This document shows, one piece after another, positions 1 through 64,000 of a DNA stretch of 64,000 nt. Source of the DNA: Bacillota bacterium (GTDB lineage: Bacteria; Bacillota; Limnochordia; DTU080); contig DULU01000066.1 in the NCBI GenBank assembly GCA_012840225.1, positions 45,226-109,225 on the forward strand, written 5' to 3'. The notes beneath the pieces are model-generated. The model made no database searches, had not been told where the DNA came from, and was given only the letters and a program-made list of their open reading frames with translations. The position numbers and the translations under genes are program-made. How positions within the stretch are numbered: the first letter of the stretch is position 1; each line of letters starts with the position of its first letter.

Positions 1-1
1 T

Positions 2-154
2 TTCCCGGCAGCGGGTGCGGAGTATCCTTTCACTGTAGACATAGAGAGGGGTGCCGAATTGGGCGGCCACATCCCGGGCTTCACGGCCTGCCAGTTTCAG
101 GGAGCCCTTCTCTACCGTGATCTCAGGTTTCCCGGTGTCTACCAATGTTTTTAG
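2..154 (+). CDS. Possible 3' end (C-terminal ~50 aa) of a gene entering from upstream; product unknown
   Basis: Frame 2 is open from the window edge to TAG at 152-154. It translates to a protein-like sequence (…PAAGAEYPFTVDIERGAELGGHIPGFTACQFQGALLYRDLRFPGVYQCF). No start can be seen because the gene would begin outside the window. Confidence 0.25.
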   Translation, partial: FPAAGAEYPFTVDIERGAELGGHIPGFTACQFQGALLYRDLRFPGVYQCF

Positions 155-408
155 GCGGTTCAGCAAATGGCGGTGAGCGTCGTCTGCGGATAATGGTGTG
201 GTAGGCTGCAATGGCGAACATCCTCTCTCTCCAGCGGGGAAAATGGCGCTGATGGTGTTTCAGGCTAAATAATAACACAAAAATAGATGTTGTCGGAAGG
301 AGGCAATAACAGGTATACATAATATTATTACGAGGGTTGAAATAAATCCTCACCAGCGGTCGTCGCCTCCTGCAATAAACATTTATCATTTTGAAGGGAG
401 ATAATGAA

Positions 409-1740
409 ATGTCAAAATTAGCACTGCTAGGGGGACCAAAGGCTGTTCAGACTCCGCCGGGTGACATATTCACCTGGCCGATCATCACCAAAGAAGATGA
501 AGAAGCCGTATTGGAAGTGCTGCGTGGTGGGAAGATGTCCGGCACGGACATCACCAAACAGTTTGAAAAGGAATTTGCCGAGTGGCAGGGGGTAAAATAT
601 GCTCTGGCGCACAACAACGGCACCTCCGCCCTCCTGGGGGCGATGTATGGTTGCGGGGTAGGCGTCGGCGACGAGATCATTTGCCCCAGCGTCACCTACT
701 GGGCCTCCGCCGCCCCTGTATACGATCTGGGCGGTACGGTGGTATTTGCCGATATCGATCCCAAATCCCTCTGCATTGATCCTAAAGATATCGAGCACCG
801 CATCACCAAGCGCACCAAAGCCATCGTGGTGGTGCATTACCTCGGTCATCCGGCAGATATGGATCCGATCATGGAGATCGCCAACCGCCACGGCATTAAG
901 GTGATCGAAGACGTCTCCCATGCCCAGGGCGGTCTTTATAAAGGGCGGAAGCTCGGCACCATCGGTCATGTGGGAGCGATGTCCCTGATGAGCGGCAAGT
1001 CGTTTGCCATCGGGGAAGCCGGGATGTTGGTCACCAATGACCGGGAGATTTATGAGAGAGCCGTGGCTTTAGGCCATTATGAGCGCTATCACGAGTCCGA
1101 AATCGAAACCGAATATCTGAAGCCATATGCCGGCCTGCCGCTCGGCGGCTACAAGAACCGCATCCACCAGATGAGTTCCGCCGTCGGCCGGGTGCAGCTG
1201 AAGTATTACGACGAGCGGTGCGCCGAGATCCGCAAGGCCATGAACTACTTCTGGGATCTGCTGGAAGGGGTTCCGGGACTGGAAGCCCATCGCACGCCGC
1301 CGCATGATCCCAATACCAACATGGCCGGTTGGTATGCCGCCAGGGGCATCTATCATCCGGAGGAGTTGGGTGGTCTCTCGGTGGGTCGCTTTGCCGCCGC
1401 CGTCCGGGCGGAGGGGGCACCCTGCGGGGCTGGGGCCAACAAACCGCTGCACCTGCATCCTCTCTTCAACACTGCCGATGTCTATGGGCACGGCAAGCCC
1501 ACCCGCATCGCCAACTCCGACCGCGACCTGCGCCAGCCGAAGGGCAGCCTGCCGGTGAGCGAGAATTCACCGAACACTTTGTATTCCATCCCCTGGTTCA
1601 AGAAGTTCTATCCGCAGATCATCGAAGAGTATGCCATGGCTTTCCGCAAAGTGGCGGAAAACTACAAAGATCTCCTGCCCGGCGACAAGAAGGACGACAG
1701 CAATCTGGGCGGATATCACTTCTACCAGCATAGCTCATGA
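409..1740 (+). CDS. DegT/DnrJ/EryC1/StrS-family PLP-dependent sugar aminotransferase
   Basis: The 444-aa ORF MSKLALLGGPKAV…NGTSALL…GDEIICPS…SGKSFAIGEAGML matches the DegT-family pattern. An AAGGGAG RBS sits 8 nt upstream of ATG 409. The track ORF begins at in-frame TTG 391. Confidence 0.8.
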   Translation: MSKLALLGGPKAVQTPPGDIFTWPIITKEDEEAVLEVLRGGKMSGTDITKQFEKEFAEWQGVKYALAHNNGTSALLGAMYGCGVGVGDEIICPSVTYWASAAPVYDLGGTVVFADIDPKSLCIDPKDIEHRITKRTKAIVVVHYLGHPADMDPIMEIANRHGIKVIEDVSHAQGGLYKGRKLGTIGHVGAMSLMSGKSFAIGEAGMLVTNDREIYERAVALGHYERYHESEIETEYLKPYAGLPLGGYKNRIHQMSSAVGRVQLKYYDERCAEIRKAMNYFWDLLEGVPGLEAHRTPPHDPNTNMAGWYAARGIYHPEELGGLSVGRFAAAVRAEGAPCGAGANKPLHLHPLFNTADVYGHGKPTRIANSDRDLRQPKGSLPVSENSPNTLYSIPWFKKFYPQIIEEYAMAFRKVAENYKDLLPGDKKDDSNLGGYHFYQHSS

Positions 1741-1842
1741 GAGGCTCATAAGAGCGGAAAAAGCGGCGTGCCTCCGACTGCCTGAGCTGCAGCCGGACGG
1801 TGCGCCGCTTTGTTTGTCGGTACTTTTCGCTTGCCGCCGCTT

Positions 1843-3003
1843 TCAGTGCGTGCCGGCCACATCCAGGGTGCGGGAGGCGCCGGGATCCTTTTTGACGGTC
1901 GATTTCTGGATGCGCTCCTGCAGCAGCCGGAGATAAGTCTCTTCATCCACCGGGATCTCGGCCCAGTCGTCAAGCCAGGCGGAGAGATGCATGGCATTGG
2001 CGAGCTCCACACCGTTGATGCCTTCCACTCCCGGTGCCAGGAGGGGAGTACCTTTTATGATGGCATTCACCCAGTTTTCCGTGATGCCTCTGTGAGCGGT
2101 GGACCGGCCCCGCACCGGGACCTCGCATTTCCAGCATTCCGGTGAGCCGAAGCCGCCTTTCCATTCCCGATTGAACTGGCGCTCGGGGACGCGCAGCCGC
2201 CAGAAAATCAGCTGGTCGTTTTCCACCACCACTTTACCTCTGTCGGCCGATATCTCCAACCGGTTGGTGCCGGGGGCATCGCCGGTAGAGGTGATGAAGA
2301 CGCCGGTGGCGCCGTTTTCATATTCCATATAAGCCGTGACGTCGTCTTCCACTTCGATGTCGTGATATTTCCCGAAACCGCAGAAGGCGCGCACCCGCTT
2401 GGGCATGCCGCAAATCCACTGCCATAGATCGAGCTGGTGCGGATCCTGATTGACCAGCACGCCGCCGCCCTCGCCGGCCCAGGTGGCGCGCCAGCCGCCC
2501 GAATCATAATAGCTCTGCGGACGGTACCAACTGGTGATGATCCAGATGACACGCTTGATCTCGCCAAGCTCGCCGCTTTTCACCAGGTCTCTCAGCTTCT
2601 GATAAAGCGGGTTGGTGCGCTGGTTGAACATGATCCCGAAAGTCAGGCCGCTGGCTTTGGCTTTCTCGTTCATCTCCCGCACCTGCTTGGTATATACGCC
2701 GGCCGGCTTCTCCACCAGCACATGCAGTCCGTGGTTGAAAGCTTCTATGGCCAGCGGCGGATGGGAATAGTGCGGTGTGGCGATCATCACCGCATCCACC
2801 TGTCCGGAAGAGAAGAGCTCCCCGGCATCACTGAAATAAGCTATTTTGTCGCCGAAAGATTTCTTCGCCCACTCCAGCCTTTGCGGGCTTATATCGCACA
2901 CGGCGGTCAGCCTGGCCTGGGGTATCTCGCCATTGAAAAGGTACTGGCTGTGAGACGATCCCATGTTCCCGATACCGATTACCCCAATACGTACGTCTTT
3001 CAA
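1843..3003 (-). CDS. Gfo/Idh/MocA-family NAD(P)-dependent oxidoreductase
   Basis: N-terminus MKDVRIGVIGIGNMG carries the Rossmann GxGxxG motif, followed by the EKP motif (LVEKPAG). TTG start with a GGAGGG RBS 6 nt upstream. Convergent with the DegT gene. Confidence 0.85.
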   Translation of the reverse strand: MKDVRIGVIGIGNMGSSHSQYLFNGEIPQARLTAVCDISPQRLEWAKKSFGDKIAYFSDAGELFSSGQVDAVMIATPHYSHPPLAIEAFNHGLHVLVEKPAGVYTKQVREMNEKAKASGLTFGIMFNQRTNPLYQKLRDLVKSGELGEIKRVIWIITSWYRPQSYYDSGGWRATWAGEGGGVLVNQDPHQLDLWQWICGMPKRVRAFCGFGKYHDIEVEDDVTAYMEYENGATGVFITSTGDAPGTNRLEISADRGKVVVENDQLIFWRLRVPERQFNREWKGGFGSPECWKCEVPVRGRSTAHRGITENWVNAIIKGTPLLAPGVEGINGVELANAMHLSAWLDDWAEIPVDEETYLRLLQERIQKSTVKKDPGASRTLDVAGTH

Positions 3004-3147
3004 AACAATCCCTCCGTTATTCGCTCATCATTCCTGATGTGAGAGCAGGTATTTACAGCAGGTTTTTCCTTCTAACCATACTTAATTCTCCGAAGCGGTT
3101 CTTTCTCCCTGCAGAAGCCGATTTGCCCGAGGTTTTGTCATTTTGGT

Positions 3148-3603
3148 TTACGGCTCATGGTTATCCGGCCCAATCTCATCCGTTCGAGAAGGATGGTGCC
3201 TCCCTCTGCGCCATCTATGGCCGGGACCAGGAGCGCGGTCGCAATGGGGGCAGAAACCTTCGATCGTATTATGGATTTCGGGGCTGTTTTCAGACAGGTG
3301 TGAGGGGGCGGTGTCATTACCGCCATCTGCTCCCTCTATTTGAATGGCCCAACCGTTTATGAGCGCGGTGGCCACTTTGTGTCTGGCTGAGACAAGAATG
3401 CGCTGAAATGTAGGTCGCGATATGCGCATGTGTTCGGCACATTTTTCCTGATCCAGTCCTAGTTTATCCTTTAACCTGAGCGCTTCGAGTTCTGCCAAAC
3501 CCAAAACCACAGTATCCAAAGTATGCAGAGGCACACCGGCAGGCTTGAACGAAATCACTTGGGGTCTAAAGCCGATATGCCTGGGTATGGCGGGACGCGG
3601 CAT
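3148..3603 (-). CDS. DUF134 (UPF0251) predicted DNA-binding protein
   Basis: MPRP…FKPAGVPL…VVLGLAELEALRLKDKLGLDQEKCAEHMRISRPTFQRIL matches the DUF134 N-terminal HTH signature. There is a C-terminal extension containing a CPHC motif. Confidence 0.8.
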   Translation of the reverse strand: MPRPAIPRHIGFRPQVISFKPAGVPLHTLDTVVLGLAELEALRLKDKLGLDQEKCAEHMRISRPTFQRILVSARHKVATALINGWAIQIEGADGGNDTAPSHLSENSPEIHNTIEGFCPHCDRAPGPGHRWRRGRHHPSRTDEIGPDNHEP

Positions 3604-3752
3604 AAGCCCTCACTCCTCTTCCTTACGGAGCAACTATCCTTTTGTTCCCTCGCACTCCGCATTTATCACTATTTACAATACCATCATATCACTCATCAGG
3701 TCATCCTTCTGCCCGGTGACCTGCCTCTTCCTGTGAGCTGGTGCCAATCTAT

Positions 3753-3782
3753 GAAAAGAGGCGGAGCAAGCCCCGCCTCTCT
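3753..3782 (-). terminator. Rho-independent terminator or attenuator between the DUF5320 and DUF134 genes
   Basis: On the minus strand the sequence reads AGAGGCGGGGCTTGCTCCGCCTCT followed by TTTTCAT. That is a GC-rich 9-bp stem with a 6-nt loop and a short T-run, about 50 nt after the DUF5320 stop. Confidence 0.45.
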
Positions 3783-3832
3783 TCAAACCGGATAGGCAAT
3801 GTTTTCCGGTGAGTTTAAATCACCACTCGGTT

Positions 3833-4180
3833 CTACGCCTCTTTGTCTTTTTTATCCTTCAGCTCCAAGAGCCGCTTGCGTACGGCTTCAAGGCTTTTTT
3901 CGAGATAGGCTGCTTCTTCCTTCAAAGCTTCCTCCTCATCGATGTGCGGATATCCCGGCACTCCCGGAGCCACGGGAGTCCTAAATCCTCTCCGGAAACC
4001 TATTCCCATGCCCCGACCGCAGACCCGGCCCCAGCCTAGACCACGTCCATAACCGAAACCGCGCCCGAAACCGTAGCCGGCATGCATGTAACCTGGTGCG
4101 GGGTATCCTGCGCAATATCCTAACCCTCTACCTGTCATTGGACCGTATCTCATCGGCCCGGTACCATCGCCTCTAGGCAT
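3833..4180 (-). CDS. DUF5320-family Gly/Tyr/Arg-rich protein with C-terminal coiled-coil
   Basis: The MPRGDGTGPMRYGPMTGRGLGYCAGY start is characteristic of DUF5320. It is followed by RG/GY low-complexity repeats and an acidic/basic coiled-coil tail. Confidence 0.75.
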   Translation of the reverse strand: MPRGDGTGPMRYGPMTGRGLGYCAGYPAPGYMHAGYGFGRGFGYGRGLGWGRVCGRGMGIGFRRGFRTPVAPGVPGYPHIDEEEALKEEAAYLEKSLEAVRKRLLELKDKKDKEA

Positions 4181-4220
4181 AATCTCATACCTCCTCGCAG
4201 TAGCCTAAGGTCATAATGAT

Positions 4221-4259
4221 CATATGCTCATTTAAATTATACCAAGTAATGAGCATATG
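4221..4259. promoter_or_regulatory. Perfect 12-bp inverted repeat, candidate operator upstream of the DUF5320-DUF134 genes
   Basis: CATATGCTCATT at 4221-4232 is the exact reverse complement of AATGAGCATATG at 4248-4259, with a 15-bp AT-rich spacer. It lies 40-80 bp upstream of the DUF5320 start at 4180. Confidence 0.4.
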
Positions 4260-4320
4260 TCAACAACCGGCTGTAAATGCAGCGCGGGCAATAGGTGAGG
4301 TAGTGATAAATTTGCCGGTT

Positions 4321-5091
4321 TTAAGGGTTTACTTCGGAAGAAGGAGTGTGGCTGGCGGAGCCGCGGCTGGAGAGCACTCTGACTTCGCTATAGCCGGCCC
4401 ACTGCACGAGACCGTTGCGTTTTAGATAATCGGCGAGTTCCAGCACGCTGCCCCGTGGAGCATGCTTCAGCTCTACCACCAGCTCGCCCGGCGCCGGGGT
4501 GTATATGGCCTGCACCGGGCCCAACCGTTCGGCAAGGCCGGGGTAGTGCGGCAGTTGCTCGGCGACCATCTGCTGCTTGAGGCGTTGGGGGATGGTGCCC
4601 CAGCGCCTGAGCATCCACACCATGGCCCGCTGCCAAACCGTATAGAAGAAGGTGCCGATCGTCAGGTAGAAGACCACTGCCGACCAGGGACGGGAGATGA
4701 TCACTTTGAGAAGGCCGCCTCGGCCGGACATGATCACGAAGAGCCAGAAGATGGGGCTGAGCGCCAGGGCGACGAGGTAATCCAGGCTGAAGCGGCGGAG
4801 CGGTCTTATGCGGGACCTGAGAAATCTATAGACCCGGCTTTCATTGCCCCGCCGGGCGAGGCCGAACACCAGGCCTAAGAGGAGAGCGATGACGACCAGA
4901 TAGAACAACGTATCGGCGGCAGAAGTGACCAGGTGGAAGAGGCCCTGAAAGGAGGCACCGGATAGCCAGGCAATGAGATAGTTGAAGAGCACGAGCAGAG
5001 CCGGCGGCAGCAATATGCTTAAACCGGCCAGGCTGCTCATTGTCAGATAAAGAAGCCAGGGAGTAGAGCAGGTCAGCGCCCGGTTCTCCAT
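4321..5091 (-). CDS. Hypothetical integral membrane protein (about 4 TM helices plus a cytoplasmic C-terminal domain)
   Basis: Several hydrophobic stretches are visible (LAGLSILLPPALLVLFNYLIAWL, LFYLVVIALLLGLVFGL, LALSPIFWLFVIM, AVVFYLTIGTFFY). No RBS is evident, so the start is uncertain. Confidence 0.45.
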   Translation of the reverse strand: MENRALTCSTPWLLYLTMSSLAGLSILLPPALLVLFNYLIAWLSGASFQGLFHLVTSAADTLFYLVVIALLLGLVFGLARRGNESRVYRFLRSRIRPLRRFSLDYLVALALSPIFWLFVIMSGRGGLLKVIISRPWSAVVFYLTIGTFFYTVWQRAMVWMLRRWGTIPQRLKQQMVAEQLPHYPGLAERLGPVQAIYTPAPGELVVELKHAPRGSVLELADYLKRNGLVQWAGYSEVRVLSSRGSASHTPSSEVNP

Positions 5092-5117
5092 GGAGAAAAT
5101 GAGCCAAGCATTGATGT

Positions 5118-6353
5118 CTATGTTCTGCTCTTTTCGCGTATTGGTGCTCCTTTAATCTGAATGTGCACGGCGCGCTCGTGGTTGAACAGCAAGCCGAGCT
5201 TATGGTCGAGGACCAGTGCCGCCGTGCCGACCGAGCCGGCGTTGTGCCGGAAATGTCCCGGGCTTAGTGTAGTCCGGCTGAGATGATATTTTAAGGTTCT
5301 TTGCTCGATCACCTTTTTTATCATATTGAACAGCAGATCGTTATGCTGCAGAACGGAGCCGCCGATCACCACCCCGTTGGGATTGAAGATATTGATGAGA
5401 TTGGCGATGGCGATGCCGAGATGGCCGGCCATCTCTTCCAGGCAGTCAAGGGCGATCTTCTCTCCCCGCATGGCGGCTTGGCATATGCTCTCGACGGTGA
5501 TGCTGCCGGTGTTTCCTGATAGGCCGGCCTTTTCCCCATACAATCTTACCAGGGCTCTGCCCGAAGCCACCAGTTCCAGGCAACCCCGGTTGCCGCAGGA
5601 GCACAAGGGGCCATCCGGCACGGCGGTGATGTGGCCGATCTGCCCGGAGCCATAGGCATGGCCTTTGTAAAGCTGCCCGTCGATGAGCAAGGCAGCCACC
5701 ACCCCGGTGTCGACGCCGACATAGATGACGTGGGACTTGCCAGCCCCGGCGCCGTAGCGGCTTTCCGCCAGACCGCCGGCAATGTGCCGGTTGATGACCA
5801 AAGCTCTGAGGCTGATTTCCTTTTCCAGAAGCCGGCGGACAGGGACATCGACCCAGCCCCGGTCCTCAGACTGAATGATCACTCCGGCCTCTTCATCCAC
5901 TATGCCGGGTACCCCCACGCCGACGGCCGGGAGCAGCTTATATTCGGTCTGTTTTATGATGGCGGCCAGTTTTTGTCCTAAGGTGCGGAAAGTGTCCTCG
6001 GGAGACTTATATTCGGCCGGGATATTAAGCTGACGGCATATTTTCCCGGCCAGGTTGGTGATGACCACTACCCATTCGGTGTCGCGCAGCTCCACCCCCA
6101 AAGCATGCCAGGCGTCGGCGTTAAGTTCCAGAAGCAGGCCGGGACGGCCGCCTGTCAGAACCGATTCACCTGTTTCGCGTATTATGCCGGTCGGCAACAG
6201 TTCATCGACAATCTGGGAGATGGAGGTGCGGCTGAGCTTGGTATAGCGGGCCAGTCTGGCGCGGGAGACGGGTGTATGCGCTTCAATGGCCGACATCACC
6301 AGTTGCCTGTTATGCTGTTTTAAAACTTCCGGACCTGCAGCTTTGTCGAACAT
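5118..6353 (-). CDS. ROK-family transcriptional regulator (N-terminal HTH plus ROK sugar-kinase-like domain)
   Basis: N-terminal wHTH …SRARLARYTKLSRTSISQIVDEL… is followed by the ROK zinc motif CSCGNRGCLE and glycine-rich ATPase loops. GGAG RBS 7 nt upstream of the ATG. Confidence 0.85.
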   Translation of the reverse strand: MFDKAAGPEVLKQHNRQLVMSAIEAHTPVSRARLARYTKLSRTSISQIVDELLPTGIIRETGESVLTGGRPGLLLELNADAWHALGVELRDTEWVVVITNLAGKICRQLNIPAEYKSPEDTFRTLGQKLAAIIKQTEYKLLPAVGVGVPGIVDEEAGVIIQSEDRGWVDVPVRRLLEKEISLRALVINRHIAGGLAESRYGAGAGKSHVIYVGVDTGVVAALLIDGQLYKGHAYGSGQIGHITAVPDGPLCSCGNRGCLELVASGRALVRLYGEKAGLSGNTGSITVESICQAAMRGEKIALDCLEEMAGHLGIAIANLINIFNPNGVVIGGSVLQHNDLLFNMIKKVIEQRTLKYHLSRTTLSPGHFRHNAGSVGTAALVLDHKLGLLFNHERAVHIQIKGAPIREKSRT

Positions 6354-6513
6354 GACGAACTCCGCTTGAAAATAGTATGGAATAGTTTTTCCCTATGTTA
6401 GCTGAAAAGCTCCTCTATCCCTGCCAAACGGCGGCTAATTCAGCTAATCCTGATCGCCTCATGATAGCCGGGCTATGTAAAAGTTGTTGACAAAGGTAGC
6501 GGAGCCGATTAAC

Positions 6514-9405
6514 ATGGAAAGCAAATCCAGACTTGGTTTGGAAAAAAGTAGTGCGGGGGGATCTTCCTTGCCTGAGGCGGTAGCCGGCGAACGACTGGGT
6601 AGTTTCAAAGATGATAAAATCCACTTTACCAGTGATATACCATCCGGCAATGGTTTTATGTTTCGTAAATTGGCACCTGATACATTCCGGTTTCATATAC
6701 GAAATAATGGTGAGTCGTTTGCGCAATATTTCCATATAGAGATCCATTCGGAGATACTACCCCGGCAATTGCGGTTGCAGGTGGCCGACGGGGTAGCCTG
6801 GGGCCGGCCCGCTTTAGCTTACACCTGGTATAAGCCTGTCATCCGTCCCGCCGGTCGGAACCAGAACCGCTGGGAGACGGTGCCAGACATGACGGCCCGC
6901 CTCATTTCCAACGGAGCGGTTATCGGTGAGCAAATGGTGGAATATAGCTTCACCATCCATGAATCACCTATTCGGTTTGCCTCTGTTATTCCGCATACCT
7001 GGCCGGATTTGGAGAGCTGGTTGGAGCGGATCAAGGGATGGTCCGGAGTGCAGGTGGGAACAGCGGGATCCACGGTGCTTGGTCACCGCATTCCTATGAT
7101 TGATATCAGCGCCGGGCGCCCGGAGGCGGCGGCAGGCGAAAAGGTCAGGATTTTCCTCATGGCCGGCCAGCATCCGGCGGAGACGGAGTCGCGTTATGTA
7201 TTGCAATACCTGGTCGAATCCATATTAAAGCAGCCGGATTTGCTCGACAGATTTACATTTAAGATAGTGCCCATGGTCAATGTGGATGGTGTTGTTTCAG
7301 GTCGTTCATATACGAACATCAGAGATATCAATCTCAACACAGCCTGGCATGAGGCTGAAGAGGAAACCGCCCAACCGGAGATCAGTTCGCTCTACCGGCA
7401 GATAAAAGACTTCAGGCCGCATCTGCTGGTGGATATGCACAGCGGTGCCTTTCCCTTTGTATGCCGTTTTTCCTATGCCATGAACGAGGCTGAGCGGCAA
7501 ATGCTGGAGGTAGAGATCAGGAAGGCCCTGCACGAGTTGCCGTTCGGACATATGCTGCCGGCGGCAGAACGTTCGGTGGATGTGTTGTGGAATAAGGGCT
7601 TGGTCAAAGCGGCCTTCGTTTTGGAAGTCTCCCGCCTGCCCAATGATCTGTCATGGTATGAAAGGCAGGCGGCAGAGCTTTTGCGCCTCATCACCGGGTT
7701 TGCCGCCCGCCTTGCCGGTGGGAGGTTGATCTCCTCCTCGCGGCCGGTGGCGTATCGCTTTAGTCTCCCGCATTTCGGGGAGAGGTTGCCGGCGTTTTAT
7801 TACCACCACGACCTGACTGTCACCAAAAGCGAGATCGTCAACTTGGAAGTGAACGGGATACCGGCACCGAGCGGCTTATACGACATATACCTTGAACAGT
7901 CCGGAGAAGAGGCGGACCGGATCGGCAAATTGGCTGTACAGCCTGGACAATGGCTTGATATCGATCCGGGAGCTGGAGGTGGACACAGGCTGATCCTGCC
8001 GGGGTATCATCTGGCCAACCAACGGTTGACCATCGATTTCTGCACCAACCGGGCGGAGGGGCCGCTGCCTGCCGGCTCCGTGCTGCTGGTGCCGGCGGGC
8101 CGGGAGCCCGGCGACTGCGAAATAGTCGAATACACTGCCTATCGCCGGGATACCGAGCTGCAGAGGAGACCTTTTTATCAGAACTGGCCGCGCCTCTTGG
8201 AAAGAGTGGCCGCCACGGACATCGAGGTCGCTTCCCCTGAGGTCGCGTCCTTCCAGGCCATGTGGGAGGACATGGTGGATTATGCTGCTCAAAGACAGGT
8301 GCTGGACCCGGTAGATCCTCATTATGGCGCAATTTATTCCGATGAAGACAAGTATTCTTTCCGCGATGCCGCTTGTGCGGCGGTGGCTTTCATGCAGCGC
8401 TTCCATAAAGAGCGGTCGGCGGAGTGGAAAAACCGGGCCCGCCTGGCTCTTGACTATGCCTATCGCGGGCAGCAGTTTACCGCCGACCCGGAGGTGCTGG
8501 GCGGTATCGGTGAAATGGGAATGCTTGGATCTAAAGGTCGGTATCGGCGGATATATGAAAAACCGTCCGGGATCAGCGGGGTGGATACCGGGATCATTGC
8601 CTGCCACGCCGTGCGGGCTCTGGAGCTGGGCTTGACCGTTGAGGATCAGGACATCGAGGCGCTGCGGCATATAGCCGTCTGGTTTCAGAACAATGAGTAT
8701 AGGCTGTGTCAGCTGCGGCATCATCAGGGAGCCGTGACGGATTGCCAAAATTCCAATGCCATCGGGGCGGCGGCTTTGACGCTTATCTCCCAATTTTTGC
8801 AGGCGCAGGGGGTCTTCGTTCCGGGAGCTTGGTGGGCGATAGCCAGACGGACCGTCATGCATGTCCTGGACGGTCAGGAAGCGATCGGGGAATGGCCCTA
8901 TATCTTCGGCCAAATCGGCCGGGGGCAGAAGTATCATTATCAGTCCATACCCGACCAGGGGATGCTCATACACCACCTGCTTTTGTGCCGGGCCGATGAG
9001 GAGTTCGCCCGGCTGATCAACGAGAGCGGCTGCTTGCCCCGCCTGGCCTATTGGTACCTGCTCACCAGCAGATTTGTGGAGGAGGGTGACATCACCCTTG
9101 ACTATGAAGAGGCGCCTGGAACCGGTTTGGGTTTCAGCTGCTTCACCTGGTGCCGCTTTATGGCTTGTGCCGCCATTGCCGCCATGCTGCCGGAGATAGG
9201 CAATAGAGATTTCTGGTGGCGGTTCGTGTTCAGCCAATTGCAATTTATCCAGCGCAAACTATATAAACCGGGCACAGGCCGGGCGCCGGTCTTACCCTCG
9301 GTCGTTCCTTTGACTTTGCATTCCTGGATTCAAGCCTTGGAGTGGAATGCCGTTTTGCTGTACGACACTTTGGCCAATTTGAGCAAAAATGATCCGGGGA
9401 GGTGA
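6514..9405 (+). CDS. M14-like zinc carboxypeptidase/deacylase domain fused to a large (~550 aa) C-terminal domain of unknown function
   Basis: HxxE appears in MAGQHPAETES and a second His in LVDMHSG, which matches the M14 / AGBL-like zinc-binding pattern. An N-terminal beta-sandwich-like segment carries DIPSGNGF. The C-terminal half is helix-rich (possibly alpha/alpha-toroid-like). ATG 6514 is preferred over the in-frame TTG at 6484 used by the track. Confidence 0.55.
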   Translation: MESKSRLGLEKSSAGGSSLPEAVAGERLGSFKDDKIHFTSDIPSGNGFMFRKLAPDTFRFHIRNNGESFAQYFHIEIHSEILPRQLRLQVADGVAWGRPALAYTWYKPVIRPAGRNQNRWETVPDMTARLISNGAVIGEQMVEYSFTIHESPIRFASVIPHTWPDLESWLERIKGWSGVQVGTAGSTVLGHRIPMIDISAGRPEAAAGEKVRIFLMAGQHPAETESRYVLQYLVESILKQPDLLDRFTFKIVPMVNVDGVVSGRSYTNIRDINLNTAWHEAEEETAQPEISSLYRQIKDFRPHLLVDMHSGAFPFVCRFSYAMNEAERQMLEVEIRKALHELPFGHMLPAAERSVDVLWNKGLVKAAFVLEVSRLPNDLSWYERQAAELLRLITGFAARLAGGRLISSSRPVAYRFSLPHFGERLPAFYYHHDLTVTKSEIVNLEVNGIPAPSGLYDIYLEQSGEEADRIGKLAVQPGQWLDIDPGAGGGHRLILPGYHLANQRLTIDFCTNRAEGPLPAGSVLLVPAGREPGDCEIVEYTAYRRDTELQRRPFYQNWPRLLERVAATDIEVASPEVASFQAMWEDMVDYAAQRQVLDPVDPHYGAIYSDEDKYSFRDAACAAVAFMQRFHKERSAEWKNRARLALDYAYRGQQFTADPEVLGGIGEMGMLGSKGRYRRIYEKPSGISGVDTGIIACHAVRALELGLTVEDQDIEALRHIAVWFQNNEYRLCQLRHHQGAVTDCQNSNAIGAAALTLISQFLQAQGVFVPGAWWAIARRTVMHVLDGQEAIGEWPYIFGQIGRGQKYHYQSIPDQGMLIHHLLLCRADEEFARLINESGCLPRLAYWYLLTSRFVEEGDITLDYEEAPGTGLGFSCFTWCRFMACAAIAAMLPEIGNRDFWWRFVFSQLQFIQRKLYKPGTGRAPVLPSVVPLTLHSWIQALEWNAVLLYDTLANLSKNDPGR

Positions 9406-9539
9406 TAGTGAGTTCACGATAGGAAGTTGGGTTAGGAGTTGGATGGAGTCTATGGGAAAAGTTTTCCGGTCTGTAATGGTCTCTACTGGCGTAGGTTAGG
9501 CTGTCCCGGTGCTCATCACTTGAAAGGTGGTTATCAAAA

Positions 9540-10844
9540 ATGAAAAAAACCATATTGTCTTTGGTGATGTTGACTGCAATCTGCAGCCTGGCAGGAGTAG
9601 CTTATGTTCATGCCTCTCAGACCCAGACTCAGACGGTGAACCTCTGGATATGGTCTTTTCCCGATCAGGTGGGTGTGTTCAATGAGATTGCCGCGGCCTT
9701 TGAAAAGGACAACCCCGATATCAAAATTGAGATGGTGGTGCCCAATGTCGCTGATTACCTGGAGAAGCTCACGGTGGCCATCGCTGGCGGCGCCGCTCCG
9801 GACGTGGCTTATCTCTCTCAAGGTTGGATGCCGCCGCTGGCCGTGGCCGGCAGCTTTGCCGATCTGACGCCATACATCAACCGTGACGGTTATGATCTGA
9901 ACGCATATTTCCCCGCCGTCATGGATAGTTTCCGCTATGGGGACAAGGTATATGGTTTGCCGTTCGATTTTATGCCCCACGCTATAGCTTACAATATCGA
10001 TTTGTTTGATGCTGCCGGCTTGAGCCGGCCTCCGGATCAAATAGATGATATGGACCGTTGGAAGTGGGCCGATTTCAGAATAGCCGTCCAAAAAATACAA
10101 GAACGTCATCCCGATGGGTCGATAAAGACAGCAGGTTTCAGGCAACAGGCTCATTGGCGTGAGGTGTGGTTTCTTCTGTGGCAGAATGGGGCGGAATTCC
10201 TGAATTCCACCTGCACCCGGGCCGCTCTCAATACATCCGCAGGCATTGAAGCCTACCAGTTCTTTGTGGATTTGATACATGTCTATGATGCCTCGCCGAA
10301 GCTGAGCGAGATAAGCAAGGTAAGGTTTGAACAAGGAAATGTGGGCATGCAAAGCACGGCTCAAGGGTATGGCACCGGCCTCTCCTTCACCTGGGATTAC
10401 ACCTTTATGCCCTGGCAGGTAAATAAAGCCACCACCATGTCGCTCGCCGGATATGCCATGATGGCCCAGACCAAGGTGCCTGAGGCCGCCTGGCGGGTGA
10501 TCAGCTATTTCGCCGGTGAGAAAGCCAACAGAATTCATGTGCAGACGGCTTGGCCCCGCAATGTACCGGCGATGCGCAGCGCCGCTTCTTCAGCAGAGTT
10601 CCTGCAGAAGAATCCCTATTACCGGGTGACTTTACAGTCGACCGCTTTCGCCCGCATTCCGGATGCCAACTATACTTATCGATATAACGATATCCAATCC
10701 TTGGCCACCTCCGAGTTGAGGAAGATGCTGGAGCAAACCAATTCTGTACCGGTTGGTATGGAGAGAATTGCCATGCAGGTTAACGCCATGCTGGCTGAGG
10801 ATGCGGCCAAAGGCTTGGTATGGAGCTGCAATAATCCTAAATAA
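9540..10844 (+). CDS. ABC transporter substrate-binding protein, family 1 (carbohydrate type), SPI-type signal peptide
   Basis: Signal peptide MKKTILSLVMLTAICSLAGVAYVHA, then …AAPDVAYLSQGWMPP… and a conserved C-terminal SBP region. No permease gene is adjacent. Confidence 0.85.
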   Translation: MKKTILSLVMLTAICSLAGVAYVHASQTQTQTVNLWIWSFPDQVGVFNEIAAAFEKDNPDIKIEMVVPNVADYLEKLTVAIAGGAAPDVAYLSQGWMPPLAVAGSFADLTPYINRDGYDLNAYFPAVMDSFRYGDKVYGLPFDFMPHAIAYNIDLFDAAGLSRPPDQIDDMDRWKWADFRIAVQKIQERHPDGSIKTAGFRQQAHWREVWFLLWQNGAEFLNSTCTRAALNTSAGIEAYQFFVDLIHVYDASPKLSEISKVRFEQGNVGMQSTAQGYGTGLSFTWDYTFMPWQVNKATTMSLAGYAMMAQTKVPEAAWRVISYFAGEKANRIHVQTAWPRNVPAMRSAASSAEFLQKNPYYRVTLQSTAFARIPDANYTYRYNDIQSLATSELRKMLEQTNSVPVGMERIAMQVNAMLAEDAAKGLVWSCNNPK

Positions 10845-10880
10845 AACTCGGGGAGAAGGGTTTGGAAAGGCTGGTTGACA

Positions 10881-11912
10881 ATGGCAAAACAAAAGGTCCG
10901 TGTGGGCATCGTTGGGGGAGGAAAAGCCGGCAGAAATTTAGCTTTGGCCTTCAAGGCGGCCGGCCGGGCGGAAGTGGCGGTCTTTTGCACCAGACATGAA
11001 GATTCCGCCCGGGAGGCGGCCAGATGGTGCGATGTGCCGCACTGGACCACCGACCTGGAAGCGATGTTGGCGGATGACAGTATAGATGCCCTGGTCATTG
11101 CTACCCCTGATGAATATCATTGCGAGCAGACCGTCATGGCGGCCAGAGCCGGGAAGCATGTTCTCTGCGAGAAGCCGATGTGCCGCTCGCTCGAGGAAGC
11201 CGAGCGCATGATAGAGGAGGCGGAGCGCCACCAGGTGATCCTGATGATCGGCTTCACCGAGCGCTACAGCCATCCGTGCCATGAGGCCAAAAGGCGCATT
11301 GACGAGGGCGAGATCGGCACCCCGCGGATGATCCTCGCCAGGAGATGTCATCCCCGTTCCATCGTGCGTGGGCGGAGTTGGCTGAACGATCTGGAGACCG
11401 GGGGTGTGTTGAATTATGCCGGCACGCACAACATTGATCTCATCTGCTGGTTCATGGGCGCGAGACCCGAGCGGGTATATGCCGAGATGGGGCAGTTGAT
11501 ACTGACAGGACAGAATTTTACAGACGGCGCCGTGATGACCTTCAGGTTTTCCAACGGGGGTATAGCCGCTCTATATGAAACCTTCGCCTACCCGGGCCGC
11601 TATCCTCACGGCGTGGACCGCAACATTGAGATCCTCGGCGACCGGGGGGTAATAAAGATCGACTTTATGTCCCAGCCGCTTATGATGTATACCGAAGAGG
11701 GAGCGCAGGTGGTGGACTCCATCACCTGGCCGGCTGCCGGAGGGAAAATCGGAGGTGCCCTCCAGGCCGAGGTGGAGCATTTCATCCGGTGCATTGAGAG
11801 CGGGGAAAGACCGCTCACTTCCGGCGCTGAGGGCAAACTGGCCCTGCAGATCGCCCTGGCGGCGAGAGAAGCAGCGCAAAGCGGCAAGGCCGTGACCATC
11901 GGTAAGGTGTGA
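10881..11912 (+). CDS. Gfo/Idh/MocA-family oxidoreductase
   Basis: VRVGIVGGGKAG Rossmann motif and the LCEKP motif. ATG 10881 is preferred; the track uses in-frame TTG 10875. Confidence 0.85.
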   Translation: MAKQKVRVGIVGGGKAGRNLALAFKAAGRAEVAVFCTRHEDSAREAARWCDVPHWTTDLEAMLADDSIDALVIATPDEYHCEQTVMAARAGKHVLCEKPMCRSLEEAERMIEEAERHQVILMIGFTERYSHPCHEAKRRIDEGEIGTPRMILARRCHPRSIVRGRSWLNDLETGGVLNYAGTHNIDLICWFMGARPERVYAEMGQLILTGQNFTDGAVMTFRFSNGGIAALYETFAYPGRYPHGVDRNIEILGDRGVIKIDFMSQPLMMYTEEGAQVVDSITWPAAGGKIGGALQAEVEHFIRCIESGERPLTSGAEGKLALQIALAAREAAQSGKAVTIGKV

Positions 11913-11970
11913 CGGGCGGAGTGCGACGGCAATTTTACGACCAGGTCTTGTGAATAAGGAGGCGCAAGGT

Positions 11971-12984
11971 ATGCGGTTCGCTCTTATAGGCCATACGGAT
12001 CACTGGGCTGAATATGGGCCCATGCTTAAAGAAGAAAAAGATGTCGAGCTGGTGGCGGTGACCGTCGGCGCACCGGAGGAGACGCTGGAGCGGGTGGCGA
12101 AGGCGCCGGGGGTCAGCGGAAAAACAAAGGTCTATCCCACCCCCGAGGAGATGTTCCGGGAGGAGAAGCTGGATCTGGTTCAGGTGGCTACCCGTCCGGA
12201 TCTGATTCCCAAATATGTGGCTATGGCCGTCGAGCGGGGCGTGGCGGTGATGGCGGAGAAGCCGCTCGCCATGGATCTTGAGACCCTATATAAATTGTAC
12301 GGGACGGTCAGGGCTGCCGGCGTACCGGTGGCCGCCATGCACGCCCAGAGAGCCGACGGGCCGCTTTGCGCCGTCAAACAGGCAGTGGCCTCAGGAGCCA
12401 TCGGCACTCCCCTGCTTTGTCATAGCCAAAAATCATACAAGTGGAGAGGCAATCGTCCCGACTATTTCCGCACCCGCGCCACCTTCCCCGGCAGTGCCGG
12501 CTATGTCGGCCTGCATGCCATCGACTGGATGTACTGGATCCTCGGCGATATCTTCGAGGCCGTCACGGCCTACGGCACGCAAGCCGTATTTGCCGATTAT
12601 CCGGCCTGTGAGAGTCATTCGGGGTATTTATTCAAACTGGCAGACAACAGAGCCGCCACCTTCACCCTGGATTACCTGCGGCCCAATGAAGCGCCCACTC
12701 ACGGTGATGCCCGGGTGAGAGTGGTGGGCACCAAAGGGGTAGTGGAGAGCGTCTTCAACGACGGTTACGCCACCTTGATAGATGAAAAAGGGGCGCGGCA
12801 GATCAGCGGCGTTTCCGGGCTGGCCTGGTATACCAGTTTCGTCAGGGCGGTCAAGGGCGTGGGCGAGTCTTTCCTCAGCGTCGCCGCCGCCTTCCGCATC
12901 ACCGAGATTGCCCTCAAAGCCCAACAGGCCTTAGATAGCGGGGAGACGGTCTCCCTGAAGGATTCTCCCTATGCCGGCCATTGA
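11971..12984 (+). CDS. Gfo/Idh/MocA-like protein with a degenerate dinucleotide-binding motif
   Basis: The GFO fold is evident (…VMAEKPLA…), but the N-terminus reads MRFALIGHTDHWAEY rather than GxGxxG. An AAGGAGG RBS lies 9 nt upstream of ATG 11971. The track starts at GTG 11950, which sits inside that RBS. Confidence 0.7.
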   Translation: MRFALIGHTDHWAEYGPMLKEEKDVELVAVTVGAPEETLERVAKAPGVSGKTKVYPTPEEMFREEKLDLVQVATRPDLIPKYVAMAVERGVAVMAEKPLAMDLETLYKLYGTVRAAGVPVAAMHAQRADGPLCAVKQAVASGAIGTPLLCHSQKSYKWRGNRPDYFRTRATFPGSAGYVGLHAIDWMYWILGDIFEAVTAYGTQAVFADYPACESHSGYLFKLADNRAATFTLDYLRPNEAPTHGDARVRVVGTKGVVESVFNDGYATLIDEKGARQISGVSGLAWYTSFVRAVKGVGESFLSVAAAFRITEIALKAQQALDSGETVSLKDSPYAGH

Positions 12985-13004
12985 AGACGGGAGGTTATGT
13001 GGTG

Positions 13005-13949
13005 ATGAAGAGAGTGAGAATAGCCGTCGTCGGTGCCGGCGCTATGGCGAGGAGCGTCTATCTCCCCGCTTTGGCGGCGATAAGTGAAGAAGTGATTCTC
13101 GATACGGTGGTGGATATCGACCAAGTGAAGGCCGAGTGGGCTAAGGAGCGCTACGGTTTCCGCCGGGCGGCGGCCCATGTGTCCGAAGTGCGAGAAGGGG
13201 ATGTCGAAGCGGCGTTGGTAATCACTCCGGTGCGGGAGGGCCTTGACGCCCACTATGAGCCGGTGATGGAACTATGCCGCCGGGGGATTTATGTCCTGTG
13301 CGAGAAGCCGCTCACCCTTTCCCGCCGCCGCCTGGAGCAGATGGCGGCACAACCTACCTTGATGCCCATCTTCAACCGCCGCTTCACCCCGGTCTATCAG
13401 CAGGCTCGCCGGCTGTTCTGCGGGGAGAGCCTTCAATGTTTATATGCCCAGAAAAGCGGCAGGGGGCCGGTGACCCGTGAGCTCCTCACCAACAGTATCC
13501 ATATTCTGGATGTAATGCGCTGGATGGCCGGAGAAGTGCGGGAGGTAGAGGCTATGGCGCTCAGCGAGGACCCCAAGCAGGAGTTGGCGCTGGGAGCGTT
13601 GCTGCGCTTTGCCTCCGGAGCCGTCGGCATATTCCACATGAGCAGAGGCGCAGGGCAGTGGGTGGAAAGGCTGGAGGCTACCGGCCATGGCCGGACGGTT
13701 TGTGTGGAGGCGCCGCACCTGGTAAGGTGGGCTTTTGAGGATAAGGTGGAGGAATATCGCCCCGACCTCAACCGCTGGATCATGCCCGCCGAGGCTAAGT
13801 TCGGTTTCACCCCCTGCTTGCAAAGGTTTTTGGCCTGGGTGCGGGGAATAGAGCCGGAAGCAGGAATCACCGGCCCGGATGCGGCCCAGTCATATTATCT
13901 GGCCGACCGGATTTTGCGCACCGCCGGGCTGCCCGGTCTGGATGAGTAG
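13005..13949 (+). CDS. Gfo/Idh/MocA-family oxidoreductase
   Basis: MKRVRIAVVGAGAMA…LCEKPLT. GGGAGG RBS. The stop of the preceding gene (12982-12984) lies just upstream, so translation is likely coupled. Confidence 0.8.
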   Translation: MKRVRIAVVGAGAMARSVYLPALAAISEEVILDTVVDIDQVKAEWAKERYGFRRAAAHVSEVREGDVEAALVITPVREGLDAHYEPVMELCRRGIYVLCEKPLTLSRRRLEQMAAQPTLMPIFNRRFTPVYQQARRLFCGESLQCLYAQKSGRGPVTRELLTNSIHILDVMRWMAGEVREVEAMALSEDPKQELALGALLRFASGAVGIFHMSRGAGQWVERLEATGHGRTVCVEAPHLVRWAFEDKVEEYRPDLNRWIMPAEAKFGFTPCLQRFLAWVRGIEPEAGITGPDAAQSYYLADRILRTAGLPGLDE

Positions 13950-13991
13950 ACGAGTAGAATGGTGCCGCTCCGGGCTGCGCGGAGATGAAAG

Positions 13992-14993
13992 ATGATGCAG
14001 AAGATGAAAATTCTAATCACCACACGCACTTTTACCCGCTTTAATGCCGAGCTGATTGAGGAGTTGGCTGCTGCCGGTTATAGTGTCGTTACGAACACAT
14101 ACGGCCGCCTACTGGAAGAAGAGGAGCTTATCCCATTGATCGCCGATGCCGATGGGGTGATCGCCGGGCTCGACCCCTTTGGCCCGGCTGTCTTGCGGGC
14201 AGCGCAGCGGCTGCGGGTGATAGCGAGATATGGGGTGGGGTTGGACAACATCGACATCCCGCTGGCTACAGAGCTGGGCATAGTGGTGACCAACACCCCC
14301 GGAGCCAACAAAGTGGCGGTAGCGGAGCAGGCTATTGGGCTCATGTTCGCTTTAGCCCGCCATATTGTCACCGAAAGCCGGGCGATAAAGAGGGGCGTTT
14401 GGGAAGGCGGCGTCGGCATGGAGCTCTCCGGGAAGATATTGGGCGTGGTGGGCACCGGCCGCATCGGCAGGGAAGTGGCGGCGCTGGGGTTGGGTTTGCG
14501 CATGCAGGTGCTCTGTTACGACATCTACCCCGATCACCGCTGGGCGGGCACCTTGGGTGTGCAGTATGTCTCCTTGCCGGAGCTACTTTCCACAGCCGAT
14601 GTGGTCAGTCTGCATGTGCCGGCCGCCCGGGATACCTTTCATCTGATCGGTGCGGAAGAACTAAACATGATGAAATCCACGGCCCTGCTGATTAACACAG
14701 CCAGAGCGGAAATCATTGATGAAGCCGCCCTTTGCCGGGCTTTGCGGGAGGGGCGCCTCAGGGGGGCCGGCCTCGATGTGCTGGAGCGGGACTCGCCTTT
14801 TGCAGAGGAGCTATTGTCCATGGACCAGGTGGTCGTCACCCCGCATTCCGGCGCTCACACGGTGGAAGCCATTGCCAGAATGGGCCGGGAGGCGGTGGAC
14901 AACTTGCTGGCGGTGATGAAGGGGGAGCGGCCGCCGGGCATCGTCAATAAAGAGGTTTTCGACCTGCCGGTTTGTCGGGTGACCGGCAGCTAG
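13992..14993 (+). CDS. D-isomer-specific 2-hydroxyacid dehydrogenase (PGDH/GHPR-like)
   Basis: GVVGTGRIGREVA NAD-binding motif and catalytic-region VTPHSGAHT. GGAG RBS 7 nt upstream. Confidence 0.85.
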   Translation: MMQKMKILITTRTFTRFNAELIEELAAAGYSVVTNTYGRLLEEEELIPLIADADGVIAGLDPFGPAVLRAAQRLRVIARYGVGLDNIDIPLATELGIVVTNTPGANKVAVAEQAIGLMFALARHIVTESRAIKRGVWEGGVGMELSGKILGVVGTGRIGREVAALGLGLRMQVLCYDIYPDHRWAGTLGVQYVSLPELLSTADVVSLHVPAARDTFHLIGAEELNMMKSTALLINTARAEIIDEAALCRALREGRLRGAGLDVLERDSPFAEELLSMDQVVVTPHSGAHTVEAIARMGREAVDNLLAVMKGERPPGIVNKEVFDLPVCRVTGS

Positions 14994-15036
14994 TTCGGTC
15001 GGGTGGCCGGGTGGCTGAGGAGACGAGGAGTCGGTT

Positions 15037-16509
15037 ATGGACTGCTTTTTGGGCGTGGATATTGGTACCTCCAGCTGCCGGGTGGTTATATTGCTTGATG
15101 ATCTAACCATAGCCGGCGAACTGCGGCATGACTACGACCTGGAATGTCCCCGTCCCGGTCAGGCCGAGCAGGATGTGGAGGAAATCACCCGCATCGTGCT
15201 GGAGCTGATCGAGCAAGGCTTGTCCAGGTGCCGGAGCAGGGGCTTCACCGTCCGGGCTCTGGGCATTGCCGCCGCCATTTGTAATATGGTCTGTCTGGAT
15301 AAAGACGGCCGGCCGTTGATGAAAGCTTGGACCTGGGCCGATCTGCGAAGCCACAAGCAGGCTGAATATCTGAAAGCGACATACGGCCGGAAGTTTTATT
15401 TTAGAACCGGTTGTCCATTTCATCCCATGTATTGGCCGGCCAGGCTATTGTATATAAAAGAAAACCTGCCGGAGGTATTTAAAAACACCCGTTATATAGT
15501 CTCCCTGAAAGATTACATTATATATCGGCTGACCGGGAGGCGGGTGGCGGACTTGTCTTTGGCCTCGGCCACCGGCCTGCTGAATATTCACACGCTCGGC
15601 TGGGATGACGAGTTGCTGCGGGTGCTGGGTGTGGCGCCGGAAATGCTCTGGGAACCTGTCGAGCCCACGGCTGTGATAGGAAGGCTGGATCGGGGCGGCG
15701 AGGGCGGCGACGGTGCTGGTCCGCTTCTTGTGGCCGGCGCCTCCGACGGCGCTTTGTCCAATGTGGGGTGCGGGGCGCTCGCTCCCGGGGTGATGGCGCT
15801 GATGATCGGGAGCAGCGGGGCCATGCGGGTGGCTACTGCCGCACCGCTCCTGAGCAGCGACAATGCCACCTGGTGCTATTATCTGGGAGATCAGCTCCGG
15901 CTGACCGGTGGTTCTACCAATAATGGCGGCAACGTCCTCAAATGGTTCCGCCATAATATCATGGACGACCGGCTGGATTATCAAACTATGAGCACGCTGG
16001 CCGCCACGGTGCCTCCCGGCTGCGAAGGCCTGTTTTTCCTGCCTTTTTTGGCCGGCGAGCGCTGTCCACACTGGCGCTCCGGCGCCAGGGGAGTGTTCCA
16101 TGGCCTCACCCTGACCCATACCAAAGCCCATGTGGTGCGGGCGATGATGGAAGGGGTGGCCTTTCAGATGTATAGCGTCTTTACCTCTCTGCAGAAGCTG
16201 GTCGGCCCACCGGGGGAGATCCGTGTCGGTGGCGGGGTAGTACAGTCTCCGGTGTGGCTGGGCATCCTGGCCGATCTTTTCGACCAGCCTCTCTTGATTC
16301 CCCGCTATAACGAAGGCAGCGCTGTCGGCGCCGCCATCCTGAGCATGAGAGCCCGGTATGAACAAAAAACATTAGCGGACATCGGCAGATTAGTACCGAT
16401 AGAGAGAATTGTAGAACCGGATGAGGAGAGAGCGCAGCAGTATCGCCGACTTTATCAGAAGTACGGCCTTCTGTATGAAATATTGGTACCAGACCTGATG
16501 GGAGGTTGA
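15037..16509 (+). CDS. FGGY-family carbohydrate kinase (gluconokinase/xylulokinase-like)
   Basis: N-terminal FLGVDIGTSSCRVVIL ATPase motif. Two-domain FGGY architecture of about 490 aa. GAGGAG RBS. Confidence 0.85.
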   Translation: MDCFLGVDIGTSSCRVVILLDDLTIAGELRHDYDLECPRPGQAEQDVEEITRIVLELIEQGLSRCRSRGFTVRALGIAAAICNMVCLDKDGRPLMKAWTWADLRSHKQAEYLKATYGRKFYFRTGCPFHPMYWPARLLYIKENLPEVFKNTRYIVSLKDYIIYRLTGRRVADLSLASATGLLNIHTLGWDDELLRVLGVAPEMLWEPVEPTAVIGRLDRGGEGGDGAGPLLVAGASDGALSNVGCGALAPGVMALMIGSSGAMRVATAAPLLSSDNATWCYYLGDQLRLTGGSTNNGGNVLKWFRHNIMDDRLDYQTMSTLAATVPPGCEGLFFLPFLAGERCPHWRSGARGVFHGLTLTHTKAHVVRAMMEGVAFQMYSVFTSLQKLVGPPGEIRVGGGVVQSPVWLGILADLFDQPLLIPRYNEGSAVGAAILSMRARYEQKTLADIGRLVPIERIVEPDEERAQQYRRLYQKYGLLYEILVPDLMGG

Positions 16510-16515
16510 GAATTC

Positions 16516-17541
16516 ATGACCAAGTTGGGAGCGGCGGTGATCGGCGCCGGAAATATGGGGAAGATGCATGCCCGGATTTATAAGGAATTATATCAGGCCG
16601 AGCTGATTGCGGTAGCGGACATTAATGAGGAGCGGGCGAGGGAACTGGCCACGGCTATGGGTGGGGTGGATTATTATAAAGATTATACTGAGATGCTCAA
16701 AGACGAGCGCATCGAAGTGATCAGCGTGACCACGCCCGACCACCTGCATGAAGAGCCGGTGACCGCCTGCCTGGAGGCAGGTCGCCACGTGCTGGTGGAG
16801 AAGCCGCTTGCTACCAGCCTGGAGGCCTGCGATCGCATGCTGGCGGCGGAGAAGAAGGCGGGCAAAATCTTGATGGTCAACTTCAACCACCGCTGGGCTC
16901 CGCCATATGCGGCGACTAAAAACCAGCTGAGGCAGGGAAAGCAGGGGCGGCCGGTGATGGCCTATGCCCGCAAAAACGATACCATATGGGTGCCGACCGG
17001 CATGTGCCCCTGGCTGCAGCACTCTTCTTCCGCCGATTTCCTCTCCAGCCACGACATCGATCTGGTGCGCTGGTTCTTTGAGCTGGAGGTGAAGAGCGTC
17101 TATGCCTGTGGGGTGAAAAGGGTGCTCAAAGGCATGGGCTATGATACCTATGACGCCATACAGGCTTTGGTGCGCTTCGACGGCGATGCCATCGCCACCT
17201 TTGAATCGGCCTGGATATATCCGGACACCTACCCGACTCTGACCGATTCCTTTATAGAACTGGTGATGGAGCGGGGCGTGATCCACATCGACCGCCAGCG
17301 GGAGATGGTCGATGCCGTGGACAATGAAAAGCATTATTATCCCAAGAGCAACCTGAGCTGCGAGATCGAGGGGCGCCTGCAGGGGGCTTTTAAGTATTGC
17401 ATCGAGCATTTCCTGCACTGTGCGGAGACGGGCGCCATGCCTATGACCTCCGCCGCCGATGCCCGCAAGACAGCCGAGGTGGTGGCGGCCATCCACCGTT
17501 CCCTGGAGACGGGCCAGGTGGTGGAGCTGCCGCTTCGCTAG
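16516..17541 (+). CDS. Gfo/Idh/MocA-family oxidoreductase
   Basis: LGAAVIGAGNMG…LVEKPLA. GGAGG RBS 10 nt upstream. Confidence 0.85.
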   Translation: MTKLGAAVIGAGNMGKMHARIYKELYQAELIAVADINEERARELATAMGGVDYYKDYTEMLKDERIEVISVTTPDHLHEEPVTACLEAGRHVLVEKPLATSLEACDRMLAAEKKAGKILMVNFNHRWAPPYAATKNQLRQGKQGRPVMAYARKNDTIWVPTGMCPWLQHSSSADFLSSHDIDLVRWFFELEVKSVYACGVKRVLKGMGYDTYDAIQALVRFDGDAIATFESAWIYPDTYPTLTDSFIELVMERGVIHIDRQREMVDAVDNEKHYYPKSNLSCEIEGRLQGAFKYCIEHFLHCAETGAMPMTSAADARKTAEVVAAIHRSLETGQVVELPLR

Positions 17542-17589
17542 GCGCCTTGTTGGCCGGGTACCTCTAAGGGCCTTGGGGGTATCTGCCCG

Positions 17590-18939
17590 TCAGGCGCTGA
17601 TCTCCACCACCACCCGACGATAGGTGGTGAGGGGCGGCTCGCCGTCGTCCTGCACCTCCAGGATGATGTGCAGCTGGTGGCCGCCGGCGTCCTCCGGCAC
17701 CGGCAAGCGGCAGACAGGCGTGTCGGCTTCGTGCAGCTCGACCGGCCCGGTATAAGTGCCGGCTTCCTGGTACATCCACCAACTGAAACACAGGCTGTCG
17801 CCGTCGGGATCGGTTGAAGCCGAGGCGTCGAGGGTGAGCGTCTCGCCGGGATGGGCGGCAATAAAGTGAGGGGCGCGGGTCGGCGGAGCGCCAACCAGGG
17901 CGGCGAGCGGCGGGTGGTTGGCGACGGTAGCCGGTTTCACGCACCAATCCATGCGGGCGGCAAAATCGTTCTGGAAAGCTGCCCGCCAGCGAAAGACGGT
18001 CGCCCGGTGGCTGGTCTCGCCGGCTTCGGTGTCCAGGGCATCCTGGAAGAAGCTGCCGTTTTTGGTGAAACGGCCTCCCCAACCGCCCCAATCGGGTCGC
18101 CCGGGCACATTGAGGCCGTTTTCCAGAAAATAGAACCAGGAGGGGGTGTCTCCCTCCTTAAGGCAACCGTGGGGGTTAGGCGCTGTCCAGGTCTGCAGGG
18201 GATAAAGCCGGCCCAAGGGGCCGTGCTCTTGCGCAATGTTTTCCTTCACCCACTCAGCGGAGGTGAGCGTTTCGTCGCCGCCGAGATACATGCCGCGATA
18301 GCAGGAAGAAAGCTTTTTACCGCTTCTCGACATGTTTAATATATAGAAGAGTGCGGGGAAATGGCGGCGGATCCAGGGGCCGGTGGCATCCTGGTCGCCG
18401 ATGGTATGGACGCGGATTTTGGCCAGAAAGCGTTCCAGCTCTGCTTGGCTCCGATCCCGGCGCACCCGCCACAAGGCTTGAGCCAAATCGGCCGGGCCGC
18501 CCCACACAGCCACATTGACCGGGCGGGGGTCCTCACGATCGACCACGGCGATTATCCAGTCTGAACCTTCCGTATCTTTCCCCTCGCCGATCACCTTTTC
18601 TGCCGGGCCCGGATCCCCCTCCAGGGAAGTGGGCACGTTCACCATGCCTCTCTTCAGACAGCTGTTCAGGTATCCGGCGTCAGGGTAGCCGGCGGCATGC
18701 CGGGCCAAATTGGCCTGCACCTCACCATAGGCCGAGATGATCTCTCTGACCAGCTGCATCTGGCTTTCGGCATCGATGCCCCGCCTGGCGTGCTCGTTTC
18801 CGCTCCACAACTCGGGGATGATGCCCTCAATTGTAAATTCATTGGCATAGGTCAAGAGGCGGATCAGGCTTTGCTGGTCGTCGGGATCGCCCCCGATATC
18901 GGTGAGCACCACGAGGCGCGGTTTCCGGCTTGTGGTCAA
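17590..18939 (-). CDS. DUF1593 (Sde182-type nucleoside-hydrolase-like) domain protein with a C-terminal Ig-like domain
   Basis: PRLVVLTDIGGDPDDQQSLIRLLTYANEFTIEGII is the DUF1593 N-terminal signature. The C-terminal domain is beta-rich (…DPDGDSLCFSWWMYQEAG…). TTG start with an AAGGAGG RBS 8 nt upstream. Confidence 0.7.
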   Translation of the reverse strand: MTTSRKPRLVVLTDIGGDPDDQQSLIRLLTYANEFTIEGIIPELWSGNEHARRGIDAESQMQLVREIISAYGEVQANLARHAAGYPDAGYLNSCLKRGMVNVPTSLEGDPGPAEKVIGEGKDTEGSDWIIAVVDREDPRPVNVAVWGGPADLAQALWRVRRDRSQAELERFLAKIRVHTIGDQDATGPWIRRHFPALFYILNMSRSGKKLSSCYRGMYLGGDETLTSAEWVKENIAQEHGPLGRLYPLQTWTAPNPHGCLKEGDTPSWFYFLENGLNVPGRPDWGGWGGRFTKNGSFFQDALDTEAGETSHRATVFRWRAAFQNDFAARMDWCVKPATVANHPPLAALVGAPPTRAPHFIAAHPGETLTLDASASTDPDGDSLCFSWWMYQEAGTYTGPVELHEADTPVCRLPVPEDAGGHQLHIILEVQDDGEPPLTTYRRVVVEISA

Positions 18940-19255
18940 GGCTAATACCTCCTTGCATGAAGTGGCGGCGGTGATTAGGCGGCCGGCATATTGTTGAATT
19001 TGGCAGGAGCCGGTTTTTTCCTGCGCACCTTGTGACTGCTCAATAGCCTTCTGTTTTCAACTTACGACGCGGGGAGGTGCGCATTTTTTCCAAAGTACCT
19101 CAAAGTAAATAAATATAAAAAGGTGTGTGCACCGGTAAGCTCGTATACTATGTATACCAATACCTGGATTACACCACCACCGGAGACCGGCGCCGGCAGT
19201 GCAAGGCCGCCGGACCGGCGATAAATCAGAATTGCCGAAAGGAGCCGATTAAGCG

Positions 19256-21592
19256 ATGTGGCAGTATGTTCCGGCTATTATTTTGATCACGGTATGCTTG
19301 GCTTTTACCCCCGCCCTGGCGACATATGCCGCCTATGATCCCCCCTGCCTCTGTTACTATCCTTCCTCAGCCCGCGCTGTCCAGGTCTCTTCGGCGAGCG
19401 AGCTGACCGCCGCCCTAGCGGAAGCTAAACCGGGCGACAACATTGTGATAGCCGGAGGCACCTATCCGGGGAATTTTCTTTTGGCGAACAGCGGCACGCC
19501 CGATGAGCCCATCGTGGTCCGCGCCGCCGAGGGTGAACAGGTAGTCTTCACCGGCCTCTTCACGTTAGCAGGTAAATATGGCGTGCTCGAAGGCTGTGAA
19601 TTCCACAACGGCCGGGTGGTGGTAAAAGGCGACTATAACCGGGTGACGCGCAACTACTTTCACGATTTCACCAGCACTGCCATTTACATCCAGGAAGGCG
19701 GCAGCTATAACCGCATCGATCACAACGAAATTGCCAACATGAATCACGATCCCGACGTTCTCTGTCAAGGTATCCGGGTGCGGGTGAATGAGCCGGCCGA
19801 TCTCCGGACCAAAGGCAACCGGATAGACCACAACTACCTCCACGATTTTCCCGACCGGGGCGGAAATGGTCATGAAGCCATCGCCGTGGCCAACAACACT
19901 CATTACTGGCCTGAGACGTATATCGAATATAATTTGATCGAGAATGCCTATGCCGACGGGGAGACGATATCCATCAAATCCTCCGGCAATTATCTGATCG
20001 GCAACACCTTTATCAGCAGCAACTATGTGCAAAACAGGCATGGGCGCAATACCCTGTGGAAAAATAACTGGTTTGAGAATGTCGACTTGCGCATTTACGG
20101 CGCCGGTCAACAGATCATCGGCAATAAGCTGGTGAACGGCCGAATCCTCCTGCAGGCCGGCACCACGACGCAGGATGATTTCGACGCCAGGTATATGGCG
20201 GGCGGCGGTGGCGGTCAACCTAACCAGCCGCGCACCGAGAATGCTTTGGTGGCCGGCAACGACGCCGGGAACGGCATCACGGTGGGGCATTATGAAAACC
20301 TACCTTACCCGGTGATCAATAACATCCTGGAGGGGAATTATCGAGGTTCTGTCGATCAGCCGGCCGCCGTTATGCTGGCCCGTCAGGAGAACACCACCAT
20401 CAGGCAGAGCACGGATGTGCCTTTCGGCACGGCCGTGAAGCTCACCAAGGACGAGGTAGGACGCTTTGCCAGGGATCCATATTGCAAAATTAGGGCCTAT
20501 GCCGAAGTGGTGATCGGCGGCAGCCGCTTTGCCATCTCCGAAAATCGGGGAGACATAACTCTCACGCTCCCCTTCGGCACAGTCCAAGCTCCCCTCATCG
20601 AAGTGGTGCCGCCGGAGAAAATGGAGTGGTCCGAGCCTTTGCGCCCGGACGTGGTGGTCGGTGTGGTGCCGGCGGCCGAGGTGCCGGATACGGCGGTGAT
20701 CGAGGTCAGAGACAGCAGCGGACAGCTCGTGCAGAGCACCAAAGTGAACTTTAGCATGGCTGCCCCGGTGGTGGAATTGCTGCTCGCCGGGCGGAAATCC
20801 GTATCTACCAGCAATGTGTTTCTGGGCGAGGTGCCCCTGGAGGTGGCGGTGGCTGGAGACAGTGCCGCGGCCGGTGCCTTAATCCGCAGCGTGGAGCTCG
20901 TTTTGAGACGCCTTGATATCGGGGTGGGGAAGGAGCCGCAGGATCAACTGCTTTACAGGGGAGAATCCTTGCCGCAGGATCTGGTGATCGACACATATAC
21001 GCTTGACGACGGCTTATACCGGTTGGTCGGCCGGGTGGAGTCGATACATGGATTGGCTGCTGAAGGGATGGCCTTATTCGCCATCGAGAATTGGCTGGAA
21101 TTGAACGACTACCTGGAACCACCTACGAGAGGTTGGTTCGGCATTTTCGACAATACCAAAACCATCGCCCGCTCCGCCGGGTGGACCTATGCCACGGATG
21201 ATCCCGAAGCCTTCTGCGGGGACGGGAATCGCCTGCAGCGCAGCGACGCAAAGGCGACAGCACCGGAGTACCTGATCTGGTCTGCGCCCCAATTGCACAG
21301 CTTCCAGGTGACCCTTTACGCCAGGGAGGTGGAGATCGAAAAGGTGATCGAGCTCGCCGCCTCCCAGGATCAAAGCCGCTGGGAGCCGCTTTCCTATGAA
21401 AAGGAGCTCGTGGCCACTTCCTCCGCCGGCTGGCATCAGCTGGTCCTGAAAGGCCAGGCCGGTGAGGTGTACGACTATTTCCGCCTCACCCTCCTTGGCG
21501 ATGAGGATGGCGATGGGAGCGAAAGTGCTGCTCCTGTCCTGCTGCAACTCGGGCAGGTTGATCTCAAGTGGCGCAATAAAGCCGGCAAATAA
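19256..21592 (+). CDS. Secreted right-handed beta-helix polysaccharide lyase, PL6-like (alginate lyase / chondroitinase-B type)
   Basis: Signal peptide, then VQVSSASELTAALAEAKPGDNIVIAGGTYPGNF, which matches the PL6 N-terminal signature. Repeated NxxxN and HN beta-helix rungs follow (NRIDHN, NYLHDF, IGNTFISSN). Two-domain length of 778 aa. Confidence 0.65.
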   Translation: MWQYVPAIILITVCLAFTPALATYAAYDPPCLCYYPSSARAVQVSSASELTAALAEAKPGDNIVIAGGTYPGNFLLANSGTPDEPIVVRAAEGEQVVFTGLFTLAGKYGVLEGCEFHNGRVVVKGDYNRVTRNYFHDFTSTAIYIQEGGSYNRIDHNEIANMNHDPDVLCQGIRVRVNEPADLRTKGNRIDHNYLHDFPDRGGNGHEAIAVANNTHYWPETYIEYNLIENAYADGETISIKSSGNYLIGNTFISSNYVQNRHGRNTLWKNNWFENVDLRIYGAGQQIIGNKLVNGRILLQAGTTTQDDFDARYMAGGGGGQPNQPRTENALVAGNDAGNGITVGHYENLPYPVINNILEGNYRGSVDQPAAVMLARQENTTIRQSTDVPFGTAVKLTKDEVGRFARDPYCKIRAYAEVVIGGSRFAISENRGDITLTLPFGTVQAPLIEVVPPEKMEWSEPLRPDVVVGVVPAAEVPDTAVIEVRDSSGQLVQSTKVNFSMAAPVVELLLAGRKSVSTSNVFLGEVPLEVAVAGDSAAAGALIRSVELVLRRLDIGVGKEPQDQLLYRGESLPQDLVIDTYTLDDGLYRLVGRVESIHGLAAEGMALFAIENWLELNDYLEPPTRGWFGIFDNTKTIARSAGWTYATDDPEAFCGDGNRLQRSDAKATAPEYLIWSAPQLHSFQVTLYAREVEIEKVIELAASQDQSRWEPLSYEKELVATSSAGWHQLVLKGQAGEVYDYFRLTLLGDEDGDGSESAAPVLLQLGQVDLKWRNKAGK

Positions 21593-21594
21593 AC

Positions 21595-21879
21595 TTATGG
21601 CCAATAAATAAGCTTTTCTGGCGGTGTAGGAGTGGGAGAGGGAGAGATGTCGGTCACGTCGGGCGCTACACCACCGGCAATCCTGGTCAGCAACTGATCC
21701 GCATATACGGAACCGCCGCCGGAGATCTCAAATTCAATAGTGACACCATATAAAGCTTTGAACTTCTCCGCCATTTGGGTGAGATAATCCCTCCAAGCAG
21801 TGCCGTGGCCGCCGCAGACAAAGTGTTTAAGCTTAATCTCTTCGGCTGAGGCAGGTACCAGCGACAACGTCACTAACAA
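21595..21879 (-). pseudogene. Remnant, N-terminal fragment of a family-1 ABC substrate-binding protein gene
   Basis: The 94-aa ORF …KHFVCGGHGTAWRDYLTQMAEKFKALYGVTIEFEISGGGSVYADQLLTRIAGGVAPDVTDI aligns with the N-terminus of the neighbouring SBP (IHYVYSGHGAAWVTYLETMAQKFKEQSGITVEFVV…GGVPPDVTDI). It then diverges and stops. There is no ATG or RBS, an in-frame stop lies 12 codons upstream, and the fragment sits downstream of a terminator. Confidence 0.55.
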
Positions 21880-21963
21880 CGTGTTTTGATATAAGCGATG
21901 TATATTTGTTTGCTATTGCCTGCTGACTTTATAAATACTGCGAATATGGAGGGCGCGCTAAAG

Positions 21964-22015
21964 AAAACCCCGCCCCCAGTGCTGGAGTGACAGCATTGGA
22001 GGCGGGGTTCTTTCG
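21964..22015 (-). terminator. Rho-independent terminator after the SBP gene (hairpin symmetrical, possibly bidirectional)
   Basis: AACCCCGCCCCCA…(18-nt loop)…TGGAGGCGGGGTT forms a 13-bp GC-rich stem. On the minus strand it is followed by TTTCTTT. It lies about 60 nt after the stop at 22073. Confidence 0.55.
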
Positions 22016-22072
22016 GCTACCGGCCGGTACAGCAGTTGCCGGTCGCCGGCAGAAGTCGCTGGTCGCTGGTCG

Positions 22073-23371
22073 CTACCTTAGCTTCTCAGCCAATATGGCG
22101 GAGACCTGCTCGTGTATCTGCTCCAGAGCCATCTGCGGGGATATCTGCAGCCGCCAGATGCTGGCAATGATGGGATTGACAACGGGATCGATTTCGTTGG
22201 CATAGGGTACCACATAGGCCGGATAGCTGTCCGGATCGAAGGATACCTCGATGATGACTCGCCAGTTGGGAGCGAGTTTGGTGGGGCCCAGGCGCGGGTA
22301 GGAGCTCATAGCCCGGCGCAAAGAGGGGAACCTACCGGTGATGGAGATCAGCGCCTCCTGGTTTTCCACGCTGCCGGTCAGGAACATGAGCCACTTCCAG
22401 GCCAACTCTTTGTTCTTGCTTTCTCTGATCATCTGCAGTCCGTCCGGATTGACTCTGGGAGCTCTGTTGACCGGACCTTTGGGCTGCAGCGCCACATCAT
22501 AGTTGAAAGAGACGTTCTGCAGGTAGGAGCCGATGATGCCGGGTCCGTAGATGAAAGAGAAGCCGGCGCCGGGGTTGCCCCACCAGTAACCGCTCGGTAC
22601 CACCGTTTTGTCGATATAGAAGCCTTGCAGGTGTTCCAGGGCTATGCGGACTTCAGGGGTGTTGAACCGGCTCTCTGTGGGATAGATTATACGGTCATAA
22701 AGCTTGCCGCCGGCTTGGTGCACCTGCATCTCCCACCGGGCTACCGGGTTTTCCAGGCCGTATTTTTCCGGGGTGCCGTCATTGTTGGCATCAACGGTCA
22801 GCCGGCGGGCGGCTTGCCGGGCGGCTTCCCAGGTCCAGCCTTCGCCCAGCTCCACCGGGTTGGCGATACCGGCGTCGGCAAAGGCATCGGCATTGAAGAA
22901 GGTGATCACGGGGTATATATCCCAGAGCACTCCCCAGAGCATACCGTCAGGGGTGCGGAAGCCGTCCACGGCATTCGGCGGCATTTCCGACAAGGGGAAG
23001 TTGCTGGCGGCGACATACGGATTCAGATCCTCGAAGATGCCCATATAGACCAGTGGTGCCCCCATCATGGGATGAATGTCGGTCACATCGGGAGGCACGC
23101 CGCCGGCGATCATGGTCAGGAGTTGACTTGTGTAGGTAGAGCTGTGCGTGGAAACCACGAATTCGACGGTGATACCGCTTTGCTCCTTGAATTTTTGCGC
23201 CATGGTCTCCAGATAGGTCACCCAGGCAGCGCCGTGACCGGAGTAGACATAATGGATGATCTTGTTCTCAGCTGCAGATCCGGTCATCGGCGCCAGCGTC
23301 CACAACATCAACAACACCAACATCACCAACATTCCGATCGACAGGGAAAAACGCCTTCTTTTTTCCAACAC
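22073..23371 (-). CDS. ABC transporter substrate-binding protein, family 1 (carbohydrate type)
   Basis: Signal peptide MLVMLVLLMLWTLAPMTGSAA, then …GGVPPDVTD… and the C-terminal SKNKELAWKWLMFLT SBP motif. GTG start with a GAGGAGGGG RBS 6 nt upstream. Confidence 0.85.
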   Translation of the reverse strand: MLEKRRRFSLSIGMLVMLVLLMLWTLAPMTGSAAENKIIHYVYSGHGAAWVTYLETMAQKFKEQSGITVEFVVSTHSSTYTSQLLTMIAGGVPPDVTDIHPMMGAPLVYMGIFEDLNPYVAASNFPLSEMPPNAVDGFRTPDGMLWGVLWDIYPVITFFNADAFADAGIANPVELGEGWTWEAARQAARRLTVDANNDGTPEKYGLENPVARWEMQVHQAGGKLYDRIIYPTESRFNTPEVRIALEHLQGFYIDKTVVPSGYWWGNPGAGFSFIYGPGIIGSYLQNVSFNYDVALQPKGPVNRAPRVNPDGLQMIRESKNKELAWKWLMFLTGSVENQEALISITGRFPSLRRAMSSYPRLGPTKLAPNWRVIIEVSFDPDSYPAYVVPYANEIDPVVNPIIASIWRLQISPQMALEQIHEQVSAILAEKLR

Positions 23372-23387
23372 TTGTAACCCCTCCTCT

Positions 23388-23864
23388 TCAATTGGCAGTT
23401 GTCGCTGCCATCATAACATTACGGTAAAGTAAGATACAATATATGTGTCGGAAATCCATGCGACCGGAACGATTGCCTTTGTCAGTGATGATGTGCGTGG
23501 TCTGCACATAATTCGTACGGATGGCCGATTTCCGGGCGGGGATGCTGAAATTGATCTCCGCATATGCGACATTGTTTTCCACTTTGGAGTACCATTTCAG
23601 GAACTCAAAGGCAGCCTCCGCATTCTTTGATTGGCCATGAATAGCCAGTCCTTCGGTATATAGCACGCCGACCGATTTAACACCCTTGAGGGGCGGCGCA
23701 GCGTGAATCAGGGGCACCAGTTCGGGATATGATGTTTTGGCCGTTGGCAAGCGCCAGTGCTGGCCGCCGCATTCCATCACATAATTTTCACGCGTCTTTG
23801 GGGGTGATATAAGAAAAATATCGGTGTGAAAAAAGTCACTATCGCGGCCGTGATGAAGGACCAA
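23388..23864 (-). pseudogene. Remnant, C-terminal fragment of a family-1 ABC substrate-binding protein gene
   Basis: …LPTAKTSYPELV…GLAIHGQSKNAEAAFEFLKWYSKVENNVAYAEINFSIPARKSAI aligns with the C-terminal region of family-1 SBPs, including the neighbouring one. The N-terminal ~250 aa and signal peptide are missing. GC content is reduced. The stop lies inside the RBS of the intact SBP gene. Confidence 0.5.
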
Positions 23865-23913
23865 GCGATGGAGTGGGGGAAAAAATCTTCATAAAGGAGT
23901 GAATGAACCAACA

Positions 23914-25542
23914 ATGCCATCAAGAGCTAAAACAGAACTTTTAAATGCCTTCGGCGAGCCGTTTTATGTGGAAGAGCGGGAGGATATCGGCGAGTGCCTG
24001 CCGCCCGAGGATTTTTGGAGCCGGGTGGAAAGACATCTGCCGGCAGGAGCGGCTGACCGCTCATCCAGCCGCCTGGTTTGGGATCAGGATTTCCTGCGCC
24101 GCGCTTTTTTCGGCATCGATCCGGCACTGCCCAGGCAGGTGCGGCATCTGCATGACAACCTTCCGGTTTTGTCCGGCTTGCTGGGCGTCACCTGCCGGGA
24201 AGATGATCCGAAGCTGGTCGTGGCGGCAGACTTGCCTTACCACCCCATTATGACCATGCATCCCGCCTCCACCGGGAGCTACAGCCGCAAATATTACCCC
24301 AGGCGCCAGCAGGATTGGATTATCAAGCACTTCCACCCGGCTTACATATTGACGGGTGACCATCATTTCCTCTCCCGCCTGGAGGAGCTATGCGAGTTTC
24401 TTCTTTATTCGCAATATGATCATGAGGGCCGCAACCAATTTACCGAGACATTTTATCCCGACGAGTATGCCGCCCTGAAGGCGCAAGGTCTGCCTCAACA
24501 GTGGTATGGTGGCTGGGATTACCTTTTCGACTGGGAATGGCTTGATGCCTATGGCTACACCTGGCACCTGCACGAGCCCGATCATCATGTCAACAGTCAT
24601 ATTGCCGTAGCTATGATCAGAGCTTACGAGGTCACCGGCAAAGAACGCTACCTGCAGGCGGCGGCAGCTTTCGTGTATAATCAGGTGCCCAGGTACGGGT
24701 GGCACACCGGCATATGGAACGGGCGACGCTATTACTGGACCGAGTATAATCCCAGCGGGGCCGGGCACCCGACACTGGATGCCACGGATAATATCCAGGC
24801 ACTGGTGGCTCACGCCGCCGCCATGTTGGGTTATCACCTGAATGACGCTCGTTTGCTGGAGTATGCCCGCGGCCTGATTTGGTACCTGGTGCGTGAATTT
24901 ACCGTCGACGGCCGCTGGTACTATGATGGAGCGGAAAATCCGCGCAACCGGCGTAGAGCCGTCTCCCATGACATGTCTTGCCTTTACCCGGCGCTTGGGG
25001 CTTTGCCGTATCTTTATAAGGCCGGCCTGGAGCTGGATCCGGAGCTCGAGGGCATCGAGACGGCCTGGGACTGGTATAAGCAGGATGAACCGGAAAAGGT
25101 TTATCAGGTGGTCGGCCGGATCCCCGGGAATGATGAGGCCGTCCAGGTGGCCATATACCTGCAAAGCCAAGGTTCCGGTGCGGATGTCTTCAAGGTGCCC
25201 GCTCTGGCCGGGATTCCGGACGGAGAGGGCTACGGCATTTCCGTGCGTTTAACAAAATTGGTCCCGCCGACTGCCGCCCATCCGCATTGGCAAGCCGCCT
25301 CCGGTGACGACCTTACGCCGGTGATGACGCCGCAGCAACTCTCTCAAGGCATTAAGCTGCCGTTTGCGTTGCAAAAGGGTGAGGTGGCCCGCCTGGCTTA
25401 CACCGTCCCTCTCGCCGGAGCACAGCCGCCGGCGGACTTATTGCTGACCGTGCCGGAAACGAGCTATCTTTCCCTTCCGGCGCGAATCTATTTCCCCTTC
25501 CCAGCTGAGGTGGAGGCCACATTGCGCTTACCTGATCATTAG
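23914..25542 (+). CDS. Hypothetical protein, possibly an (alpha/alpha)-toroid carbohydrate-active enzyme
   Basis: The 540-aa ORF is rich in aromatic residues and His/Asp motifs (WHLHEPDHHVNSHIAVAMIRAYEVTGKERYLQAA; DYLFDWEW). It sits in a lyase/SBP locus. The family assignment is not secure. Start ATG 23914 is preferred over GTG 23899, which overlaps the AAAGGAG RBS. Confidence 0.4.
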   Translation: MPSRAKTELLNAFGEPFYVEEREDIGECLPPEDFWSRVERHLPAGAADRSSSRLVWDQDFLRRAFFGIDPALPRQVRHLHDNLPVLSGLLGVTCREDDPKLVVAADLPYHPIMTMHPASTGSYSRKYYPRRQQDWIIKHFHPAYILTGDHHFLSRLEELCEFLLYSQYDHEGRNQFTETFYPDEYAALKAQGLPQQWYGGWDYLFDWEWLDAYGYTWHLHEPDHHVNSHIAVAMIRAYEVTGKERYLQAAAAFVYNQVPRYGWHTGIWNGRRYYWTEYNPSGAGHPTLDATDNIQALVAHAAAMLGYHLNDARLLEYARGLIWYLVREFTVDGRWYYDGAENPRNRRRAVSHDMSCLYPALGALPYLYKAGLELDPELEGIETAWDWYKQDEPEKVYQVVGRIPGNDEAVQVAIYLQSQGSGADVFKVPALAGIPDGEGYGISVRLTKLVPPTAAHPHWQAASGDDLTPVMTPQQLSQGIKLPFALQKGEVARLAYTVPLAGAQPPADLLLTVPETSYLSLPARIYFPFPAEVEATLRLPDH

Positions 25543-25693
25543 TTGATTGTCCGCGGCGGTGACACAAGGCGCAATATCGGTGCAGGGAATGCAGGTTGTC
25601 CACCGAAACATATTGCCGGGACGGTGCGGCGCAAAGATACCGGCGAGGCGAGGAGCGCTGCATCTGAAATATTTGGAAAAAGAAGGTAAGGGC

Positions 25694-26902
25694 ATGGATA
25701 ATAAATTTTTCTCGGTCGGCACCGGCAGAGCCGTCATCACTCCCCCGCTCGGCATCGATCTGGCAGGTTTTGCCGATAGAGACCATGGTGCTGAAAGCGT
25801 GCTGGACGAGCTCGAACTGCGGGTGTTCTGGATAGAAGCCGAAGGGGAACGGGGCGGGCCGGCCTGCATCATCTGCTTCGACCTCATCGGCATCGACGCA
25901 GCGCTGGGGAAACAGATGCGGGACGATCTGGCCGCCGCTTTCGGTATTCAGCCGGCCGCCGTGCTCCTCGCTGCCAGCCACACGCACTGTGGGCCGCAAA
26001 CCCTGGAAAACCTTATCGGCACGGGCCGGTCCAGCCCGGCATATATCGCCGATCTGCGGCAGTGGTGCCTGAACGCTGTGGCCGCCGCCCGGGAGAACAG
26101 GCGCCCGGCCGTGATGAAAGTAGGACAAGGTGTGCTGGAAGGCGGCTATGCCATCAACCGCCGCCTCTTGGTAAATGGGCAAATCACCATGGCGCCTAAT
26201 CCGGCGGGGATCCGGGACGACCAGGTCACCACCATCTCCTTCCACGATCCACAGTCCGATCAGGCACTGGCGGTGCTTTTCAATTTCGCCTGCCATGCCT
26301 CGACCATGAGCGGTTACGCCATATCAGGCGATTACCCGGCGGCGGCCAGGCGCCATATAGAGAAGGTGCTGCCCGGCGTGACGGCCGGCTTTCTCCAGGG
26401 CTGCTGCGGCGATATCCGCGCCAACTGCACATATATCGGCAACAAACGCTTCCGCAAGGGCCAGGTGGAGGATATTCGCATTTTCGGCGCGGCACTGGGA
26501 GAGAAAGTGGCGGGCCTGGTGCGCAGCGCGTCCGCCTCGTTTCCACCGGCGATCGGCGGCTGGACTAAGGAGGTGCGCCTGCCGCTGGAGAAGGAGGGCG
26601 AGCACGCTCTGCTGCTGCTGCAGCGGCTGGATCTCTCTGAGAAAGTGACCTTGATAGCGCTGGGTGGGGAGCCGGTGGCCGATTACGGTTACTTTATCAA
26701 ATGGCTCAGGCCGGGCACCTATGCTGTGCCTGTCGGGTACGCCAACGGTGTGGTGGCTTATCTGCCCACGGCGCGCCTTCTCGTCGAAGGTGGTTACGAA
26801 ACGCATACCTCGGTGCGTTTCTTCGGCCTGCCTTCGCCGTTCCATCCGTCCCTCGAGACAGCCATTCAGCAGAGCATACGCGCTATTATGCAGGAATCAT
26901 AA
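25694..26902 (+). CDS. Neutral/alkaline ceramidase N-terminal-domain-like protein (bacterial homolog, function unknown)
   Basis: …AVITPPLGIDLAGF… and LLAASHTHCGPQT resemble the ceramidase-N-domain His cluster. ATG 25694 is preceded by AAGGTAAGGG. The track ORF extends upstream to 25547 without an RBS. Confidence 0.5.
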   Translation: MDNKFFSVGTGRAVITPPLGIDLAGFADRDHGAESVLDELELRVFWIEAEGERGGPACIICFDLIGIDAALGKQMRDDLAAAFGIQPAAVLLAASHTHCGPQTLENLIGTGRSSPAYIADLRQWCLNAVAAARENRRPAVMKVGQGVLEGGYAINRRLLVNGQITMAPNPAGIRDDQVTTISFHDPQSDQALAVLFNFACHASTMSGYAISGDYPAAARRHIEKVLPGVTAGFLQGCCGDIRANCTYIGNKRFRKGQVEDIRIFGAALGEKVAGLVRSASASFPPAIGGWTKEVRLPLEKEGEHALLLLQRLDLSEKVTLIALGGEPVADYGYFIKWLRPGTYAVPVGYANGVVAYLPTARLLVEGGYETHTSVRFFGLPSPFHPSLETAIQQSIRAIMQES

Positions 26903-26948
26903 TGGAGAAAAGGCCGGCGGCAAATAAGGCAGGGGGATATATTTATAG

Positions 26949-28118
26949 ATGAAATACAAGTTTATACCCAAGACGAAATGGCATCTTTCCGCGCTGGCTT
27001 TCGGCTGCATGCGCTTCAAAAACGAAGAGACGGCCATCGCCGCGGTGCGGAAAGCTATTGAGCTGGGAGTGAATTATTTCGACGTCGCTCCGGCATATGG
27101 GCGCGGCACAGCCGAAGCCTATCTGGGTAAAGGGATTGCCGGCCTGCGGGACAAGGTCATCGTTACCGCAAAGTCCAGCCCGGGCAACGGCGGCACGGAG
27201 TTGGGGGAGTACCAGCCGGAAAGGGGTTTCGGCATCCGCACCGCCGACCAGGTACGGTGGCAGATCGAGCGGTCCATGCGGATTCTGGGTGTCGATCATC
27301 TGGATTTATACCAGTTGTGGTCGTGCCATAGCCCCACGGTGTTTCAGGGTGCCATCATGCCCGGTGGATTTCTGGACGGGGTGCTCAAAGCCAAGGAGGA
27401 AGGGCTGGTGGATTACATTGGCTTGACCACCCACAGCCCTGCTGCCGATATCATCAGATATTTAAAGGAATCTCCTTATGAGTTCGACATGTTGACGATT
27501 CAGTTCAACCCGCTCAACACCGCTCAGCGGCCGGTCCTGGAGTACTGCGCGGAGCGGGGTATAGGCGTGCTGGCCATGAATCCGCTGGCTGGCGGCAGAC
27601 TGGCCAGGCCGGCGCCTATTCTCCGGCGCATAGCGGCAGAAGCCGGGTGTGCTTCCATGGTGGAAGCAGCTCTGCGCTTTATCATAGGGCAATCGGATCT
27701 CCTGGCGGCTCTCAACGGCATCACCTACGCCGAGCACGCGGTGCAGGGGGCGGCAGTAGTGGAAAAGGGTCCGCTGCCGCCGGAGAGCGAGGAAAAACTG
27801 GTGGCCGGCCTGAACGAGCTTTATCGGAGCATCGACTTACAACAATTGTGCACCGGCTGCCGGTATTGTGGAGAATGCCCACAAGGGATCCTCATTCCGG
27901 AGGTGCTGGAACTGTTTACCAATCTGCGCATTCCCAGCCTGGCTGAGGAAGCGCGCCAAGGGTTGGCGGAGAAAAGAGCAGCCGGACTCTCCGGTTACGA
28001 TCCTGCAGCTTGTGTGGCGTGCGGTCAGTGCGAGCAGAAGTGCCCCAACAAGCTGCCGGTATCGCAGTTGATGGCGGCCGCAGCAGGGTTGGCTCCCTTT
28101 GCCGGCGCCACTTCGTAA
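26949..28118 (+). CDS. Aldo/keto reductase fused to a C-terminal 4Fe-4S ferredoxin-like domain
   Basis: AKR motifs (ALAFGCMRF, NYFDVAPAYG, DLYQLW). The C-terminus carries two Cys clusters, CTGCRYCGEC…CP and CVACGQCEQKCP. Confidence 0.8.
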   Translation: MKYKFIPKTKWHLSALAFGCMRFKNEETAIAAVRKAIELGVNYFDVAPAYGRGTAEAYLGKGIAGLRDKVIVTAKSSPGNGGTELGEYQPERGFGIRTADQVRWQIERSMRILGVDHLDLYQLWSCHSPTVFQGAIMPGGFLDGVLKAKEEGLVDYIGLTTHSPAADIIRYLKESPYEFDMLTIQFNPLNTAQRPVLEYCAERGIGVLAMNPLAGGRLARPAPILRRIAAEAGCASMVEAALRFIIGQSDLLAALNGITYAEHAVQGAAVVEKGPLPPESEEKLVAGLNELYRSIDLQQLCTGCRYCGECPQGILIPEVLELFTNLRIPSLAEEARQGLAEKRAAGLSGYDPAACVACGQCEQKCPNKLPVSQLMAAAAGLAPFAGATS

Positions 28119-28155
28119 AACGGTACGGGATTAGTCCTGTTTGATGTAGGATATT

Positions 28156-28208
28156 GGCCCACTTTTTGCTGCCGCAGGCTGGTGGTAGTAAAAAGTGGGC
28201 TCTTTTTT
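28156..28208 (+). terminator. Rho-independent terminator after the AKR gene
   Basis: GGCCCACTTTTT…(22-nt loop)…AAAAAGTGGGC followed by TCTTTTTT, about 40 nt after the stop at 28118. Confidence 0.6.
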
Positions 28209-28429
28209 AAAGGCCTTGCAAACTCCTGCAAATTTGCTCGCAATATAATTGCAAAAATAGGTTTGCGGTTGATAAATGGCTGAAAGAGGTCCTGCGCCAA
28301 AATGCAATAACCCCGAAAATATTTTAACTGTTTGCGGAGGATTTTGCCGACTCGGCGGGAATTGTAAATATGAGCCGGACAATCTGCCGTCGGCGGACAT
28401 CGGTGTCACCCCATTTGAGGAGGCTTCTG

Positions 28430-29476
28430 TTGCGTAAAAGTGTGATTCGGCTAAAGGATATTGCCCAGGCTTGCCATGTCTCTATTTCCACCGTTTCCCG
28501 GGCTTTGCGGGGAGATCCGCAAATTGCCGAGGAGACGCGTCTGCGTATTCAGGCGGAAGCCCGGCGCCAGCAATACAAAATCGATAAAAGCCGAGCCGTG
28601 AAAGAGCGGGAACCGGCCGGCCGCGGCTATGAAGACAGCTCCGGTTTAAGACGGCTGGTCGTGCTCATGCACGGCGAAAACATCCAACCATTTTTTGCGG
28701 AGACGTTGATAGAGATTGCGCATATCGCCGCCCGGTACCGGTTGACGACCGAATTTGTGCAAGCCAGAAGGGTGGATACCGTGGCGGCTTGCTTCGAGAA
28801 GGGGATGGCTGCACATCCCGATGCCATACTGTTTATCACCTGGTTGGATTCGGATGAGATAGACGTGGCGGTGATCCGCTCGTGCCGCGTGCCGGTCGTG
28901 CTTTTCAATCGGCATATTCCCGGAATAAGCAACGCCGTCACTCTGGACGATTTTGCCGCCGGAGTGCAGATGGCCCGTTACTTATATGATTTGGGTCATC
29001 GGCGCATCGCCCACCTGGCCGGGCCGGAAAACTCGTCCGCCGTGCGGGAGCGGGCCTGGGGTCTGCGCAGCGAGCTGGAACGTCTGGGCTGCTACGATCC
29101 GGAACTGTTTGAGCAGGTGCAATGCAGCCGGTATGTGGAGTCACTGCAGGAAGGTGTCAATAAGTTCATCAACATGGCTGCACCGGCGACGGCCATATGG
29201 GCGTATAACGATGCGGCAGCCGCCGTGGTGCTGAGCGCCGTGCATGCGGCCGGGCTCGCTGTGCCTGATGATATTTCTGTGGCCGGTTACGACTTTATGG
29301 CTCAGGTCGGCGATTTGAACCTCACTACCTTCGATTACCGCTTCGCGGCGATGGGACGGGTGGCGGTAAAGATGGTGACCGATCTGCTCATGGGCGATAT
29401 TGCGGGCCCATTGCGTTACTGCGTCGTTCCGACGCTCGTGGTGGGCGCAACCACTGGACCCGCTAAATTATCGTAA
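28430..29476 (+). CDS. LacI-family transcriptional regulator
   Basis: N-terminal HTH IRLKDIAQACHVSISTVSRALRG followed by a periplasmic-binding-fold effector domain. TTG 28430 is preceded by GAGGAGG 6 nt upstream. The track ORF starts at 28370. Confidence 0.8.
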   Translation: MRKSVIRLKDIAQACHVSISTVSRALRGDPQIAEETRLRIQAEARRQQYKIDKSRAVKEREPAGRGYEDSSGLRRLVVLMHGENIQPFFAETLIEIAHIAARYRLTTEFVQARRVDTVAACFEKGMAAHPDAILFITWLDSDEIDVAVIRSCRVPVVLFNRHIPGISNAVTLDDFAAGVQMARYLYDLGHRRIAHLAGPENSSAVRERAWGLRSELERLGCYDPELFEQVQCSRYVESLQEGVNKFINMAAPATAIWAYNDAAAAVVLSAVHAAGLAVPDDISVAGYDFMAQVGDLNLTTFDYRFAAMGRVAVKMVTDLLMGDIAGPLRYCVVPTLVVGATTGPAKLS

Positions 29477-29492
29477 TAAAAGGGGGATATGT

Positions 29493-30746
29493 ATGCGATT
29501 GACAAAGTTGACGGCGGCGTTATGCATGTTGGTGGTGTTGTTCAATATCGGTGCAGCTGCGGCGGAAACAACCAGATTGACTTTTTATTTCTGCTGCGCA
29601 CAAAAAGAACGGGCGGATATGTTCAATCGTTGGGCGCGTGATTTTGAGGCGGAAAACCCTGGTGTGATAGTGGAAGCGTTGTATCCGGTAGTCTCTGGAG
29701 AAAACTATTACGACAAAGTCAAGGTAGCCATTGCCAGCGATATGGCGCCCGACGTGATCTGGTCCGGCCTCGGGTTGTGGGGTTTTGCCGATCTGCTCTT
29801 GCCGCTGGACGACCTTTACGCCTCGGATCCCAACATCCGGGAGATCGTGCCGGCTATGATCAACAACCACCGTTGGCAAGGTCGCCTGATCGCCGTGCCG
29901 TTCGGTGTCAACGCCCATGTGGCTTACTACAACAAAGACTTATTGGGTGCCGCCGGTGTCATCATGCCGCCGGACTGGTCGTGGGATGAAGCGCTGGTCA
30001 TGACCAAGAAGATGACGCAGGACACCAACGGGGACCAGATCCCGGATATCTGGGGCATGGCTTTCAGCGAATCGGCGCATGCCCTGAACTATGGCGGCAA
30101 TGTGTATTCGGATGATATGCGCCGGGTGTTGATCGACAATCCGGTCACTATCGCCGGCATCCAGTTGACCTCCGATCTCATGACCGGCAAGATCGGCGGC
30201 TATTACCAATTGTCTTCGCCGGCGGTCTCGGCAGCCTTCTTAAACGGCATCATCGGTGTTCATACCAGAGGCGTGTTCGATATTCCGACTGTCAGGAATA
30301 ACGCCAAATTCGACTGGGATGTGACCACCTATCCCAAGCTGGTGCTGGATGGCCAGGAATACCGCACCGCCTACTTCTCCCAGGAAACCTGGACCATCTA
30401 CAAAGGCACCAAGCATCCGGATCTGGCCAAGAAATTTGTCAGCTTCATCATGCAAAGGGAGCGGATGGGTGAATTCGCCCAGCTTGGAGCGGTTATACCC
30501 ACTCAGCCCAGCGTGGCGGTCCGCTACTTCCTGAACGTCTCCACCCCTTCGAATATGAAGGCGTTCACCGATACACTCAACTGGTATAAAAATTCGGAGC
30601 GGCAGAACCCTGCCGGCTTGGTTATCGACAGCTTCCAAACCTGGAAAGATATCATCGCAGGCAGAATGTCGGCGGCCATCGGTGTGCCTGAGCTCGCCCG
30701 GCAAATGCAAGCCTTCCTCGATGATTACTGGAAAAACCGCAAGTAA
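29493..30746 (+). CDS. ABC transporter substrate-binding protein, family 1 (carbohydrate type)
   Basis: Signal peptide MRLTKLTAALCMLVVLFNIGAAAA, then …MAPDVIWSGLG… and C-terminal SBP motifs. AAAGGGGGA RBS. Confidence 0.85.
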   Translation: MRLTKLTAALCMLVVLFNIGAAAAETTRLTFYFCCAQKERADMFNRWARDFEAENPGVIVEALYPVVSGENYYDKVKVAIASDMAPDVIWSGLGLWGFADLLLPLDDLYASDPNIREIVPAMINNHRWQGRLIAVPFGVNAHVAYYNKDLLGAAGVIMPPDWSWDEALVMTKKMTQDTNGDQIPDIWGMAFSESAHALNYGGNVYSDDMRRVLIDNPVTIAGIQLTSDLMTGKIGGYYQLSSPAVSAAFLNGIIGVHTRGVFDIPTVRNNAKFDWDVTTYPKLVLDGQEYRTAYFSQETWTIYKGTKHPDLAKKFVSFIMQRERMGEFAQLGAVIPTQPSVAVRYFLNVSTPSNMKAFTDTLNWYKNSERQNPAGLVIDSFQTWKDIIAGRMSAAIGVPELARQMQAFLDDYWKNRK

Positions 30747-30860
30747 ACAGCTGACAAAATAGCATGCAAAAATAGTATGTATAATGTTACGAACAGCTCC
30801 GGCATCCTCCTCCGGAGCTGTTCGTATTCCTGCAGACAGACAGGTCGGCCGGCGGCAGCA

Positions 30861-32705
30861 CTAGCTTGACTTGCCGGTGGCTTGGCCATCCGTTTCCATC
30901 GTCCAGGAGAGTTCATATAGGCGGGCATAATGGCCGCCCAAAGCCAGGAGGTCCTCGTGCCTCCCCTTCTCGATGATACGGCCGTTGTCCAGCACGAGGA
31001 TCAGATCGGCATGCTGGATGGTGGAGAGGCGGTGGGCGATGATCAAAGTGGTGCGCTCCTGGGAGATGCGCTTCAGCGCCGCCTGTACCAGGCTTTCGGT
31101 TTCCGTGTCGATATGGGCGGTAGCTTCGTCCAGGATCAGCACCGCCGGGTTGTGCGCCAGAGCTCTGGCAAAGCTGATCAGCTGGCGCTGGCCGGTGGAG
31201 AGGGTTAACCCGCCTTCATATAGCTTTTCGTAATAGCCGTCCGGCAGGCTTTCGATAAAGTCATGAATGCCGACGGCTTTGGCCGCGTTGCGCACCTCTT
31301 CCTCGCTGATGTCCGGGCGGCCCAGCCGGATGTTGTCGAGGATGGTGCCGGCAAAGAGAAACACATCCTGCTGCACGACGGCGATTTGCCGCCGCAGCTC
31401 ATGCTGGGTGACGTGGCGCACATCGATGCCGTCGATCAGGATCCGCCCTTTCTGCACATCATAAAGGCGGCTGATGAGATTGATGATCGAGCTTTTGCCG
31501 GCACCGGTGGCGCCGACGAAAGCCACCGTCTGCCCGGGTGCCACCGCAAAGCTGATATCCTTCAGCACCCAGTTATCCTCATTGTAGGCAAACCACACGT
31601 TTTGCACATCGATGCGCCCTTTGATGCGGCCGAGCCTGACAGGTTGGGGAGGATCGGCGATCTTGGGCTTTTCGTCCAAAATGTCCACCAGGTGCGCCGA
31701 GGCGGTGAGGGCGGCTTGAATGGTGCCCAGCTCATGGGTGAGATGGTGGATGGGCTGGTAAAGCTGACGGATATAGCTGATGAAGGCATATAAAGTCCCG
31801 GCGGGCACGAAGCCGCGCACCGCCTCGCCGCCGCCATACCAGATGACCAGAGTGACGGCTATCTGTCCCAGGAAGGTGAGCAGGTTGCTGTAGGAAACGG
31901 TTAAAGTGATCTCCTGCAGGTTGGCCTTGAGGTAATCGGTATTGATGTTTTTGAAGTTTTGCAGCTGCCGCGCTTCCCTGGTAAAAATCTGGATGGTGCG
32001 CATACCGGCCAGATTTTCCGCCAGGTAGGCATTGAGGCGGGCCAGGTGAAAGCGGGTGGTATCGTAAGCCCGGCGCATGATTTTCCTGAACCAGAAGGCG
32101 AAGGCGAAGATCAGCGGCAGCACCAGGAGGCTCACGGCCGCCAGGCGCGGATGCAGGCCGAACATGACCACGATGACGCCGGCGATGACGAATATGTCCC
32201 GCAAGGACTGCACCAGCATGCCCGAGAAAAGCTGGTTGATAGCCTCCGTATCGTTGCAGACCCTGGTGACCAGGCGGCCGACGGAATTATGGTCGTAATA
32301 GGACAGAGAGAGCTTCTGCAGGTGCCCGAAGACCGTCATGCGCAGGTTGAAGATGATGGTGCGGGCGATTTTCTGCAAGAGGTTGGCTTGGCTGTAATTG
32401 AGGATGAAAGCGGCTACCGACACCCCCAGATACATGAACATCAGCCTGATCAGGCCGGCCTGATCGGGATCGGGGACGTTGATGCAATTGTCGATGGCCA
32501 CCTTAAGCAGGTAAGGCTGGGCCAACTCGGCGCCGATGCCACCCAGGAGGAGCAGGACCGAGAGGATAAAGAGCTGCCAGTGCGGCACGGCGAAGGCGAG
32601 GATCCGTTTCAGCAGGCGGATGTCGCCGGCAGGAGCAGCCGGGGCGGCAGCAGAGGCTAAGGTGGCGCCGGTGGTTGGGGGAGGGGGAGCGTACATGCGG
32701 CTCAC
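30861..32705 (-). CDS. ABC exporter, fused permease-ATPase subunit (heterodimer partner 2; MsbA/BmrD-like)
   Basis: Six-TM N-terminal domain, then Walker A GATGAGKSS, signature LSTGQRQ and Walker B LILDEATA. The start overlaps the upstream partner's stop, consistent with translational coupling. Confidence 0.85.
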   Translation of the reverse strand: MSRMYAPPPPTTGATLASAAAPAAPAGDIRLLKRILAFAVPHWQLFILSVLLLLGGIGAELAQPYLLKVAIDNCINVPDPDQAGLIRLMFMYLGVSVAAFILNYSQANLLQKIARTIIFNLRMTVFGHLQKLSLSYYDHNSVGRLVTRVCNDTEAINQLFSGMLVQSLRDIFVIAGVIVVMFGLHPRLAAVSLLVLPLIFAFAFWFRKIMRRAYDTTRFHLARLNAYLAENLAGMRTIQIFTREARQLQNFKNINTDYLKANLQEITLTVSYSNLLTFLGQIAVTLVIWYGGGEAVRGFVPAGTLYAFISYIRQLYQPIHHLTHELGTIQAALTASAHLVDILDEKPKIADPPQPVRLGRIKGRIDVQNVWFAYNEDNWVLKDISFAVAPGQTVAFVGATGAGKSSIINLISRLYDVQKGRILIDGIDVRHVTQHELRRQIAVVQQDVFLFAGTILDNIRLGRPDISEEEVRNAAKAVGIHDFIESLPDGYYEKLYEGGLTLSTGQRQLISFARALAHNPAVLILDEATAHIDTETESLVQAALKRISQERTTLIIAHRLSTIQHADLILVLDNGRIIEKGRHEDLLALGGHYARLYELSWTMETDGQATGKSS

Positions 32706-34522
32706 GAAGCCGTCTCACCTCCGGAAATAAGCTCCGGGCGGTTGGTTTCGCCGGTGCCGTATAATTGCATTTCATATATATCCCGGTAGGTGCCGGGGAC
32801 GGAGATCAGCTCTTCATGCCGGCCTTGCTGCACGATGCGCCCCTCGTCCATGACGATGATGAAGTCGGCTTCCTTGATGGTGGAGATGCGGTGGGCGATG
32901 ATGATGGTAGTCTGCCGGCCCAACTGCTTTTGCAAGGCTTTCAGTATGGCCGCCTCGGTCTCGGTGTCCACGGCCGAGAAGCTGTCGTCCAGGATCATTA
33001 TTGGTGCGGCCTTGATGAGCGCCCTGGCTAAGGCCAGGCGCTGTTTTTGCCCACCGGAAAGGGTGACGCCGCGCTCGCCGATCTCCGTCTCGAAGCGTTT
33101 GGGAAAGTCCATGATGTTGTCGTAGAACTGGGCCTGTCGGGCGGCTTGGACAATCTCTTCCTCGCTTGGCCGGTCCACGCCGAAGGCGATGTTCTCCCTG
33201 ATGGTATCGGAGAAAAGGAAGATATCCTGCTGCACATAGGCGATCTGTTGCCGCAGGGTGAACAGGGGCAGATCGAGAATGTCGTGCCCGTCGATGAAGA
33301 TGCTGCCTCTCGGCGGGTCGTAGATGCGCAGCAGCAGATTGGCCAGGGTGCTTTTGCCTGCGCCGGTGTGCCCCAGGATGCCGACGGTTTGTCCAGCCTT
33401 GATCTGCACGTTGAAGTCGCTCAGGGCCGCTTTGGCGGTGCCCGGATAAGAGAAGGTCAACCCTTTTATCTCTATGTCGCCGTGCAGGCGCTCGACGGGC
33501 ACCGGGTGGGGGCTGTCCTTGATCTCAGGCTTGACAATCAAGAGATCGGTCAGCCGGCCTAAAGCGGCGCCGGCCCGCTGGGATTGGTCGATCACCTGGG
33601 CGATGCGCTGCATGGGGTTGATGAGCAGCACCAGGTAGGAGTTGAAGGCGATCAGGGAGCCGAGCGTCAGATCGCCGTTGATCACCCGTATGCCGCCGAG
33701 CCCGAGGGAGATGACAAAGGAGATGGCACCCACCAACTGCACTGCCGGGCTGAAGAGGGCGGCCACCAAGGTGAGCTGCAGGGTGCGGAGCACCACATTT
33801 TGGGCGGCATCCCGGAAGCGGCCGAGCTCCACTTCTTCGTTGGCATAGGCCTTCACCACCCTGATGCCGCTGATGCTTTCCTGCGTGCGCTCCGAAAGCA
33901 GGCTGAAGCTGTGCTGTACCGCCCGGGAGCGCTGTCGGATCAGCGGCCGGAGGTACGCCACGATCAAGGATAAAAACGGCATGGGGATCAAGCTGTATAG
34001 AGCCAGTTGCATGTCGACCGTGCCGATCATCATCGATACCGCCAGGATGATGGAGAAGACGGCGTTCACCACGTTCAGCAAGCCCGTGGAGATGAACATG
34101 CGCACCCCGTGCACGTCGTTCGTAGCATGGGCCATCAGATCGCCCACGCTGTGATGTGTGAAATAGTTAGCCGACAGCTTCTCCCAGTGGGCAAAGAGGA
34201 TATTGCGCAGGTAAAACTCGAATTGCCTGGCCCGGCGGTAGACCAAAGCATTGGCCGCCCAGGACAAAAAGAGGTAAAGCAAGGTAAAACCGCCCACTAA
34301 GCCGGCGTAATACAGCGGCTCGGCGGTCGTCAGGAGCCCCTCGACCAGCTGGTCGAAGAAGGTGCCGATCACTTTCGGGACGAGCATCTGGCTATAATTG
34401 GAGGCGATGATCAGCAGGGCGGCGGCGATATAAGTCCACTTATGCTTATTGAGAAATCCGATGAGGATGGCTTCGGCCGTGCGGACGTTCGATGTAGGTT
34501 TTCTGCGCTTGTTCACCTTCAT
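32702..34522 (-). CDS. ABC exporter, fused permease-ATPase subunit (heterodimer partner 1; BmrC-like)
   Basis: TMD followed by Walker A GHTGAGKST, signature LSGGQKQR and Walker B MILDDSFSAVD. Confidence 0.85.
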   Translation of the reverse strand: MKVNKRRKPTSNVRTAEAILIGFLNKHKWTYIAAALLIIASNYSQMLVPKVIGTFFDQLVEGLLTTAEPLYYAGLVGGFTLLYLFLSWAANALVYRRARQFEFYLRNILFAHWEKLSANYFTHHSVGDLMAHATNDVHGVRMFISTGLLNVVNAVFSIILAVSMMIGTVDMQLALYSLIPMPFLSLIVAYLRPLIRQRSRAVQHSFSLLSERTQESISGIRVVKAYANEEVELGRFRDAAQNVVLRTLQLTLVAALFSPAVQLVGAISFVISLGLGGIRVINGDLTLGSLIAFNSYLVLLINPMQRIAQVIDQSQRAGAALGRLTDLLIVKPEIKDSPHPVPVERLHGDIEIKGLTFSYPGTAKAALSDFNVQIKAGQTVGILGHTGAGKSTLANLLLRIYDPPRGSIFIDGHDILDLPLFTLRQQIAYVQQDIFLFSDTIRENIAFGVDRPSEEEIVQAARQAQFYDNIMDFPKRFETEIGERGVTLSGGQKQRLALARALIKAAPIMILDDSFSAVDTETEAAILKALQKQLGRQTTIIIAHRISTIKEADFIIVMDEGRIVQQGRHEELISVPGTYRDIYEMQLYGTGETNRPELISGGETAS

Positions 34523-34563
34523 AACATGTGTACTTTAGGCATAGGCAGAGTAATTCCTGCCGG

Positions 34564-35457
34564 CTAACCCGTGAGAGGCCGTTTGAGGTCGGGAAGAGGA
34601 CGCACCATCACATCGGCTTCCGGCAGCAGTTGCTGCACGGCGGCTTCCACATTTTGCAATACTCCGTCGGCGGCGCTTAAGTGCATATCCTTAGCCAACA
34701 CCACTTTGATGTCGACAAAGGCATGAGCGCCTGCCTGCCGGGCCCTCACCATGCGGCACTCTTGCACTCCTTCGATTTCCTGCACAGCTTCCTTTATGCG
34801 GGAAGACAAGCCTGGGGGGGCGGTGTCCAGCAGGGCTTCAATGGTGCGTTTGCCCAGGCGCAAGGTAGCAACGGCCACCAGAACGGCCACTCCCAAGGCG
34901 GCCAGCGGGTCGCCGGCCGGCCAGCCCAGCTTGACGAAGAGGAGACCGAGCAAGACCACTCCCGAACTCCAGATATCGCTACTGAAGTGCAGGGCGTCGG
35001 CCTCCAGCGCCTGGCTTCTGTAGCGGCGGGCCGCTTTATAGAGGTAGTGCGAACGGTTGATGTCCACGATGATGGAGAGAGCGATGACGGCAAAACTCCA
35101 GGCATTCACTTCCACCAGGTACTGGCCGCTGTGCAGGCGGGCGGCGGCCTCTTTGATGATGATGAAGCAGGTGAAAAGGAGGAGCATGGTCTCCAGGAGG
35201 GCGGAAAAATTTTCCACCTTGCCGTGGCCATAATTGTGCGTCTTATCGGCCGGTTTGCCGGCAATGCGCACAGCCAGTGCCGTCATCAAGGCGGCCGCCG
35301 TGTCCAGTCCGGAATGGGCGGCCTCAGACAAAATGCCTAGGCTACCGGTGGCGAAGCCGACGACAAATTTGATTATGGTAAGGAAAACAGCTGCTCCTAC
35401 AGAAACCCAGGCAACCTGCTCTTTTTCGTGGTTGGCCGGGCTTGATTGGTTGCTCAT
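34564..35457 (-). CDS. Cation diffusion facilitator (CDF) family metal efflux transporter
   Basis: CDF TM motifs (SLGILSEAAHSGLD, HFSSDIWSS) and a C-terminal cytoplasmic domain. ATG 35457 is preferred because AGAGGAG sits 7 nt upstream and a terminator hairpin lies just 5' of it. The track ORF runs to 35580 across the predicted leader. Confidence 0.75.
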   Translation of the reverse strand: MSNQSSPANHEKEQVAWVSVGAAVFLTIIKFVVGFATGSLGILSEAAHSGLDTAAALMTALAVRIAGKPADKTHNYGHGKVENFSALLETMLLLFTCFIIIKEAAARLHSGQYLVEVNAWSFAVIALSIIVDINRSHYLYKAARRYRSQALEADALHFSSDIWSSGVVLLGLLFVKLGWPAGDPLAALGVAVLVAVATLRLGKRTIEALLDTAPPGLSSRIKEAVQEIEGVQECRMVRARQAGAHAFVDIKVVLAKDMHLSAADGVLQNVEAAVQQLLPEADVMVRPLPDLKRPLTG

Positions 35458-35690
35458 AGCGATACTCCTCTTGCCAACGGGCGGACCGTCAACAAAAAAG
35501 ACCCGCTCCGTCGATGTAAATTTAGCAACGGAAGGGTCCCACAGGGCGCCGTTTTGGATGGGCGTTGCGGCTGTGGACAACGCGGCGGCACACCTGCTGC
35601 TTGTTTATTCCGACAAGCCCGGCTGCGGTAATGGTTACCCGCCTGCTCCAGATGCTATTATATTAACAACCGTTGTTATTGGTGTCAAGG
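35458..35690 (-). promoter_or_regulatory. Promoter plus ~190-nt structured leader for the CDF / ABC-exporter operon (candidate riboswitch)
   Basis: On the minus strand, TTGACA-17 bp-TAATAT gives a near-consensus sigma-70 promoter (top-strand 35659-35687). It is followed by a long GC-rich leader with several hairpins and a terminator-like stem with a U-run immediately before the RBS. Confidence 0.45.
35491..35540 (-). terminator. Leader attenuator (intrinsic terminator hairpin) directly upstream of the CDF start
   Basis: On the minus strand, GGGACCCTTCCGT…ACGGAGCGGGTC (a ~12-bp stem) is followed by TTTTTTGTT. It ends about 30 nt before the ATG. Confidence 0.5.
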
Positions 35691-35952
35691 TAATCACGGA
35701 AAAATTATAAATAATTAAGTTAACTTGAGACTGATAATCATTCTCTGCTAGACTCAGGGACAAACGTATGCTCCTCATCGTGCCCATCCACCCGCACCAG
35801 CAAACGGGGGTGCGGGAGCGTTGCAAGATGTTGATCTTCAGGTGAATCCCCAGAATTGGCAATGTAAATATGGGTGTGCATTCCGGTTTGGCAACCGTGC
35901 ATTTCCGTGCTTGTGCAACGTGATGCATCTAACGTGTATGTGCGTTGACATC

Positions 35953-35969
35953 ATTGCACAAAAAGTGCA
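35953..35969. promoter_or_regulatory. Palindrome TTGCAC-N5-GTGCAA (candidate operator) abutting a TTGACA hexamer in the SBP/CDF divergent region
   Basis: Perfect 6-bp inverted repeat with a 5-bp spacer at 35953-35969. A TTGACA hexamer lies at 35944-35949. Several GTGCA repeats lie just upstream (35895-35940). It is about 215 bp upstream of the SBP gene at 36185. Confidence 0.3.
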
Positions 35970-36184
35970 AAGGACAAAAGGGAAACAGTAGAAACATGGT
36001 GAATGCATATGTGTTCAACTGCCGAGGTGTCGGACATAAGCCAAAAACCTCAACCGTCGCTTCGGCTGTCGATGCGCGAAAGGATGGTGGTGTTGTCAGG
36101 ATTATAGCTGCAAGACATGGACTTTACTAGGCAAAAGGTTTGTTGTCGTCCGGCATTTATTTTTTGTAAATGGAGGTAACATCC

Positions 36185-37462
36185 ATGATAAAACGTCTAG
36201 TAGTCTTAATGCTGTTTTGTTCGGTGATTTTATCTGCTCACGGTGCAAGCGCGGCCACAAACACCCTGACTTTGATGCTTTATTCGGATGGCGACAAGAA
36301 ATACTTTGCTCCGAGTATAGAACGATTTGAGAGAGACCATCCCGGAGTGAAAGTTGATGTTATCATGGAATCGGCGAATTATCAAGAAAAAGTGTTGACC
36401 ATGGTAGCTACCGGTGTTGCCCCGGATGTGGTGACAGGTTCATCTGATGGAAACTTTCTTGAATGGCTGCTGGACGGGGTGGTTATCGATGTCGCCCCCT
36501 ATGTGGAGCGGGATGCGGCCTTTTTTAAGGACTGGATTCCGGAGTATCGCCTGCGTACATATTATAAAGGTCGTTCTTTTGGTGTAGCACACGTGCGTGC
36601 CGGTCTCTACCCCCTCTGGTTCAACAGGCGGCTCTTTGATGCTGCTGGTGTATCGTACCCGAATGGTGAATGGACTTGGGATGCTTTCTTGCAGGCAGCG
36701 AGCAAAATGAGCATTGACACCAACGGTGACGGGCAAAAGGACCAGTATGGTTGGCACCACGCCTGGAAGACGTGGGTCCCCTTCCTTTATAACGGTGGCG
36801 GCGGCATCCAAGATCCTAACGACCCCGGCAAAATACTGCTGGATTCTCAGGCTACCATCGAAGCGTTGGCCTTTCTGCAGGATATGGATTTCAAGTACGG
36901 CGCGTCGACTCCCAACCACAACTTCAACGGCAGTCGGGCCAATACGGCCTTCTTTAACGGCAAGGCGGCAATGATCATCAGGTCTGTCAGCCTATACGGC
37001 GGCGCGCCTGAACATATGAAAGATGGCCAAACCCTCGGATTGGCCCTGGCTCCCAAGGCGCCCAACGGCAAATCTCACACCATGATAACCATAGGCGCTT
37101 TCGGCATCACCAAGGCTTCCAAAAATAAGGAACTGGCTTGGGAGCTTATCAAGTATATGGTCGACGAGGAGTCGCAGCGCTACCACAAGGTGAATACCGG
37201 CTGCCTGACCACAAACCACAAGATCAACCAGGAGTATTTCCCAAGTGGTCTGCCGGTGTGGAACCACGACAAGGCGGTTTTGCAGATGGTGCAACTACCC
37301 ATGTTCACCGTAGACTACATGATGCCCACTTCGGCTATAACCATTATGGAGACCATGGTCAATGCCGTTGTCAACAAAAACGAGATGTCGCCCAGGATGG
37401 GTATTGAGGCTTATATGCCGCTAATAAAAGATGCCATGCAGGATTTTTTGGCGAAACTATAA
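36185..37462 (+). CDS. ABC transporter substrate-binding protein, family 1 (carbohydrate type); lower GC than neighbours
   Basis: Signal peptide MIKRLVVLMLFCSVILSAHGASAA, then …GVAPDVVTGS… and C-terminal SBP motifs. GGAGGT RBS 7 nt upstream of ATG 36185. GC is visibly lower (about 50%). Confidence 0.8.
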   Translation: MIKRLVVLMLFCSVILSAHGASAATNTLTLMLYSDGDKKYFAPSIERFERDHPGVKVDVIMESANYQEKVLTMVATGVAPDVVTGSSDGNFLEWLLDGVVIDVAPYVERDAAFFKDWIPEYRLRTYYKGRSFGVAHVRAGLYPLWFNRRLFDAAGVSYPNGEWTWDAFLQAASKMSIDTNGDGQKDQYGWHHAWKTWVPFLYNGGGGIQDPNDPGKILLDSQATIEALAFLQDMDFKYGASTPNHNFNGSRANTAFFNGKAAMIIRSVSLYGGAPEHMKDGQTLGLALAPKAPNGKSHTMITIGAFGITKASKNKELAWELIKYMVDEESQRYHKVNTGCLTTNHKINQEYFPSGLPVWNHDKAVLQMVQLPMFTVDYMMPTSAITIMETMVNAVVNKNEMSPRMGIEAYMPLIKDAMQDFLAKL

Positions 37463-37691
37463 GCTAAATGGCGGTTTTCACATAGATCATTTCCCTAGCT
37501 ATAGGAGGCGTCGCTGGAGGAAGCGCTTGGCTCTGCCGGGCGCTTCCGCCGTTGCGGGCCTCCATTTGTATGGGCTTCCATTTGTATGCGGTAGCGGTGC
37601 CCGGCAGGGGAGGATTTTCCATCTATAAAGCCAATAATAACGTAATTAACCAGATTGGCGATTATTATGGGTATTGTTGAGGATGGTGGTT

Positions 37692-38687
37692 ATGAGCGAG
37701 AAGGTGAATATAAGAAAGCTGGCCGAGTTGGCCGGAGTTTCCGTGGCTACGGTATCCAGGGTGTTGAACGGCAAGGCAGGCGTCAGCGAGAAGACGCGGC
37801 GCCAGGTGATCGAGTATATGCATGAGCTGAACTATCGCCCGCCGGTCATCCTCAACCGTGGTGAGACCATCGGTCTGGTGGTGTTTCCCAATATGGAAAT
37901 ATTCCTCACCGATTTCTTTGCCGATCTGTTGCAGGGCCTGACCGAGGAGACTTTCCGCCGCGGGCAGCAGCTGATGCTCATGCGCTTGAACACCGGGGAC
38001 CTGACCGAGGATATCATGGGTCACTACATGCGCTCACATGGACTGTGCGGTTACATCATTCTCGGAACCACCCTCACCACCCAGGAAGCCGAACAGCTGG
38101 CGAAAGTGGAAGTGCCCTATGTGGTCACGGGCGGTGCATACCTGCCTGAAAACATCAACTGGGTCGGCTATGATCACATCGGCGCCGGGCGGGATATGGC
38201 CCGTTATGTGCTGTCCTTGCGCCACCGGCACATCGCTGCCGTCGGCCGGACGGAGGGGCGTCCGGTCGGAGCCGCCCACCTGCAGGGCATCAACGAAGAG
38301 CTGGCCAAAAACGGCCTGGAACTTTGGGGAGGTGCGCCCGTCGCTCCCCACCCCAAGGAATGCCGGCGCCTGTTGGAGGAGAGTCAAGCCACCGGTAAAC
38401 CGACGACCATCATCGGGCTCTCCCAGGAGGACGGCTTGCTGATCGTCTCCGAGTTGACCAAGATGGGACTGCGCCTGCCTACCGACATCAGTGTGGCCGC
38501 CTTTGGCGATTACCATTCGATTCAGTGGGTGGAGCCCAAGCTGACCACCATGCGGGTACCCACCGGGGAAATCGGCAGCAAATCCATCAACCTGTTGCTG
38601 GATCTGGCTGCCGGCTGGAGCGAGCGGCCCGTGCGCCATCAGTTCTCGCCGCAGTTGGTGCTGAGGGATTCGGTGGGGGCCATATAG
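37692..38687 (+). CDS. LacI-family transcriptional regulator
   Basis: N-terminal HTH NIRKLAELAGVSVATVSRVLNG followed by a sugar-binding domain. ATG 37692; the track ORF starts at 37674. Confidence 0.85.
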   Translation: MSEKVNIRKLAELAGVSVATVSRVLNGKAGVSEKTRRQVIEYMHELNYRPPVILNRGETIGLVVFPNMEIFLTDFFADLLQGLTEETFRRGQQLMLMRLNTGDLTEDIMGHYMRSHGLCGYIILGTTLTTQEAEQLAKVEVPYVVTGGAYLPENINWVGYDHIGAGRDMARYVLSLRHRHIAAVGRTEGRPVGAAHLQGINEELAKNGLELWGGAPVAPHPKECRRLLEESQATGKPTTIIGLSQEDGLLIVSELTKMGLRLPTDISVAAFGDYHSIQWVEPKLTTMRVPTGEIGSKSINLLLDLAAGWSERPVRHQFSPQLVLRDSVGAI

Positions 38688-38690
38688 GTT

Positions 38691-39662
38691 ATGGAAATCG
38701 ACTGCTACAGTGCGAACGCCGAAGATTGCTGGGTAAGTCATCCGGAGGAATGGCAGCCGCTTTTTGTCAGGTGGGCGGCGGAACATCCCGAAGAGGCCGA
38801 GCTTCACGTCTGGCCGCAGCTTGGGGGCCGGAAGGTGGTCGGTTTGACCACCGGGAACAGAAGTGCCGGCCGGCGCTTGCTGGTGGCCGTACCTCACGCC
38901 CACGAGCCGGCGGGAACGGCGGTGGCTGTGGATCTGGCGGCCCAGCTTTTCACCGGGCGCCATCTTGACGGCACGCCCACCGCGCTGCCGGTGGAGGATA
39001 TTTTATCACATCTTTTGATCTCACTTCTGCCCGACACCAACTCCCAAGGCCGGTCCCAAAGCCCGGAGCGTTGCTGGGATGGCAAGGTGGATAATGAGCA
39101 ATTCCTCAAGATAGCTTTCGGGAAAGCTGCCGACGGCAGCCGCTTTGGCCGGTATCCCGAATGGCGGGCGAGCGAGCATCAGCCAGGTTTGATAGGGATC
39201 GAATACGAACAAGTAGACGACGATTTATTCGTGGAACCAAATACCAGCCGGCGTTCCACACACTATCGCGCCGTGACCGCCCTGCACGCTAAGTTCGGTT
39301 ATACTCATCATCTCGATATGCATCAACATGAAGCCGCTCCTGCCGCCCTGCTCCCGGCGGAATACGAAGAGCTGCCGGAAGGTGACCGGAGAGAAATCAT
39401 GACCTGGGCGGAGATGATCATTTCCGCCTGGACGCAAATTGGCGCCGATCCCCGGCCGGACCCGTATATTCCCTATAAAGGCCGGGACCGGCAACTGCTC
39501 TTCAAAGCTTTCTGGAAAGATGCCTGCCCCGGGATGCGGCGATTGACCACCGAAGTGCGCAACAACAGGGATCATAAAACGGGGGAGCCGGTCACCCTGC
39601 CTGAGCAATTTGCCATGGCGGAGGCGGCTTTGATGGGCACCATCAGGCATTTGCTGGGCTAA
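38691..39662 (+). CDS. M14-like zinc hydrolase (carboxypeptidase / succinylglutamate-desuccinylase-aspartoacylase-like)
   Basis: HxxE zinc motif in VAVPHAHEPAG and a second His in HHLDMHQHE, the same pattern as the N-domain of the 6514 gene. The start lies 4 nt after the LacI stop, so the two are likely co-transcribed. Confidence 0.5.
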   Translation: MEIDCYSANAEDCWVSHPEEWQPLFVRWAAEHPEEAELHVWPQLGGRKVVGLTTGNRSAGRRLLVAVPHAHEPAGTAVAVDLAAQLFTGRHLDGTPTALPVEDILSHLLISLLPDTNSQGRSQSPERCWDGKVDNEQFLKIAFGKAADGSRFGRYPEWRASEHQPGLIGIEYEQVDDDLFVEPNTSRRSTHYRAVTALHAKFGYTHHLDMHQHEAAPAALLPAEYEELPEGDRREIMTWAEMIISAWTQIGADPRPDPYIPYKGRDRQLLFKAFWKDACPGMRRLTTEVRNNRDHKTGEPVTLPEQFAMAEAALMGTIRHLLG

Positions 39663-39881
39663 AGCGGTATGTCTTGGGTTAGCGCCACCATTTTTATATA
39701 TCATCCAATATAGATAAGCCTAGATAAATAGGCCGCAAGAGGCCGGTATCATGAGCTTCCTTTCGCTCGGGCGCGACAATTGCCTGCGGGTCCCACAGGA
39801 TTTGTCTGCCCGATGCTAGAATAATTATATTAAGAAGTTGCGCAATCAGTTACGGTAAATTATTAGGCAGGTGTTATCCGG

Positions 39882-42323
39882 ATGCAATGTATGCACCACC
39901 ATGACCTGGGTGCGGCCTCTCTGGTGGGTCCGGTGCCCGTAAAGGCTGGTTCCATGGGTACCTGGACTATTATATATAAAGCTGGTCCGCTGGGTTTGGA
40001 ACAGGACGGCCGCGTGGGCGTTTCCTGGCTTTTTGCTTCCGACTGGGGCAGTCCGCAGACAGCGGAACCCACCGCTCCCAACTACCTCACCGCCCACTGC
40101 CGCGGCAGAGCGGGACTCGAAGTGCGCTTTGACCGCAAAGGCTACAGGAGACCTTGGTGGCCGCTGGTGTGGATCAGGGTGATTGACGGCTACCTCGAGC
40201 CCGGTGAGGAGATCGAAATCACCTTGGGCGACAGAACCGGCGGCTCGCCGGGGCAGAGGGCACCTGCGGTGGTCAACCCGCATGGGGCATTTAAAGTGCT
40301 GGTCGATTATGGCGGCACGGGAAGATGGGTGGAGCTCTCTCCGCATCTGCCTGTGCCGGTGGTGGCCGGGAAACTGGCCCGCCTCTCCATCCAGGTGCCG
40401 TCCCTGGTGCGCCCGGGGGAAAGATTCCAGGCTTTGCTGCGCCTGGAAGATGAGTTGGGCAATGTGGCCGGCGGCAAGGAAGTGGAGGTGGCGTGGTGGC
40501 TGGCGGCAGGCGCCGACCAGAGCCGGCTCCGCCCGCTGCCGGAGGCTGCTTGCGGAAACGGGAAGGGAAAATGGAAGGTGCTCATCCCGCCGGAAGGTCT
40601 CGTGCGCCTTGACGGTCTGGAGATCAGTGTTCCCGGCCTCTACCATTTCTGCGGCCGCTGCGCGGACGGCCTTGCCGCTGTGAGCAATCCGCTTTTGGTG
40701 ACTTCTGAGGGGGAGAGCATTCTCTGGGGCGACCTGCACAGCCAGTCCAGCGAGGCGCTGGGGCTCCGTCCGGCTGTGGAGCAGCTTGAAATCGCCCGCC
40801 ATATCTCCGGACTGGATTTCGCTTCCCTGCAGGGGAATGATTATGATATCAACAGCTCGGAATGGGCGGCCATCCGCAAGGCTGTGGCCGAGGCCAACCG
40901 GCCGGGTTGCTTCACCGCCTTCCTGGGCTATGAATGGTCGGGCAACACGCCGGGCGGCGGCGACCACAACGTGCTCTATGTGGACGACGATGGCGAACTG
41001 CTGCGCTCAGGCTTCTGGTGTACCCGGGAAGAGAAAAACCCGGGCAGCAATGACGGCGGGCACTCCGGCGAGCGCGCCAGCGAGCGCGCCGGCGGGCAAG
41101 TCGGCTGTGGGAGCTCGGGCGAGCGTGACAGCGGGCGCTCGTATTACCCCATTACTGAAGTATATAATCACCTGCCGCCGGGGCGGGCGATGCTCATACC
41201 CCATGTAGGCGGGCGTTATGCCAATTTTGCTTATCATCATCACGAGTTGGAACCGCTGATCGAAATCTGTTCCACCTGGGGTTATTTTGAATGGTTTATT
41301 TTTGAGGCCCTGGAGCGGCAGATGAAGGTCGGCTTCACCGGCGGCAGCGACGATCATAAAGGGCGTCCTGGACTATTGTCCTATGCCTCGGGGATATTCA
41401 GCGGGCCGGGGGGCCTGACGGCGGTGAGGGGGGGAGAATGCACCAGGGAGTCTCTCTGGCAGGCCCTGTCCCGGCGGCGCTGTTATGCTACCACCGGCAC
41501 CCGCCTCATCATGGATGTAGAGGTGGCGGGAGGCGAGATGGGTTCATGTGTAAAGAGTTCCTCACCGGTGACGGTGCACTGCCGGGTGGTGGGCACGGCG
41601 CCCATTGAACGCCTGGAGCTGCGCCGGGGGAAGGAACTGGTTGCGGTCTACCGGCCCGATCCTGCCGGCCCGACCACAAGCCCAGCCACCGGCTCGACCA
41701 CCGGCCCGACTGCCGGCCGGCGCTGGCTGAGGCTCTCCTTCGCCGGCATCAGGCCGAAGAAAAGATACGCCGCTTTAAAATGGCCGGTAAACTTGAAGCT
41801 TAATGGGTGTGCAGAGCCGGAGGCTTGGCTCATCGGGAAAGACATAAAAGTGAGCCGCTGCCCGGATGGGGTCGGGGGCGGGAGCACGGACGGGAGAGGC
41901 TGTATGAGCGGTAGCAGCAGCGCGGCCGGCGGGGCGAACCAGGATGGCCGCAAGAGTTATGAGCTCTTCGCCTATACCGTGGGTATCGAGCGCAGCCTGT
42001 GGATCCCCCTTCTCGGGGAGGAAGCGTCGCTGGAGTTCAGCACGCCCTTCATCAACCTGACCTGGCCGTCCGGGGAGGGGGCCGGGGCGGAGAAGGAGCC
42101 GAATGCCTGGCCTGCACCGGTTCGTTCATTTATATATGAAAACGGGATATGGGCGGAGGTGAACGCCTCGTGCTGGTCGGGGCTGCCACAGGCTGTAGCT
42201 CTTGAAGCGACCTGGAGCGACCCGGCTCCTCCGGGCGAGCATGCTTACTGGGTGAAAGCGGTGCAGGTAGACGGGCACTTGGCCGTCGCCAGTCCGGTTT
42301 ATGTGCAGATAGATCCGAGTTAG
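39882..42323 (+). CDS. DUF3604-family protein (PHP-like metal-dependent hydrolase fold), 813 aa
   Basis: WGDLHSQSS, DHNVLYVDD, PHVGGRYANFAYHHH, GGSDDHKG and CYATTGTR motifs are shared with the paralog at 43742. There is an internal low-complexity insertion (GERASERAGG…SGERDSGRS). Confidence 0.6.
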   Translation: MQCMHHHDLGAASLVGPVPVKAGSMGTWTIIYKAGPLGLEQDGRVGVSWLFASDWGSPQTAEPTAPNYLTAHCRGRAGLEVRFDRKGYRRPWWPLVWIRVIDGYLEPGEEIEITLGDRTGGSPGQRAPAVVNPHGAFKVLVDYGGTGRWVELSPHLPVPVVAGKLARLSIQVPSLVRPGERFQALLRLEDELGNVAGGKEVEVAWWLAAGADQSRLRPLPEAACGNGKGKWKVLIPPEGLVRLDGLEISVPGLYHFCGRCADGLAAVSNPLLVTSEGESILWGDLHSQSSEALGLRPAVEQLEIARHISGLDFASLQGNDYDINSSEWAAIRKAVAEANRPGCFTAFLGYEWSGNTPGGGDHNVLYVDDDGELLRSGFWCTREEKNPGSNDGGHSGERASERAGGQVGCGSSGERDSGRSYYPITEVYNHLPPGRAMLIPHVGGRYANFAYHHHELEPLIEICSTWGYFEWFIFEALERQMKVGFTGGSDDHKGRPGLLSYASGIFSGPGGLTAVRGGECTRESLWQALSRRRCYATTGTRLIMDVEVAGGEMGSCVKSSSPVTVHCRVVGTAPIERLELRRGKELVAVYRPDPAGPTTSPATGSTTGPTAGRRWLRLSFAGIRPKKRYAALKWPVNLKLNGCAEPEAWLIGKDIKVSRCPDGVGGGSTDGRGCMSGSSSAAGGANQDGRKSYELFAYTVGIERSLWIPLLGEEASLEFSTPFINLTWPSGEGAGAEKEPNAWPAPVRSFIYENGIWAEVNASCWSGLPQAVALEATWSDPAPPGEHAYWVKAVQVDGHLAVASPVYVQIDPS

Positions 42324-43606
42324 CGAAGCAGTGGCAAGCCGGTGTAGACCGGACCGGGATCGTCCAGGATGCCTCCGGAGGCTTCATAAAACTCCTGATC
42401 CAGGTGAAAAGTCCCACGTTCGGGCCACAGCCAAGATGCTCCCGCTCTTGGGTGGGAGGACGCCACGAGCGCCGGCCAATCGGGGTAACTTTCCGGTCCG
42501 TTGGCTTCCATCAGTCCGCCTTTGATGCCGGGGAAAGGAGGCAGGTGGGCGGCAAAGATCTTGTTCCAGTCCACCAGGAACGGCACGCAGGCATTATCCG
42601 CCACATAGCAGGCCATCCGGTGGCGAGCGGCGGCAGAAGCCATCTCGAAGGCCACCGTCATGGTTTTCCCTGCCGGCTTGATGGCTATGGCGCTATAGCC
42701 CTGCGCGGCTTTGTGGGCGACGGCGGCGGCATCGTGCAGGCTTTCGTCGGCGGCGATCCTCACGGGCAGATCGCTGACATCGATCTCCAGCTCTTCGCCG
42801 AAAGGTTCTTCCAGAATGACGATGCGCTCCAGAGCCCCGATGGCCCCGGCATGGTCCAGGAGGCGAACGATGCTCTCTTTATGGCGGTAGCGACCGTTGG
42901 CATCGAGGTAATATAAAACCTGACCGCTCTCGGTCAACGGTGTGGCGTAGGCTTTGGCCACCTGATGCACCTCGCTCAGGCGGGCCATATCTTTGGCCAG
43001 CATCTCTTCTTCGCTGCCCGGTTGGCCGATCTTGATCTTGAGCAGGCCGGCTCCGTTTTGCAGGAGGCTTTCCACGGTGGATAGAGGCAAATGGTAGGTG
43101 ACGAGCGGTACGGCCACCAATTGCTTCTGGCGATGACATAATGCCGGCCGCACCGCCGCCGGGATCAGGTCGGTGAAACTTTTACCGCCCCGCAGGCGGG
43201 CATAAAGCACCCAGGCGGCGTTGTCCAAGGCTACCAGGGCATTGAGCGTAAAGGTGGGGCGGAGGGCGGGTCGTCCGGTGATCAGCCGGCCATAGCCATG
43301 CACTTCGTCTTTGACGGTGGCAAGCAACTCGGGCGGGTCGGCAAATTCCCGGCCTTCCGCCAGCTTCAGCGCCTTTTCCAGGAGGCAGAGCATGATCAGG
43401 TTGCCGCCGGCCTCGCTGTGAGCGGTGAAGACGGCCTCATCGGACCAGAGGACGGCCAGGCCGCCCAAGCCGAAAGCCTCATGGCCGCCGGCTTCTTCCA
43501 GGCGCACCACCGCATTCCATTTTTCCCGGAAGAAAGAGCCTTTGAAGCCGAAGGGGCGGGCAAAGGGCTCCCGCTGGATGTCAAAAAGAGCGCGTTTTAT
43601 TTTCAC
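42320..43606 (-). CDS. Enolase-superfamily enzyme (MR/MLE type; dipeptide-epimerase/racemase-like)
   Basis: Motifs LKIKIG (KxK), LYYLDANG, ILEEPF, RIAADES and IAIKPAGK match the MR/MLE metal-ligand and catalytic-Lys pattern. GTG start with an AAAGGAGG RBS 7 nt upstream. Confidence 0.7.
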   Translation of the reverse strand: MKIKRALFDIQREPFARPFGFKGSFFREKWNAVVRLEEAGGHEAFGLGGLAVLWSDEAVFTAHSEAGGNLIMLCLLEKALKLAEGREFADPPELLATVKDEVHGYGRLITGRPALRPTFTLNALVALDNAAWVLYARLRGGKSFTDLIPAAVRPALCHRQKQLVAVPLVTYHLPLSTVESLLQNGAGLLKIKIGQPGSEEEMLAKDMARLSEVHQVAKAYATPLTESGQVLYYLDANGRYRHKESIVRLLDHAGAIGALERIVILEEPFGEELEIDVSDLPVRIAADESLHDAAAVAHKAAQGYSAIAIKPAGKTMTVAFEMASAAARHRMACYVADNACVPFLVDWNKIFAAHLPPFPGIKGGLMEANGPESYPDWPALVASSHPRAGASWLWPERGTFHLDQEFYEASGGILDDPGPVYTGLPLLR

Positions 43607-43741
43607 CGGTCTGCCTCCTTTAGTCGCCTAAATCACGTCTTCTATTATGCCTGCTTTCGGCGGGTATTTCCACCGCCGGCAGGAATGGCGCAGGTGGCGG
43701 CGAGAAGAAGGAACAAGCCGGAAAGGGAAGCGAGACCGGAA

Positions 43742-45313
43742 ATGTTGAAGGACAAACTGATTTGGGCGGATTTGCACAATCACAATGAAATAGGATATGG
43801 CCGGGGCAGTCTGGAGCGGGCGGCGCGCCTGGCCCGGGAGCGGCTGGATATCTGGGCTTTCACCGCGCATGGCGCTTGGCCCGACTTGCCGCAAAACCCT
43901 GAGGACCCGGCGGTGCGGAAGCACCTGGCCGGCTTCGCCAAGGTGCGTGAAAACTGGCCGCTGGTGCTGCGGTCGCTGGAGGCGGCCACGCAGCCGGGGC
44001 GCTTCATCGCTTTGGCCGGTTTCGAATGGCACTCCAGTAAATACGGCGATCGTCATGTGCTGGCACCAGTGTCGCCGCTGCAGTTGCCAGGGATAGATAT
44101 ACCCCTGACCGAACTGAAGGCCTGGGCAGAGGCCCATGAGGCGCTGCTCATTCCTCATCACCTGGCATATCCGCCGGCATCGAGAGCCGTCGACTGGGCG
44201 ACGGTCGATGAGCGCCTGTCGCCGGTGGCGGAGATCTTCTCCGAACACGGCTGCAGCGAAGCCGACGACGCTCCCTGGCCGATGGACGGCCACAGCATGA
44301 GCCCGCGCAGCACGGTCAACTGCTGGCGCACAGCGCTGGATCGCGGGCTGCACCTTGGCGCCGTCGCTTCCACCGACAATCATGAAGGCTGCCCGGGAGC
44401 GTATAACGAAGGGCTGACCGGCCTCTGGGTGGAAAATTTCAGCGTGGCGGGGCTCTTTGCCGCCTTGCGCCGTCGCCGGACCTTTGCCGTCACCGGAGAT
44501 CGCCTGGTCCTGGACTGGTCCTGTCTGGAGGTGCCGATGGGGGAGACGGTGTCTTTGAGCGGTCGGGCTGCCGGCGGAGCAGGCGGCCTCCAGGTGCCGC
44601 TCCGGTTTTGGGTGGCGGGCCGGGATGCCATAGACTGCATCGATCTGATCTGCAACGGGCGGCTTTGGCGGCGCTGGACCCCCGGCGTGGATGTGCCGGA
44701 GGACGACGGCGGGCCAGGGCCGGAGTTCGCCTGCGGCAAGAGCGGCGGGAAGGAGATCTGGTTGGTGAGAGGCCGGTGGGGCTGGGGCCGCATGGGGAAT
44801 ACGGCGGTGAACCACTGGAAGGCCGAGCTGAAAGTGGCGGGCGGCGAGGTGCTCAAGGTGGAGCCGGGGTTCGGCAGCGTGCCGCCGGAAGGCGGAGCCG
44901 ACGGCACTTGCATCTGGTCCGGTGGGCCGGAGCTCTCCTGGTCTTCCCGCACCAGCCGGGCATACCCCCAGTGCTATGACCAACTGCTCCTGGAAGTGGC
45001 CGGAGACGACCGCACCCGCCTGGAACTGGAAGTGGAGTGCCGCCTGGACGAGAAGGTGTGGCGGCGCAGGGCCATATGCTCATTGGGCGAGCTGAGGCAG
45101 CATTCCTGCGAGGTGGCCATGGACGAGCCGCCGCTCACGCCCCGCTTCCAGTGGGCCAGGGCTTTGCCTGCCGCTCTTTGTACAGTGGCGGTGACGGAGC
45201 AGGTCGTATTGTCGGGCGAGGTGGCCTCTAAAGCGGAGAGTTATATATATATTCGGGTGCGCCAGCGCAACGGCCAGATGGCCTGGTCTTCTCCCATATG
45301 GCTGAAGCCGTGA
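43742..45313 (+). CDS. DUF3604-family protein (PHP-like), paralog of the 39882 gene
   Basis: IWADLHNHNEIGYGRGS, LAGFEWHSS, IPHHLAYPP, STDNHEG and FAVTGDR motifs. ATG 43742 was chosen because the track ORF from 43298 would overlap the enolase gene by about 300 nt. The start is uncertain (alternative ATG 43686). Confidence 0.6.
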   Translation: MLKDKLIWADLHNHNEIGYGRGSLERAARLARERLDIWAFTAHGAWPDLPQNPEDPAVRKHLAGFAKVRENWPLVLRSLEAATQPGRFIALAGFEWHSSKYGDRHVLAPVSPLQLPGIDIPLTELKAWAEAHEALLIPHHLAYPPASRAVDWATVDERLSPVAEIFSEHGCSEADDAPWPMDGHSMSPRSTVNCWRTALDRGLHLGAVASTDNHEGCPGAYNEGLTGLWVENFSVAGLFAALRRRRTFAVTGDRLVLDWSCLEVPMGETVSLSGRAAGGAGGLQVPLRFWVAGRDAIDCIDLICNGRLWRRWTPGVDVPEDDGGPGPEFACGKSGGKEIWLVRGRWGWGRMGNTAVNHWKAELKVAGGEVLKVEPGFGSVPPEGGADGTCIWSGGPELSWSSRTSRAYPQCYDQLLLEVAGDDRTRLELEVECRLDEKVWRRRAICSLGELRQHSCEVAMDEPPLTPRFQWARALPAALCTVAVTEQVVLSGEVASKAESYIYIRVRQRNGQMAWSSPIWLKP

Positions 45314-45341
45314 GAATGATAAGGAAAGAAGTGACCGACTG

Positions 45342-46403
45342 ATGAGAAAGGTGCGGTTTGCCGTTGTCGGGTTGGGTACCATCGGCCGGGTGCATATCAG
45401 CGCCGTGCAAAAAGCCCCTGCGGCGGAGTTGGTCGCCGTAGTCGATGCTGATGCCGCCCGGGCCGAGAGCATGGGGAAAGAGTTGGGTGTACCTTGGTAT
45501 ACGGCGGTGGAAGAGTTGGTGGCCAGGGAAAAAATCGATGTGGTCAACATTTGCACGCCGAGTGGCCTGCACCTGGAGCCGGCGCTGGCGGCCGTAAAGG
45601 GCGGCTGCCATGTCCTGGTGGAGAAACCGCTGGAGGTGACCGTCGAGCGCTGCGACCAAATCATTAGGGCCTGTCGCCGGGCGGGAGTGAAGCTCGGGGC
45701 CATCTTTCAGAACCGCCTATTCGACGCCAACCGGATGGTCTGGGAGGCGGTGCGGCAGCAGCGCTTCGGGCGTCTGATCCTGGGCGTGGTCAATCTGAAA
45801 TGGTGGCGCTCGCAGGATTATTACGATGCGGGTGCCTGGCGGGGGACCTGGGCCATCGACGGCGGCGGAGCGGTGATGAATCAGGGCATACACCGCATCG
45901 ACCTCTTGCAATGGCTGTTCGGCGAGGTGGAGTCGGTTTATGCTCACGCCGCCTGCCTGGCTCATGAAAGGATCGAGGTGGAAGACACCGCCGTTGCCGT
46001 CTTGCGTTTCAAAAGCGGGGCGGTGGGCTCGGTCATCGCTTCCACGGCCGCCTACCCCGGCTTTCCGGCCAGGCTGGAAGTGCACGGTGATCAGGGTGGG
46101 ACCGTCGTGGAGGACAACAAAATAATCGCCTGGCACGGCCAGGATATCTCCCCGGAGGAAGAGGCGCAGGTGCTGGGCCAATTTGCCGGGGAGAAGCGGG
46201 CCGGCGCCATGGCCGATCCGGCCATGCTTTCCCATATCGGTCATGAACGGCAGATCGCCGATATGGCCCTGGCGGTGCTGGAAGACAGGGAACCTATGGT
46301 AACCGGTCTGGAAGCGAGGAAATCGGTAGCCATCATCGAAGCTATATATGCTTCCGCCCGGAGCGGGCAGCCGGTGGCGGTGTCCATACCGGAGTTGATG
46401 TGA
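45342..46403 (+). CDS. Gfo/Idh/MocA-family oxidoreductase
   Basis: MRKVRFAVVGLGTIG…LVEKPLE. Confidence 0.85.
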   Translation: MRKVRFAVVGLGTIGRVHISAVQKAPAAELVAVVDADAARAESMGKELGVPWYTAVEELVAREKIDVVNICTPSGLHLEPALAAVKGGCHVLVEKPLEVTVERCDQIIRACRRAGVKLGAIFQNRLFDANRMVWEAVRQQRFGRLILGVVNLKWWRSQDYYDAGAWRGTWAIDGGGAVMNQGIHRIDLLQWLFGEVESVYAHAACLAHERIEVEDTAVAVLRFKSGAVGSVIASTAAYPGFPARLEVHGDQGGTVVEDNKIIAWHGQDISPEEEAQVLGQFAGEKRAGAMADPAMLSHIGHERQIADMALAVLEDREPMVTGLEARKSVAIIEAIYASARSGQPVAVSIPELM

Positions 46404-46481
46404 CGGCGCCGGCGTTTAGGCATTGTCCCCGGCGGTCCAGGTGGGTTAATATACAGTTATCATTATTAAGAGGTGAGTAAC

Positions 46482-47768
46482 ATGAGGTATGATAAATCCC
46501 TGGAATTATTTGACAAAGCGTTGCAACTGATTCCGGCCGGCAGTCAGACTTCCAGCAAGCGCCCGCAGGCCTTTGCCTATGGCGCCTATCCCATTTATGC
46601 CAAGCGGGCGGACGGTTGCCGGATTGAGGATATCGACGGGAATGTATACATAGATTTTGTAAATGCGCTGGGTCCGATAGTTTTGGGTTACAACTACCCG
46701 GCGGTGCAGGAAGCTATTGCCGCTCAGCTGGAAAAAGGGATTATTTCCGGGTTGCTCTGGCCGGCGGAAGTGGAGGCCGCCGAGTTACTCACCAAAATGA
46801 TTCCGTGCGCCGAAATGGTCCGCTATTTCAAAGGCGGAGGCGAAGCCACTTCTGCCGCCGCCAGGCTGGTGCGGGCCTACACCGGGCGGGAAGTCATTTT
46901 AAACAGCGGCTATCGCGGCTGGCCCGATGTGTGGGCGGCGGCGAGAAACGAGCCCGGGGTGCCCAGTTGTCTCTCCTCCACCCTCGTCACCTTCCCCTTC
47001 GGCAATCTGGAGGCGCTGGAGCAGAAACTGGAAGAACATAAAGGAAAAGTGGCGGCGGTCTTCCTCGACATCACGAGCGGCAGCGAGGCGACGAGCGCCT
47101 ATCTCCAGGCGGCTAAAGAACTGGCTCACAAGCATGGCGCCCTGTTCTGCATGGACGAGATCGTCACCGGCTTCCGCCTTGCTCCCGGCGGCGCGCAGGA
47201 ATATTTCGGCGTCACTCCCGACTTGGCGGTTTTTGCCAAAGGCATAGCCAACGGGATGCCGGTGAGCTGTGTCGCCGGTCGCCGGGATGTGATGCAGAAA
47301 ATGGCTGGTCTCACCATCTCCATCACCTATGGTGGCGAGGCACTCTCCCTGGCGGCGGCGGTGGCCACCATGCGGGAGATCAAGGAGAAAAAGGTCACGG
47401 ATTATCTCTGGCAGATCGGCCGGCGGCTGATGGACGGCTTGAACCGGGCGGCGGCCAATAGCGGGATCCCCTTCACCTGCCTTGGCTTGGCGCCTATGTC
47501 CATGATGAAGTTCAGCGAAGTGAGCGCCGCCGACAATCAAATGGTATGGAGCTATTTCCTTCAGGAGATGGCGGCCCGCGGCGTGCTCATGCGCCGGGGC
47601 GGACTGAATTTTGTCACTTACAGCCACACCGAGGCGGATATCGATCAAGTGGTGGCGGCGGCCGCAGATGTGTTTGCCGGCATGAAAGAGGTCTGGAACA
47701 CCCCGCTTTTGGCCCAGCGGGTGAAAGTCAGGGAAGTGAATGTGGGCCATCGCAGCTTTAGCTCATAG
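46482..47768 (+). CDS. Class-III PLP aminotransferase (glutamate-1-semialdehyde aminomutase-like)
   Basis: YIDFVNALGPIVLGYNYPAVQEAIAAQLEKG and DEIVTGFRLAPGGAQEYFGVTPDLAVFAKGIANG (PLP Lys) match HemL-type enzymes. AAGAGGTG RBS. The track starts at GTG 46473. Confidence 0.85.
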   Translation: MRYDKSLELFDKALQLIPAGSQTSSKRPQAFAYGAYPIYAKRADGCRIEDIDGNVYIDFVNALGPIVLGYNYPAVQEAIAAQLEKGIISGLLWPAEVEAAELLTKMIPCAEMVRYFKGGGEATSAAARLVRAYTGREVILNSGYRGWPDVWAAARNEPGVPSCLSSTLVTFPFGNLEALEQKLEEHKGKVAAVFLDITSGSEATSAYLQAAKELAHKHGALFCMDEIVTGFRLAPGGAQEYFGVTPDLAVFAKGIANGMPVSCVAGRRDVMQKMAGLTISITYGGEALSLAAAVATMREIKEKKVTDYLWQIGRRLMDGLNRAAANSGIPFTCLGLAPMSMMKFSEVSAADNQMVWSYFLQEMAARGVLMRRGGLNFVTYSHTEADIDQVVAAAADVFAGMKEVWNTPLLAQRVKVREVNVGHRSFSS

Positions 47769-47797
47769 CGGTGCCGGGCGGCGAAGCCGGCTGGAGG

Positions 47798-47846
47798 CTC
47801 CGGAGCTGGAGCTTGAATTCTCCAGGCTCCGGGGCCGCTTTTTTCT
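47798..47846 (+). terminator. Rho-independent terminator after the aminotransferase gene
   Basis: CCGGAGCTGGAG…CTCCAGGCTCCGG is an imperfect ~12-bp stem, followed by GGCCGC and then TTTTTT. Confidence 0.5.
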
Positions 47847-47972
47847 GCGGCACAAGGGAGATAGCCCCCCGGCGGTGAAACTCTACCTTTGGCTTGGACA
47901 TTGCCTCGGCTCTCGACCCGGCTTTTGGCATGACAATGAAAATTTGCGGAGACGGAAGGAAGGGAATACCGC

Positions 47973-48917
47973 ATGGTGGGGACCGGTGGCTGCGATGTTT
48001 TGGGATTGGGCTGCGTGGCTGTGGACGATCTGTTTTTTGTGGACCGCTACCCGGCGCCTGATGAAAAAGTGATGGTCAGGGAGAGATACCGGCAATGCGG
48101 CGGTTTGACGGCCACCGCTTTGGTGACTGCCGCCAGGTTGGGCGCTTCCTGCGCCTATGCCGGCATGCTGGGGGAAAATGAATTATCTGCCTTTGTCCGC
48201 AACACGTTGGAAAAAGAGGGCATCGATACCAGTCGAGTGGTGCCGGTGAAAGAGGCGGCTCCCATCCATGCCATTGTCATCGTGGATATTAAGGCGCGGA
48301 CCCGCACCATTATCAACTGCCCGCCTCCCGTCACCGGGGCGCACCCGGAGTTGCCGCCAGCCGAGGTGATAGAGCACACCAAAGTGCTGCTGGTGGACCA
48401 TTGGGGCGCCGCCGGCATGTTGAGGGCGGCCGGGGTGGCCAAAGCTGCCGGTATTCCCGTGGTAGCCGATTTCGAATTGACGGGCATCGATTGGGTGGCC
48501 CCGGTAATGCCGCTGGTGGATCATCTCATTGTGCCGGAATCCTTTGCGCTGCGGTATACCGGCGAGAGCGACGCCCGAGCTGCGGCGATGGCGCTGGTGC
48601 AGCCAGGGAGGAAGACGGTGATCGTCACCCAAGGGGCGAGAGGCGGCGTTTATGTGGATGCCGCAGCGTCTCGTCCCGTGGTGCAGACCTATGGCATCTA
48701 CCCGGTTGAGGTCGTGGATACCACCGGTTGCGGCGACGTTTTCCATGGGGCTTATTGCATGGCGCTGGTGAAAGGCTGGCCGCTCGAGGAGCGGGTGCGT
48801 TTCGCTTCAGCCGTCGCCGCCCTGAAGGCTACCAAACCGGGAGGCCAAGCCGGCATCCCGCGGGTCGACGAAGTGTTTCACTTTATGAAGACCAACCGAC
48901 CGGTTGATTACAGATAA
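47973..48917 (+). CDS. PfkB-family (ribokinase-like) carbohydrate kinase
   Basis: VLGLGCVAVDDLFFV, the GG dipeptide (RYRQCGGLTATA) and the C-terminal DTTGCGDVFHGAY catalytic motif. GGAAGGGAA RBS. Confidence 0.85.
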   Translation: MVGTGGCDVLGLGCVAVDDLFFVDRYPAPDEKVMVRERYRQCGGLTATALVTAARLGASCAYAGMLGENELSAFVRNTLEKEGIDTSRVVPVKEAAPIHAIVIVDIKARTRTIINCPPPVTGAHPELPPAEVIEHTKVLLVDHWGAAGMLRAAGVAKAAGIPVVADFELTGIDWVAPVMPLVDHLIVPESFALRYTGESDARAAAMALVQPGRKTVIVTQGARGGVYVDAAASRPVVQTYGIYPVEVVDTTGCGDVFHGAYCMALVKGWPLEERVRFASAVAALKATKPGGQAGIPRVDEVFHFMKTNRPVDYR

Positions 48918-48938
48918 ACAGATTAATTAAAAGTATAT

Positions 48939-50243
48939 ATGGAGGCGCAGCCGCAGATGAACAAGGAGCAAAAAGACCTCGTCCCACCGCAGCCGGAGCT
49001 GGGGGGAGGAAATGAGCAGGACTATATCTTTGCCGAGTATTATGTCAGCAGCCCTTCGGGGAGAGATGTCATGGACTTGGCCCGGCGCTTTGCCGTGGGG
49101 CAGACCGTAGGTACCTGGATGGAGCTCCCCGGCTTGACGGCGGAGATCAGAGCCCGGCATCAGGGACAGGTGGTGGATGTGCTGGAGCTGCCACCACGGC
49201 GAGATGCCGGCGGCGGGGTGAGCGAATATCTCCTGCAAGTGGCCTATCCCTGGCGCAATTTCGACGACAGCATCAGCATGCTTTTTACCACCCTCATCGG
49301 CAACGATACCTCTACTGCCTTACCTGTTAAGCTCGTCGATTTGACCTTCCCCGAGGCCTATGCCAGGCAGTTTCCCGGGCCGCGGTACGGACTGGCCGGC
49401 TGGCGGCAGCTCGCCGGGGTGAGTGAGAGGCCGCTGGTGCTGAACATGATCAAACCATGTGTCGGTCTGAGCCCGGCCGAAGGCGCGGCTATCTTCTATG
49501 AGACGGCCCTGGGCGGGGTGGACTTCATCAAGGACGACGAATTGCTCGGCGACACCTCTTTCTCGCCGCTTGAGGAGAGAACGAAAGCCTATGTGGCCGC
49601 CGCCCGCCGGGCTGAAGAGGAAACGGGGAAAAGGGTACATTATGTGGCCAACGTGACCGGGCGGCCGGAGCGCCTCAAGGAGCGCGCCCGTCGGGCGGTG
49701 GCGGCCGGGGCCGGCGCCGTGATGGTCAACTGGCTCTTTACCGGTCCCGATGCCTTGGTGGATCTGGTGGCGGATGGGGAGATCAATGTGCCTGTGCTGG
49801 CCCATTGCGCCGGCACCGGACTTTACCTGGATTCGCTGGCCGGAGGGGTGGCCTCACGGGTGCTCTTCGGCCGTCTGGCCAGGCTGGCCGGCGCCGATGC
49901 CGTCATTTTCTGCACACCCATGAGCGGCGGCGGCATCACCAAGAGCGAGTTCCTGAAGACCGCCCATTATCTGCGATCACCGCACAGCTGCCACCGGCCC
50001 AGCCTGCCGGTGGTGGGAGGTGGAGCGACACCCGGGCAGTTGCCGGTGATTGCCGGTGATATCGGCCTCGACGTGATGATCGCCGCCGGCGGCGCGGTGC
50101 AGGGCCATCCCATGGGTGCCAAGGCCGGAGCCAAAGCTATGATGGCGGCGGCGGAAGCCGTGGCTCGCGGCCTCTCATTGGCCGAGGTGCAGAAGGAGTC
50201 TCCGGAGCTCGCCGCCGCTTTGCAATTGTGGGGCGGGCTATGA
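48939..50243 (+). CDS. RuBisCO large-subunit-like protein (form IV RLP)
   Basis: NMIKPCVGLS is the K175 equivalent at residue 172. GGVDFIKDDE supplies the K201/D203/E204 equivalents at residues 198-201. The C-terminal glycine loop VVGGGATPG is present. Alternative start ATG 48957, which lies 11 nt after GGAGG. Confidence 0.85.
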   Translation: MEAQPQMNKEQKDLVPPQPELGGGNEQDYIFAEYYVSSPSGRDVMDLARRFAVGQTVGTWMELPGLTAEIRARHQGQVVDVLELPPRRDAGGGVSEYLLQVAYPWRNFDDSISMLFTTLIGNDTSTALPVKLVDLTFPEAYARQFPGPRYGLAGWRQLAGVSERPLVLNMIKPCVGLSPAEGAAIFYETALGGVDFIKDDELLGDTSFSPLEERTKAYVAAARRAEEETGKRVHYVANVTGRPERLKERARRAVAAGAGAVMVNWLFTGPDALVDLVADGEINVPVLAHCAGTGLYLDSLAGGVASRVLFGRLARLAGADAVIFCTPMSGGGITKSEFLKTAHYLRSPHSCHRPSLPVVGGGATPGQLPVIAGDIGLDVMIAAGGAVQGHPMGAKAGAKAMMAAAEAVARGLSLAEVQKESPELAAALQLWGGL

Positions 50244-50288
50244 CGGGTTATGATAAATGATAAATTGGATTCAAGGAGATTTGCCTGT

Positions 50289-51848
50289 ATGGAACTTGCA
50301 GTAACACCTGAAGCTTTGCGGTTGTGGCCATTCCAGGAAGCGGAGAGATTGATCAAGCGCTGGCCGCAAAAAGAAAAATTCATCCTGGAGACGGGCTTCG
50401 GGGCTTCCGGTCACCCGCATATGGGCACCATCGGGGAGATTGTGCGCACCCATTATGTGGTCATGGCTTTGCGACAGTTGGGCAAAGATGCCGAGATCAT
50501 TGTCTTTTCCGACGACATGGACGGCCTGCGCAAGGTGCCGCAGAATATCGCCGCGCCGTGGCTGAAGGATTACCTGGGGGTGCCGGTGACCAGCATTCCC
50601 GATCCCTACGGCACGGCGGCTTCCTTCGGGGAGCATATGAACGCCGAGTTGCGGGAGATGATGGCGCAGACCGAGATCGACGCCACCTTCAAATCGGCGA
50701 CCGCCTGCTATAGCGACGGCACCTTTGCCGACGGCATCCGGCAGATGTTCGCCCATATGGAGGAGATCAAAGCTTTAGCCTTGCCCACCATGCGCGAGGA
50801 GAACCGGGTCGGCTGGTTTCCCTGGCTGCCGCGCTGCGAGCGCTGCGGGAAGCTTTATACCACCATTGTGGAGCATTACGACCCGGAACGGCTGACGGTG
50901 GATTATAAATGCACCGGGAGCTTCCGCGATGTGACCGGTTGCGGCTACCAGGGCAGTCAGAGCGTTCTCGGCGGCACCGGCAAATTTTACTGGAAGGCGG
51001 ATTGGGCACTGCGCTGGCATGTGCTGGGCATCAATTACGAGATGCACGGCAAGGATCTGCTGGATTCGGCCAAGCTCTCGGCGGCCATGGTCAGATGTCT
51101 CGGTGGGAAGCCGCCTCTGACCATGGTGTATGAGCTCTTTCTGACCGAGGAAGGGCGGAAGATCAGCAAGTCCACCGGTGCGGGCATTTCCATGGAAAAC
51201 TGGGACCGCTGGGGGACCCAGGATTCGCTGAACCTGCTCATGTTCAAAAACCCCAAGCAGCAGAAAAAGCTGAGCACGGCGAGCATCATCCAATACACCG
51301 ACGAAACTCTGACCATGGAGCCGAGCGATCCGCAGTATCAGTTTATATATTATCACGGCGACCGGCCCGATCTCGGCGGCCTGCGCTATTCGGACATCAT
51401 CAATCTGGTGAACGCCACCAGCATCACCGATGCCGATCAGCTGGTGGAGTATCTCGGCCGCAGCTTCGGGATGGAGCGCATCAAGGCCAACGAGAAGTTT
51501 GTGCGGGAACTTTTGACCAAGGCAGTGAATTATTATAATGATTTCATCCTGCCGACCCGCCGCGTCCCCGAGCTATCGGCCGAGGACTGGGCTTTGATCG
51601 CCAGGTTTGAGCAGCTGATCGATGAGACCGACGATGCCGACGCCATCCAGTCCGGGGTGTATGAAATCGCCCGCAGCGCCGGCCGGGAACCGAAGGAATT
51701 CTTCAAGGTGATATACGGGGTGTTGCTGGGGGCCGAGAGCGGTCCCAGGGTGGGCGGCTTCGTCAAGCTGGTGGGAAAGGAAAAAGTGCACGAGCTGATC
51801 GCCGCCGCCCGTGAGCAGGCCGGTGTGGCCGCCCGGCAGGAGCAATAG
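50289..51848 (+). CDS. lysK: Class-I (archaeal-type) lysyl-tRNA synthetase
   Basis: HIGH-like motif SGHPHMGT, KMSKS motif KISKSTG and an overall match to class-I LysRS (…FSDDMDGLRKVPQNI…). AAGGAGA RBS lies upstream of ATG 50289. The track ORF starts at 50250. Confidence 0.75.
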   Translation: MELAVTPEALRLWPFQEAERLIKRWPQKEKFILETGFGASGHPHMGTIGEIVRTHYVVMALRQLGKDAEIIVFSDDMDGLRKVPQNIAAPWLKDYLGVPVTSIPDPYGTAASFGEHMNAELREMMAQTEIDATFKSATACYSDGTFADGIRQMFAHMEEIKALALPTMREENRVGWFPWLPRCERCGKLYTTIVEHYDPERLTVDYKCTGSFRDVTGCGYQGSQSVLGGTGKFYWKADWALRWHVLGINYEMHGKDLLDSAKLSAAMVRCLGGKPPLTMVYELFLTEEGRKISKSTGAGISMENWDRWGTQDSLNLLMFKNPKQQKKLSTASIIQYTDETLTMEPSDPQYQFIYYHGDRPDLGGLRYSDIINLVNATSITDADQLVEYLGRSFGMERIKANEKFVRELLTKAVNYYNDFILPTRRVPELSAEDWALIARFEQLIDETDDADAIQSGVYEIARSAGREPKEFFKVIYGVLLGAESGPRVGGFVKLVGKEKVHELIAAAREQAGVAARQEQ

Positions 51849-51883
51849 CAGGCGCAATAAATGAATAGAGTAAATAAAGAAAA

Positions 51884-51920
51884 GACGCTGCCGGGGGAGA
51901 ACCGGGCAGCGTCTTTTTTT
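51884..51920. terminator. Bidirectional rho-independent terminator between the lysK and pntB convergent genes
   Basis: GACGCTGCCGGG-ggagaa-CCGGGCAGCGTC is a perfect 12-bp stem. TTTTTTT follows on the plus strand and a T-rich tract follows on the minus strand. Confidence 0.7.
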
Positions 51921-51955
51921 AACATCTTCGCATCCAACAGATCGGCCCAAGGCCA

Positions 51956-53340
<1,385 letters not shown>

Positions 53341-53344
<4 letters not shown>

Positions 53345-53640
53345 TTGGACGCTCCTTCACTGCGGCCTTTGAACATCAGCAGCATGCGGTCTGTTACCAT
53401 AAACCCGCCGACTAAATTGATGGTAGCCAGAACTACTGCCAAAAAGCCGATAATTTGCAAAACCAGGGTGTCGGCCGGTGCCGTTATCAGCAGGGCGCCC
53501 ACGATGGCGATGCCGGAGATGGCGTTGGCTCCCGACATCAGCGGTGTGTGCAGGATGGGCGGCACTTTGCTGATCACTTCAAACCCGGCGAATGCGGACA
53601 GGACGAAGATATAAATGCCGAATAACAGCTCGCCCGGCAT
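53341..53640 (-). CDS. pntAB: NAD(P) transhydrogenase subunit alpha part 2 (membrane)
   Basis: About 100-aa membrane protein MPGELLFGIYIFVLSAF…LMSGANAISGIAIVGALL. A GAGGGAGG RBS lies 7 nt upstream of ATG 53640. The track start at 53682 is rejected. Confidence 0.8.
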
Positions 53641-53682
53641 GCGAAAACCTCCCTCGATATATTTTCTCCCCAGGTGGACCAC

Positions 53683-54840
53683 TCACGAACCCTTTTGCGC
53701 CGCCAGGAGTTCGGCGGTGCGGCCGTGCTTGATCTCCCCTGCGTGGGTGATGCAACAATCCTTGATGATGACGTCGTTGAAGTCCAGATTCAGCTGCCCG
53801 TTTTTATGCAAAAGCAACAGGAAATTGGTCAAATTCCTGGAGAAGAGCTGGCTCGACTGGGCAGCCATCTCACTGGGCAGGTTGGATGGTCCGTGGATGA
53901 TGACGTCATGCTTGATCACGGTCTGGTCGGGAGTGGTGAGCTCGCAGTTCCCACCCATCTCGGCGGCCAGATCCACGATGACCGAACCCGGCTTCATATC
54001 CGCCACCATCTCCGCCGTGACCAGGATAGGCGCCCGGCGGCCCGGGATCAGGGCGGTGGTGATAACGAAATCGGCCAGTTTGATCCTTTCGTGGATTTTC
54101 TCCTTCTGGCGGCGCTGGGCGTCTTCGGTAAGCTCTTTGGCATAACCGCCTTTATCTTCGGTGGCCTGCCCGTAGTCCACTTCCACGAAGGTGGCGCCCA
54201 AGCTTTCTACTTGCTCTTTAACCGCCGGCCTGACGTCGAAGGCCTCCACCACGGCACCCAGGCGGCGGGCAGTGGCGATAGCCTGCAGTCCGGCCACCCC
54301 GGCGCCGAGAATCAACCCCCGGCTCGGCGGGATGGTGCCGGCCGCCGTGGTGAGCATCGGCAGGTATTTACCGAGCGAATTGGCAGCGATCAATACCGCC
54401 TTATACCCGGCAATCGAGCTCATGGCCGAAAGCACGTCCATGTTCTGCGCCCTGGAGATGCGGGGTATGGCGTCCAGGCTGAAGCTGGTCACCCGGCGGC
54501 TGGCCAATATGCCGGCCACCTTGGGATGAACCAGCGGCTGCAACAGAGCGATCAGCACTTTTCCTTCCGGGATGGCGTCCAGTTCTGCGTGGTCTCCGTC
54601 CGGTCCCAGCGGCCGCTGTACTTTGACGATGATATCTGCCGCCGCCGTCAGCTCGGTTCGGTCGGCCACCACAGTGGCGCCGGCCTCTTCATAGAGGCGG
54701 TCGGAGATGAAGGAAGCCGCCCCGGCCCCTTTTTCCACCAGCACCTCCAACCCGACTTTCTTCAGTTTGACGATGCTTTCCGGGACTAAAGCCACCCGGC
54801 GTTCGCCGGGCATCTGTTCTTTCCAAACACCGATTTTCAT
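53683..54840 (-). CDS. pntAA: NAD(P) transhydrogenase subunit alpha part 1 (AlaDH-like dI domain)
   Basis: MKIGVWKE…, Rossmann ILGAGVAGLQAI, PntAA/AlaDH-like architecture. Confidence 0.9.
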   Translation of the reverse strand: MKIGVWKEQMPGERRVALVPESIVKLKKVGLEVLVEKGAGAASFISDRLYEEAGATVVADRTELTAAADIIVKVQRPLGPDGDHAELDAIPEGKVLIALLQPLVHPKVAGILASRRVTSFSLDAIPRISRAQNMDVLSAMSSIAGYKAVLIAANSLGKYLPMLTTAAGTIPPSRGLILGAGVAGLQAIATARRLGAVVEAFDVRPAVKEQVESLGATFVEVDYGQATEDKGGYAKELTEDAQRRQKEKIHERIKLADFVITTALIPGRRAPILVTAEMVADMKPGSVIVDLAAEMGGNCELTTPDQTVIKHDVIIHGPSNLPSEMAAQSSQLFSRNLTNFLLLLHKNGQLNLDFNDVIIKDCCITHAGEIKHGRTAELLAAQKGS

Positions 54841-54975
54841 GGGATCCCCCCACCAGCCGGTCCTCCGGCCATATTATACATAATATTCAGGTACCCGGTA
54901 GGTCTACGACGTTGGTCGACCTTTTCCTGCATCTTTTTCCCGGTCAATCCCGTCAGGGATCGGGAGTCGGCATCG

Positions 54976-56286
54976 TCAACGGCCCCCGGAGAGCGCCGGC
55001 AACAGCTCTACCTTGTTATTCCTCATGGCGGAGTCGGCGCGGAAACCGATCAGGTGACCGGCGATCGAATCTTCCAAAGAGGTGCAGGAGATGGACGGCT
55101 CCTCGCCTCTCAGCACCCGGCAGAAATCATCGACCAGTCGCAGATCGCCGCCGGCATGTCCTCCGGCAGCACCGAACATGTCACCTTTGATATTAACATC
55201 GATTTCCGTTTCTGTATATTCTTTTCCGGGCCTGGTGTCAATATGTCTGATGACGAAGGAGCTTTTATGCAGCAAGCCTTCGATCTCCCCATTGGTGCCC
55301 AAAAGGTGAATGGAGCGCGAGGGCCGGGCGGTGCCGCCCACCATGTTGAGGGTGCCGGTGCTGCCGTCGGCGAATTCCACCGTCACCGATTGATGGTCGA
55401 CCACGTCATTGTCGCATTTCCAGACGCAGCGGCCATAGGGACTATCTTTCAGGAAAGCGGCTTTTTCCTCCAGGGTGGCCTCTTCGTTATTCTCCAGGCC
55501 GTCCCATACATAGAAACGCCACCGTTTGGGATGGTCGAGGTAATGTTTGCGGGCGGAATACAGACACTCGCTTTCGATGGGACAGTCGACCAGACAGCGC
55601 TCGCCGGCGCCGGCCGGGGCTTTTTCCGGCCGGAAATAGGTAAGCTGGCCGAAACTGCTCACCTTCACCGGGGCGATGCCGCTCTTCATCCAGGCCATAA
55701 GATCAAGATCGTGGCAGCATTTGGCCATCAGCATGGGTGAGCCGCAGCGCTCCCGGTTGGCCCACTTGCCCCTGATAAAAGCCACAGCCATGTGATGATA
55801 GCTCACATGCTCGGTCAGCTGGATATTTAAAATCTCGCCGATTTCCCCGGCCGCCACCAGGGATTTGATGCGGGCATAAAACGGGGCATAGCGCAGCACA
55901 TGGCAGATCATCACGATGCGCCGGTGTTTTCTCGCCACTTCCACCAACTGCCACATTTCCTCTTCATTGACGGCAAACGGTTTCTCCAGCAAGATGTGAT
56001 ATCCGGCGGCGAGCAGTGGCAGGCTGGTAGGCACATGCTGCCGATCCATGGTACCGTTGATGACGGCATCGGCAAAGCGCGGCTGCTCGGCCAACTCTTC
56101 AGCCGTTTTAAAGCGCAGATGATGTGGGATGCGGAAATAATCTCCCATCTGTTCCCGGCGCTGATCGTTGGGCTCGGCGATGCCGACTATTTCCAGCGCT
56201 TCCGGATTCTTCAGGGCGTAGGAGGCATATACGAAGGATCTGTGTCCGGCTCCGACTATTACTGCTTTCACTGGTTTTTTACTCAT
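54976..56286 (-). CDS. Gfo/Idh/MocA-family oxidoreductase with a Cys-rich insertion
   Basis: VKAVIVGAGHRS…LLEKPFA. An internal segment reads CLVDCPIESEC…GRCVWKCDND. AAGGAG RBS 8 nt upstream. Confidence 0.8.
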   Translation of the reverse strand: MSKKPVKAVIVGAGHRSFVYASYALKNPEALEIVGIAEPNDQRREQMGDYFRIPHHLRFKTAEELAEQPRFADAVINGTMDRQHVPTSLPLLAAGYHILLEKPFAVNEEEMWQLVEVARKHRRIVMICHVLRYAPFYARIKSLVAAGEIGEILNIQLTEHVSYHHMAVAFIRGKWANRERCGSPMLMAKCCHDLDLMAWMKSGIAPVKVSSFGQLTYFRPEKAPAGAGERCLVDCPIESECLYSARKHYLDHPKRWRFYVWDGLENNEEATLEEKAAFLKDSPYGRCVWKCDNDVVDHQSVTVEFADGSTGTLNMVGGTARPSRSIHLLGTNGEIEGLLHKSSFVIRHIDTRPGKEYTETEIDVNIKGDMFGAAGGHAGGDLRLVDDFCRVLRGEEPSISCTSLEDSIAGHLIGFRADSAMRNNKVELLPALSGGR

Positions 56287-56477
56287 CAGGGTGGCTCCTT
56301 TTCACAATTGTCTATGGGTAATTCGCACCGGCCGGGGGAAAACCTGCTCTCTGTGCCACACTCTGTGTCACTCTTTGCTCCGCTCTCTGTCTCTCCCTTT
56401 GCCCGGGTGGAGGCGCAGGATTCTCCCCGCCCGGCTAAAATTATAATGATAGATTTATATTGGAAAGGAAGATATTT

Positions 56478-57488
56478 ATGGAAAAAGTGCGTTGGGGAAT
56501 TCTCGGCACGGCCAGCATCGCCCGCCGGCATGCCATACCGGCGATCAAGCTCGTGCCCTTTGCCGAAGTGGCGGCCATTGCCAGCCGGGACGGCAGCAAA
56601 GCGGCGGCCATGGCTCAGGAATTCGGTATTCCTCGTGCTTTTGCCGGCTACGACGAGCTCTTGGCCAAGGCGGATATCGATGCCGTTTACATACCGCTGC
56701 CAAACGACATGCACCTGACCTGGATAGAAAAGGCGGCAGCGGCAGGCAAGCATGTCCTCTGCGAGAAGCCGCTCGGTCTCAATGCCGAGGAAGTGCGCCG
56801 GGTGATGGAGATAGCCCGGAAAACCGGCCGCTATATCGTGGAAGGGGTCACTTCCTATTTTAACCCCCTGCATCGCCGGGTGGCGGAATTGATCGCCGAG
56901 GGACGGATAGGCGAAGTGCGCTCCATTCATATCAACCTGGGGTGGAGCTTCAGGGACAAGCCCGGCGACTTTCGCTGGCGCAAGGAGCAGGGCGGCGGGG
57001 CTTTGCTGGATATCGGCGGTTATTGCGTGAGCACAGCCAGGCGCCTCGCCGGAGCCGAACCGGGCTGGGTGAGCGCTGCGGCCCTTTTCCATCCCGAACA
57101 TGGGGTGGATACCGACATGGCCATGTTGCTGGCCTTTGTCAACGGGGTCAGGGCGGTCATCGATTTCAGCCTGTTTTCGGCCTATCGCAATGAATATAGC
57201 GTGGTGGGCACCACCGGGCGCATCAAGGTGGAGAATCCCTTCGGCAACGGCGCCGGTACCCGCCGCATCCTGCTCACGGATATCGGTGGGGCGCCGGCAC
57301 TGGAGGAGGAAGTGACTGCTTACCAGATGAAAGAGCAGTTCGCCACGGTGAGCAGATGCTTCCTCCAGGGTGAGGCGCCGTCACCCACCCTGGAAGAAAG
57401 CCTGGCCAATGCTATGGTGCTCGATGCCTGCCTGCAGTCGGCGGCAGCTGACGGCGCTAAAGTGACCCTGACCGGAAAGATGGCGTGA
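56478..57488 (+). CDS. Gfo/Idh/MocA-family oxidoreductase
   Basis: VRWGILGTASIARR…LCEKPLG. ATG 56478; the track starts at TTG 56460. Confidence 0.85.
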   Translation: MEKVRWGILGTASIARRHAIPAIKLVPFAEVAAIASRDGSKAAAMAQEFGIPRAFAGYDELLAKADIDAVYIPLPNDMHLTWIEKAAAAGKHVLCEKPLGLNAEEVRRVMEIARKTGRYIVEGVTSYFNPLHRRVAELIAEGRIGEVRSIHINLGWSFRDKPGDFRWRKEQGGGALLDIGGYCVSTARRLAGAEPGWVSAAALFHPEHGVDTDMAMLLAFVNGVRAVIDFSLFSAYRNEYSVVGTTGRIKVENPFGNGAGTRRILLTDIGGAPALEEEVTAYQMKEQFATVSRCFLQGEAPSPTLEESLANAMVLDACLQSAAADGAKVTLTGKMA

Positions 57489-57523
57489 ACCTGGGGCTTT
57501 GGCCTGGCGCTGGTCTGCAGCGG

Positions 57524-58813
57524 CTAAAGCAGGTTTGACGGAATCAGTTCCAGGTTCCAGAGATCAGGGGTGATCTCGGCGTTGTTGCCGGAGATGGTGA
57601 TGTTCCTCCCGGCGAGAAGGCCGGTGACCTTCACATTGGACCCTGATATAGTAATATCTCTTTTGCTGATGATGGCGGCGCGCACATCGGCGTTGGCTTC
57701 CTGGATGAAGACATTGTTCTCCGCCCAGATGACCAGGCCGTGAGGGGCGCCGCTGCCGCGCCTGGTGATCTTCACATCTCCCTTGACGACGATCACCCCG
57801 CCGCCCTGCAGATAGCCGTCGAGCGTCAGATCGCCGTCCACCGTGATGATACCGTCGAGCGGGGCGCCGGTCTGCAGGGTGAGGTTGCCGCGGAACGACC
57901 TGTTCGCCCATCTCTGCCAGTCGTTCCATTTGATGTCCGGAAGGGACAGCCTGGAGGGCACCCGGCTGGTGTAGTTGCGATTGTTTCCGAACTGGGAGAT
58001 GCTGTCGTAGGCATAGATGCCGCCCGAGATCACGATGTTGTTGCCCAGGACGTCACAGTCGTCGTTGGACCTGATCCGGCCGTATATTTTAAGGTTGTTG
58101 CCGCGCAGCGTTATATCCCCTGTGGAGAAGATGGCATATCCCAAAGCCGGCCATTTGCGCACGGCCCAGGGTTCACTTGGCTCGACGGGAGTGGGAAAGG
58201 GAGTGGGAATCGGCTGGTCGTATTGCGGAGGCGTAGGCACAGGCACCGGGGCGGGTGCCGGTATCGGTTGCGGGGTGGGCACCGGGACCGGGGTAGGTTT
58301 TGGGGTTGGGGAGGTGGCCGGCGGCGTGTGGACGGACACCGAGGGCGTTTCTATGGTGACGTCTATGATGGCCGACACTCCTACCTGCTCCACCCGCCGC
58401 AGGCCCTGGAAAGGATTCTTGCTGTCCAGCGGCACCAAAGCCTTGGCTCTGAGGCCGCCGAAGATATCGGCCTCGATCTGGCCGACGGCCTGGACCTTGT
58501 TGACCAGATGAGCCGGGCCGGTGACCTGGGCGGCGCCTACATAGGCCCCCGTACCCACGCTGATTATCGGCACCACCTTGGTGACGGCCAGCTTCTCCAG
58601 CCCCCTGTTGAAAGTGATGGTGTTGATGAAATCATTGATCTCTTCGTTGCATAAATCGACCACATAGGCGATACCGAAAAGCTTCAGGGCGGAAAAGATG
58701 TCCAGGGCGGCATGTGTGACGGGCACCAGACTGGAGACCATGATCAGGACCGTCACCAGCAAAATGATTCTGTTGGCTGCTCTTTTGTTTAAACTTTTTT
58801 TCACCGTCATCAT
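57524..58813 (-). CDS. Hypothetical membrane-anchored or secreted protein: N-terminal TM, Pro/Thr-rich linker, C-terminal beta-helix-like repeat domain
   Basis: N-terminal anchor RIILLVTVLIMVSSLV. Linker TPKPTPVPVPTPQPIPAPAPVPVPTP. C-terminal repeats (GNNLKIYGRIRSNDDCDVLGNNIVISGGIYAY…DITISGSNVKVTGLLAGRNITISGNNAEI) resemble bactofilin/DUF4097-type beta-helix rungs. The track ORF extends upstream to 59011. Confidence 0.45.
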   Translation of the reverse strand: MMTVKKSLNKRAANRIILLVTVLIMVSSLVPVTHAALDIFSALKLFGIAYVVDLCNEEINDFINTITFNRGLEKLAVTKVVPIISVGTGAYVGAAQVTGPAHLVNKVQAVGQIEADIFGGLRAKALVPLDSKNPFQGLRRVEQVGVSAIIDVTIETPSVSVHTPPATSPTPKPTPVPVPTPQPIPAPAPVPVPTPPQYDQPIPTPFPTPVEPSEPWAVRKWPALGYAIFSTGDITLRGNNLKIYGRIRSNDDCDVLGNNIVISGGIYAYDSISQFGNNRNYTSRVPSRLSLPDIKWNDWQRWANRSFRGNLTLQTGAPLDGIITVDGDLTLDGYLQGGGVIVVKGDVKITRRGSGAPHGLVIWAENNVFIQEANADVRAAIISKRDITISGSNVKVTGLLAGRNITISGNNAEITPDLWNLELIPSNLL

Positions 58814-58824
58814 AAACCTCCAGT

Positions 58825-59382
58825 CTATTGACCGGCACGGCACAAGCCGGCGAGCCATCTGCCCGTGATCTCCAGCACGACCTTTTTGTGGTCCAGATTC
58901 TGGCGGCGGGCAGGTATCAAATCCACCACATCGAAACCGCAGGTGACCAGGATTTTTTCCAGGCTGACCACCGCGCTCGGGGCGCCGCCTCCTCCGCCTC
59001 CGGCCACGCATATCCCCACCGCCTTTTTCCCGGCAAAATTGGCACCGCTGGGACGGGAGACGCGCCGCAGGCGGTCGAGAAAGGCGCGCATGCTTTCGGA
59101 CAGATCACCGAAATAGACCGGGGTGGCGAAGACCACGGCCTCAGCCGCACGGATAGCCGCCGCTATGCCGGCCAGGTCGTCGTGGATGATGCACATCCCC
59201 TCCTGCCGGCAGGTGCCCCAGCCGCTGGCGGTGCATTGCCGACATCGCTGGATATCCTTCTCCGGGAGGAAGAGGCGCTCGACCGCCCCTCCTTCCGCCT
59301 CCACACCTGAAAGGAGAGCGTTCACCGCTTGGGCAGTCTGCCCTTCCGGGTTACGACTGCCGAGAATCGCCAGGACTTTCAT
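58825..59382 (-). CDS. NADPH-dependent FMN reductase / iron-sulfur flavoprotein-like (flavodoxin fold)
   Basis: MKVLAILGSRNPEGQT… flavodoxin-like N-terminus plus Cys cluster RCRQCTASGWGTCRQEGMC. AAGGAG RBS. Upstream of, and co-directional with, the beta-helix protein gene. Confidence 0.6.
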   Translation of the reverse strand: MKVLAILGSRNPEGQTAQAVNALLSGVEAEGGAVERLFLPEKDIQRCRQCTASGWGTCRQEGMCIIHDDLAGIAAAIRAAEAVVFATPVYFGDLSESMRAFLDRLRRVSRPSGANFAGKKAVGICVAGGGGGGAPSAVVSLEKILVTCGFDVVDLIPARRQNLDHKKVVLEITGRWLAGLCRAGQ

Positions 59383-59634
59383 GGCCAAAAGACTCCTTTC
59401 TCCGCAGACAGGCCGGCGGTATAATGGCGAAGCCGGCACCTTATATAATATAAAAATTGGCCTTGGCGATGCTCTATCCTTTAACCTTTTTTCCCTGTAT
59501 TTGCTCAATATGATCTAAAACAGAATCTGGAATTATAGACAAAGGAAAAACCGGGGTACATATGGTAATAAATATGGGCAAGCCGTTTCGGAAGGTCAAA
59601 ATTTTAATTAAAGAAGAAATAAGGAGGTTTTGAC

Positions 59635-60870
59635 ATGGTGCGCAGGTGTGGGCTTGTTTTGGTGTTGGTGTTGTTGGTGTCCGGTTTGATGGCGTCGACG
59701 GCGGCTGCAGAGAAGACCAAAATCACGATGTGGACATTTTCCGGCGGTTCGGGAGCCTACCCTAAGATCCACGAGGGCTTGTTGGAAGAACTATATAAAG
59801 CGATACCCGAAGTGGAACTGGATATTCAATACACGGCGGATCCGGATAAATACCTGGTGGCTTATACAGCCGGTGTGGCTCCGGACATCATCTCCATGCG
59901 CACTTCCAACCAGGCCAAGTTCATCGATGCCGGCATGATGGCGGTTTTGGATCCCAAAGCCTTCGGCTGCAATTCGGTGAAAGAGTTGGAGAGCAAATTG
60001 CTGCCCGGTGCGGTGGAGACCATGAAATACCGCGACGGTCGGATCTACTTCATGGCCACGGAGATCAGCATCTTCGGCCTCTTCTACAACAAAACCCTGA
60101 TGGAGCAGGCCGGAGTGGGGAAAGTGCCGACCACCTGGGAAGAGATGCTCCTGGTGGGCAGCAAGTTCCTTCGCCTGGATGCCGAAGGCAAGGCCACGCA
60201 GACCGGCATCTACATCCCCCGCGGCTGGATCTGGCCCACTTTCACCTTCCCGGCGCTGATGCGCGGCTATAAGGCCGAGCCTCTCACTGCCGACGGCCAG
60301 CCGCAGTTTTCGCAGCCCAATGCCATCAAGGCGGTGGAGATATATCCCGAACTCTTCCGCAAGCTCTCCAATAACACCAATCTGGATTGGAAGCGGGGCA
60401 ACACGGCTTTCAACTGGGGCGCCAATTATATGATCGCCGATTTCAAAAACTCCGGGCTGCTCTTCGATTGGGGGGCGGCGCCGCTGCCCAAGTTCGAGAA
60501 CGGCGTGCCCAGCACCACGAGCTATGCTCTCGGTCACTTCGTGAGCTCGCAATCGAAGAATCCGGAGCTGGCCTGGAGAGTGGTGGCCTTCTATACCGGT
60601 CCGGAGACGGCGGAGCGCTGGTATACCGAGGTGGCCTTATGGCATCCCTGGAGCGGCGCCTGGCTGGAGCGCATCTTCAGGCTGGAACCCATGCACCGGC
60701 CTTTCCTGGAATCTCTGGCCTATGCGCTGCCTGAGCTCAGCCATCCCAGGATCAGCGAGATCAACAGCCTGCTTGGCCAGGCGGAGACCCGCATCTTCAA
60801 TGGCACGCAAAGCGTGGAGATGTCCCTGCAGCAGCTGGACAGCGAGATCCTGGCCATGTTGGCAAAATAA
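59635..60870 (+). CDS. ABC transporter substrate-binding protein, family 1 (carbohydrate type)
   Basis: Signal peptide MVRRCGLVLVLVLLVSGLMASTAAA, then …GVAPDIISMRT… and C-terminal SBP motifs. AAGGAGG RBS 7 nt upstream. Confidence 0.85.
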   Translation: MVRRCGLVLVLVLLVSGLMASTAAAEKTKITMWTFSGGSGAYPKIHEGLLEELYKAIPEVELDIQYTADPDKYLVAYTAGVAPDIISMRTSNQAKFIDAGMMAVLDPKAFGCNSVKELESKLLPGAVETMKYRDGRIYFMATEISIFGLFYNKTLMEQAGVGKVPTTWEEMLLVGSKFLRLDAEGKATQTGIYIPRGWIWPTFTFPALMRGYKAEPLTADGQPQFSQPNAIKAVEIYPELFRKLSNNTNLDWKRGNTAFNWGANYMIADFKNSGLLFDWGAAPLPKFENGVPSTTSYALGHFVSSQSKNPELAWRVVAFYTGPETAERWYTEVALWHPWSGAWLERIFRLEPMHRPFLESLAYALPELSHPRISEINSLLGQAETRIFNGTQSVEMSLQQLDSEILAMLAK

Positions 60871-60887
60871 CATTTGAGGTGTGATAG

Positions 60888-62684
60888 TTGAAATCTAAAG
60901 CAAGATCAAGAGCTAAAGGGAAAAAGCGCCCCGCCGCCAGGCGGGGCCGTTTGTGGTATTGGGGCGTGTTCGGCACGGCGCTGGCTTTGCTCGGGCTGTG
61001 GGCTCTGAGCCGCAAGGCGGAGCAGGTGGCGCCGGCGTTGGATATCGACCTCATGCTGGAGCAGATGACCCTGGCGCAGAAAGCCGGCCAGCTGGTGATG
61101 ACCGGCTTTCCGGGCAATGAACCCGGGACGGAAGCCGAGACTTTGGTGCGGGATTACTGCGTGGGGGGAGTGGTGTTGACCGCCCGCCAGACGCCGGACA
61201 CGGCGCAGACCGCCCGCACCACCGGCCGGTTGCAGGAGTTGGCCGCCGCTTCCGCCTCCTGCGCCGGGGTTCCTCTTTTCATTGCCGCCGATCAGGAAGG
61301 CGGCTATGTGGTCAGGCTGCGCGGCCCCCATCTTTTTCCCGGCAATATGGCTTTGGGGGCCATCGGCTCGGCCGGCCGGGCGCGGGAGGTGGCCCGGGCG
61401 ATCGGGTTGGAATTGAAAGCTGCCGGCATCAACATGAATCTCGCCCCCGTCCTCGATGTCAACAGCAACCCCCAGAATCCGGTGATCGGGGTGCGCTCCT
61501 TCGGTGAGGATGCGGCCGCGGTAGCCGAGTTGGGTGCAGCTTATATCGCCGGCCTGCATGATGCCGGGGTGCTGGCTGTTGCCAAGCATTTTCCGGGCCA
61601 CGGCGATACGGCAGTGGATTCCCACATCTCCCTGCCTTCGGTGCCCCATGCCAGGGAGCGCCTGGACCGGGTGGAACTGGTGCCTTTTCGCCGGGCTATC
61701 GACACCGGGGTGGACGCCGTAATGACCTCCCATGTCACCTTTCCGGCCATTGAACCGATCCCCGGTCTGCCGGCTACCCTTTCGGCTAAGGTGCTCACCG
61801 GGCTCTTGCGGGAGGAGTTGGGTTTTGCGGGCCTGATCATCACCGACGCTCTGGAGATGAAAGCCATTGTGGATAACTTCGGCCTGGCCGAGGCCGCCGT
61901 CAAAGCGGTAGAGGCCGGGGCGGACATAGTGCTGGTGGGCTGGCCGACCGATTGGCGGCAGGCCTGCCGGGCGGTGGAGGCCATTATGGCGGCGGTGAAG
62001 GAAGGAAAAGTGAGCGAAGAGCGACTCAATGCTTCCGTGCGCCGCATTCTCCGCGCCAAGCTGGCGGCGGGGCTCTGGAAGGAAGCCTCCGCCACCACGG
62101 CTGCCGAGTCGGCCGCTCTGGCGGAGACGGTGGCCGGGGAGGCCGTCACGCTGGTGCGGGACAGGGACCGCCGCCTGCCCCTTAACCCTCAGGACACCTC
62201 TTCCGTGTTGGTGATCATGCCCCAGCTGAGCAGCATCACCAGGGTGGAGGAGACCGACCCCGCCTCCGCCGGTTTGGCTGCTTATCTCCGCCGGTATCTT
62301 CCCCGGGCGGAGGTGACGGGAGCTTTCATGTCCCTCAGACCCGGCAAAGAGGAAAGGGAACGGCTGGTGAAGCTCGCCCAAGAGCATGAAGTGGTGGTGG
62401 TCGCCACTTATTATGCCTGGTCCGCTTCCTATATCGGCCAGGCGGAGCTGGTGCTCGAACTTATGCGGGCAGGGCGGGAGCCGGTGGTGACGGCGCTCAG
62501 AGAGCCCTACGATCTGTTGCGCTTTCCGGAGGTAGGAACCTATATAGCCACCTACAGCGCCAACCCTGAGAGCCTCGAAGCTCTGGCGGCCGTTTTGACC
62601 GGCCGCCGAGAAGCGACCGGGCGCTTGCCGGTATCATTGCCCGGTTTATATTCCGCCGGGTATAGGTATGAGGGGGCCCGCTGA
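60888..62684 (+). CDS. Glycoside hydrolase family 3 (NagZ-like beta-N-acetylhexosaminidase) with N-terminal membrane anchor
   Basis: Lys/Arg-rich N-terminus plus TM (YWGVFGTALALLGLWAL). GH3 motifs GQLVMTGF, IAADQEGG, KHFPGHGDT and ITDALEM. TTG start with a GAGGTG RBS 6 nt upstream. Confidence 0.8.
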   Translation: MKSKARSRAKGKKRPAARRGRLWYWGVFGTALALLGLWALSRKAEQVAPALDIDLMLEQMTLAQKAGQLVMTGFPGNEPGTEAETLVRDYCVGGVVLTARQTPDTAQTARTTGRLQELAAASASCAGVPLFIAADQEGGYVVRLRGPHLFPGNMALGAIGSAGRAREVARAIGLELKAAGINMNLAPVLDVNSNPQNPVIGVRSFGEDAAAVAELGAAYIAGLHDAGVLAVAKHFPGHGDTAVDSHISLPSVPHARERLDRVELVPFRRAIDTGVDAVMTSHVTFPAIEPIPGLPATLSAKVLTGLLREELGFAGLIITDALEMKAIVDNFGLAEAAVKAVEAGADIVLVGWPTDWRQACRAVEAIMAAVKEGKVSEERLNASVRRILRAKLAAGLWKEASATTAAESAALAETVAGEAVTLVRDRDRRLPLNPQDTSSVLVIMPQLSSITRVEETDPASAGLAAYLRRYLPRAEVTGAFMSLRPGKEERERLVKLAQEHEVVVVATYYAWSASYIGQAELVLELMRAGREPVVTALREPYDLLRFPEVGTYIATYSANPESLEALAAVLTGRREATGRLPVSLPGLYSAGYRYEGAR

Positions 62685-62692
62685 TCAGGCGT

Positions 62693-63853
62693 TCAGGCTG
62701 CCGGGTGAGGTCGACAGCTCGCCCGGCTTTTATCATCACCGGTGGCGAGGGCGGCCACCACGGCATTGGCCACCAGCGGTCGCAAGCGCATATGGGGCAA
62801 TTCCCGGCGCCACAGATGGCGGTGGGGATGCACGCCGTTGGTCAGCAGCACCAAAAATAAATCCAACTCCGGGTCGATCCAGATCATGGTGCCTGTAAAG
62901 CCGGTATGGCCGAAAGAATGAGGGGAGAACAGATCTCCTGCCGGCAAGTTGGCTTGGTGGTCTTTTATCACCCAGCCTAAGCCGCGGCAATGGTTCAGGC
63001 CGGGGGTGTGATTTCTGGTGGCCAGATGCACCGCCGCCGGAGAGAGCACCACCTTGTTGCCGGAAGTACCTTGGTTTAAGTACATCTGGCAAAAGACGGC
63101 CAGGTCGTGAGCGGTACTGAAGAGCCCGGCATTGCCGGCCACCCCGCCCAGACGGCGGGCGTTTCCGTCATGAACCACTCCTTGCAGGAGCATCCCTGTT
63201 TTCGGGTCCGGTTCGGTCGGGGCGGTGCGCTCTTTAAGCCGCGGCCCGGGGAGAAAGACGGTGTCCTGCATATTCAGCGGCGCAAAGATCCATTCCTCGG
63301 CTAATTCGTTAAGCGGCTTTCGGCCTGTGCGGCTGAGCAATTCTCCCAAAAGGATAAATCCCAGGCAGGTGTACTCCACCCGGCCGCCTGTTTCATAAGC
63401 CAGCGGCATCCGGTAAATGGTCGCCATCATCTCCGCTGGGTCGGCGGCACTATCCAGCTCGGGACTGGAGGACGGTAATCCGGATGTGTGGGTGAGCAGG
63501 TGACGGATGGTTATATTCTTATGGATGAATTCGGGGATAAAAGTGTGTACGGCATCATCCAATCTGAAGGCTCCCTGCTCTAAGAGGATTAAGGCACAGG
63601 TAGTGGTGGCTACCACTTTGGTCAGGGAAGCCAGGTCATAGACGGTGTCGATGGTGAGCGGCCTTTTTTCCGGTTCCAGGGCGGCAAAACCGAAGGCTTG
63701 AGGAGGGATGAGCGCCTGACTGCGGCCTATGGCCACTACGGCGCCGGGGATTCTTTTTTCGGCTACCCACTGTGCCAGGAGGTCATATACTCTGGATATA
63801 GCTTCAGGCCGGAAGCCGGCCTCAATTAAGGCGTCATGGCACGCGGTATCCAA
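62693..63853 (-). CDS. Beta-lactamase-family serine hydrolase (class-C / esterase / D-aminopeptidase-like)
   Basis: SxxK active-site motif DLASLTKVV. Length and fold are those of an AmpC-like enzyme (YxN-type region HDGNARRLGG). Confidence 0.8.
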   Translation of the reverse strand: MDTACHDALIEAGFRPEAISRVYDLLAQWVAEKRIPGAVVAIGRSQALIPPQAFGFAALEPEKRPLTIDTVYDLASLTKVVATTTCALILLEQGAFRLDDAVHTFIPEFIHKNITIRHLLTHTSGLPSSSPELDSAADPAEMMATIYRMPLAYETGGRVEYTCLGFILLGELLSRTGRKPLNELAEEWIFAPLNMQDTVFLPGPRLKERTAPTEPDPKTGMLLQGVVHDGNARRLGGVAGNAGLFSTAHDLAVFCQMYLNQGTSGNKVVLSPAAVHLATRNHTPGLNHCRGLGWVIKDHQANLPAGDLFSPHSFGHTGFTGTMIWIDPELDLFLVLLTNGVHPHRHLWRRELPHMRLRPLVANAVVAALATGDDKSRASCRPHPAA

Positions 63854-63861
63854 ATCGTTTT

Positions 63862-64000
63862 CTACCTTTCCTGATATTGTGTGGAGACGGCCGCGGCCAC
63901 TGCATTGGCCAAGAGCGGCCGCAGGCGGATGTGCTGTGCTTGCTGGCGGCTGGGATGCACGCCGTTGGTGAGCAGCACCAAATATAGGTCCAGCTCCGGA
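63862..64000 (-). CDS. 3' end (C-terminal ~45 aa) of a second, tandem beta-lactamase-family paralog whose start lies beyond the window
   Basis: DNA at 63880-64000 is highly similar to 62750-62880, the C-terminal coding region of the 62693 gene. In-frame translation …LLANAVAAAVSTQYQER ends at a stop at 63862. Confidence 0.5.
   Translation of the reverse strand, partial: PELDLYLVLLTNGVHPSRQQAQHIRLRPLLANAVAAAVSTQYQER

Follow-up and report, generated by a model that had tools for sequence, protein, structure and literature searches.

The minus strand of the window, the 64-kb stretch of DNA analysed here, carries a CDF metal-efflux gene behind a long structured leader, and the question that this locus raises is whether the leader is a metal-sensing riboswitch. 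The first-pass annotation, made from the sequence alone, had proposed that it is. A match to the NiCo clan of RNA families, a match to a second covariance model built from related leaders, and an overlap between terminator and aptamer all support that proposal, and the call proved correct. With a probability of about 0.85, we read the leader as a riboswitch of the NiCo/czcD class that would serve a metal-efflux operon as a transcriptional ON switch.

The promoter, terminator and translation start were located first on the minus strand, to which all positions in the leader refer. The promoter had been described as near consensus, and it is: the sigma-70-type site (35660..35688) consists of TTGACA (35688-35683), a 17-nt spacer with a TG extension and TAATAT (35665-35660), and agrees with the consensus at 10 of 12 positions. 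Promoters of the form TTGACA/TTGACT-17-TATCAT/TAGGAT occupy the same position in three of the related leaders introduced below (L081, L082 and L084), at the same distance from helix P1 of the aptamer as in the window. A perfect TATAAT (35657-35662, minus strand) overlaps the called -10 element at an offset of 3 nt, with a spacer of 20 nt to TTGACA, and the start of transcription is therefore uncertain by a few bases. From the likely start near 35653 to the ATG at 35457 the leader measures about 196 nt with 62% G+C, in keeping with the GC-rich leader that had been reported. The minimum free energy of the leader is weak evidence by itself (z-score -2.17).

An intrinsic terminator had also been called, and folding with ViennaRNA recovered it (35494..35540): GGGACCCTTCCGT (35540-35528) pairs with ACGGAGCGGGTC (35511-35500) and is followed by U6 (35499-35494). 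The stem, with GGGACCCUUCCGU as the 5' arm and ACGGAGCGGGUC as the 3' arm, has 15 pairs and a free energy of -19.5 kcal/mol. A simple terminator scan did not call this hairpin because its loop of 12-16 nt exceeds the 8-nt limit of the scan. The spacing between terminator and ribosome binding site (RBS), put at about 30 nt in the first-pass annotation, needs correction, as only 22 nt separate the end of the U-run from the RBS AGAGGAG (35471-35465). The start codon is ATG (35457-35455), and the RBS and start (together 35455..35471) are supported by the sequence, by the start of the identical public protein P0001 and by the N-termini of homologues. In the read-through RNA a G-U-rich hairpin of 13 pairs is predicted at 35468-35498 (minus strand), in which the terminator U-run and GUUGACGG pair with CCGUUGGCAAGAG, the latter strand spanning the first four bases of the RBS. 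This hairpin could damp translation, or it could have arisen by chance.

At gathering thresholds, no Rfam family matched anywhere in the 64-kb window. In a permissive scan of 35400-35760, NiCo-AnGGAG (RF03164), a family of the NiCo clan (CL00122), matched over model positions 1-89 of 89 with 35.4 bits and an E-value of 3.5e-6. A weaker match of the same clan that overlapped this one was suppressed in the scan, so that the score for canonical NiCo (RF02683) is at most 35.4 bits, just below its cut-off of 37. The proposed kinship with NiCo/czcD RNAs was thus borne out in that a clan member matched at full length, while the curated cut-offs were not reached (35.4 bits against 37 for NiCo and against 64.5 for NiCo-AnGGAG). 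A gathering threshold is an operational cut-off and not a biological feature, and the low score is attributed to an insertion in helix P4 that is described below. Neither the curated nor the permissive scan gave a match to the yybP-ykoY family in the window.

Related leaders were sought through the CDF protein. The window CDF is identical to the public protein P0001 from a Firmicutes/Bacillota metagenome-assembled genome (MAG), and the next-closest relatives share 66%, 65%, 60% and 59% identity; the databases searched contained no relative between 66% and the identical protein. Three of these four lie on short contigs and have a homologous leader (L081, L082 and L084). A genome scan with the CDF protein returned 80 loci with at most 56% identity, mostly from Bacteroidota and Ignavibacteria. 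A first regular expression found no riboswitch among these 80 loci; a looser expression together with the covariance model R1, described below, recovered four: L066, a Clostridia MAG locus that likewise has a homologous leader, and L014, L041 and L069. Rfam NiCo scores were 61.7 bits for L066, 45.1 for L082, 37.1 for L081 and 26.1 for L084, to be read against the cut-off of 37.

Model R1 was built from L082, L066 and L084 only, with the window excluded and with a hand-written structure. MAFFT put P3 and P4 of the leaders in the wrong place, and its alignments were set aside; R1 was instead obtained from three well-aligned sequences, followed by Infernal's own alignment. When both strands of the 64-kb window were searched, R1 gave a single significant match, at 35656-35532 (45.7 bits, E-value 2e-11). 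The next best match, at 49672-49750 (12.9 bits, E-value 0.12), was taken as noise. As the window did not contribute to the model, this result establishes homology to NiCo riboswitches independently of the Rfam thresholds.

R1 also located NiCo-like aptamers directly 5' of the CDF homologues in L014 (2370-2450), L041 (2298-2366) and L069 (2384-2453), whose hosts are a Thermodesulfobacteriota MAG, an unclassified MAG and a Candidatus Edwardsbacteria MAG, respectively. These score under the Rfam NiCo cut-off (34.5, 25.9 and 30.1 bits), and in L041 and L069 P3 keeps only about 2 bp and J1/2 has an altered sequence (AUCA/UCA). The loci of five other CDF homologues with 54-59% identity (P0004, P0010, P0012, P0016 and P0021) have no NiCo-like leader. 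A metagenome search with the pattern GGAGCAGGCG-gap-GGGC-gap-GCAGCAG gave no NiCo leader among the matches listed, which were chance-like and rich in G+C. Two Desulfosporosinus loci carry cobalamin riboswitches (L070 4039-4228, 101.7 bits; L071 4037-4225, 113.7 bits) about 680 nt past the CDF match on its downstream side; the CDF genes at these loci have no NiCo-like leader.

End-to-end alignments to RF03164 and R1, folding and covariation define the aptamer in the window as a four-way junction of helices P1-P4 (35534..35650). P1 is formed by UGG (35650-48) and CCC (35536-34), giving two G-C pairs and a U-C mismatch. The alignments and folds place the remaining elements in the order J1/2 (AGCA, 35647-44), P2 (35643-21), J2/3 (GG, 35620-19), P3 (35618-599), J3/4 (A, 35598), P4 (35597-541) and J4/1 (GGGA, 35540-37), and the 3' end of the aptamer lies 77 nt from the CDF ATG. 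P2, P3 and P4 account for the nested hairpins that had been noticed in the leader. The four helices follow the order of the NiCo family, and each folds separately. The junction strings GAGCAGGC, CCGGGC, GCAGCAG and GUGGGAC are exactly those of the NiCo consensus, and J1/2 AGCA, the GGG at 35620-18 (J2/3 and the first G of P3) and J4/1 GGGA match its metal-binding positions. A simulation study of the NiCo structure 4RUM gives junction residues A9, G40-42 and G82-83 as inner-sphere metal ligands, and NiCo helices contact one another only through the junction (bioRxiv 10.1101/2025.08.02.668262). We infer the corresponding ligands in the window by mapping the 4RUM numbering onto its junction sequence.

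Covariation argues for the same structure. Across eight aligned leaders, 94.7% of the cells were paired, and compensatory changes were found in 15 of 24 base pairs. None of 500 shuffled controls reached the observed level, and slid controls gave 26-55%. Because the eight leaders were aligned by fitting to the model, the comparison is biased towards the structure; the margin over the controls is nevertheless large.

The aptamer and the terminator share a segment, GGGACCC, which forms J4/1 and the 3' strand of P1 in the former and the start of the 5' arm in the latter, and the two folds therefore exclude each other. A platform of mutually exclusive terminator and antiterminator structures had been envisaged for the leader; terminator and aptamer do exclude each other, while no separate antiterminator hairpin was found. 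With GGGACCC withheld from pairing, only a 7-bp hairpin was left in place of the terminator, with GCGGGUC between this hairpin and the U-run. Hairpins with a U-run that overlap J4/1, P1 or the 3' strand of P4 are present in six of the seven related leaders. The minimum-free-energy fold of the window leader combines P2, P3 and P4 with the terminator, and enforcing P1 with an unpaired junction costs 15 kcal/mol relative to this terminator state in nearest-neighbour energies. The switch would consequently rely on metal binding and tertiary energy, both of which lie outside the nearest-neighbour model. In the published ON-switch logic of NiCo RNAs, metal stabilizes the junction and formation of the terminator is prevented (PMC9389577; bioRxiv 10.1101/2025.08.02.668262). 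By analogy with these known switches, the metal-stabilized aptamer itself would be the antiterminator.

The proposed mechanism runs as follows. Transcription would start a few bases 5' of P1. With metal absent, GGGACCC would pair downstream, and the 15-bp terminator followed by U6 would stop transcription short of the CDF gene. Once a divalent transition metal builds up in the cytoplasm, its ions would bind to conserved guanines and a conserved adenine of the four-way junction, the likely sites being J2/3 GG with the first G of P3, J4/1 GGGA and J1/2 AGCA. Bound metal would lock the junction and P1 and thereby keep GGGACCC from the terminator, allowing RNA polymerase to read on into the CDF gene and then the pair of ABC genes behind it. 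P4 would be folded with and without metal and would touch the remaining RNA solely through the junction.

P4 is the one element that departs strongly from the family. It measures 57 nt in the window, where a 47-nt extension (35546..35592), seen in the folds and as an insertion relative to both the Rfam model and R1, replaces the usual loop of 4-8 nt. The conserved 5-bp base P4a (GCAGG/CCUGU) is kept; above it follow a U bulge, a 6-bp P4b, an internal loop of 2x10 nt, a 7-bp P4c and the 8-nt loop CCACAGCC. The extension amounts to an insertion of 38 nt relative to the Rfam model, in which the P4 loop has 5 nt, and of 46 nt relative to R1. It is absent from all seven related leaders, in which P4 is a short hairpin, of 14-18 nt where measured (L066, L081 and L082). 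The insert is identical in three assemblies, one of them from an independent JGI sample, and is therefore not an assembly artefact; the JGI-sample assembly differs at 24 positions over 12.9 kb, with no difference in the 346-nt leader. An origin of the insert as a repeat or mobile element was ruled out, as only chance matches of 8-13 nt were found elsewhere in the window or in the loci, and so was an unusually stable structure (z-score -1.56 against shuffled sequences). A NiCo riboswitch into whose P4 the Broccoli aptamer had been inserted kept cooperative binding of Co2+, with an EC50 of 0.84 uM and a Hill coefficient of 1.9 (PMC7962493). From this precedent, and because P4 is folded in both states, we take the extension to be a peripheral decoration that the RNA tolerates, although a role for it is also possible.

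The same features could be taken as marks of decay, with the P4 insertion and the minimal P1 having abolished switching and left a constitutive attenuator, so that regulation would fall to the promoter and to the Fur-like box described below. Rfam scores below the cut-offs, a P1 of just two G-C pairs, the 15 kcal/mol lead of the terminator state in nearest-neighbour energies and an insert whose fold is no better than chance would all fit such an account. All junction nucleotides are intact, however, and P4a is kept beneath the insertion; relatives with an equally short P1 exceed the Rfam cut-off; the construct with Broccoli in P4 still binds metal (PMC7962493); and none of the 24 substitutions between the two assemblies over 12.9 kb falls in the leader. 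Taken together, these observations make a decayed switch unlikely. Membership in the NiCo-AnGGAG variant class, with a ligand unlike that of canonical NiCo, is more improbable still. RF03164 is the top-scoring family, it shares a long P4 with the window (10 bp in the model), and the P2 3' strand CGCAGCC is the exact AnGGAG consensus (cGcAGCC), but 35.4 bits is far under the cut-off of 64.5, and the absorption of part of the long P4 by the 10-bp P4 of the model is probably the sole reason for the top score. At the two discriminating junction positions the window has G for the AnGGAG consensus A (CAGGC against CAAGC, GGGAC against GAGAC) and is thus NiCo-type, with GAGCAGGC and not GAaCAAGC, and GUGGGAC and not GuGAGAC. 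The orthologous leaders, moreover, match NiCo instead. A literature search found no description of the NiCo-AnGGAG motif.

It is also conceivable that no riboswitch is present, and that the region is a protein-dependent or leader-peptide attenuator or encodes a genuine extension of the CDF protein at its N-terminus. The frame is indeed open from TTG 35580 into the CDF gene, and some gene callers place a 50-aa antisense gene here, with no Pfam hit, at 35558-35710 of the plus strand (5748-5900 in L212/L213). This antisense gene is part of a 158-aa plus-strand open reading frame (35234-35710) and is almost certainly spurious. As for the extension, the 41 residues from TTG 35580 have no counterpart in six homologues, all of which start within about 10 residues of a conserved EK motif, with N-termini that align at ATG 35457. 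P0001 (297 aa, 100% identity and coverage) begins at this same ATG, which has a good RBS. The extension would also traverse the terminator and its U-run and would sit in a region with RNA-type covariation. The extended frame was accordingly judged an artefact, as had been suspected, and we give this last alternative very little credence. The refuting conditions named in the first-pass annotation left its reading standing, and the leader is best read as a member of the NiCo/czcD class.

The gene that this riboswitch would control (34564..35457, minus strand) encodes a CDF protein of 297 aa, identified by Pfam and NCBIfam matches and by motifs (Pfam Cation_efflux, 2.9e-42, and ZT_dimer). It is FieF/MamB/MntE-like: NCBIfam scores were 166 bits for FieF, 152 for MamB, 145 for MntE, 79 for ZitB and 49 for DmeF, all below the equivalog cut-offs. 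The motifs AAHSGLD and LHFSSD are present, and metal site A is of the HD-HD type. Zinc CDFs also carry HD-HD at site A. This motif has been discussed previously (PMC9993123). The CDF gene had been described as heading an operon with ABC exporter genes, and this arrangement was confirmed: after a gap of 41 nt follow two half-transporter genes of 606 and 614 aa (30861..34522, minus strand), each with ABC_membrane and ABC_tran domains, which overlap by 4 nt. No terminator-like or promoter-like site was seen in the 41-nt gap, and the ABC genes are probably co-transcribed with the CDF gene. The ABC pair resembles exporters of the SmdAB/MsbA/CydDC type, with all scores below equivalog cut-offs. In L081 (1721-1987) the gene behind the CDF gene has an N-terminus that shares 51% identity with the first ABC gene, so that the linkage of CDF and ABC genes is kept; L082 does not keep it, its downstream gene having an agarase-CBM-like domain. 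The operon lies amid sugar-uptake genes (29400-30746 and 36170-38687, L211 table), namely those for two solute-binding proteins and for LacI-family regulators, and stands alone as a metal-efflux unit outside any metal-resistance island.

A further conserved element was found 38 bp upstream of the -35 hexamer, where an imperfect 19-bp palindrome resembling a Fur box (35727..35745; GAGAATGATTATCAGTCTC on the minus strand) agrees with the classic Fur box in 16 of its 19 positions. Two Fur patterns were used, the 19-bp inverted repeat GATAATGATWATCATTATC and the 7-1-7 motif TGATAATNATTATCA, the window offering no further gene under Fur control for calibration. Read on either strand, the palindrome fits its own pattern; no other such site occurs in 64 kb (expected number 0.00), and the palindrome's score on the 7-1-7 motif is 12/14. 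Under matching scoring, a hand count gave 15/18 for the box in the window, against at most 14/18 in about 160 control regions, each 330 nt long. The box is conserved in L081, L082 and L084 despite differing flanks and divergent genes, which are CorA-like in L081 and FG-GAP in L082, with none called in L084 or the window; between 22 and 38 bp separate it from the -35 hexamer. L066, L014, L041 and L069 lack the box, nor does it characterize the wider CDF clade, since only one of 79 other upstream regions reached even 14/18. A weak plus-strand promoter-like site (TTGAGA-18-TAGACT, 35725-35754; 9/12) overlaps the box and points into a 420-nt spacer of low G+C content, in which a 25-aa open reading frame (35768-35845) is the only one before the sugar-binding-protein gene at 36170. 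No trace of the divergent genes seen in L081 and L082 was found in the window. A role of the box in divergent transcription is possible.

These observations bear on the identity of the metal. In czcD riboswitches from three organisms, Fe2+, Co2+ and Ni2+ were bound at about 1 uM, of which only the Fe2+ value is physiological (PMC9389577); a 2024 review called the metal selectivity of the NiCo/czcD class unsettled (PMC11672702). The FieF-like pump and the Fur-like box lean towards iron, and we judge Fe2+ to be the most likely metal, with Co2+ and Ni2+ possible. In Bacillus subtilis the iron-efflux gene pfeT is switched on at iron excess with Fur as a direct activator (PMC9993123), which provides a precedent for a Fur-like site at an efflux gene. 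In the window, a Fur-like box lies upstream of the -35 element of an FieF-like efflux gene; the pump, however, is a CDF protein and not a P1B4 ATPase, the second layer of control would be a riboswitch and not PerR, and the Fur site is putative. Two iron sensors may be stacked at this locus, a Fur-family protein acting on the palindrome at initiation, for example by activation as at pfeT, and the riboswitch acting at elongation. This dual arrangement is a tentative idea that we consider somewhat doubtful. The box and the riboswitch co-occur in the window and in three related leaders, in each case before a FieF-like pump.

Comparison with characterized systems places the leader close to canonical NiCo (RF02683; structure 4RUM, Erysipelotrichaceae bacterium). 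Both have the same P1-P4 four-way junction with identical junction sequences, both precede a metal-efflux gene within its 5' leader, and each has a terminator in competition with the aptamer's 3' part, as in an ON switch; the window, too, comes from an anaerobe-type Firmicutes genome, from a biogas fermenter. The window leader differs in a P4 of 57 nt against about 14-24 nt, in a P1 of only 2-3 pairs, in a mismatch flanked by bulges at the fourth pair of P2 and in a score just under the cut-off. Its terminator invades J4/1 and P1 only, whereas the published NiCo switching strand (C74-A84) and the hairpins of L066, L014 and L069 invade the 3' strand of P4 as well. The yybP-ykoY manganese riboswitch is likewise a metal-sensing ON switch before efflux genes with a terminator platform (PMC9389577), but has an unrelated fold and senses another metal.

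The leader thus adds one more member to the known NiCo/czcD class, one with a structural peculiarity at its periphery, and its novelty is modest. Its natural 47-nt extension agrees with the experimental tolerance of P4 to large inserts, and it exposes a blind spot of annotation, in that an insertion in a single peripheral stem drops a real riboswitch under the Rfam cut-off. Three more sub-cut-off NiCo-like leaders lie by related pumps in non-Firmicutes genomes, and counts of the class in environmental genomes are therefore probably too low. The most interesting lead suggested by these comparisons is the pairing of a conserved Fur-like operator with the riboswitch before a FieF-like pump, which offers a convenient natural test case for in vivo iron sensing by this class. 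If true, the pairing would be independent genomic evidence for Fe2+, as opposed to Ni2+ or Co2+, as the physiological ligand of the class.

Follow-up and report, generated by a model that had tools for sequence, protein, structure and literature searches.

The kanosamine pathway NtdABC of Bacillus subtilis comprises a GFO-family enzyme (NtdC), an aminotransferase (NtdA), and a phosphatase (NtdB). In this pathway, as in the aminocyclitol/rhizopine (moc/iol) pairs, the hydroxyl, keto, and amino groups of a sugar or cyclitol are interconverted by a GFO-family dehydrogenase acting together with a hydrolase and a PLP aminotransferase. The mpaA-ycjG module of Escherichia coli combines an M14C amidase with an L-Ala-D/L-Glu epimerase. 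The Salmonella D-glucosaminate pathway (DgaE ammonia-lyase, DgaF aldolase) is described as converting an amino-sugar-derived 2-amino-aldonate to a 2-keto-3-deoxy acid sugar (PMC9529869), and the carbaryl hydrolases CehA/McbA as cleaving carbamate esters (PMC8292978; PMC5141477); the latter activity indicates that the PHP-like branch is able to hydrolyze non-phosphoester bonds. In the heparin/heparan-sulfate (HS) polysaccharide utilization locus (PUL) of Bacteroides thetaiotaomicron (BT4652-BT4663), BT4655 is flanked by the S1_11 sulfatase BT4656 and the kinase BT4654, and deletion of BT4655 leaves GlcNS in the medium; the published accounts describe it as not being a formylglycine sulfatase, term it a novel, uncharacterized sulfatase family, and regard it, on this genetic support, as a putative GlcNS de-N-sulfatase (PMC10154612; PMC9067506; PMC11980591).

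The locus analyzed here lies in a window of 64 kb (the whole stretch of DNA under analysis), and the closest relatives of its genes are from Limnochordia. The span consists of five separately transcribed units within a large sugar-utilization island of an uncultured Limnochordia-like Firmicute, with a PfkB-RLP unit next to it. Every gene was found where the preliminary description had placed it, and the gene order and family assignments given there stand, as does the terminator between the aminotransferase and the kinase-RLP unit:

36185-37462 (ORF from 36170), plus strand: CUT1-type sugar ABC SBP (PF01547 111 bits, PF13416 85 bits); unit 1
37561-37588: exact direct repeat, two copies of TCCATTTGTATG (37561-72 and 37577-88) with a 16-nt period
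37635-37648: near-palindrome TAATAACGTAATTA with CG at its center; LacI ATG 44 nt downstream
37692-38687 (ORF from 37674), plus strand: LacI-family repressor (PF00356 60 bits, PF13377 78 bits); unit 2
38691-39662, plus strand: M14-fold zinc hydrolase whose family has no Pfam model; unit 2
39882-42323, plus strand: DUF3604 subfamily A protein (DUF3604A), 813 aa (PF12228 60 bits), monocistronic; unit 3
42320-43606, minus strand: enolase-superfamily enzyme, MLE subgroup, 428 aa (MR_MLE_C 26 bits, below the 29.4 cut-off); unit 4
43607-43741: putative divergent promoter region of the enolase gene and the DUF3604B operon, read from sequence
43742-45313, plus strand: DUF3604 subfamily B protein (DUF3604B), 523 aa (PF12228 31 bits), first gene of a three-gene operon; unit 5
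45342-46403, plus strand: GFO/IDH/MocA NAD(P)-dependent sugar dehydrogenase (PF01408, PF22725); unit 5
46482-47768, plus strand: class-III (GSAM-like) PLP aminotransferase (PF00202 161 bits); unit 5
47796-47844, plus strand: intrinsic terminator, 16-bp hairpin at 47796-47836 followed by T6
47973-48917, plus strand: PfkB-family sugar kinase (PF00294 140 bits); downstream unit
48939-50243, plus strand: RuBisCO-like protein, RLP (PF00016 150 bits); downstream unit

Each of the five units has its own promoter-like site and gaps, and the terminator folds at -49.9 kcal/mol for 96 nt (z = -2.8; T6 at 39-44). Scores against more specific models fell under the cut-offs for PfkB (ribokinase, 124 vs. 300 bits), RLP (MtnW-type, 344 vs. 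409), the aminotransferase (PRK06209, 283 vs. 486), GFO (IolG, 168 vs. 355), and LacI (RbsR, its best NCBIfam match, 129 vs. 382). The SBP (called gene, 425 aa) has a signal peptide and no adjoining permease genes. SBP genes number five in the window as a whole, GFO genes at least seven, and LacI genes two; the same stretch encodes a PL6 lyase resembling chondroitinase B and has a weak match to glucuronyl C5-epimerase. A tblastn search with two sulfatase sequences detected no S1 sulfatase in the 64 kb.

The locus had been called LacI-controlled, which is interpretation rather than observation; no operator-like motif shared between its transcription units was found, so control of the whole locus by LacI is putative. 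The direct repeat had been offered as a possible LacI operator. It is exact and unique in the window, where it is the sole 12-mer recurring within 40 nt, but 30 of 200 Markov-simulated windows (15%) also have a 12-mer repeated at that distance. As the best candidate for a LacI-type operator the sequence suggests TAATAACGTAATTA, present in one copy in the window and absent upstream of the remaining units, with a role in autoregulation. In the enolase/DUF3604B intergenic region, a promoter-like site lies on the minus strand at 43672-43644, and no palindrome common to 43607-43741 and other units was found.

The M14-like gene begins 3 nt past the LacI stop, and the two are probably co-transcribed. 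Its product has no sequence match in Pfam, NCBIfam, or PDB. The zinc hydrolase proposed from its HAHE…DMH signature is borne out: an M14 fold is predicted, the motifs PHAHEP and LDMHQHE are invariant in 24 homologues (of 98 found), and the zinc ligands and catalytic Glu are kept, with H69, E72, H211, and E288, as well as R121, invariant. The AlphaFold (AF2) model (pLDDT 96.3) resembles M14 carboxypeptidases, with carboxypeptidase D/A2 as the best Foldseek matches (E 1e-11, TM 0.55-0.62).

Both DUF3604 proteins match the PF12228 HMM, as proposed; they are not close paralogues, however, being only 23% identical over ~325 residues, which places them in different subfamilies. Nor do they share the motifs DLHxH, DHN, and GGSDDH that had been ascribed to both: DLHxH occurs in DUF3604B (DLHNH) and is DLHSQ in DUF3604A, and DUF3604A has GGDHN and GGSDDH where DUF3604B has GDRHV and STDNH. 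DUF3604A opens with a beta-rich N-terminal region and closes with a beta domain at the C-terminus; between them is a variant PHP domain (DLHSQS, EWS, GGDHN, PHVGGR, SDDH; HxQ is conserved across the subfamily). The last 4 nt of its gene also belong to the enolase gene, and its subfamily numbers 479 representative clusters at E<=1e-30. DUF3604B has a PHP fold with the full PHP-type His/Asp/Glu metal-ligand set, followed by C-terminal beta-sandwich domains. The metal-binding residues are kept in the M14-like protein and DUF3604B; DUF3604A has lost three His positions that are invariant in DUF3604B. Classification of the enolase-type protein (>2600 homologues), which the preliminary description had called for, places it in the MLE subgroup: the KxK/D/E/D/K set is complete and invariant (K190-x-K192, D235, E266/E267, D287, K310), and its best solved relatives in a profile search are the dipeptide epimerases TM0006 (2zad, 4e-7) and YcjG (1jpd, 5e-6).

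Judged by gene order in other genomes, the locus is a patchwork, with a conserved core of DUF3604B and GFO that is sometimes adjoined by the MLE-type enolase gene; it is not the one conserved unit that the preliminary description had made a condition of its reading. Elsewhere among bacteria and archaea, the usual neighbors of this core are genes for S1 sulfatases, sugar kinases, and CUT1 sugar ABC transporters. A DUF3604B homologue stands directly upstream of the enolase homologue in 10 of 80 loci overall (8 of the 50 metagenome loci with enough upstream flank), and five of these ten also have a sulfatase. Among 11 loci chosen via DUF3604B, an S1 sulfatase occurs within 10 kb in eight, a GFO gene in five, and a sugar kinase in four. 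The Limnochordia MAG L144 encodes the enolase (62% identity), DUF3604B (50%), and a sulfatase; L149 encodes AP_endonuc_2, DUF3604B (50%), AP_endonuc_2, GFO, sulfatase, ceramidase-like, DegT aminotransferase, and M55 proteins, its GFO being a 55% identical orthologue of the window GFO two genes from the DUF3604B orthologue. The closest enolase homologue (64%, L145) has no DUF3604B nearby. Farther afield are loci in Marinovum (GFO-like dehydrogenase, DUF3604B, MalEFGK, KDG kinase, arylsulfatase), Roseateles (two GFO genes and glucokinase, divergent from GntR, DUF3604B, SBP, permeases, and sulfatase), and Halomicrobium (three GFO genes, DUF3604, sulfatase). No orthologue of the aminotransferase was found in any DUF3604B or enolase locus, the sole aminotransferase being the non-orthologous DegT of L149. 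The recurrence of DUF3604B-GFO and DUF3604B-enolase pairs across phyla indicates that at least units 4 and 5 are functionally connected.

A full-length DUF3604B homologue appears to occupy the BT4655 position of the Bacteroides heparin/HS PUL, judging by gene order and reviews. In the HS PUL of Bacteroides finegoldii (SusC, SusD, DUF4995, HepC, sulfatase, DUF3604, ROK, MFS, DUF4962), the DUF3604 protein scores above the cut-off for PF12228, and its alignment with the window DUF3604B is full-length (28% identity, E 1e-60), at an identity where substrate specificity may differ. On this comparative evidence, a sulfamate would be at least as indicated as an acyl or peptide group for the N-substituent removed. 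The best reading of the locus, a tentative one, is that it serves to break down, in the cytoplasm, an amino sugar with an N-substituent, possibly N-sulfate, by a chemistry that we infer. An SBP-dependent system would import the N-substituted, most plausibly N-sulfated, amino sugar, and DUF3604B would cleave the N-substituent to release the amine. From here, purely by chemical inference, an amino-aldonate route would follow: oxidation of the sugar at C1 by GFO would yield a 2-amino-aldonate, a D-configured alpha-amino acid; the MLE-type enzyme would take the alpha-proton beside the new carboxylate, leading to 2-epimerization or dehydration/deamination; the class-III aminotransferase would convert the amine to a 2-keto acid; and PfkB kinase and RLP would process the keto-acid sugar further. 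The amine had earlier been thought to be freed by the M14 deacylase, a step for which the comparative evidence favors DUF3604B. The general scheme of the preliminary description, in which an amine is freed and amine, keto, and hydroxyl groups of a sugar are then interconverted, is still the most economical reading of DUF3604B-GFO-aminotransferase. Several points count against the pathway: the enolase-DUF3604B linkage occurs in a minority of loci and is absent around the closest enolase homologue, the aminotransferase has no orthologue in the DUF3604B and enolase loci, and the two sulfatase queries detected no S1 sulfatase in the window.

It is doubtful that the locus represents no single pathway, that is, unrelated cassettes with separate substrates that became chance neighbors in a gene-dense island of orphan SBPs, GFOs, and hydrolases. 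The individual promoter-like sites and gaps, the missing common operator motif, and the abundance of SBP, GFO, and LacI genes in the window agree with such an origin, as does the want of conserved linkage between the rest of the locus and the M14-like gene, DUF3604A, the aminotransferase, or RLP; DUF3604A has its own conserved context elsewhere, usually including a GntR gene, and normally follows the three genes of an ABC importer, which encode a binding protein, a permease, and an ATPase. The pairs recurring across phyla speak against it. Alternatively, the M14-like enzyme might be the entry deacylase or peptide remover for an amino sugar or polyol that is N-acylated or bears a peptide, with the enolase as a YcjG-like partner and the DUF3604 proteins as auxiliary hydrolases. 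Its intact fold and catalytic residues, its proximity to LacI, and the dipeptide epimerases matched by the enolase profile would fit, as would several neighborhoods: an AstE/AspA-like (M14-related) gene follows the DUF3604B homologue in L152, peptidase-like genes (M55, beta-lactamase, Asp/Glu racemase) lie near DUF3604B in L149 and L150, the M14-like homologue of Limnochordia L010 directly follows a class-III aminotransferase gene, and a second M14-domain gene of the window (6484-17541 region) lies beside SBP, GFO, and kinase genes. We nevertheless consider this unlikely: in 58 genomes, no DUF3604, enolase-type, RLP, or other locus gene stood beside the M14-like homologue, nor was any neighbor gene conserved; none of the 80 enolase-homologue loci had an M14-like gene; in a Limnochordia MAG, one contig carries the M14-like gene (L010) and another the pair of enolase and DUF3604B genes (L144); MpaA is missing among the best 50 Foldseek matches; and the similarity to YcjG is remote (profile, E 5e-6). 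The mpaA/ycjG-like module of the preliminary description is thus without comparative support. By the same comparison, two genes are lineage-specific additions, the M14-like one and that of DUF3604A, and conservation ties neither to the proposed chemistry.

An NtdABC-like logic on sugar phosphates is distinctly unlikely. PfkB would phosphorylate, GFO would oxidize a secondary hydroxyl, the aminotransferase would exchange keto and amino groups, and DUF3604B would dephosphorylate as a phosphoesterase, in the synthesis or breakdown of a kanosamine-like amino sugar. The established B. subtilis pathway is a precedent, and GFO, aminotransferase, and phosphoesterase-fold hydrolase share one operon here with PfkB next to it. 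Characterized PHP-fold members are mostly phosphoesterases (HisK, RNase AM, EndoQ), and those structurally closest to DUF3604B are phosphoesterases and nucleases, so the fold would suit a phosphatase just as well; in L148, moreover, DUF3604B lies near PfkB, HAD, and SIS genes. However, Tat or signal peptides are found on many DUF3604B homologues, whose genes neighbor those of periplasmic sulfatases in PULs; this speaks against the family acting on sugar phosphates in the cytoplasm. Also against this reading, eight of 11 independent loci have sulfatases, and the 250-residue C-terminal beta-sandwich region is atypical among small-molecule phosphatases. Highly improbable is oxidative (3-keto) glycoside cleavage analogous to the levoglucosan and BT2157-2159-type pathways, in which GFO would oxidize an imported oligosaccharide to a 3-keto-glycoside and one of the two DUF3604 proteins would act as hydrolase/eliminase on this activated intermediate. 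In its favor, the GFO weakly matches levoglucosan dehydrogenase and the BT_2158/BT_2159 glycoside 3-dehydrogenase models, and in L149, L150, and L152 DUF3604B is flanked by genes of AP_endonuc_2, a TIM barrel like that of xylose isomerase. Against it, the window locus has no AP_endonuc_2 or DUF1080 gene; the GFO scores are far under the cut-offs of those models (99 vs. 650, and 25-28 vs. 650-750); and the aminotransferase and enolase-type enzyme would be left without a role.

Among known systems, E. coli mpaA-ycjG resembles the window in that an M14-fold hydrolase and an MLE enzyme lie within 4 kb of each other and the latter has YcjG among its top profile matches, but the window pair is in separate transcription units on opposite strands, its homologues are never together in the 58 + 80 loci, and its M14-like protein matches no M14 sequence model. 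NtdABC and moc/iol have the same set of GFO-family dehydrogenase, PLP aminotransferase, and hydrolase, although the window aminotransferase is class III (GSAM-like) rather than DegT and its hydrolase PHP-fold rather than HAD; no orthology to the window genes was detected (IolG 168 bits vs. a cut-off of 355). CehA/McbA (NCBIfam NF038032) are the only named, characterized relatives that sequence comparison detected for DUF3604A and DUF3604B (67 and 39 bits, both under the 80-bit cut-off), and differ in domain architecture and genomic context. The Salmonella D-glucosaminate pathway passes through the same kind of intermediate as we propose for the window, but relies on a PTS and a PLP-dependent lyase acting on the 6-phosphate, without an enolase-superfamily enzyme, GFO, or PHP hydrolase. 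Unlike the Bacteroides PUL, the window has no SusC/D, no detected S1 sulfatase, and no lyase inside the locus; its DUF3604B has no Tat signal, and is thus expected to be cytoplasmic, and is coupled to GFO, aminotransferase, and enolase-type enzymes that are all absent from the PUL. The activity of BT4655 is known, in the account of PMC10154612, from the deletion phenotype alone. Common to the window and the Bacteroides PUL are a sugar kinase, a sugar transporter, and a PF12228 protein sharing the invariant PHP residues of DUF3604B, which in the syntenic B. finegoldii PUL lies between an S1 sulfatase and the ROK kinase.

Every gene named in the preliminary description was recovered at its place and in its order, and gene spacing and orientation indicate five transcription units at the locus. 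The genes are listed below, where SBP denotes a sugar ABC substrate-binding protein, GFO a GFO/IDH/MocA dehydrogenase, and DUF3604A and DUF3604B the two DUF3604 proteins, which belong to different PF12228 subfamilies (A and B).

36185-37462, plus strand, SBP, a unit of its own
37692-38687, plus strand, LacI regulator, ending 3 nt before the M14-like gene
38691-39662, plus strand, M14-like protein (323 aa), same unit as LacI
39882-42323, plus strand, DUF3604A (813 aa), lone unit after a 219-nt gap
42320-43606, minus strand, enolase-superfamily protein, lone unit
43742-45313, plus strand, DUF3604B (523 aa), in an operon with GFO and the aminotransferase
45342-46403, plus strand, GFO, after a 28-nt gap from DUF3604B
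46482-47768, plus strand, class-III aminotransferase, after a gap of ~78 nt from GFO
47796-47836, terminator hairpin followed by T6, closing the DUF3604B-GFO-aminotransferase operon
47973-48917, plus strand, PfkB kinase
48939-50243, plus strand, RuBisCO-like protein (RLP)

The 3' end of the DUF3604A gene overlaps the convergent enolase-type gene by 4 nt, and the latter is divergent from the DUF3604B operon across 135 nt. The same contig is present in biogas-fermenter and JGI metagenomes, and Limnochordia MAGs are the source of the closest homologues for several of the locus genes.

The locus had been described as LacI-controlled, with a direct repeat as the possible operator. The repeat (two copies of TCCATTTGTATG) is real; within the window it is confined to the SBP-LacI spacer, and comparable repeats arise in 15% of simulated windows, making it only mildly unexpected. 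A CG-centered near-palindrome, TAATAACGTAATTA (37635-37648), present as a single copy directly upstream of lacI, appears to be the better candidate for a LacI-type site. Scanning six intergenic regions revealed no palindrome or 12-mer common to them, and neither a copy of TAATAACGTAATTA nor a shared motif was found upstream of the SBP, DUF3604A, enolase-type, or DUF3604B units. Because no motif is common to these upstream regions, control of the entire locus by LacI is unproven. Between the cation-efflux and SBP genes, a perfect odd-length palindrome (TAACAAC-C-GTTGTTA; ~35664-35678) overlaps a promoter-like site of the minus strand and likely serves another regulator as its operator. No Rfam families were detected across the window.

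Both DUF3604 proteins pass the PF12228 gathering threshold of 20.4 bits (DUF3604A, 60.3 bits; DUF3604B, 31.1 bits), confirming their family assignment, and share 23% identity over the PHP core. DUF3604B has the complete PHP trinuclear-metal set (HxH, E, H, H, DxH), with ligands H12, H14, E95, H97, H139/H140, H169, D212, and H214 all invariant. Many DUF3604B homologues carry Tat or signal peptides; the window protein has none. A PDB search with the DUF3604B single sequence gave no match, and profiles of DUF3604B and DUF3604A gave nothing meaningful.

Across 11 loci picked solely through DUF3604B homology, an S1 sulfatase is encoded within 10 kb in eight, a GFO in five, and a sugar kinase in four; unlike those eight, the 64-kb window has no S1 sulfatase that we could find. 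One locus (L149) encodes AP_endonuc_2, DUF3604B (50% identity), AP_endonuc_2, GFO (55% identical to the window GFO), sulfatase, a ceramidase-like protein, DegT aminotransferase, and M55; its ceramidase-like gene adjoins the sulfatase gene that follows DUF3604B and GFO. Marinovum algicola encodes a GFO-like dehydrogenase, DUF3604B, MalEFGK, KDG kinase, and arylsulfatase; this GFO-DUF3604B cassette is directly preceded by two sulfonate-catabolism genes, for sulfoacetaldehyde acetyltransferase and phosphate acetyltransferase (pMaD8, 1095-5011). In Roseateles, two GFO genes and a glucokinase gene are divergent from genes for GntR, DUF3604B, SBP, permeases, and sulfatase, and the archaeon Halomicrobium encodes three GFO, DUF3604, and sulfatase.

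The most informative of the DUF3604B-homologue loci is that of Bacteroides finegoldii, which encodes SusC, SusD, DUF4995, HepC, S1 sulfatase, DUF3604 (annotated as 'Tat pathway signal sequence'), ROK, MFS, and DUF4962. The DUF3604 protein scores above the PF12228 threshold, and its alignment with the window DUF3604B is full-length (28% identity, E 1e-60), with conservation of the ligand residues. The gene order mirrors that of the B. thetaiotaomicron heparin/HS PUL: BT4656 (S1_11 sulfatase), BT4655, BT4654 (kinase), BT4653 (transporter), and BT4652 (lyase) (PMC9067506). From this synteny, we infer that the B. finegoldii DUF3604 gene corresponds to BT4655; in Bacteroides HS PULs, the product encoded at that position is homologous to the window DUF3604B. 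BT4655 has been termed 'a novel sulfatase family' and lies outside the formylglycine sulfatases; it is a putative, biochemically uncharacterized GlcNS de-N-sulfatase, an assignment based on its deletion phenotype, a growth defect that scales with N-sulfation and GlcNS remaining in the medium (PMC10154612, PMC9067506, PMC11980591). Literature searches on DUF3604, and on the PHP fold together with sulfatases or PULs, returned nothing relevant. We know of no activity demonstrated for a member of DUF3604 proper; its closest named relatives are the CehA/McbA carbaryl hydrolases.

The subfamily of DUF3604A is a distinct and large one, with 479 representative clusters at E<=1e-30, and it conserves WGDLHGQS (HxQ), EWS, GGDHN, PHVGGR, and SDDH. 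DUF3604A departs from the standard PHP ligand set in having HxQ (Q288 invariant), EWS (S353 invariant), and an H/W-variable residue at the SxHG position, and retains D361-H, H441, and D490/D491-H492; the site is a maintained variant, not a degenerate one. The PHP-like motifs ascribed to both DUF3604 proteins in the preliminary description are not common to the two: DLHxH occurs in DUF3604B only (DLHNH, with DLHSQ in DUF3604A), and GGDHN and GGSDDH occur in DUF3604A (GDRHV and STDNH in DUF3604B). A low-complexity Gly/Ser/Glu/Arg-rich insert of ~45 residues (residues ~380-430) within the PHP domain of DUF3604A is absent from all 23 aligned homologues. In their usual context, DUF3604A-type genes form a conserved operon, directly following the three genes of an ABC importer (binding protein, permease, ATPase), as in a metagenome contig (L154), Klebsiella plasmids (L164), and Rhizobium etli (L165). 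A GntR regulator gene precedes the importer in the Klebsiella and R. etli records; no regulator was identified on the metagenome contig. The binding protein of the metagenome contig has NMT1/OpuAC-type Pfam matches, resembling sulfonate/nitrate/taurine-type binding proteins; for the Klebsiella and Rhizobium transporters, the annotation is generic only. TauE or SfnB genes occur near DUF3604A homologues in three cases, and no other gene of the window locus was found beside DUF3604A homologues elsewhere. The importer context and these sulfur-metabolism neighbors offer a lead to a second DUF3604 function.

The enolase-type protein can be placed in the MLE subgroup: K190-x-K192, D235, E266/E267, D287, and K310 are invariant, and this K/K/D/E/D/K set is the signature of that subgroup. 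In an HMM alignment, the strand-2 KxK motif, the D/E/D metal ligands of strands 3-5, and the strand-6 Lys align to residues of TM0006 (2zad), a dipeptide epimerase whose deposited name is 'muconate cycloisomerase'. As to a role as an L-Ala-D/L-Glu (dipeptide) epimerase, profile searches retrieved TM0006 at 4e-7 and Escherichia coli YcjG at 5e-6, both remote; the MR_MLE_C score (26.2 bits) is below the Pfam gathering cut-off (29.4 bits), no NCBIfam equivalog was found, and a single-sequence PDB search gave no match. The family has >2600 matches. Neighbors in 80 metagenome enolase loci include GFO (13), TctC-type carboxylate transporters (11), PhyH dioxygenases (10), DUF3604B homologues (10), sulfatases (6), Zn-ADH (6), and AGE-like epimerases (5), and the frequency of these TTT transporters fits a carboxylate substrate. 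A DUF3604B homologue is immediately upstream and co-directional in 8 of the 50 enolase loci with enough flanking sequence; a Limnochordia locus (L144) has the order enolase (62% identity), DUF3604B (50%), sulfatase. A Subdoligranulum record with DUF3604B-like and enolase-like genes was set aside, the two being 40 kb apart in an unannotated record.

The M14-like protein has no Pfam (E<=1e-3), NCBIfam, or PDB (single-sequence search) match; the PF00246 model does not match it, and a precomputed PF00246 match exists for only 6 of its 98 homologues. These homologues (33-66% identity) are distributed among Limnochordia, Armatimonadota (including cultured Fervidibacter sacchari), Poribacteria, Chloroflexota, Planctomycetota, and some archaea; a search against plasmids gave no match. 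The original M14-like call proved right. The HxxE zinc ligands, third His ligand, and catalytic Glu of peptidase M14 are all present (H69-x-x-E72, H211, and E288, invariant together with R121 in 24 aligned sequences), and the AF2 model (pLDDT 96.3) has the carboxypeptidase alpha/beta fold, matching CPD, CPA2, and a B. cenocepacia carboxypeptidase in Foldseek (probability 1.0, TM 0.55-0.62) at 11-17% identity. Invariant zinc and catalytic residues together with this match identify an M14-fold enzyme whose active site is intact.

The M14-like and enolase-type genes had been likened to the E. coli mpaA/ycjG murein-peptide module of an M14 amidase and an enolase-type epimerase. Their adjacency is not conserved: the pair occurs in none of 58 M14-like genome loci and none of 80 enolase loci, and we reject the comparison. 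No DUF3604, enolase-type, or RLP gene lies beside an M14-like homologue in those 58 loci, nor does any neighbor family hold a fixed position among them; one Limnochordia MAG carries the M14-like gene (L010) on one contig and the enolase-DUF3604B pair (L144) on another. That the likeness dissolves when homologous loci are compared is a caution for neighborhood inference. Five of the 58 M14-like homologues have a ceramidase-like gene within 10 kb.

The remaining enzymes are clear family members that fall below every NCBIfam equivalog cut-off: GFO (IolG model, 168 vs. 355 bits), the aminotransferase (HemL/GSAM models, 260-283 vs. 486-527 bits), PfkB (ribokinase model, 124 vs. 300 bits), and RLP (MtnW enolase model, 344 vs. 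409 bits). RLP retains the KDDE motif, with IKPC replacing the RuBisCO KPK motif; a class-I lysyl-tRNA synthetase gene begins 6 nt past its stop codon (48939-51848), and this spacing suggests that the two are probably co-transcribed. The literature on RLP paired with pfkB yielded nothing informative. Downstream of the locus, the sugar cassette ends at the housekeeping genes PntB and PntA (NAD(P) transhydrogenase; 51956-54840, minus strand), which are unrelated to it.

The surrounding sugar island encodes five SBPs, at least seven GFO, two LacI, and one ROK protein, as well as DegT, GH3, beta-lactamase-fold, and second M14-domain proteins and the following:

19256-21592, PL6 chondroitinase-B-like lyase
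23899-25542, weak glucuronyl C5-epimerase-like protein
25547-26902, neutral-ceramidase-like amidase

The five SBPs are CUT1-type (9540-10844, plus; 22073-23371, minus; 29400-30746, plus; 36185-37462, plus; 59635-60870, plus). No ABC permease or ATPase genes adjoin them in the window; a common transporter encoded elsewhere may serve them, or they may act in sensing. At 6484-17541, the genes after that of the second M14-domain protein (973 aa, PF00246 50 bits) encode SBP, three GFO, 2-hydroxyacid dehydrogenase, FGGY kinase, and another GFO, an 'M14 + SBP + GFO + kinase' layout that parallels the studied locus; this M14 protein (6484-9405) was rejected as a relative of the M14-like protein, having no sequence similarity to it.

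A composite amino-sugar pathway can be proposed, in which DUF3604B would release the amine from an N-substituted hexosamine, with sulfamate favored as the N-substituent because of the BT4655 link. GFO would oxidize the freed sugar, if at C1 yielding a 2-amino-aldonate (a D-alpha-amino acid); the MLE-type enzyme would work on the alpha-carbon of the new carboxylate; the aminotransferase would generate a 2-keto-aldonate; and PfkB and RLP would process this product. The scheme would keep the original idea of freeing an amine and then interconverting functional groups, and would replace the M14-like deacylase with DUF3604B as entry enzyme and favor a different leaving group. We regard it as tentative, somewhat short of probable, and its N-sulfated version specifically as perhaps unlikely. 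Linkage of DUF3604B to GFO, sulfatase, and enolase genes recurs across phyla; against the scheme, the window has no detected sulfatase, identity between the window DUF3604B and the Bacteroides protein is low, the DUF3604B-enolase linkage is found in a minority of loci only, and no DUF3604 protein is known to have a measured activity.

M14-initiated deacylation, as first proposed, draws on a few anecdotal neighbors: in L152, DUF3604B is followed by an AstE/AspA-like gene; in L010, an aminotransferase gene adjoins the M14-like gene; and L149 and L150 have peptidase-like genes. An NtdABC-like sugar-phosphate scheme would make DUF3604B a phosphatase, and a 3-keto-glycoside scheme is a further rival. 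A null view treats the units as independent cassettes. Recurrent linkage is seen for DUF3604B with GFO, sulfatase, and enolase genes; neither the M14-like gene nor DUF3604A, the aminotransferase, or RLP has conserved linkage to the rest of the locus.

Homology and genomic context connect one DUF3604 subfamily with sulfated-sugar cassettes from at least six phyla, and with the missing non-formylglycine GlcNS N-sulfatase gene named in gut-glycosaminoglycan reviews. These ties give DUF3604 a functional lead, testable by concrete, cheap biochemistry. The subfamily also pairs repeatedly with GFO and, in some lineages, with a large, uncharacterized MLE-type enolase family (>2600 members), for which the locus likewise yields a lead; the partner enzymes could define desulfated amino-sugar use outside the classical NagA/NagB route. 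A broader reading, judged improbable, is that DUF3604 constitutes a new class of PHP-fold metal-dependent sulfohydrolases, separate from the formylglycine sulfatases. N-sulfated-hexosamine sulfamidases would make up subfamily B, from Bacteroides PULs to haloarchaea and Limnochordia, and subfamily A (HxQ) would act on a small compound delivered by the adjacent ABC importer, possibly organosulfur in view of the TauE/SfnB neighbors. The locus would then encode a new cytoplasmic route from hexosamine to 2-amino-aldonate, its C2 epimer (by a new MLE-type enzyme), and 2-keto-aldonate, which would be phosphorylated and handled by the RuBisCO-like protein.

As a single locus, the region is less coherent than the preliminary description supposed. 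Catabolic islands of this LacI/SBP type are known, but this one is built from enzyme families without assigned function, whose combination matches no described pathway.

Follow-up and report, generated by a model that had tools for sequence, protein, structure and literature searches.

A YihV-like PfkB kinase and a form-IV RuBisCO-like protein with a variant loop 6 as a candidate sugar-phosphate module in a Bacillota genome

The locus lies within a 64,000-nucleotide stretch of DNA (the window) from a Symbiobacteriaceae-like Bacillota genome, and consists of three consecutive genes on the plus strand. The first (47973..48917) encodes a YihV-like sugar kinase of the PfkB/ribokinase family (314 aa; Pfam PfkB, PF00294, 139.6 bits), with the ribosome-binding site GGAAGGGA 5′ of its ATG. 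The second encodes a form-IV RuBisCO-like protein (RLP). Its open reading frame opens at 48939 (434 aa), and the probable start is the ATG at 48957, which has GGAGG 9 nt upstream and yields the 428-aa product (48957..50243) given by JGI; the residue numbers K172, K198, D200, E201, H289 and Asn122 used below follow the 434-aa frame. The gap of 21 nt between kinase and RLP in an earlier, sequence-only reading of this DNA thus holds for the longer frame, whereas the probable start places the two genes 39 nt apart. The third gene (50289..51848) encodes a class-I lysyl-tRNA synthetase (LysRS, lysK; tRNA-synt_1f 336 bits, TIGR00467 206.3 bits against a cut-off of 147.55), most likely starting at 50289, as judged from its AAGGAG ribosome-binding site.

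Each of these genes has its own ribosome-binding site, they are spaced 39 and 45 nt apart, and no terminator was found inside the PfkB-RLP-LysRS segment. At the upstream boundary, RNA folding revealed an intrinsic-terminator-like hairpin with a U-run on the plus strand (47794..47846), 26 nt 3′ of the stop codon of an aminotransferase gene, with a 16-bp G+C-rich stem (dG -34.4 kcal/mol, z = -2.4) and UUUUUU at 47839-47844. The downstream boundary is a bidirectional terminator (51880..51921, AAAA-GACGCTGCCGGG-GGAGAA-CCGGGCAGCGTC-TTTTTTTT) shared by LysRS and the convergent pntB gene. Because terminators bracket the three genes, we predict that they form a single transcription unit, apart from the GFO, aminotransferase and DUF3604 genes upstream. 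Rfam gave a weak match at 51876-51913 to the 3′ end of a terminator-bearing sRNA, and no T-box or other riboswitch before the operon or before LysRS at E <= 1. No palindromic operator shared with the upstream genes was found 5′ of PfkB. A recent horizontal acquisition of the kinase and RLP genes was rejected, since their GC and GC3 are those of the neighboring genes.

The sequence-only reading had listed further genes upstream of the kinase. Several of its labels were borne out, namely those of a GFO/IolG-like oxidoreductase, a class-III aminotransferase and two DUF3604/CehA-like proteins, as well as that of LysRS. On the other hand, the neighbor called an enolase-superfamily enzyme stayed below the Pfam threshold (26.2 against 29.4), and the gene called an M14-like deacylase (38691-39662) had no Pfam or NCBIfam match. 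Participation of the GFO, aminotransferase, DUF3604 and enolase-like genes in a pathway with the RLP is unsupported: the strong terminator hairpin intervenes before PfkB, and these genes recur at none of 89 RLP loci and none of 80 loci of PfkB relatives. More broadly, homologs of the window's PfkB, LysRS, DUF3604, enolase-like and 323-aa proteins were absent from all 89 RLP/RuBisCO loci, even at E <= 1e-2.

LysRS is probably co-transcribed with the PfkB-RLP pair. However, we rejected it as a functional partner and regard it as a housekeeping passenger, since its orthologs (70-76% identity) occur in Symbiobacteriaceae/Bacillota MAGs in unrelated contexts that lack the pair. In two of the three relatives checked, the 8 kb upstream of LysRS carry neither an RLP nor a PfkB but Spo0A or an rRNA operon, and the third contig shows about 430 bp of that flank. 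Co-occurrence of PfkB, RLP and lysK elsewhere, which had been put forward as a check, was not borne out: no other genome showed the exact PfkB-RLP pair.

The sequence of the RLP is consistent with a working active site. Pfam recognizes both domains (RuBisCO_large, PF00016, 149.5 bits against a cut-off of 30.1, residues 159-431; RuBisCO_large_N, PF02788, 36.4 bits against 20.7, residues 27-141), and residues 42-432 align end to end with the MtnW structure 2oek at E = 8e-76, far past chance. The coordinates and motifs described earlier for the PfkB-RLP tandem were confirmed: MIKPCVG supplies K172 and GGVDFIKDDE supplies K198, D200 and E201, in register with K175 and K201/D203/E204 of RuBisCO, while H289 and Asn122 correspond to RuBisCO H294 and N123. 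In RuBisCO numbering, the protein keeps the equivalents of N123, K175, K201, D203, E204, H294, G381, G403 and G404. Since its Lys, Lys-carbamate, Asp, Glu and His core is intact, catalysis by this form-IV RLP is plausible, as had been proposed. The intact KDDE site, which had been singled out, is not distinctive, because it is kept in all 85 RLP and RuBisCO sequences compared. By the same alignment the protein is predicted not to be a carboxylase, because K177 and R295 are replaced by Cys, H327 by Ile and S379 by Gly; in addition, its loop 6 lacks the GKxEG (GK(L/F)EG) motif.

The phylogenetic analysis placed the RLP outside the characterized clades in the tree and together with a large group, here called clade A, in 199 of 200 bootstraps. 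Clade A alone was monophyletic in 89 of 200, and the window RLP may thus be its sister lineage and not one of its inner branches. On the sequences compared, clade A is large and appears as the sister of YkrW/MtnW, the window RLP being one of its peripheral members. Its hosts are Clostridia, Lachnospiraceae, Oscillospiraceae, Paenibacillus, Actinomycetes and Chloroflexi. In NCBI they are simply called 'RuBisCO large subunit C-terminal-like domain-containing protein', and the literature searched (RLPs with kinases, tetrose sugars, genome neighborhoods) gave nothing relevant on their function. The novelty claimed for the RLP accordingly stands in part: it matches none of the RLP types of known function with which it was compared, but it is not isolated, belonging at the edge of a very large clade with a gene context of its own. 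It shares with clade A the signature N123, M173, K175, C177, K201, D203, E204, H294, G379, G381, G403 and G404, and retains 89 of 97 conserved columns. Its identity to clade members is 43-51%, compared with a clade mean of 57%.

The differences from clade A are concentrated in one region. Six of the eight clade-invariant residues that are lost lie in or beside loop 6 (five within 328-332, plus Y338), where the invariant NTPYGGYP...Y has become CTPMSGGGITKSEF; a seventh change is E298 to D298. The sole other member of this sub-lineage (85% identity; on a 988-bp contig that begins inside the RLP gene) keeps both the variant loop 6 and E298D, with a dN/dS of 0.08. Since the losses cluster in the active-site lid and are kept by this close relative, the rewritten loop suggests a substrate unlike that of the parent clade. 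The sub-lineage is rare, with two sequences among ~5.8 billion clusters, and among 185k species genomes scanned no close relative turned up (best identity 49%).

In clade A, as at the window locus, a kinase is the usual neighbor, of the UPF0261 family in 12 of 24 loci and of the FGGY family in 6 of 24; a PfkB partner was never seen there. TIM-like and RpiB-like genes accompany the RLP at 16 of the 24 clade-A loci, normally within 10 kb, and at none of 61 other RLP/RuBisCO loci, and one natural TIM-RLP fusion was found. At half of the clade-A loci there is a class-II aldolase-family gene, with a match to 3-oxo-tetronate-4-phosphate decarboxylase as well (92 bits, cut-off 250). By contrast, the vicinity of the window RLP has none of the TIM-like, RpiB-like, UPF0261, FGGY, class-II aldolase and Lactamase_B partners, and tblastn at 1e-3 detected no TIM-like or RpiB-like gene anywhere in the 64 kb. 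From this gene context, clade-A RLPs apparently act with the TIM-like and RpiB-like isomerases on four-carbon ketose phosphates, for which an epimerase or isomerase role would be expected. Two clade-A loci (L008 and L016) resemble erythritol loci, with an FGGY kinase, a GlpD-like dehydrogenase, DeoR, TIM and RpiB, and have the RLP in the slot of the epimerase EryC, between the GlpD-like dehydrogenase and the TIM-like and RpiB-like isomerases; no PF01261 gene was found in L008, the one erythritol-like locus with a Pfam listing. EryC is the L-3-tetrulose-4-phosphate racemase of Brucella erythritol catabolism and acts on a 1-phospho-2-keto-3-hydroxy compound, a motif common to all known RLP substrates. 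The likeness is a functional analogy only, since EryC has an unrelated, xylose-isomerase-like TIM-barrel fold; an EryC-like role may be suggested for clade A and, one step further off, for the window RLP.

The kinase reached no NCBIfam equivalog cut-off, its best match being ribokinase at 124 bits against ~300. Among solved structures it is closest to the E. coli sulfofructose kinase YihV (7ag6, 139.7 bits); all other chains score at most 96 bits, and ribokinases at most 87. The catalytic GCGD motif (D255) is present in 120 of 120 relatives, and D18 is conserved. With YihV, a 6-deoxy-6-sulfofructose 1-kinase, it thus shares the ribokinase fold, the GXGD aspartate and the equivalents of Asp13 and Lys27. 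However, the K27-N109-R138 triad by which YihV recognizes the sulfonate (PMC8006165) corresponds to K32, N115 and W144 in the window PfkB, the family as a whole has Phe, Tyr or Trp at the Arg138 position, and homologs of yihS, yihT and yihU are absent from the transcription unit. The name sulfofructose kinase, which JGI gives to some relatives, was rejected for the window protein because the triad is broken.

The neighborhoods of the PfkB relatives bear on whether kinase and RLP work together. In about 5 of the 32 metagenomic loci with enough flank, the same operon contains a very divergent RuBisCO-superfamily gene unlike the window RLP, and these loci, which fall in separate parts of the PfkB tree, show two different arrangements. 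The divergent partner, which we call RLP-X, is a family of 475-489 aa proteins from soil and freshwater metagenomes. The commonest immediate neighbor of this kinase family encodes a ketose-phosphate 3-epimerase of the RPE type (14 of 58 loci), which is absent from the window. The coupling of kinase and RLP gains independent support from these PfkB relatives. Nevertheless, Pfam enrichment over 17 long loci showed no single dominant context, and neither of two named PfkB contexts includes an RLP. Since the neighborhoods are heterogeneous, the family is probably not isofunctional. In the reciprocal comparison, no PfkB homolog was found within 10 kb of the RLP or RuBisCO gene at any of the 89 loci.

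According to a review, no more than about four RLP reactions are established: those of the MtnW enolase, the 1,3-isomerase of R. rubrum, the decarboxylase and transcarboxylase OiaX/OiaC, and an oxygenase of the hamamelose pathway. MtnW/YkrW, the 2,3-diketo-5-methylthiopentyl-1-phosphate (DK-MTP-1-P) enolase of Bacillus and Geobacillus methionine salvage (2oek, 2zvi), is the closest characterized relative of the window RLP (~36-41% identity; 258 bits to 2oek) and supplies its best NCBIfam and PDB matches. The two proteins share the two-domain fold, the equivalents of K175, carbamylated K201, D203, E204 and H294, and the single-phosphate site G381, G403 and G404, and in each an upstream kinase supplies, or for the window is proposed to supply, a 1-phospho-keto substrate. 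JGI names several homologs accordingly. A methionine-salvage enolase with its partners elsewhere in the genome is nevertheless a very remote prospect, in agreement with the sequence-only reading. Both curated cut-offs were missed (NF007095/PRK09549, 344.5 against 409; TIGR03332, 288.7 against 513.6), where true MtnW proteins score 580-688, and the window RLP was not monophyletic with MtnW in any of 200 bootstraps. Lys98 of Geobacillus MtnW, reportedly assigned as the general base by Imker et al. in 2007, occupies the RuBisCO N123 position; all seven MtnW reference sequences have Lys there, while Asn122 of the window RLP is as in true RuBisCO. The markers I173, V177, P295 and S379 have become Met, Cys, Cys and Gly, loop 6 differs, and the kinase is PfkB rather than MtnK. 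Furthermore, the ORFs that flank mtnW in two reference loci (L029 and L034), which we take to include mtnK/A/X/B/D/E, have no homolog in the window at E <= 1e-4. Even harder to credit is that the RLP is a true carboxylase and that PfkB, as a ribose-1-phosphate-kinase-like enzyme, serves with it in a route from nucleosides or AMP to RuBP like that of archaeal form III. Retention of N123, K175, K201, D203, E204 and H294 and weak matches of PfkB to ribose-1-phosphate kinase models (73-75 bits against cut-offs of 330-500) are outweighed by the replaced K177, R295, H327 and S379 and the missing loop-6 motif, given that the form III sequences compared all keep R295 and S379, and nearly all K177. No R15P isomerase or AMP phosphorylase lies nearby, and the RLP nests inside form IV.

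A route through a keto-acid sugar is improbable, yet better founded than these. Here PfkB would phosphorylate a keto-acid, as do KDG kinase and IolC, and the RLP would decarboxylate or trans-carboxylate a 3-oxo-acid phosphate, as do OiaX and OiaC, the 3-oxo-isoapionate-4-phosphate decarboxylase and transcarboxylase of D-apiose utilization. That sugar locus likewise has a kinase followed by an RLP; RLP decarboxylases are known (review), secondary NCBIfam matches of PfkB include 5-dehydro-2-deoxygluconokinase (98.5 bits) and KDG kinases, and the decarboxylase-like aldolase-family gene is present at half of the clade-A loci. However, against the OiaX model NF042437 (cut-off 700) the window RLP reaches 189 bits, compared with 765 and 737 for two genuine members (L087 and L088) on a distant branch. 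The R295 and Gly123 of the OiaX type are Cys and Asn in the window RLP, and position 177 also differs. Pfam scans of ~45 window ORFs, as the sequence-only reading had stated, detected no DUF1537, the usual partner kinase, and no acid-sugar dehydrogenase or lactonase lies within the transcription unit. More weight, although it is still an unlikely outcome, attaches to the possibility that the RLP performs the clade-A job, a four-carbon ketose-phosphate step with TIM-like and RpiB-like isomerases encoded elsewhere, PfkB being either the pathway kinase of this lineage or an unrelated neighbor. The bootstrap grouping, the full catalytic signature (N-M-K-C...K-D-E...H...G-G-G-G) and the 89 retained columns all fit, and as clade A already uses the non-homologous FGGY and UPF0261 kinases, PfkB could be a third. 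The isomerase genes could also lie outside the window, whose contig extends to at least 76 kb; a contig of 231 kb has been recorded as well. Against this stand their absence from the 64 kb, when 16 of 24 clade-A loci have them within 10 kb, and the loop-6 and E298D changes conserved in the one close relative, which argue for altered specificity.

The reading that we favor, tentatively and with somewhat less than even confidence, is a sugar-phosphate module of two steps, in which the PfkB reaction is followed by enolization and reprotonation by the RLP, with LysRS as a passenger. The YihV-like kinase would phosphorylate a neutral ketose or keto-sugar, probably at C1 as in YihV, to give a 1-phospho-2-keto-3-hydroxy compound; this regiochemistry is extrapolated from one solved homolog at ~140 bits. 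The RLP would then bind the single phosphate in the G381/G403/G404 site and Mg2+ through carbamylated K198, D200 and E201, residues that are present in the sequence, and would abstract the proton beside the carbonyl to form a cis-enediolate, as RuBisCO does at C3 of RuBP. Because the RLP lacks the residues that serve the second phosphate and those needed to add CO2, reprotonation of the enediolate is proposed, for a net epimerization or isomerization without carboxylation, and the product would enter central metabolism. A mechanistic model for such a reaction is provided by the DeepYkr RLP of R. rubrum and R. palustris, a 5-methylthio-D-ribulose-1-phosphate 1,3-isomerase that enolizes and reprotonates its substrate without C-C chemistry (PMC5893883), although the window has no cupin methylsulfurylase or mtnP/mtnA context. 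For RLPs outside the YkrW group the comparison was with solved structures, in which the RLP scored 244-258 bits against the YkrW group and much less, 177-197, against Photo RLPs (1ykw, 2qyg) and 122-135 against other solved RLPs (3nwr, 3qfw).

The kinase-then-RLP logic put forward in the sequence-only reading thus remains the most economical account, with the PfkB relatives that lie beside another RuBisCO-superfamily protein in its favor, whereas the exact pairing of this RLP lineage with PfkB is seen in this genome alone. Moreover, co-transcription with an unrelated housekeeping LysRS means that the operon tolerates functionally unrelated neighbors. A broader idea, which we consider somewhat unlikely, is that the YihV-like PfkB family recruited RuBisCO-superfamily enolizing enzymes at least twice, as the loop-6-variant offshoot of clade A and as RLP-X, for an undescribed ketose-1-phosphate route in which the RLP replaces the RPE-type epimerase or a sugar-phosphate isomerase.

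If this broader idea is correct, the few known RLP functions would be joined by one more reaction and by another family of partner kinase. A defined reaction for the window RLP or for clade A would also correct a widespread mis-annotation, since many homologs are named DK-MTP-1-P enolase and a few transcriptional regulator. The practical value would be modest, and the lineage is rare. Each of the established RLP reactions has revealed a capability of the RuBisCO active site beyond CO2 fixing. The window RLP keeps the RuBisCO-type enolization residues, including the Asn123 that is Lys in MtnW, and no longer has those that serve the second phosphate and the addition of CO2, so that a defined reaction for this protein, or for clade A, which is common in gut Clostridia, would provide data on how carboxylation arose from, or decays into, enolization.

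The PfkB kinase gene (47973-48917, + strand; Pfam PfkB domain, 139.6 bits) and the 434-aa ORF of the window RuBisCO-like protein (RLP; 48939-50243, + strand; Pfam RuBisCO large-subunit domains, 149.5 and 36.4 bits) lie 21 nt apart in the ORF listing, as the sequence-only reading had stated. A MAFFT alignment of 85 RLP and RuBisCO sequences confirmed the proposed active-site register, with K172, K198, D200, E201 and H289 corresponding to RuBisCO K175, K201, D203, E204 and H294. The Mg2+/carbamate site is intact, the Asn123/K175/H294 set is RuBisCO-like and a single-phosphate site is kept, while the second-phosphate and CO2-addition residues are gone. The intact KDDE site, to which that reading had drawn attention, turned out to be ordinary. 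A true carboxylase was rejected, since the equivalents of K177, R295, H327 and S379 are Cys, Cys, Ile and Gly (LAGADAVIF pairs with LSGGDHIHS in the H327 region) and loop 6 is without the GKxEG motif; this is the least probable reading of the protein. Solved MtnW structures match residues 42-432 (E ~1e-75), and the window RLP resembles the YkrW group far more than solved Photo-type or other non-YkrW RLPs. MtnW itself was rejected, as the two NCBIfam MtnW equivalog models gave 344.5 and 288.7 bits, below their cut-offs of 409 and 513.6, while Bacillus-type MtnW sequences reach 581-688 bits. At the N123 position the window RLP has Asn, whereas every MtnW reference has a lysine, reportedly found by Imker et al. 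in 2007 to be the general base, and several further MtnW clade markers also differ. No homologue of the ORFs that surround mtnW in two reference loci was found in the 64-kb window, consistent with the claimed absence of methionine-salvage genes, and an MtnW function is very improbable. OiaX was likewise rejected (189 bits against a cut-off of 700; genuine OiaX sequences score 737-765).

A homologue search of 5.8 billion protein clusters returned the window RLP itself, one 85%-identical fragment and nothing else above 52% identity. The remaining matches listed were all 46-52% identical; among them names were mostly absent or generic, and those with a named source came mostly from Clostridia, Paenibacillus, Actinomycetes and Chloroflexi. 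In a neighbour-joining tree of the window RLP, clade A (a large RLP clade sister to YkrW/MtnW) and references of MtnW, OiaX-type and form III, 199 of 200 bootstraps grouped the window RLP with clade A, and none grouped it with MtnW; clade A by itself was monophyletic in 89 of the 200 replicates, with the window RLP nested in or sister to it. Both share the signature N123, M173, K175, C177, K201, D203, E204, H294, G379, G381, G403 and G404 (RuBisCO numbering). The window RLP is 43-51% identical to clade-A members, lower than the clade mean (57%), and has lost 8 of 97 near-invariant clade-A residues. Six of these lie in or next to loop 6, the active-site lid, where the clade-A NTPYGGYP...Y is replaced by CTPMSGGGITKSEF; the remaining losses are E298D and a change two positions past N123. 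Judged from these comparisons, the window RLP is peripheral to clade A. Every one of the changes is also kept by the 85%-identical relative, and the two sequences have a dN/dS of 0.08, indicating a functional variant under selection and no decaying copy.

The gene context of clade A was taken from the loci of these relatives (L001, L004-L027 and L031). TIM-like and RpiB-like genes were both present within 10 kb in 16 of 24 clade-A loci, compared to none of 61 other RLP/RuBisCO loci, and the 24 also carried genes for UPF0261 kinase (12), class-II aldolase-family proteins (12), Lactamase_B (11) and FGGY kinase (6); an unbiased Pfam count of four genes on either side gave an identical partner list. 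In addition, a natural TIM-RLP fusion of 697 aa (P0084) occurs in Pullulanibacillus. Two actinomycete loci (L008 and L016) look erythritol-like, with a GlpD-like dehydrogenase, DeoR, TIM, RLP, RpiB and FGGY kinase. Locus L008 also has an ABC transporter, and its gene list contained no EryC-type (PF01261) gene; in both loci the RLP stands where the EryC epimerase would be. The Brucella ery pathway is the established route behind a four-carbon ketose-phosphate reading of this context. By this analogy, clade A would act on a four-carbon ketose phosphate, and its RLP is possibly the epimerase of that step. A literature search found no publication describing the function of clade A, whose members are often mis-named DK-MTP-1-P enolase or 'transcriptional regulator'. 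In gut Clostridia (Diplocloster loci L004, L005, L011 and L012, and L022, L025 and L031) the clade-A RLP is grouped with Amidohydro_2, PEP_hydrolase-like, UPF0261 and Lactamase_B genes, and directly upstream of this block Diplocloster carries genes for two arylsulfotransferases and a Na/sulfate-type symporter. UPF0261 is a kinase family (2025 paper on MarK). At loci L009 and L018, the clade-A RLPs are flanked by 2-hydroxyacid dehydrogenase and FGGY kinase families; genes of these families are also adjacent in the window (13992-16509), 32 kb upstream of the RLP, with 34% and 24-29% identity to the L009 proteins.

The RLP more likely starts at ATG 48957 in place of 48939, since GGAGG lies 9 nt upstream and the source metagenome's gene call has the same start, and the following lysyl-tRNA synthetase gene (LysRS, lysK) probably starts at 50289. 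With these starts the gaps within PfkB-RLP-LysRS are 39 and 45 nt, and each gene has a separate RBS. A terminator-like hairpin (47794-47846, + strand; a 16-bp G+C-rich stem followed by U6) stands 26 nt past the aminotransferase gene and a bidirectional terminator (51880-51921) lies downstream of LysRS, while a terminator scan within the unit gave only low-scoring hairpins, all in coding regions and at chance frequency. The bracketing terminators, the short gaps and the chance-level internal hairpins indicate that the three genes form a single predicted transcription unit. No Rfam element was found at this unit. The upstream GFO, aminotransferase, DUF3604 and enolase-like genes, listed as neighbours in the sequence-only reading, belong to a separate unit and never occur alongside RLP or PfkB relatives. 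LysRS falls outside the kinase-RLP pair: in two of three relatives checked neither PfkB nor RLP was found within 8 kb upstream of LysRS, the third contig having about 430 bp of upstream sequence. LysRS is likewise next in the sole other member of the RLP sub-lineage, which says little at 78% nucleotide identity. From its LysRS orthologues (70-76% identity), the organism is placed near Symbiobacteriaceae; base composition did not indicate recent transfer. In the organism and in its Symbiobacteriaceae-like relatives, LysRS belongs to class I, the archaeal type (50289-51848; L094-L096); an rRNA operon directly adjoins the gene in L095, and the name lysS2 in one MAG hints at two LysRS genes in some relatives.

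The gene profile of the window is that of a heavily sugar-scavenging genome. There are eight GFO/IDH/MocA oxidoreductase genes (regions 1843-3003, 10875-13949, 16516-17541, 45342-46403 and 54976-57488), five SBP_bac_1 solute-binding genes (9540, 22073, 29400, 36170 and 59635), most without permease genes alongside, and ROK and LacI regulators. A 973-aa protein (6484-9405), with only a partial Peptidase_M14 match at residues 188-291, heads a block of an SBP, three GFO genes, a dehydrogenase and a kinase. The supposed M14-like deacylase (38691-39662) matched neither Pfam nor NCBIfam, and the Pfam scan also gave nothing for the ORFs at 4321-5091, 56286-57101 and 57524-59011 (256-495 aa for the four). 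The supposed enolase-superfamily gene (42320-43606, - strand) does match MR_MLE_C, but at 26.2 bits, under the cut-off of 29.4; it is convergent with an 813-aa DUF3604/CehA-like gene (39882-42323, + strand), the stop codons sharing 4 nt.

The window PfkB met no equivalog cut-off in an NCBIfam scan. Among solved structures, the E. coli sulfofructose 1-kinase YihV is clearly its closest homologue (139.7 bits; other solved chains at most 96), and the sulfonate triad of YihV is K27-N109-R138 (PMC8006165). R138 is replaced by Trp144 in the window PfkB, and of 120 relatives nearly all, a handful excepted, have Phe, Tyr or Trp there; with the triad thus broken, sulfofructose kinase was rejected for the family, and the same replacement suggests that its substrate is probably an uncharged sugar. 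Relatives at 45-57% identity come from Verrucomicrobia, Armatimonadetes, Planctomycetes and similar phyla. We fetched 80 metagenomic loci with PfkB relatives, about 32 of them with an upstream flank of 5.5 kb or more, and in five of these ~32 the operon contains a very divergent RuBisCO-superfamily gene, RLP-X (L105:2401-3870, L130:2397-3824, L133:6500-7927, and also L112 and L127; Pfam 34-46 bits). RLP-X (475-489 aa; 27-30% identity to the window RLP; best PDB match 3nwr, 64 bits) retains K175, K201-x-D-E and H294, and is without N123 and the T65/W66 motif. Four loci share the arrangement RLP-X, GFO, AP_endonuc_2, alpha/beta hydrolase, RPE, PfkB and 450-aa protein, with ThuA ahead of RLP-X in L105, and one has RLP-X, PfkB and GH32; their kinases are dispersed over the PfkB tree. 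As immediate neighbours, members of the kinase family most often have an RPE-type epimerase (14 of 58 loci) and the unnamed protein of 450 aa (20 of 45 loci); neither was found in the window, and the remaining contexts are heterogeneous. One kinase family is accompanied by a RuBisCO-superfamily gene in three different arrangements, well beyond the level of adjacency by chance, and this recurrence is the strongest support for joint action of kinase and RLP.

In the proposed reaction, PfkB would form a 1-phospho-2-keto-3-hydroxy compound, from which the RLP would remove the proton beside the carbonyl to give an enediolate and then reprotonate it to an epimer or isomer. RuBisCO's own misprotonation side reaction resembles this last step. 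The chemistry would also match the action of the R. rubrum RLP on methylthioribulose-1-phosphate, which is handled by deprotonation/reprotonation (PMC5893883). The window RLP might instead do the clade-A job with its partners elsewhere in the genome; the signature is shared, a tblastn-type search found no TIM-like or RpiB-like gene in the 64-kb window, and the altered loop-6 lid suggests that clade A takes a different substrate. We regard this alternative as unlikely, if a serious contender, and a keto-acid phosphate decarboxylase as improbable. The explanation that we tentatively favor as a whole is a kinase making a ketose 1-phosphate that the RLP would epimerize or isomerize, on a substrate unlike that of clade A. 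The suggestion of a candidate new RLP route stands in part: the RLP is unassigned and its kinase partner plausible, but the wider neighborhood and lysK do not belong to it. The exact PfkB-RLP pairing is found in one rare lineage only, and we see the window pair as a variant of a kinase-plus-RLP theme that is already known.

Follow-up and report, generated by a model that had tools for sequence, protein, structure and literature searches.

The window, which is the whole 64,000-nucleotide stretch of DNA that was analysed, carries a complete gene for a class-I lysyl-tRNA synthetase (LysRS), lysK, directly downstream of a gene for a RuBisCO-like protein (RLP). Its motifs are conserved among related enzymes, it has no T box, and its linkage to the RLP gene is not conserved in other genomes. 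Most probably, lysK is a functional, vertically inherited LysRS gene for general translation, and its adjacency to the RLP gene is a lineage-specific rearrangement.

The host is a Bacillota bacterium related to Symbiobacteriaceae. In this organism the lysK product would charge tRNA-Lys for general translation, using an active site built up by a Rossmann fold with HMGT and KISKS loops as in all class-I LysRS, and its C-terminal helical domain would bind the anticodon. The rearrangement would have put lysK behind a PfkB-family kinase gene and the RLP gene within a large sugar-catabolism region without forming a functional module.

The lysK gene and its product

The ORF containing lysK spans positions 50250-51848 on the plus strand. 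The likely start of the gene is ATG 50289, which has the Shine-Dalgarno sequence AGGAG in front of it at 50274-50278, and the resulting product of 519 amino acids (50289-51848) is identical to the product of an independent gene call in a JGI metagenome (P0001). With the in-frame ATG at 50250, the product would have 532 amino acids, and this start is less likely. The mechanical ORF begins there because a tandem heptamer, ATGATAA ATGATAA, is in frame with lysK. This heptamer (50250-50263) is located in the AT-rich spacer between the RLP gene and lysK and has no evident function.

The original prediction described the ORF as a class-I LysRS with HMGT and KISKS motifs, and the profile searches agree with this. 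The product matches PF01921 (tRNA-synt_1f, class-I LysRS) with an E-value of 2.3e-100 and 336 bits, the cut-off being 27, and it scores 206 bits against TIGR00467 ('lysS_arch'), above the cut-off of 147.55. It also aligns with NF001968 (PRK00750.1-2), the equivalog profile for bacterial lysine--tRNA ligase, over residues 21-522. The score of 437 bits does not reach the cut-off of 648 for this profile, which counts against the explanation that we favour. Because of its divergent Bacillota subclade, the lysK product is regarded as a member of the broader family only.

Both signature motifs can be read from the sequence on the plus strand: the HIGH-type class-I signature HMGT (H44-T47) at 50418-50429 and the KMSKS-type signature KISKS (K291-S295) at 51159-51173. 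When 120 homologues were compared, the HIGH-type motif was HMGT in 50 and HIGT in 58 (together 108/120), and KISKS was found in 104. From these counts, HMGT or HIGT combined with KISKS is the signature that is usual for class-I LysRS in bacteria. H44, G46, T47 and KISKS are invariant in an alignment of 18 sequences of the Bacillota clade, and M45 is nearly invariant. C183, C186, C208 and C218, four cysteines in an insertion in the catalytic domain, are likewise invariant in these 18 clade members. The lysK product thus has a conserved, cysteine-rich insertion of zinc type with putative metal binding.

A phmmer search against PDB matched only the LysRS from P. horikoshii (1IRX, E-value 7.5e-38), and a second match to the same structure falls in the C-terminal domain (residues 450-495). 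The AlphaFold model of the lysK product has a pLDDT of 86.5 and a pTM of 0.79, and its C-terminal half is helical from residue 367 to 510. The best PDB match to this model in Foldseek is also 1IRX, with a TM of 0.68-0.71 over 531 columns, covering the whole length, and GluRS structures rank next. GluRS-like structures are the expected next-best matches for a class Ib enzyme. The match to Pfam Anticodon_2 is weak (14.7 bits, E-value 0.042).

Judged from the profiles and the predicted structure, the lysK product is a complete class-I LysRS whose C-terminal part is a helical domain for anticodon binding. A truncated paralogue lacking tRNA-binding determinants, which had been named together with the original prediction as a finding that would speak against it, is excluded, as is a degenerate paralogue, by the profile coverage over the full length, by the motifs conserved in the 18-sequence alignment and by the modelled structure with its alignment to 1IRX and its helical C-terminus.

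Three class-I LysRS homologues (P0058, P0073 and P0074, the last from an Anaerolineales MAG) have a length of about 756-762 amino acids. They carry a PF03483 B3/4 domain at residues about 594-745, at the C-terminal end after a normal LysRS body. The B3/4 domain has the fold of the editing domain in the PheRS beta-subunit.

Flanking genes and transcription signals

The window (positions 1-64000) is a carbohydrate-utilisation island with at least nine GFO/IDH/MocA oxidoreductases and three solute-binding proteins. It also encodes a ROK regulator (5118-6353), a Sde182 nucleoside-hydrolase-like protein (17590-18939), a chondroitinase-B-like beta-helix protein (19256-21592), a LacI regulator (37674-38687), two DUF3604/CehA-type metallohydrolases (39882-42323 and 43298-45313) and a GH3 glycosidase (60888-62684). 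Within the 64 kb, lysK is the sole gene for translation. No class-II LysRS was found in the window in a tblastn search with LysS from E. coli, and over related loci the same query rendered a single match, with about 29% identity, in L032.

The RLP gene (48939-50243, plus strand; PF00016 and PF02788) is situated directly 5' of lysK, and the JGI call for it starts at 48957. It was classified as RLP because its product is a homologue of the RuBisCO large chain that falls under every NCBIfam equivalog cut-off, the best match being MtnW with 344 bits (cut-off 409). The substrate of the RLP is probably a phosphosugar or an acid-sugar. The gene preceding it, the first in a putative PfkB-RLP-lysK unit, encodes a PfkB-family sugar kinase (47973-48917, plus strand; PF00294, E-value 1.7e-40) whose best NCBIfam match is ribokinase, far under the cut-off. 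Downstream of lysK are the convergent transhydrogenase genes pntB and pntA (51956-54840, minus strand; PF02233, PF12769, PF01262 and PF05222).

According to the original prediction, lysK starts about 45 nucleotides after the RLP stop on the same strand, with no terminator in between and with a strong bidirectional terminator behind it. This arrangement was found in the sequence. The RLP stop is at 50243 and the spacer at 50244-50288 (plus strand), which includes AGGAG, leaves 45 nucleotides to the lysK start at 50289. The spacer contains no terminator-like hairpin or T-run (fold z-score -0.8). A canonical promoter in this gap would have argued against the proposed unit, but the promoter scan found no promoter-like match there. 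By eye, just a poor extended -10-like sequence, TGATAAATT, can be seen in the gap; it has no -35 element and was not called by the scan.

The structure behind lysK is a hairpin at 51877-51920 that resembles an intrinsic terminator and is common to lysK on the plus strand and the convergent pntB on the minus strand. A stretch of 90 nucleotides folds at -33.3 kcal/mol (z-score -5.2), and none of 200 shuffles was as stable. The hairpin looks bidirectional because it has an A-run on its 5' side and a U-run on its 3' side, and because it is positioned 36 nucleotides from the convergent pntB stop. At the other end, the gap of 204 nucleotides between the gene for a class-III aminotransferase and the PfkB gene contains a long, GC-rich hairpin with a T-run, TTTTTT, behind it (47796-47845, plus strand). 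Its 95-nucleotide fold has an energy of -49.9 kcal/mol (z-score -2.6), and it is likely to be a terminator that sets PfkB-RLP-lysK apart from the DUF3604-GFO-aminotransferase genes.

It is plausible from these signals that PfkB-RLP-lysK is a transcription unit with the two terminator-like structures as its bounds. Since the 45-nucleotide gap between the RLP gene and lysK is free of terminators, co-transcription of lysK with the two upstream genes is likely, and read-through from the PfkB-RLP unit probably extends into lysK. The gene may also have a weak promoter of its own in the 3'-terminal part of the RLP gene. A weak sigma-70-like match called there by the promoter scan (GTGCCA-16-TATGAT, 9/12; 50116-50143, plus strand) is a candidate internal promoter, which may transcribe lysK separately. 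This site is not significant on its own because seven sigma-70-like sites were found in 8 kb compared with 2.6 +/- 1.5 in shuffles.

No T box or other element was found by Rfam at gathering thresholds over the whole window. In the region 49500-52200, a search at E<=1 gave two chance-level sRNA matches and otherwise nothing, thus no T box. A T box or another leader RNA for lysK was rejected on these results and on the length of the gap, which is just 45 nucleotides.

Relatives, genomic context and alternative explanations

Class-I LysRS is widespread in bacteria and is found in hundreds of species. At least 591 GTDB species representatives encode a relative, counted among the first 600 pattern matches listed, and an alignment-based profile scan of genome contigs gave at least four close relatives among the matches listed. 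The closest homologues among the matches listed are lysine--tRNA ligases from MAGs named 'Symbiobacteriaceae bacterium' with 70-76% identity, the nearest relative being 76% identical. The wider Bacillota clade shows 51-64% identity to the lysK product. Identity is about 35-43% in other phyla and groups, which include Latescibacterota, Gemmatimonadota, Myxococcota, Spirochaetia, Rickettsiales, Pelagibacteraceae, Reyranella and Sphingomonadales.

A phylogenetic placement had been proposed along with the original prediction. A neighbour-joining tree puts the window protein in the bacterial clade, where it forms a small branch with P0004, P0024 and P0026 that is sister to the main Symbiobacteriaceae group. 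The mean identity to outgroup sequences is 0.398 for the window protein and 0.387-0.408 for its relatives. The lysK product thus shows no accelerated evolution, and an accelerated, neofunctionalised paralogue was rejected since the value is within the range of the sister sequences. Similarly, a compositional anomaly or horizontal transfer was rejected because GC3 in lysK (0.78) is like that of the neighbouring genes (0.68-0.79).

The genomic context of lysK was compared in 10 members of the clade (P0021, P0002, P0012, P0004, P0024, P0029, P0046, P0031, L008 and L009) and in 80 loci from other genomes. An RLP gene was beside lysK in none of the 10 contexts and in none of the 80 loci. The arrangement is repeated only in one further contig, which stems from the same JGI sample. 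This contig is collinear with 99.8% identity, and 21.5 kb of it show 44 SNPs but no indels. Three of the SNPs are in lysK and six in the RLP gene, all synonymous. That two strain-level contigs share the arrangement speaks against a chance position, but with this degree of identity it carries little weight. When RLP and PfkB from the window were used as tblastn queries against 86 other lysK loci (the locus from the same organism, L001, was left out), no adjacent copy of either was found. The sole match, in a gammaproteobacterium, was weak, with 27% identity, and lysK is about 6 kb away from it.

In the complete 4.3-Mb chromosome (P0021), lysK adjoins an rRNA operon, in P0002 it is preceded by a gene for a Spo0A-like regulator and in P0012 it has SpoVA, SOD and PaaX genes around it. 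On the nearest branch (P0004 and L008), an M14-like gene and a MutS-like gene flank it closely, and in P0024 an rRNA operon is located upstream together with a group II intron. Three more contexts (P0029, P0046 and P0031) are unrelated, and a greA region is also among the contexts of the 10 homologues. The sole remnant of synteny is a hypothetical gene at 57524-59011 (minus strand) in the window, which is also found downstream of lysK in L008. This suggests that lysK has been resident while its flanks have changed.

Some of these loci have further features of their own. An rRNA operon adjoins lysK in two relatives (L095 1-4832 and L002 4587-9516), and in L095 a group II intron separates lysK from the 5S rRNA gene. 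Rfam matches for D1-D4 of this intron are at 3118-3405, and an ORF with RVT_1 and GIIM is at 3441-4832. In L008 (223-4898) and L094 (90-4012), which belong to the branch nearest the window protein, lysK is on the same strand as, and in between, a gene for an M14-peptidase-like protein of 445 amino acids and a MutS-like gene. Upstream of lysK the gaps measure 10-28 nucleotides, and downstream there are 13 nucleotides or a short overlap, which makes this another tight array of lysK with unrelated genes. A c-di-GMP-I riboswitch (74 bits) at 5178-5264 in L009, from a Symbiobacteriaceae MAG, is situated about 2.7 kb upstream of lysK and is unrelated to it.

RLP homologues that are 45-52% identical occur frequently in Clostridia, Actinomycetota and Paenibacillus. 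Three of their contexts are clusters for the catabolism of sugars or acid-sugars, with ABC transporters and with genes for UPF0261, PEP_hydrolase, class-II aldolase, TIM/RpiB and FGGY kinase, and neither lysK nor any other aaRS gene was found in these three. The RLP in the window is paired with a PfkB kinase, unlike the clusters of the homologues with about 50% identity (L088-L092). Taken together, the position of lysK next to the RLP gene looks like a chance neighbourhood and not a functional link. The PfkB-RLP-lysK unit of the original prediction stands as far as the sequence is concerned, which is compatible with it through the terminator-free gap and the bounding hairpins, whereas a meaningful linkage does not, as the adjacency does not recur. 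An operon is plausible in the trivial sense of read-through only.

The tight spacing, the gap without terminator or consensus promoter and the hairpin upstream of PfkB would nevertheless fit an operon under a catabolic promoter, and in this respect they count against the explanation that we favour. An essential gene under the promoter of a catabolic pathway would be odd. The original prediction considered that lysK might be an auxiliary or specialised enzyme. As a second LysRS, it would be tied to the PfkB-RLP sugar pathway by obligatory co-transcription, and a class-II LysRS would take care of routine charging. Besides the gap and the terminator-like hairpin, this would be in line with the presence of both LysRS classes in S. 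thermophilum (PMC2916919) and with the label 'lysS2' given to one homologue (P0042) by its submitter. However, the conditional enzyme in S. thermophilum, controlled by a T box, is the class-II LysRS, and a T box is lacking for the class-I enzyme (PMC2916919). Homologues of lysK are found alone or beside rRNA operons or other housekeeping genes, the window protein shows neither truncation nor rate acceleration, and the linkage occurs in this lineage only. An auxiliary role is therefore unlikely.

In this lineage, the class-I LysRS might be wired into a sugar-inducible PfkB-RLP operon with a T-box-controlled class-II LysRS, like the one in S. thermophilum, giving the baseline, which we consider quite improbable. 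If true, the dosage of lysyl-tRNA synthetase would rise on a particular carbohydrate, and the carbon source would divide the labour between the two LysRS classes.

It is very unlikely that the LysRS takes part biochemically in a pathway with the RLP, PfkB and the aminotransferase, for instance in a lysine-releasing or an aminoacyl-tRNA-dependent step. Only the physical adjacency points in this direction, and there is a weak similarity between the PfkB protein and fructoselysine 6-kinase (52 bits compared with a cut-off of 247). The PfkB protein is nearer ribokinase, however, the catalytic and anticodon-binding features of the lysK product are standard for LysRS, and the adjacency is present in no other genome examined. 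A literature search for a link between RLP and LysRS gave no report of one and returned one unrelated proteomics paper.

Antibiotic gene clusters are known to include additional aaRS copies that confer resistance and the family has historically been named 'archaeal-type', but it is extremely unlikely that lysK is an extra copy providing self-resistance or a decoy against a LysRS inhibitor, or a recent horizontal transfer from archaea, given that the window has only sugar catabolism and transport genes and no biosynthetic cluster, that the nearest relatives listed are Symbiobacteriaceae and other Bacillota (51-76%) followed by other bacteria (about 40%), that the fold alignment to P. horikoshii LysRS has just 21% identity and that the codon composition is native.

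The result adds one sequence to a well-known bacterial family of class-I LysRS and matters little beyond that. The RLP cluster is best interpreted without the LysRS.

Comparison with known LysRS systems

A class-I LysRS in Bacillota is not surprising in itself, as Symbiobacterium is documented to carry one. Symbiobacterium thermophilum encodes the class-I LysRS1 (lysK, STH208), which has no T box, and also a class-II LysRS (STH525) regulated by a T box (Foy et al. 2010, PMC2916919). The lysK gene in the window resembles that of LysRS1 in being class-I, in belonging to the same family-level Bacillota group and in having no T-box leader, and no T box was found upstream of lysK in 13 related loci. 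The closest named homologues among the matches listed, the 'Symbiobacteriaceae bacterium' ligases, are 72-74% identical to the window protein, and the names of these MAGs suggest that the window lysK is orthologous to STH208. It differs from S. thermophilum in that the window protein is found in a sister branch and in that the GC content of the window is 58.5%, compared with 68.7% in S. thermophilum (PMC2916919).

Bacillus cereus and B. thuringiensis are other members of Bacillota with a class-I lysK, which is T-box-regulated, belongs to the stationary phase and is of Pyrococcal origin (PMC2916919). The window lysK is similar in being a class-I LysRS gene in a Bacillota genome, where a class-II enzyme may be encoded as well. 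In contrast to lysK in B. cereus, it has no T-box leader, and its origin is in the bacterial clade and not Pyrococcus-like.

The LysRS from P. horikoshii (1IRX) has the same overall organisation as the window protein, with a Rossmann catalytic domain, an insertion domain and a C-terminal helical domain. The identity in the structural alignment is only about 21%, though, and the P. horikoshii enzyme has HVGN where the window protein has HMGT and no KISKS at the aligned position. As judged by its profile scores, 437 bits for NF001968 and 206 bits for TIGR00467, the window protein is in the bacterial clade.

Class-I LysRS is known as the sole LysRS in spirochaetes and Alphaproteobacteria. The enzymes in these groups, represented here by homologues from Spirochaetia, Rickettsiales, Pelagibacteraceae, Reyranella and Sphingomonadales, share HIGT or HMGT together with KISKS and a length of about 520 amino acids with the window protein, to which they are 35-42% identical, but they constitute a phylum-level clade other than the one in which the window protein is found.
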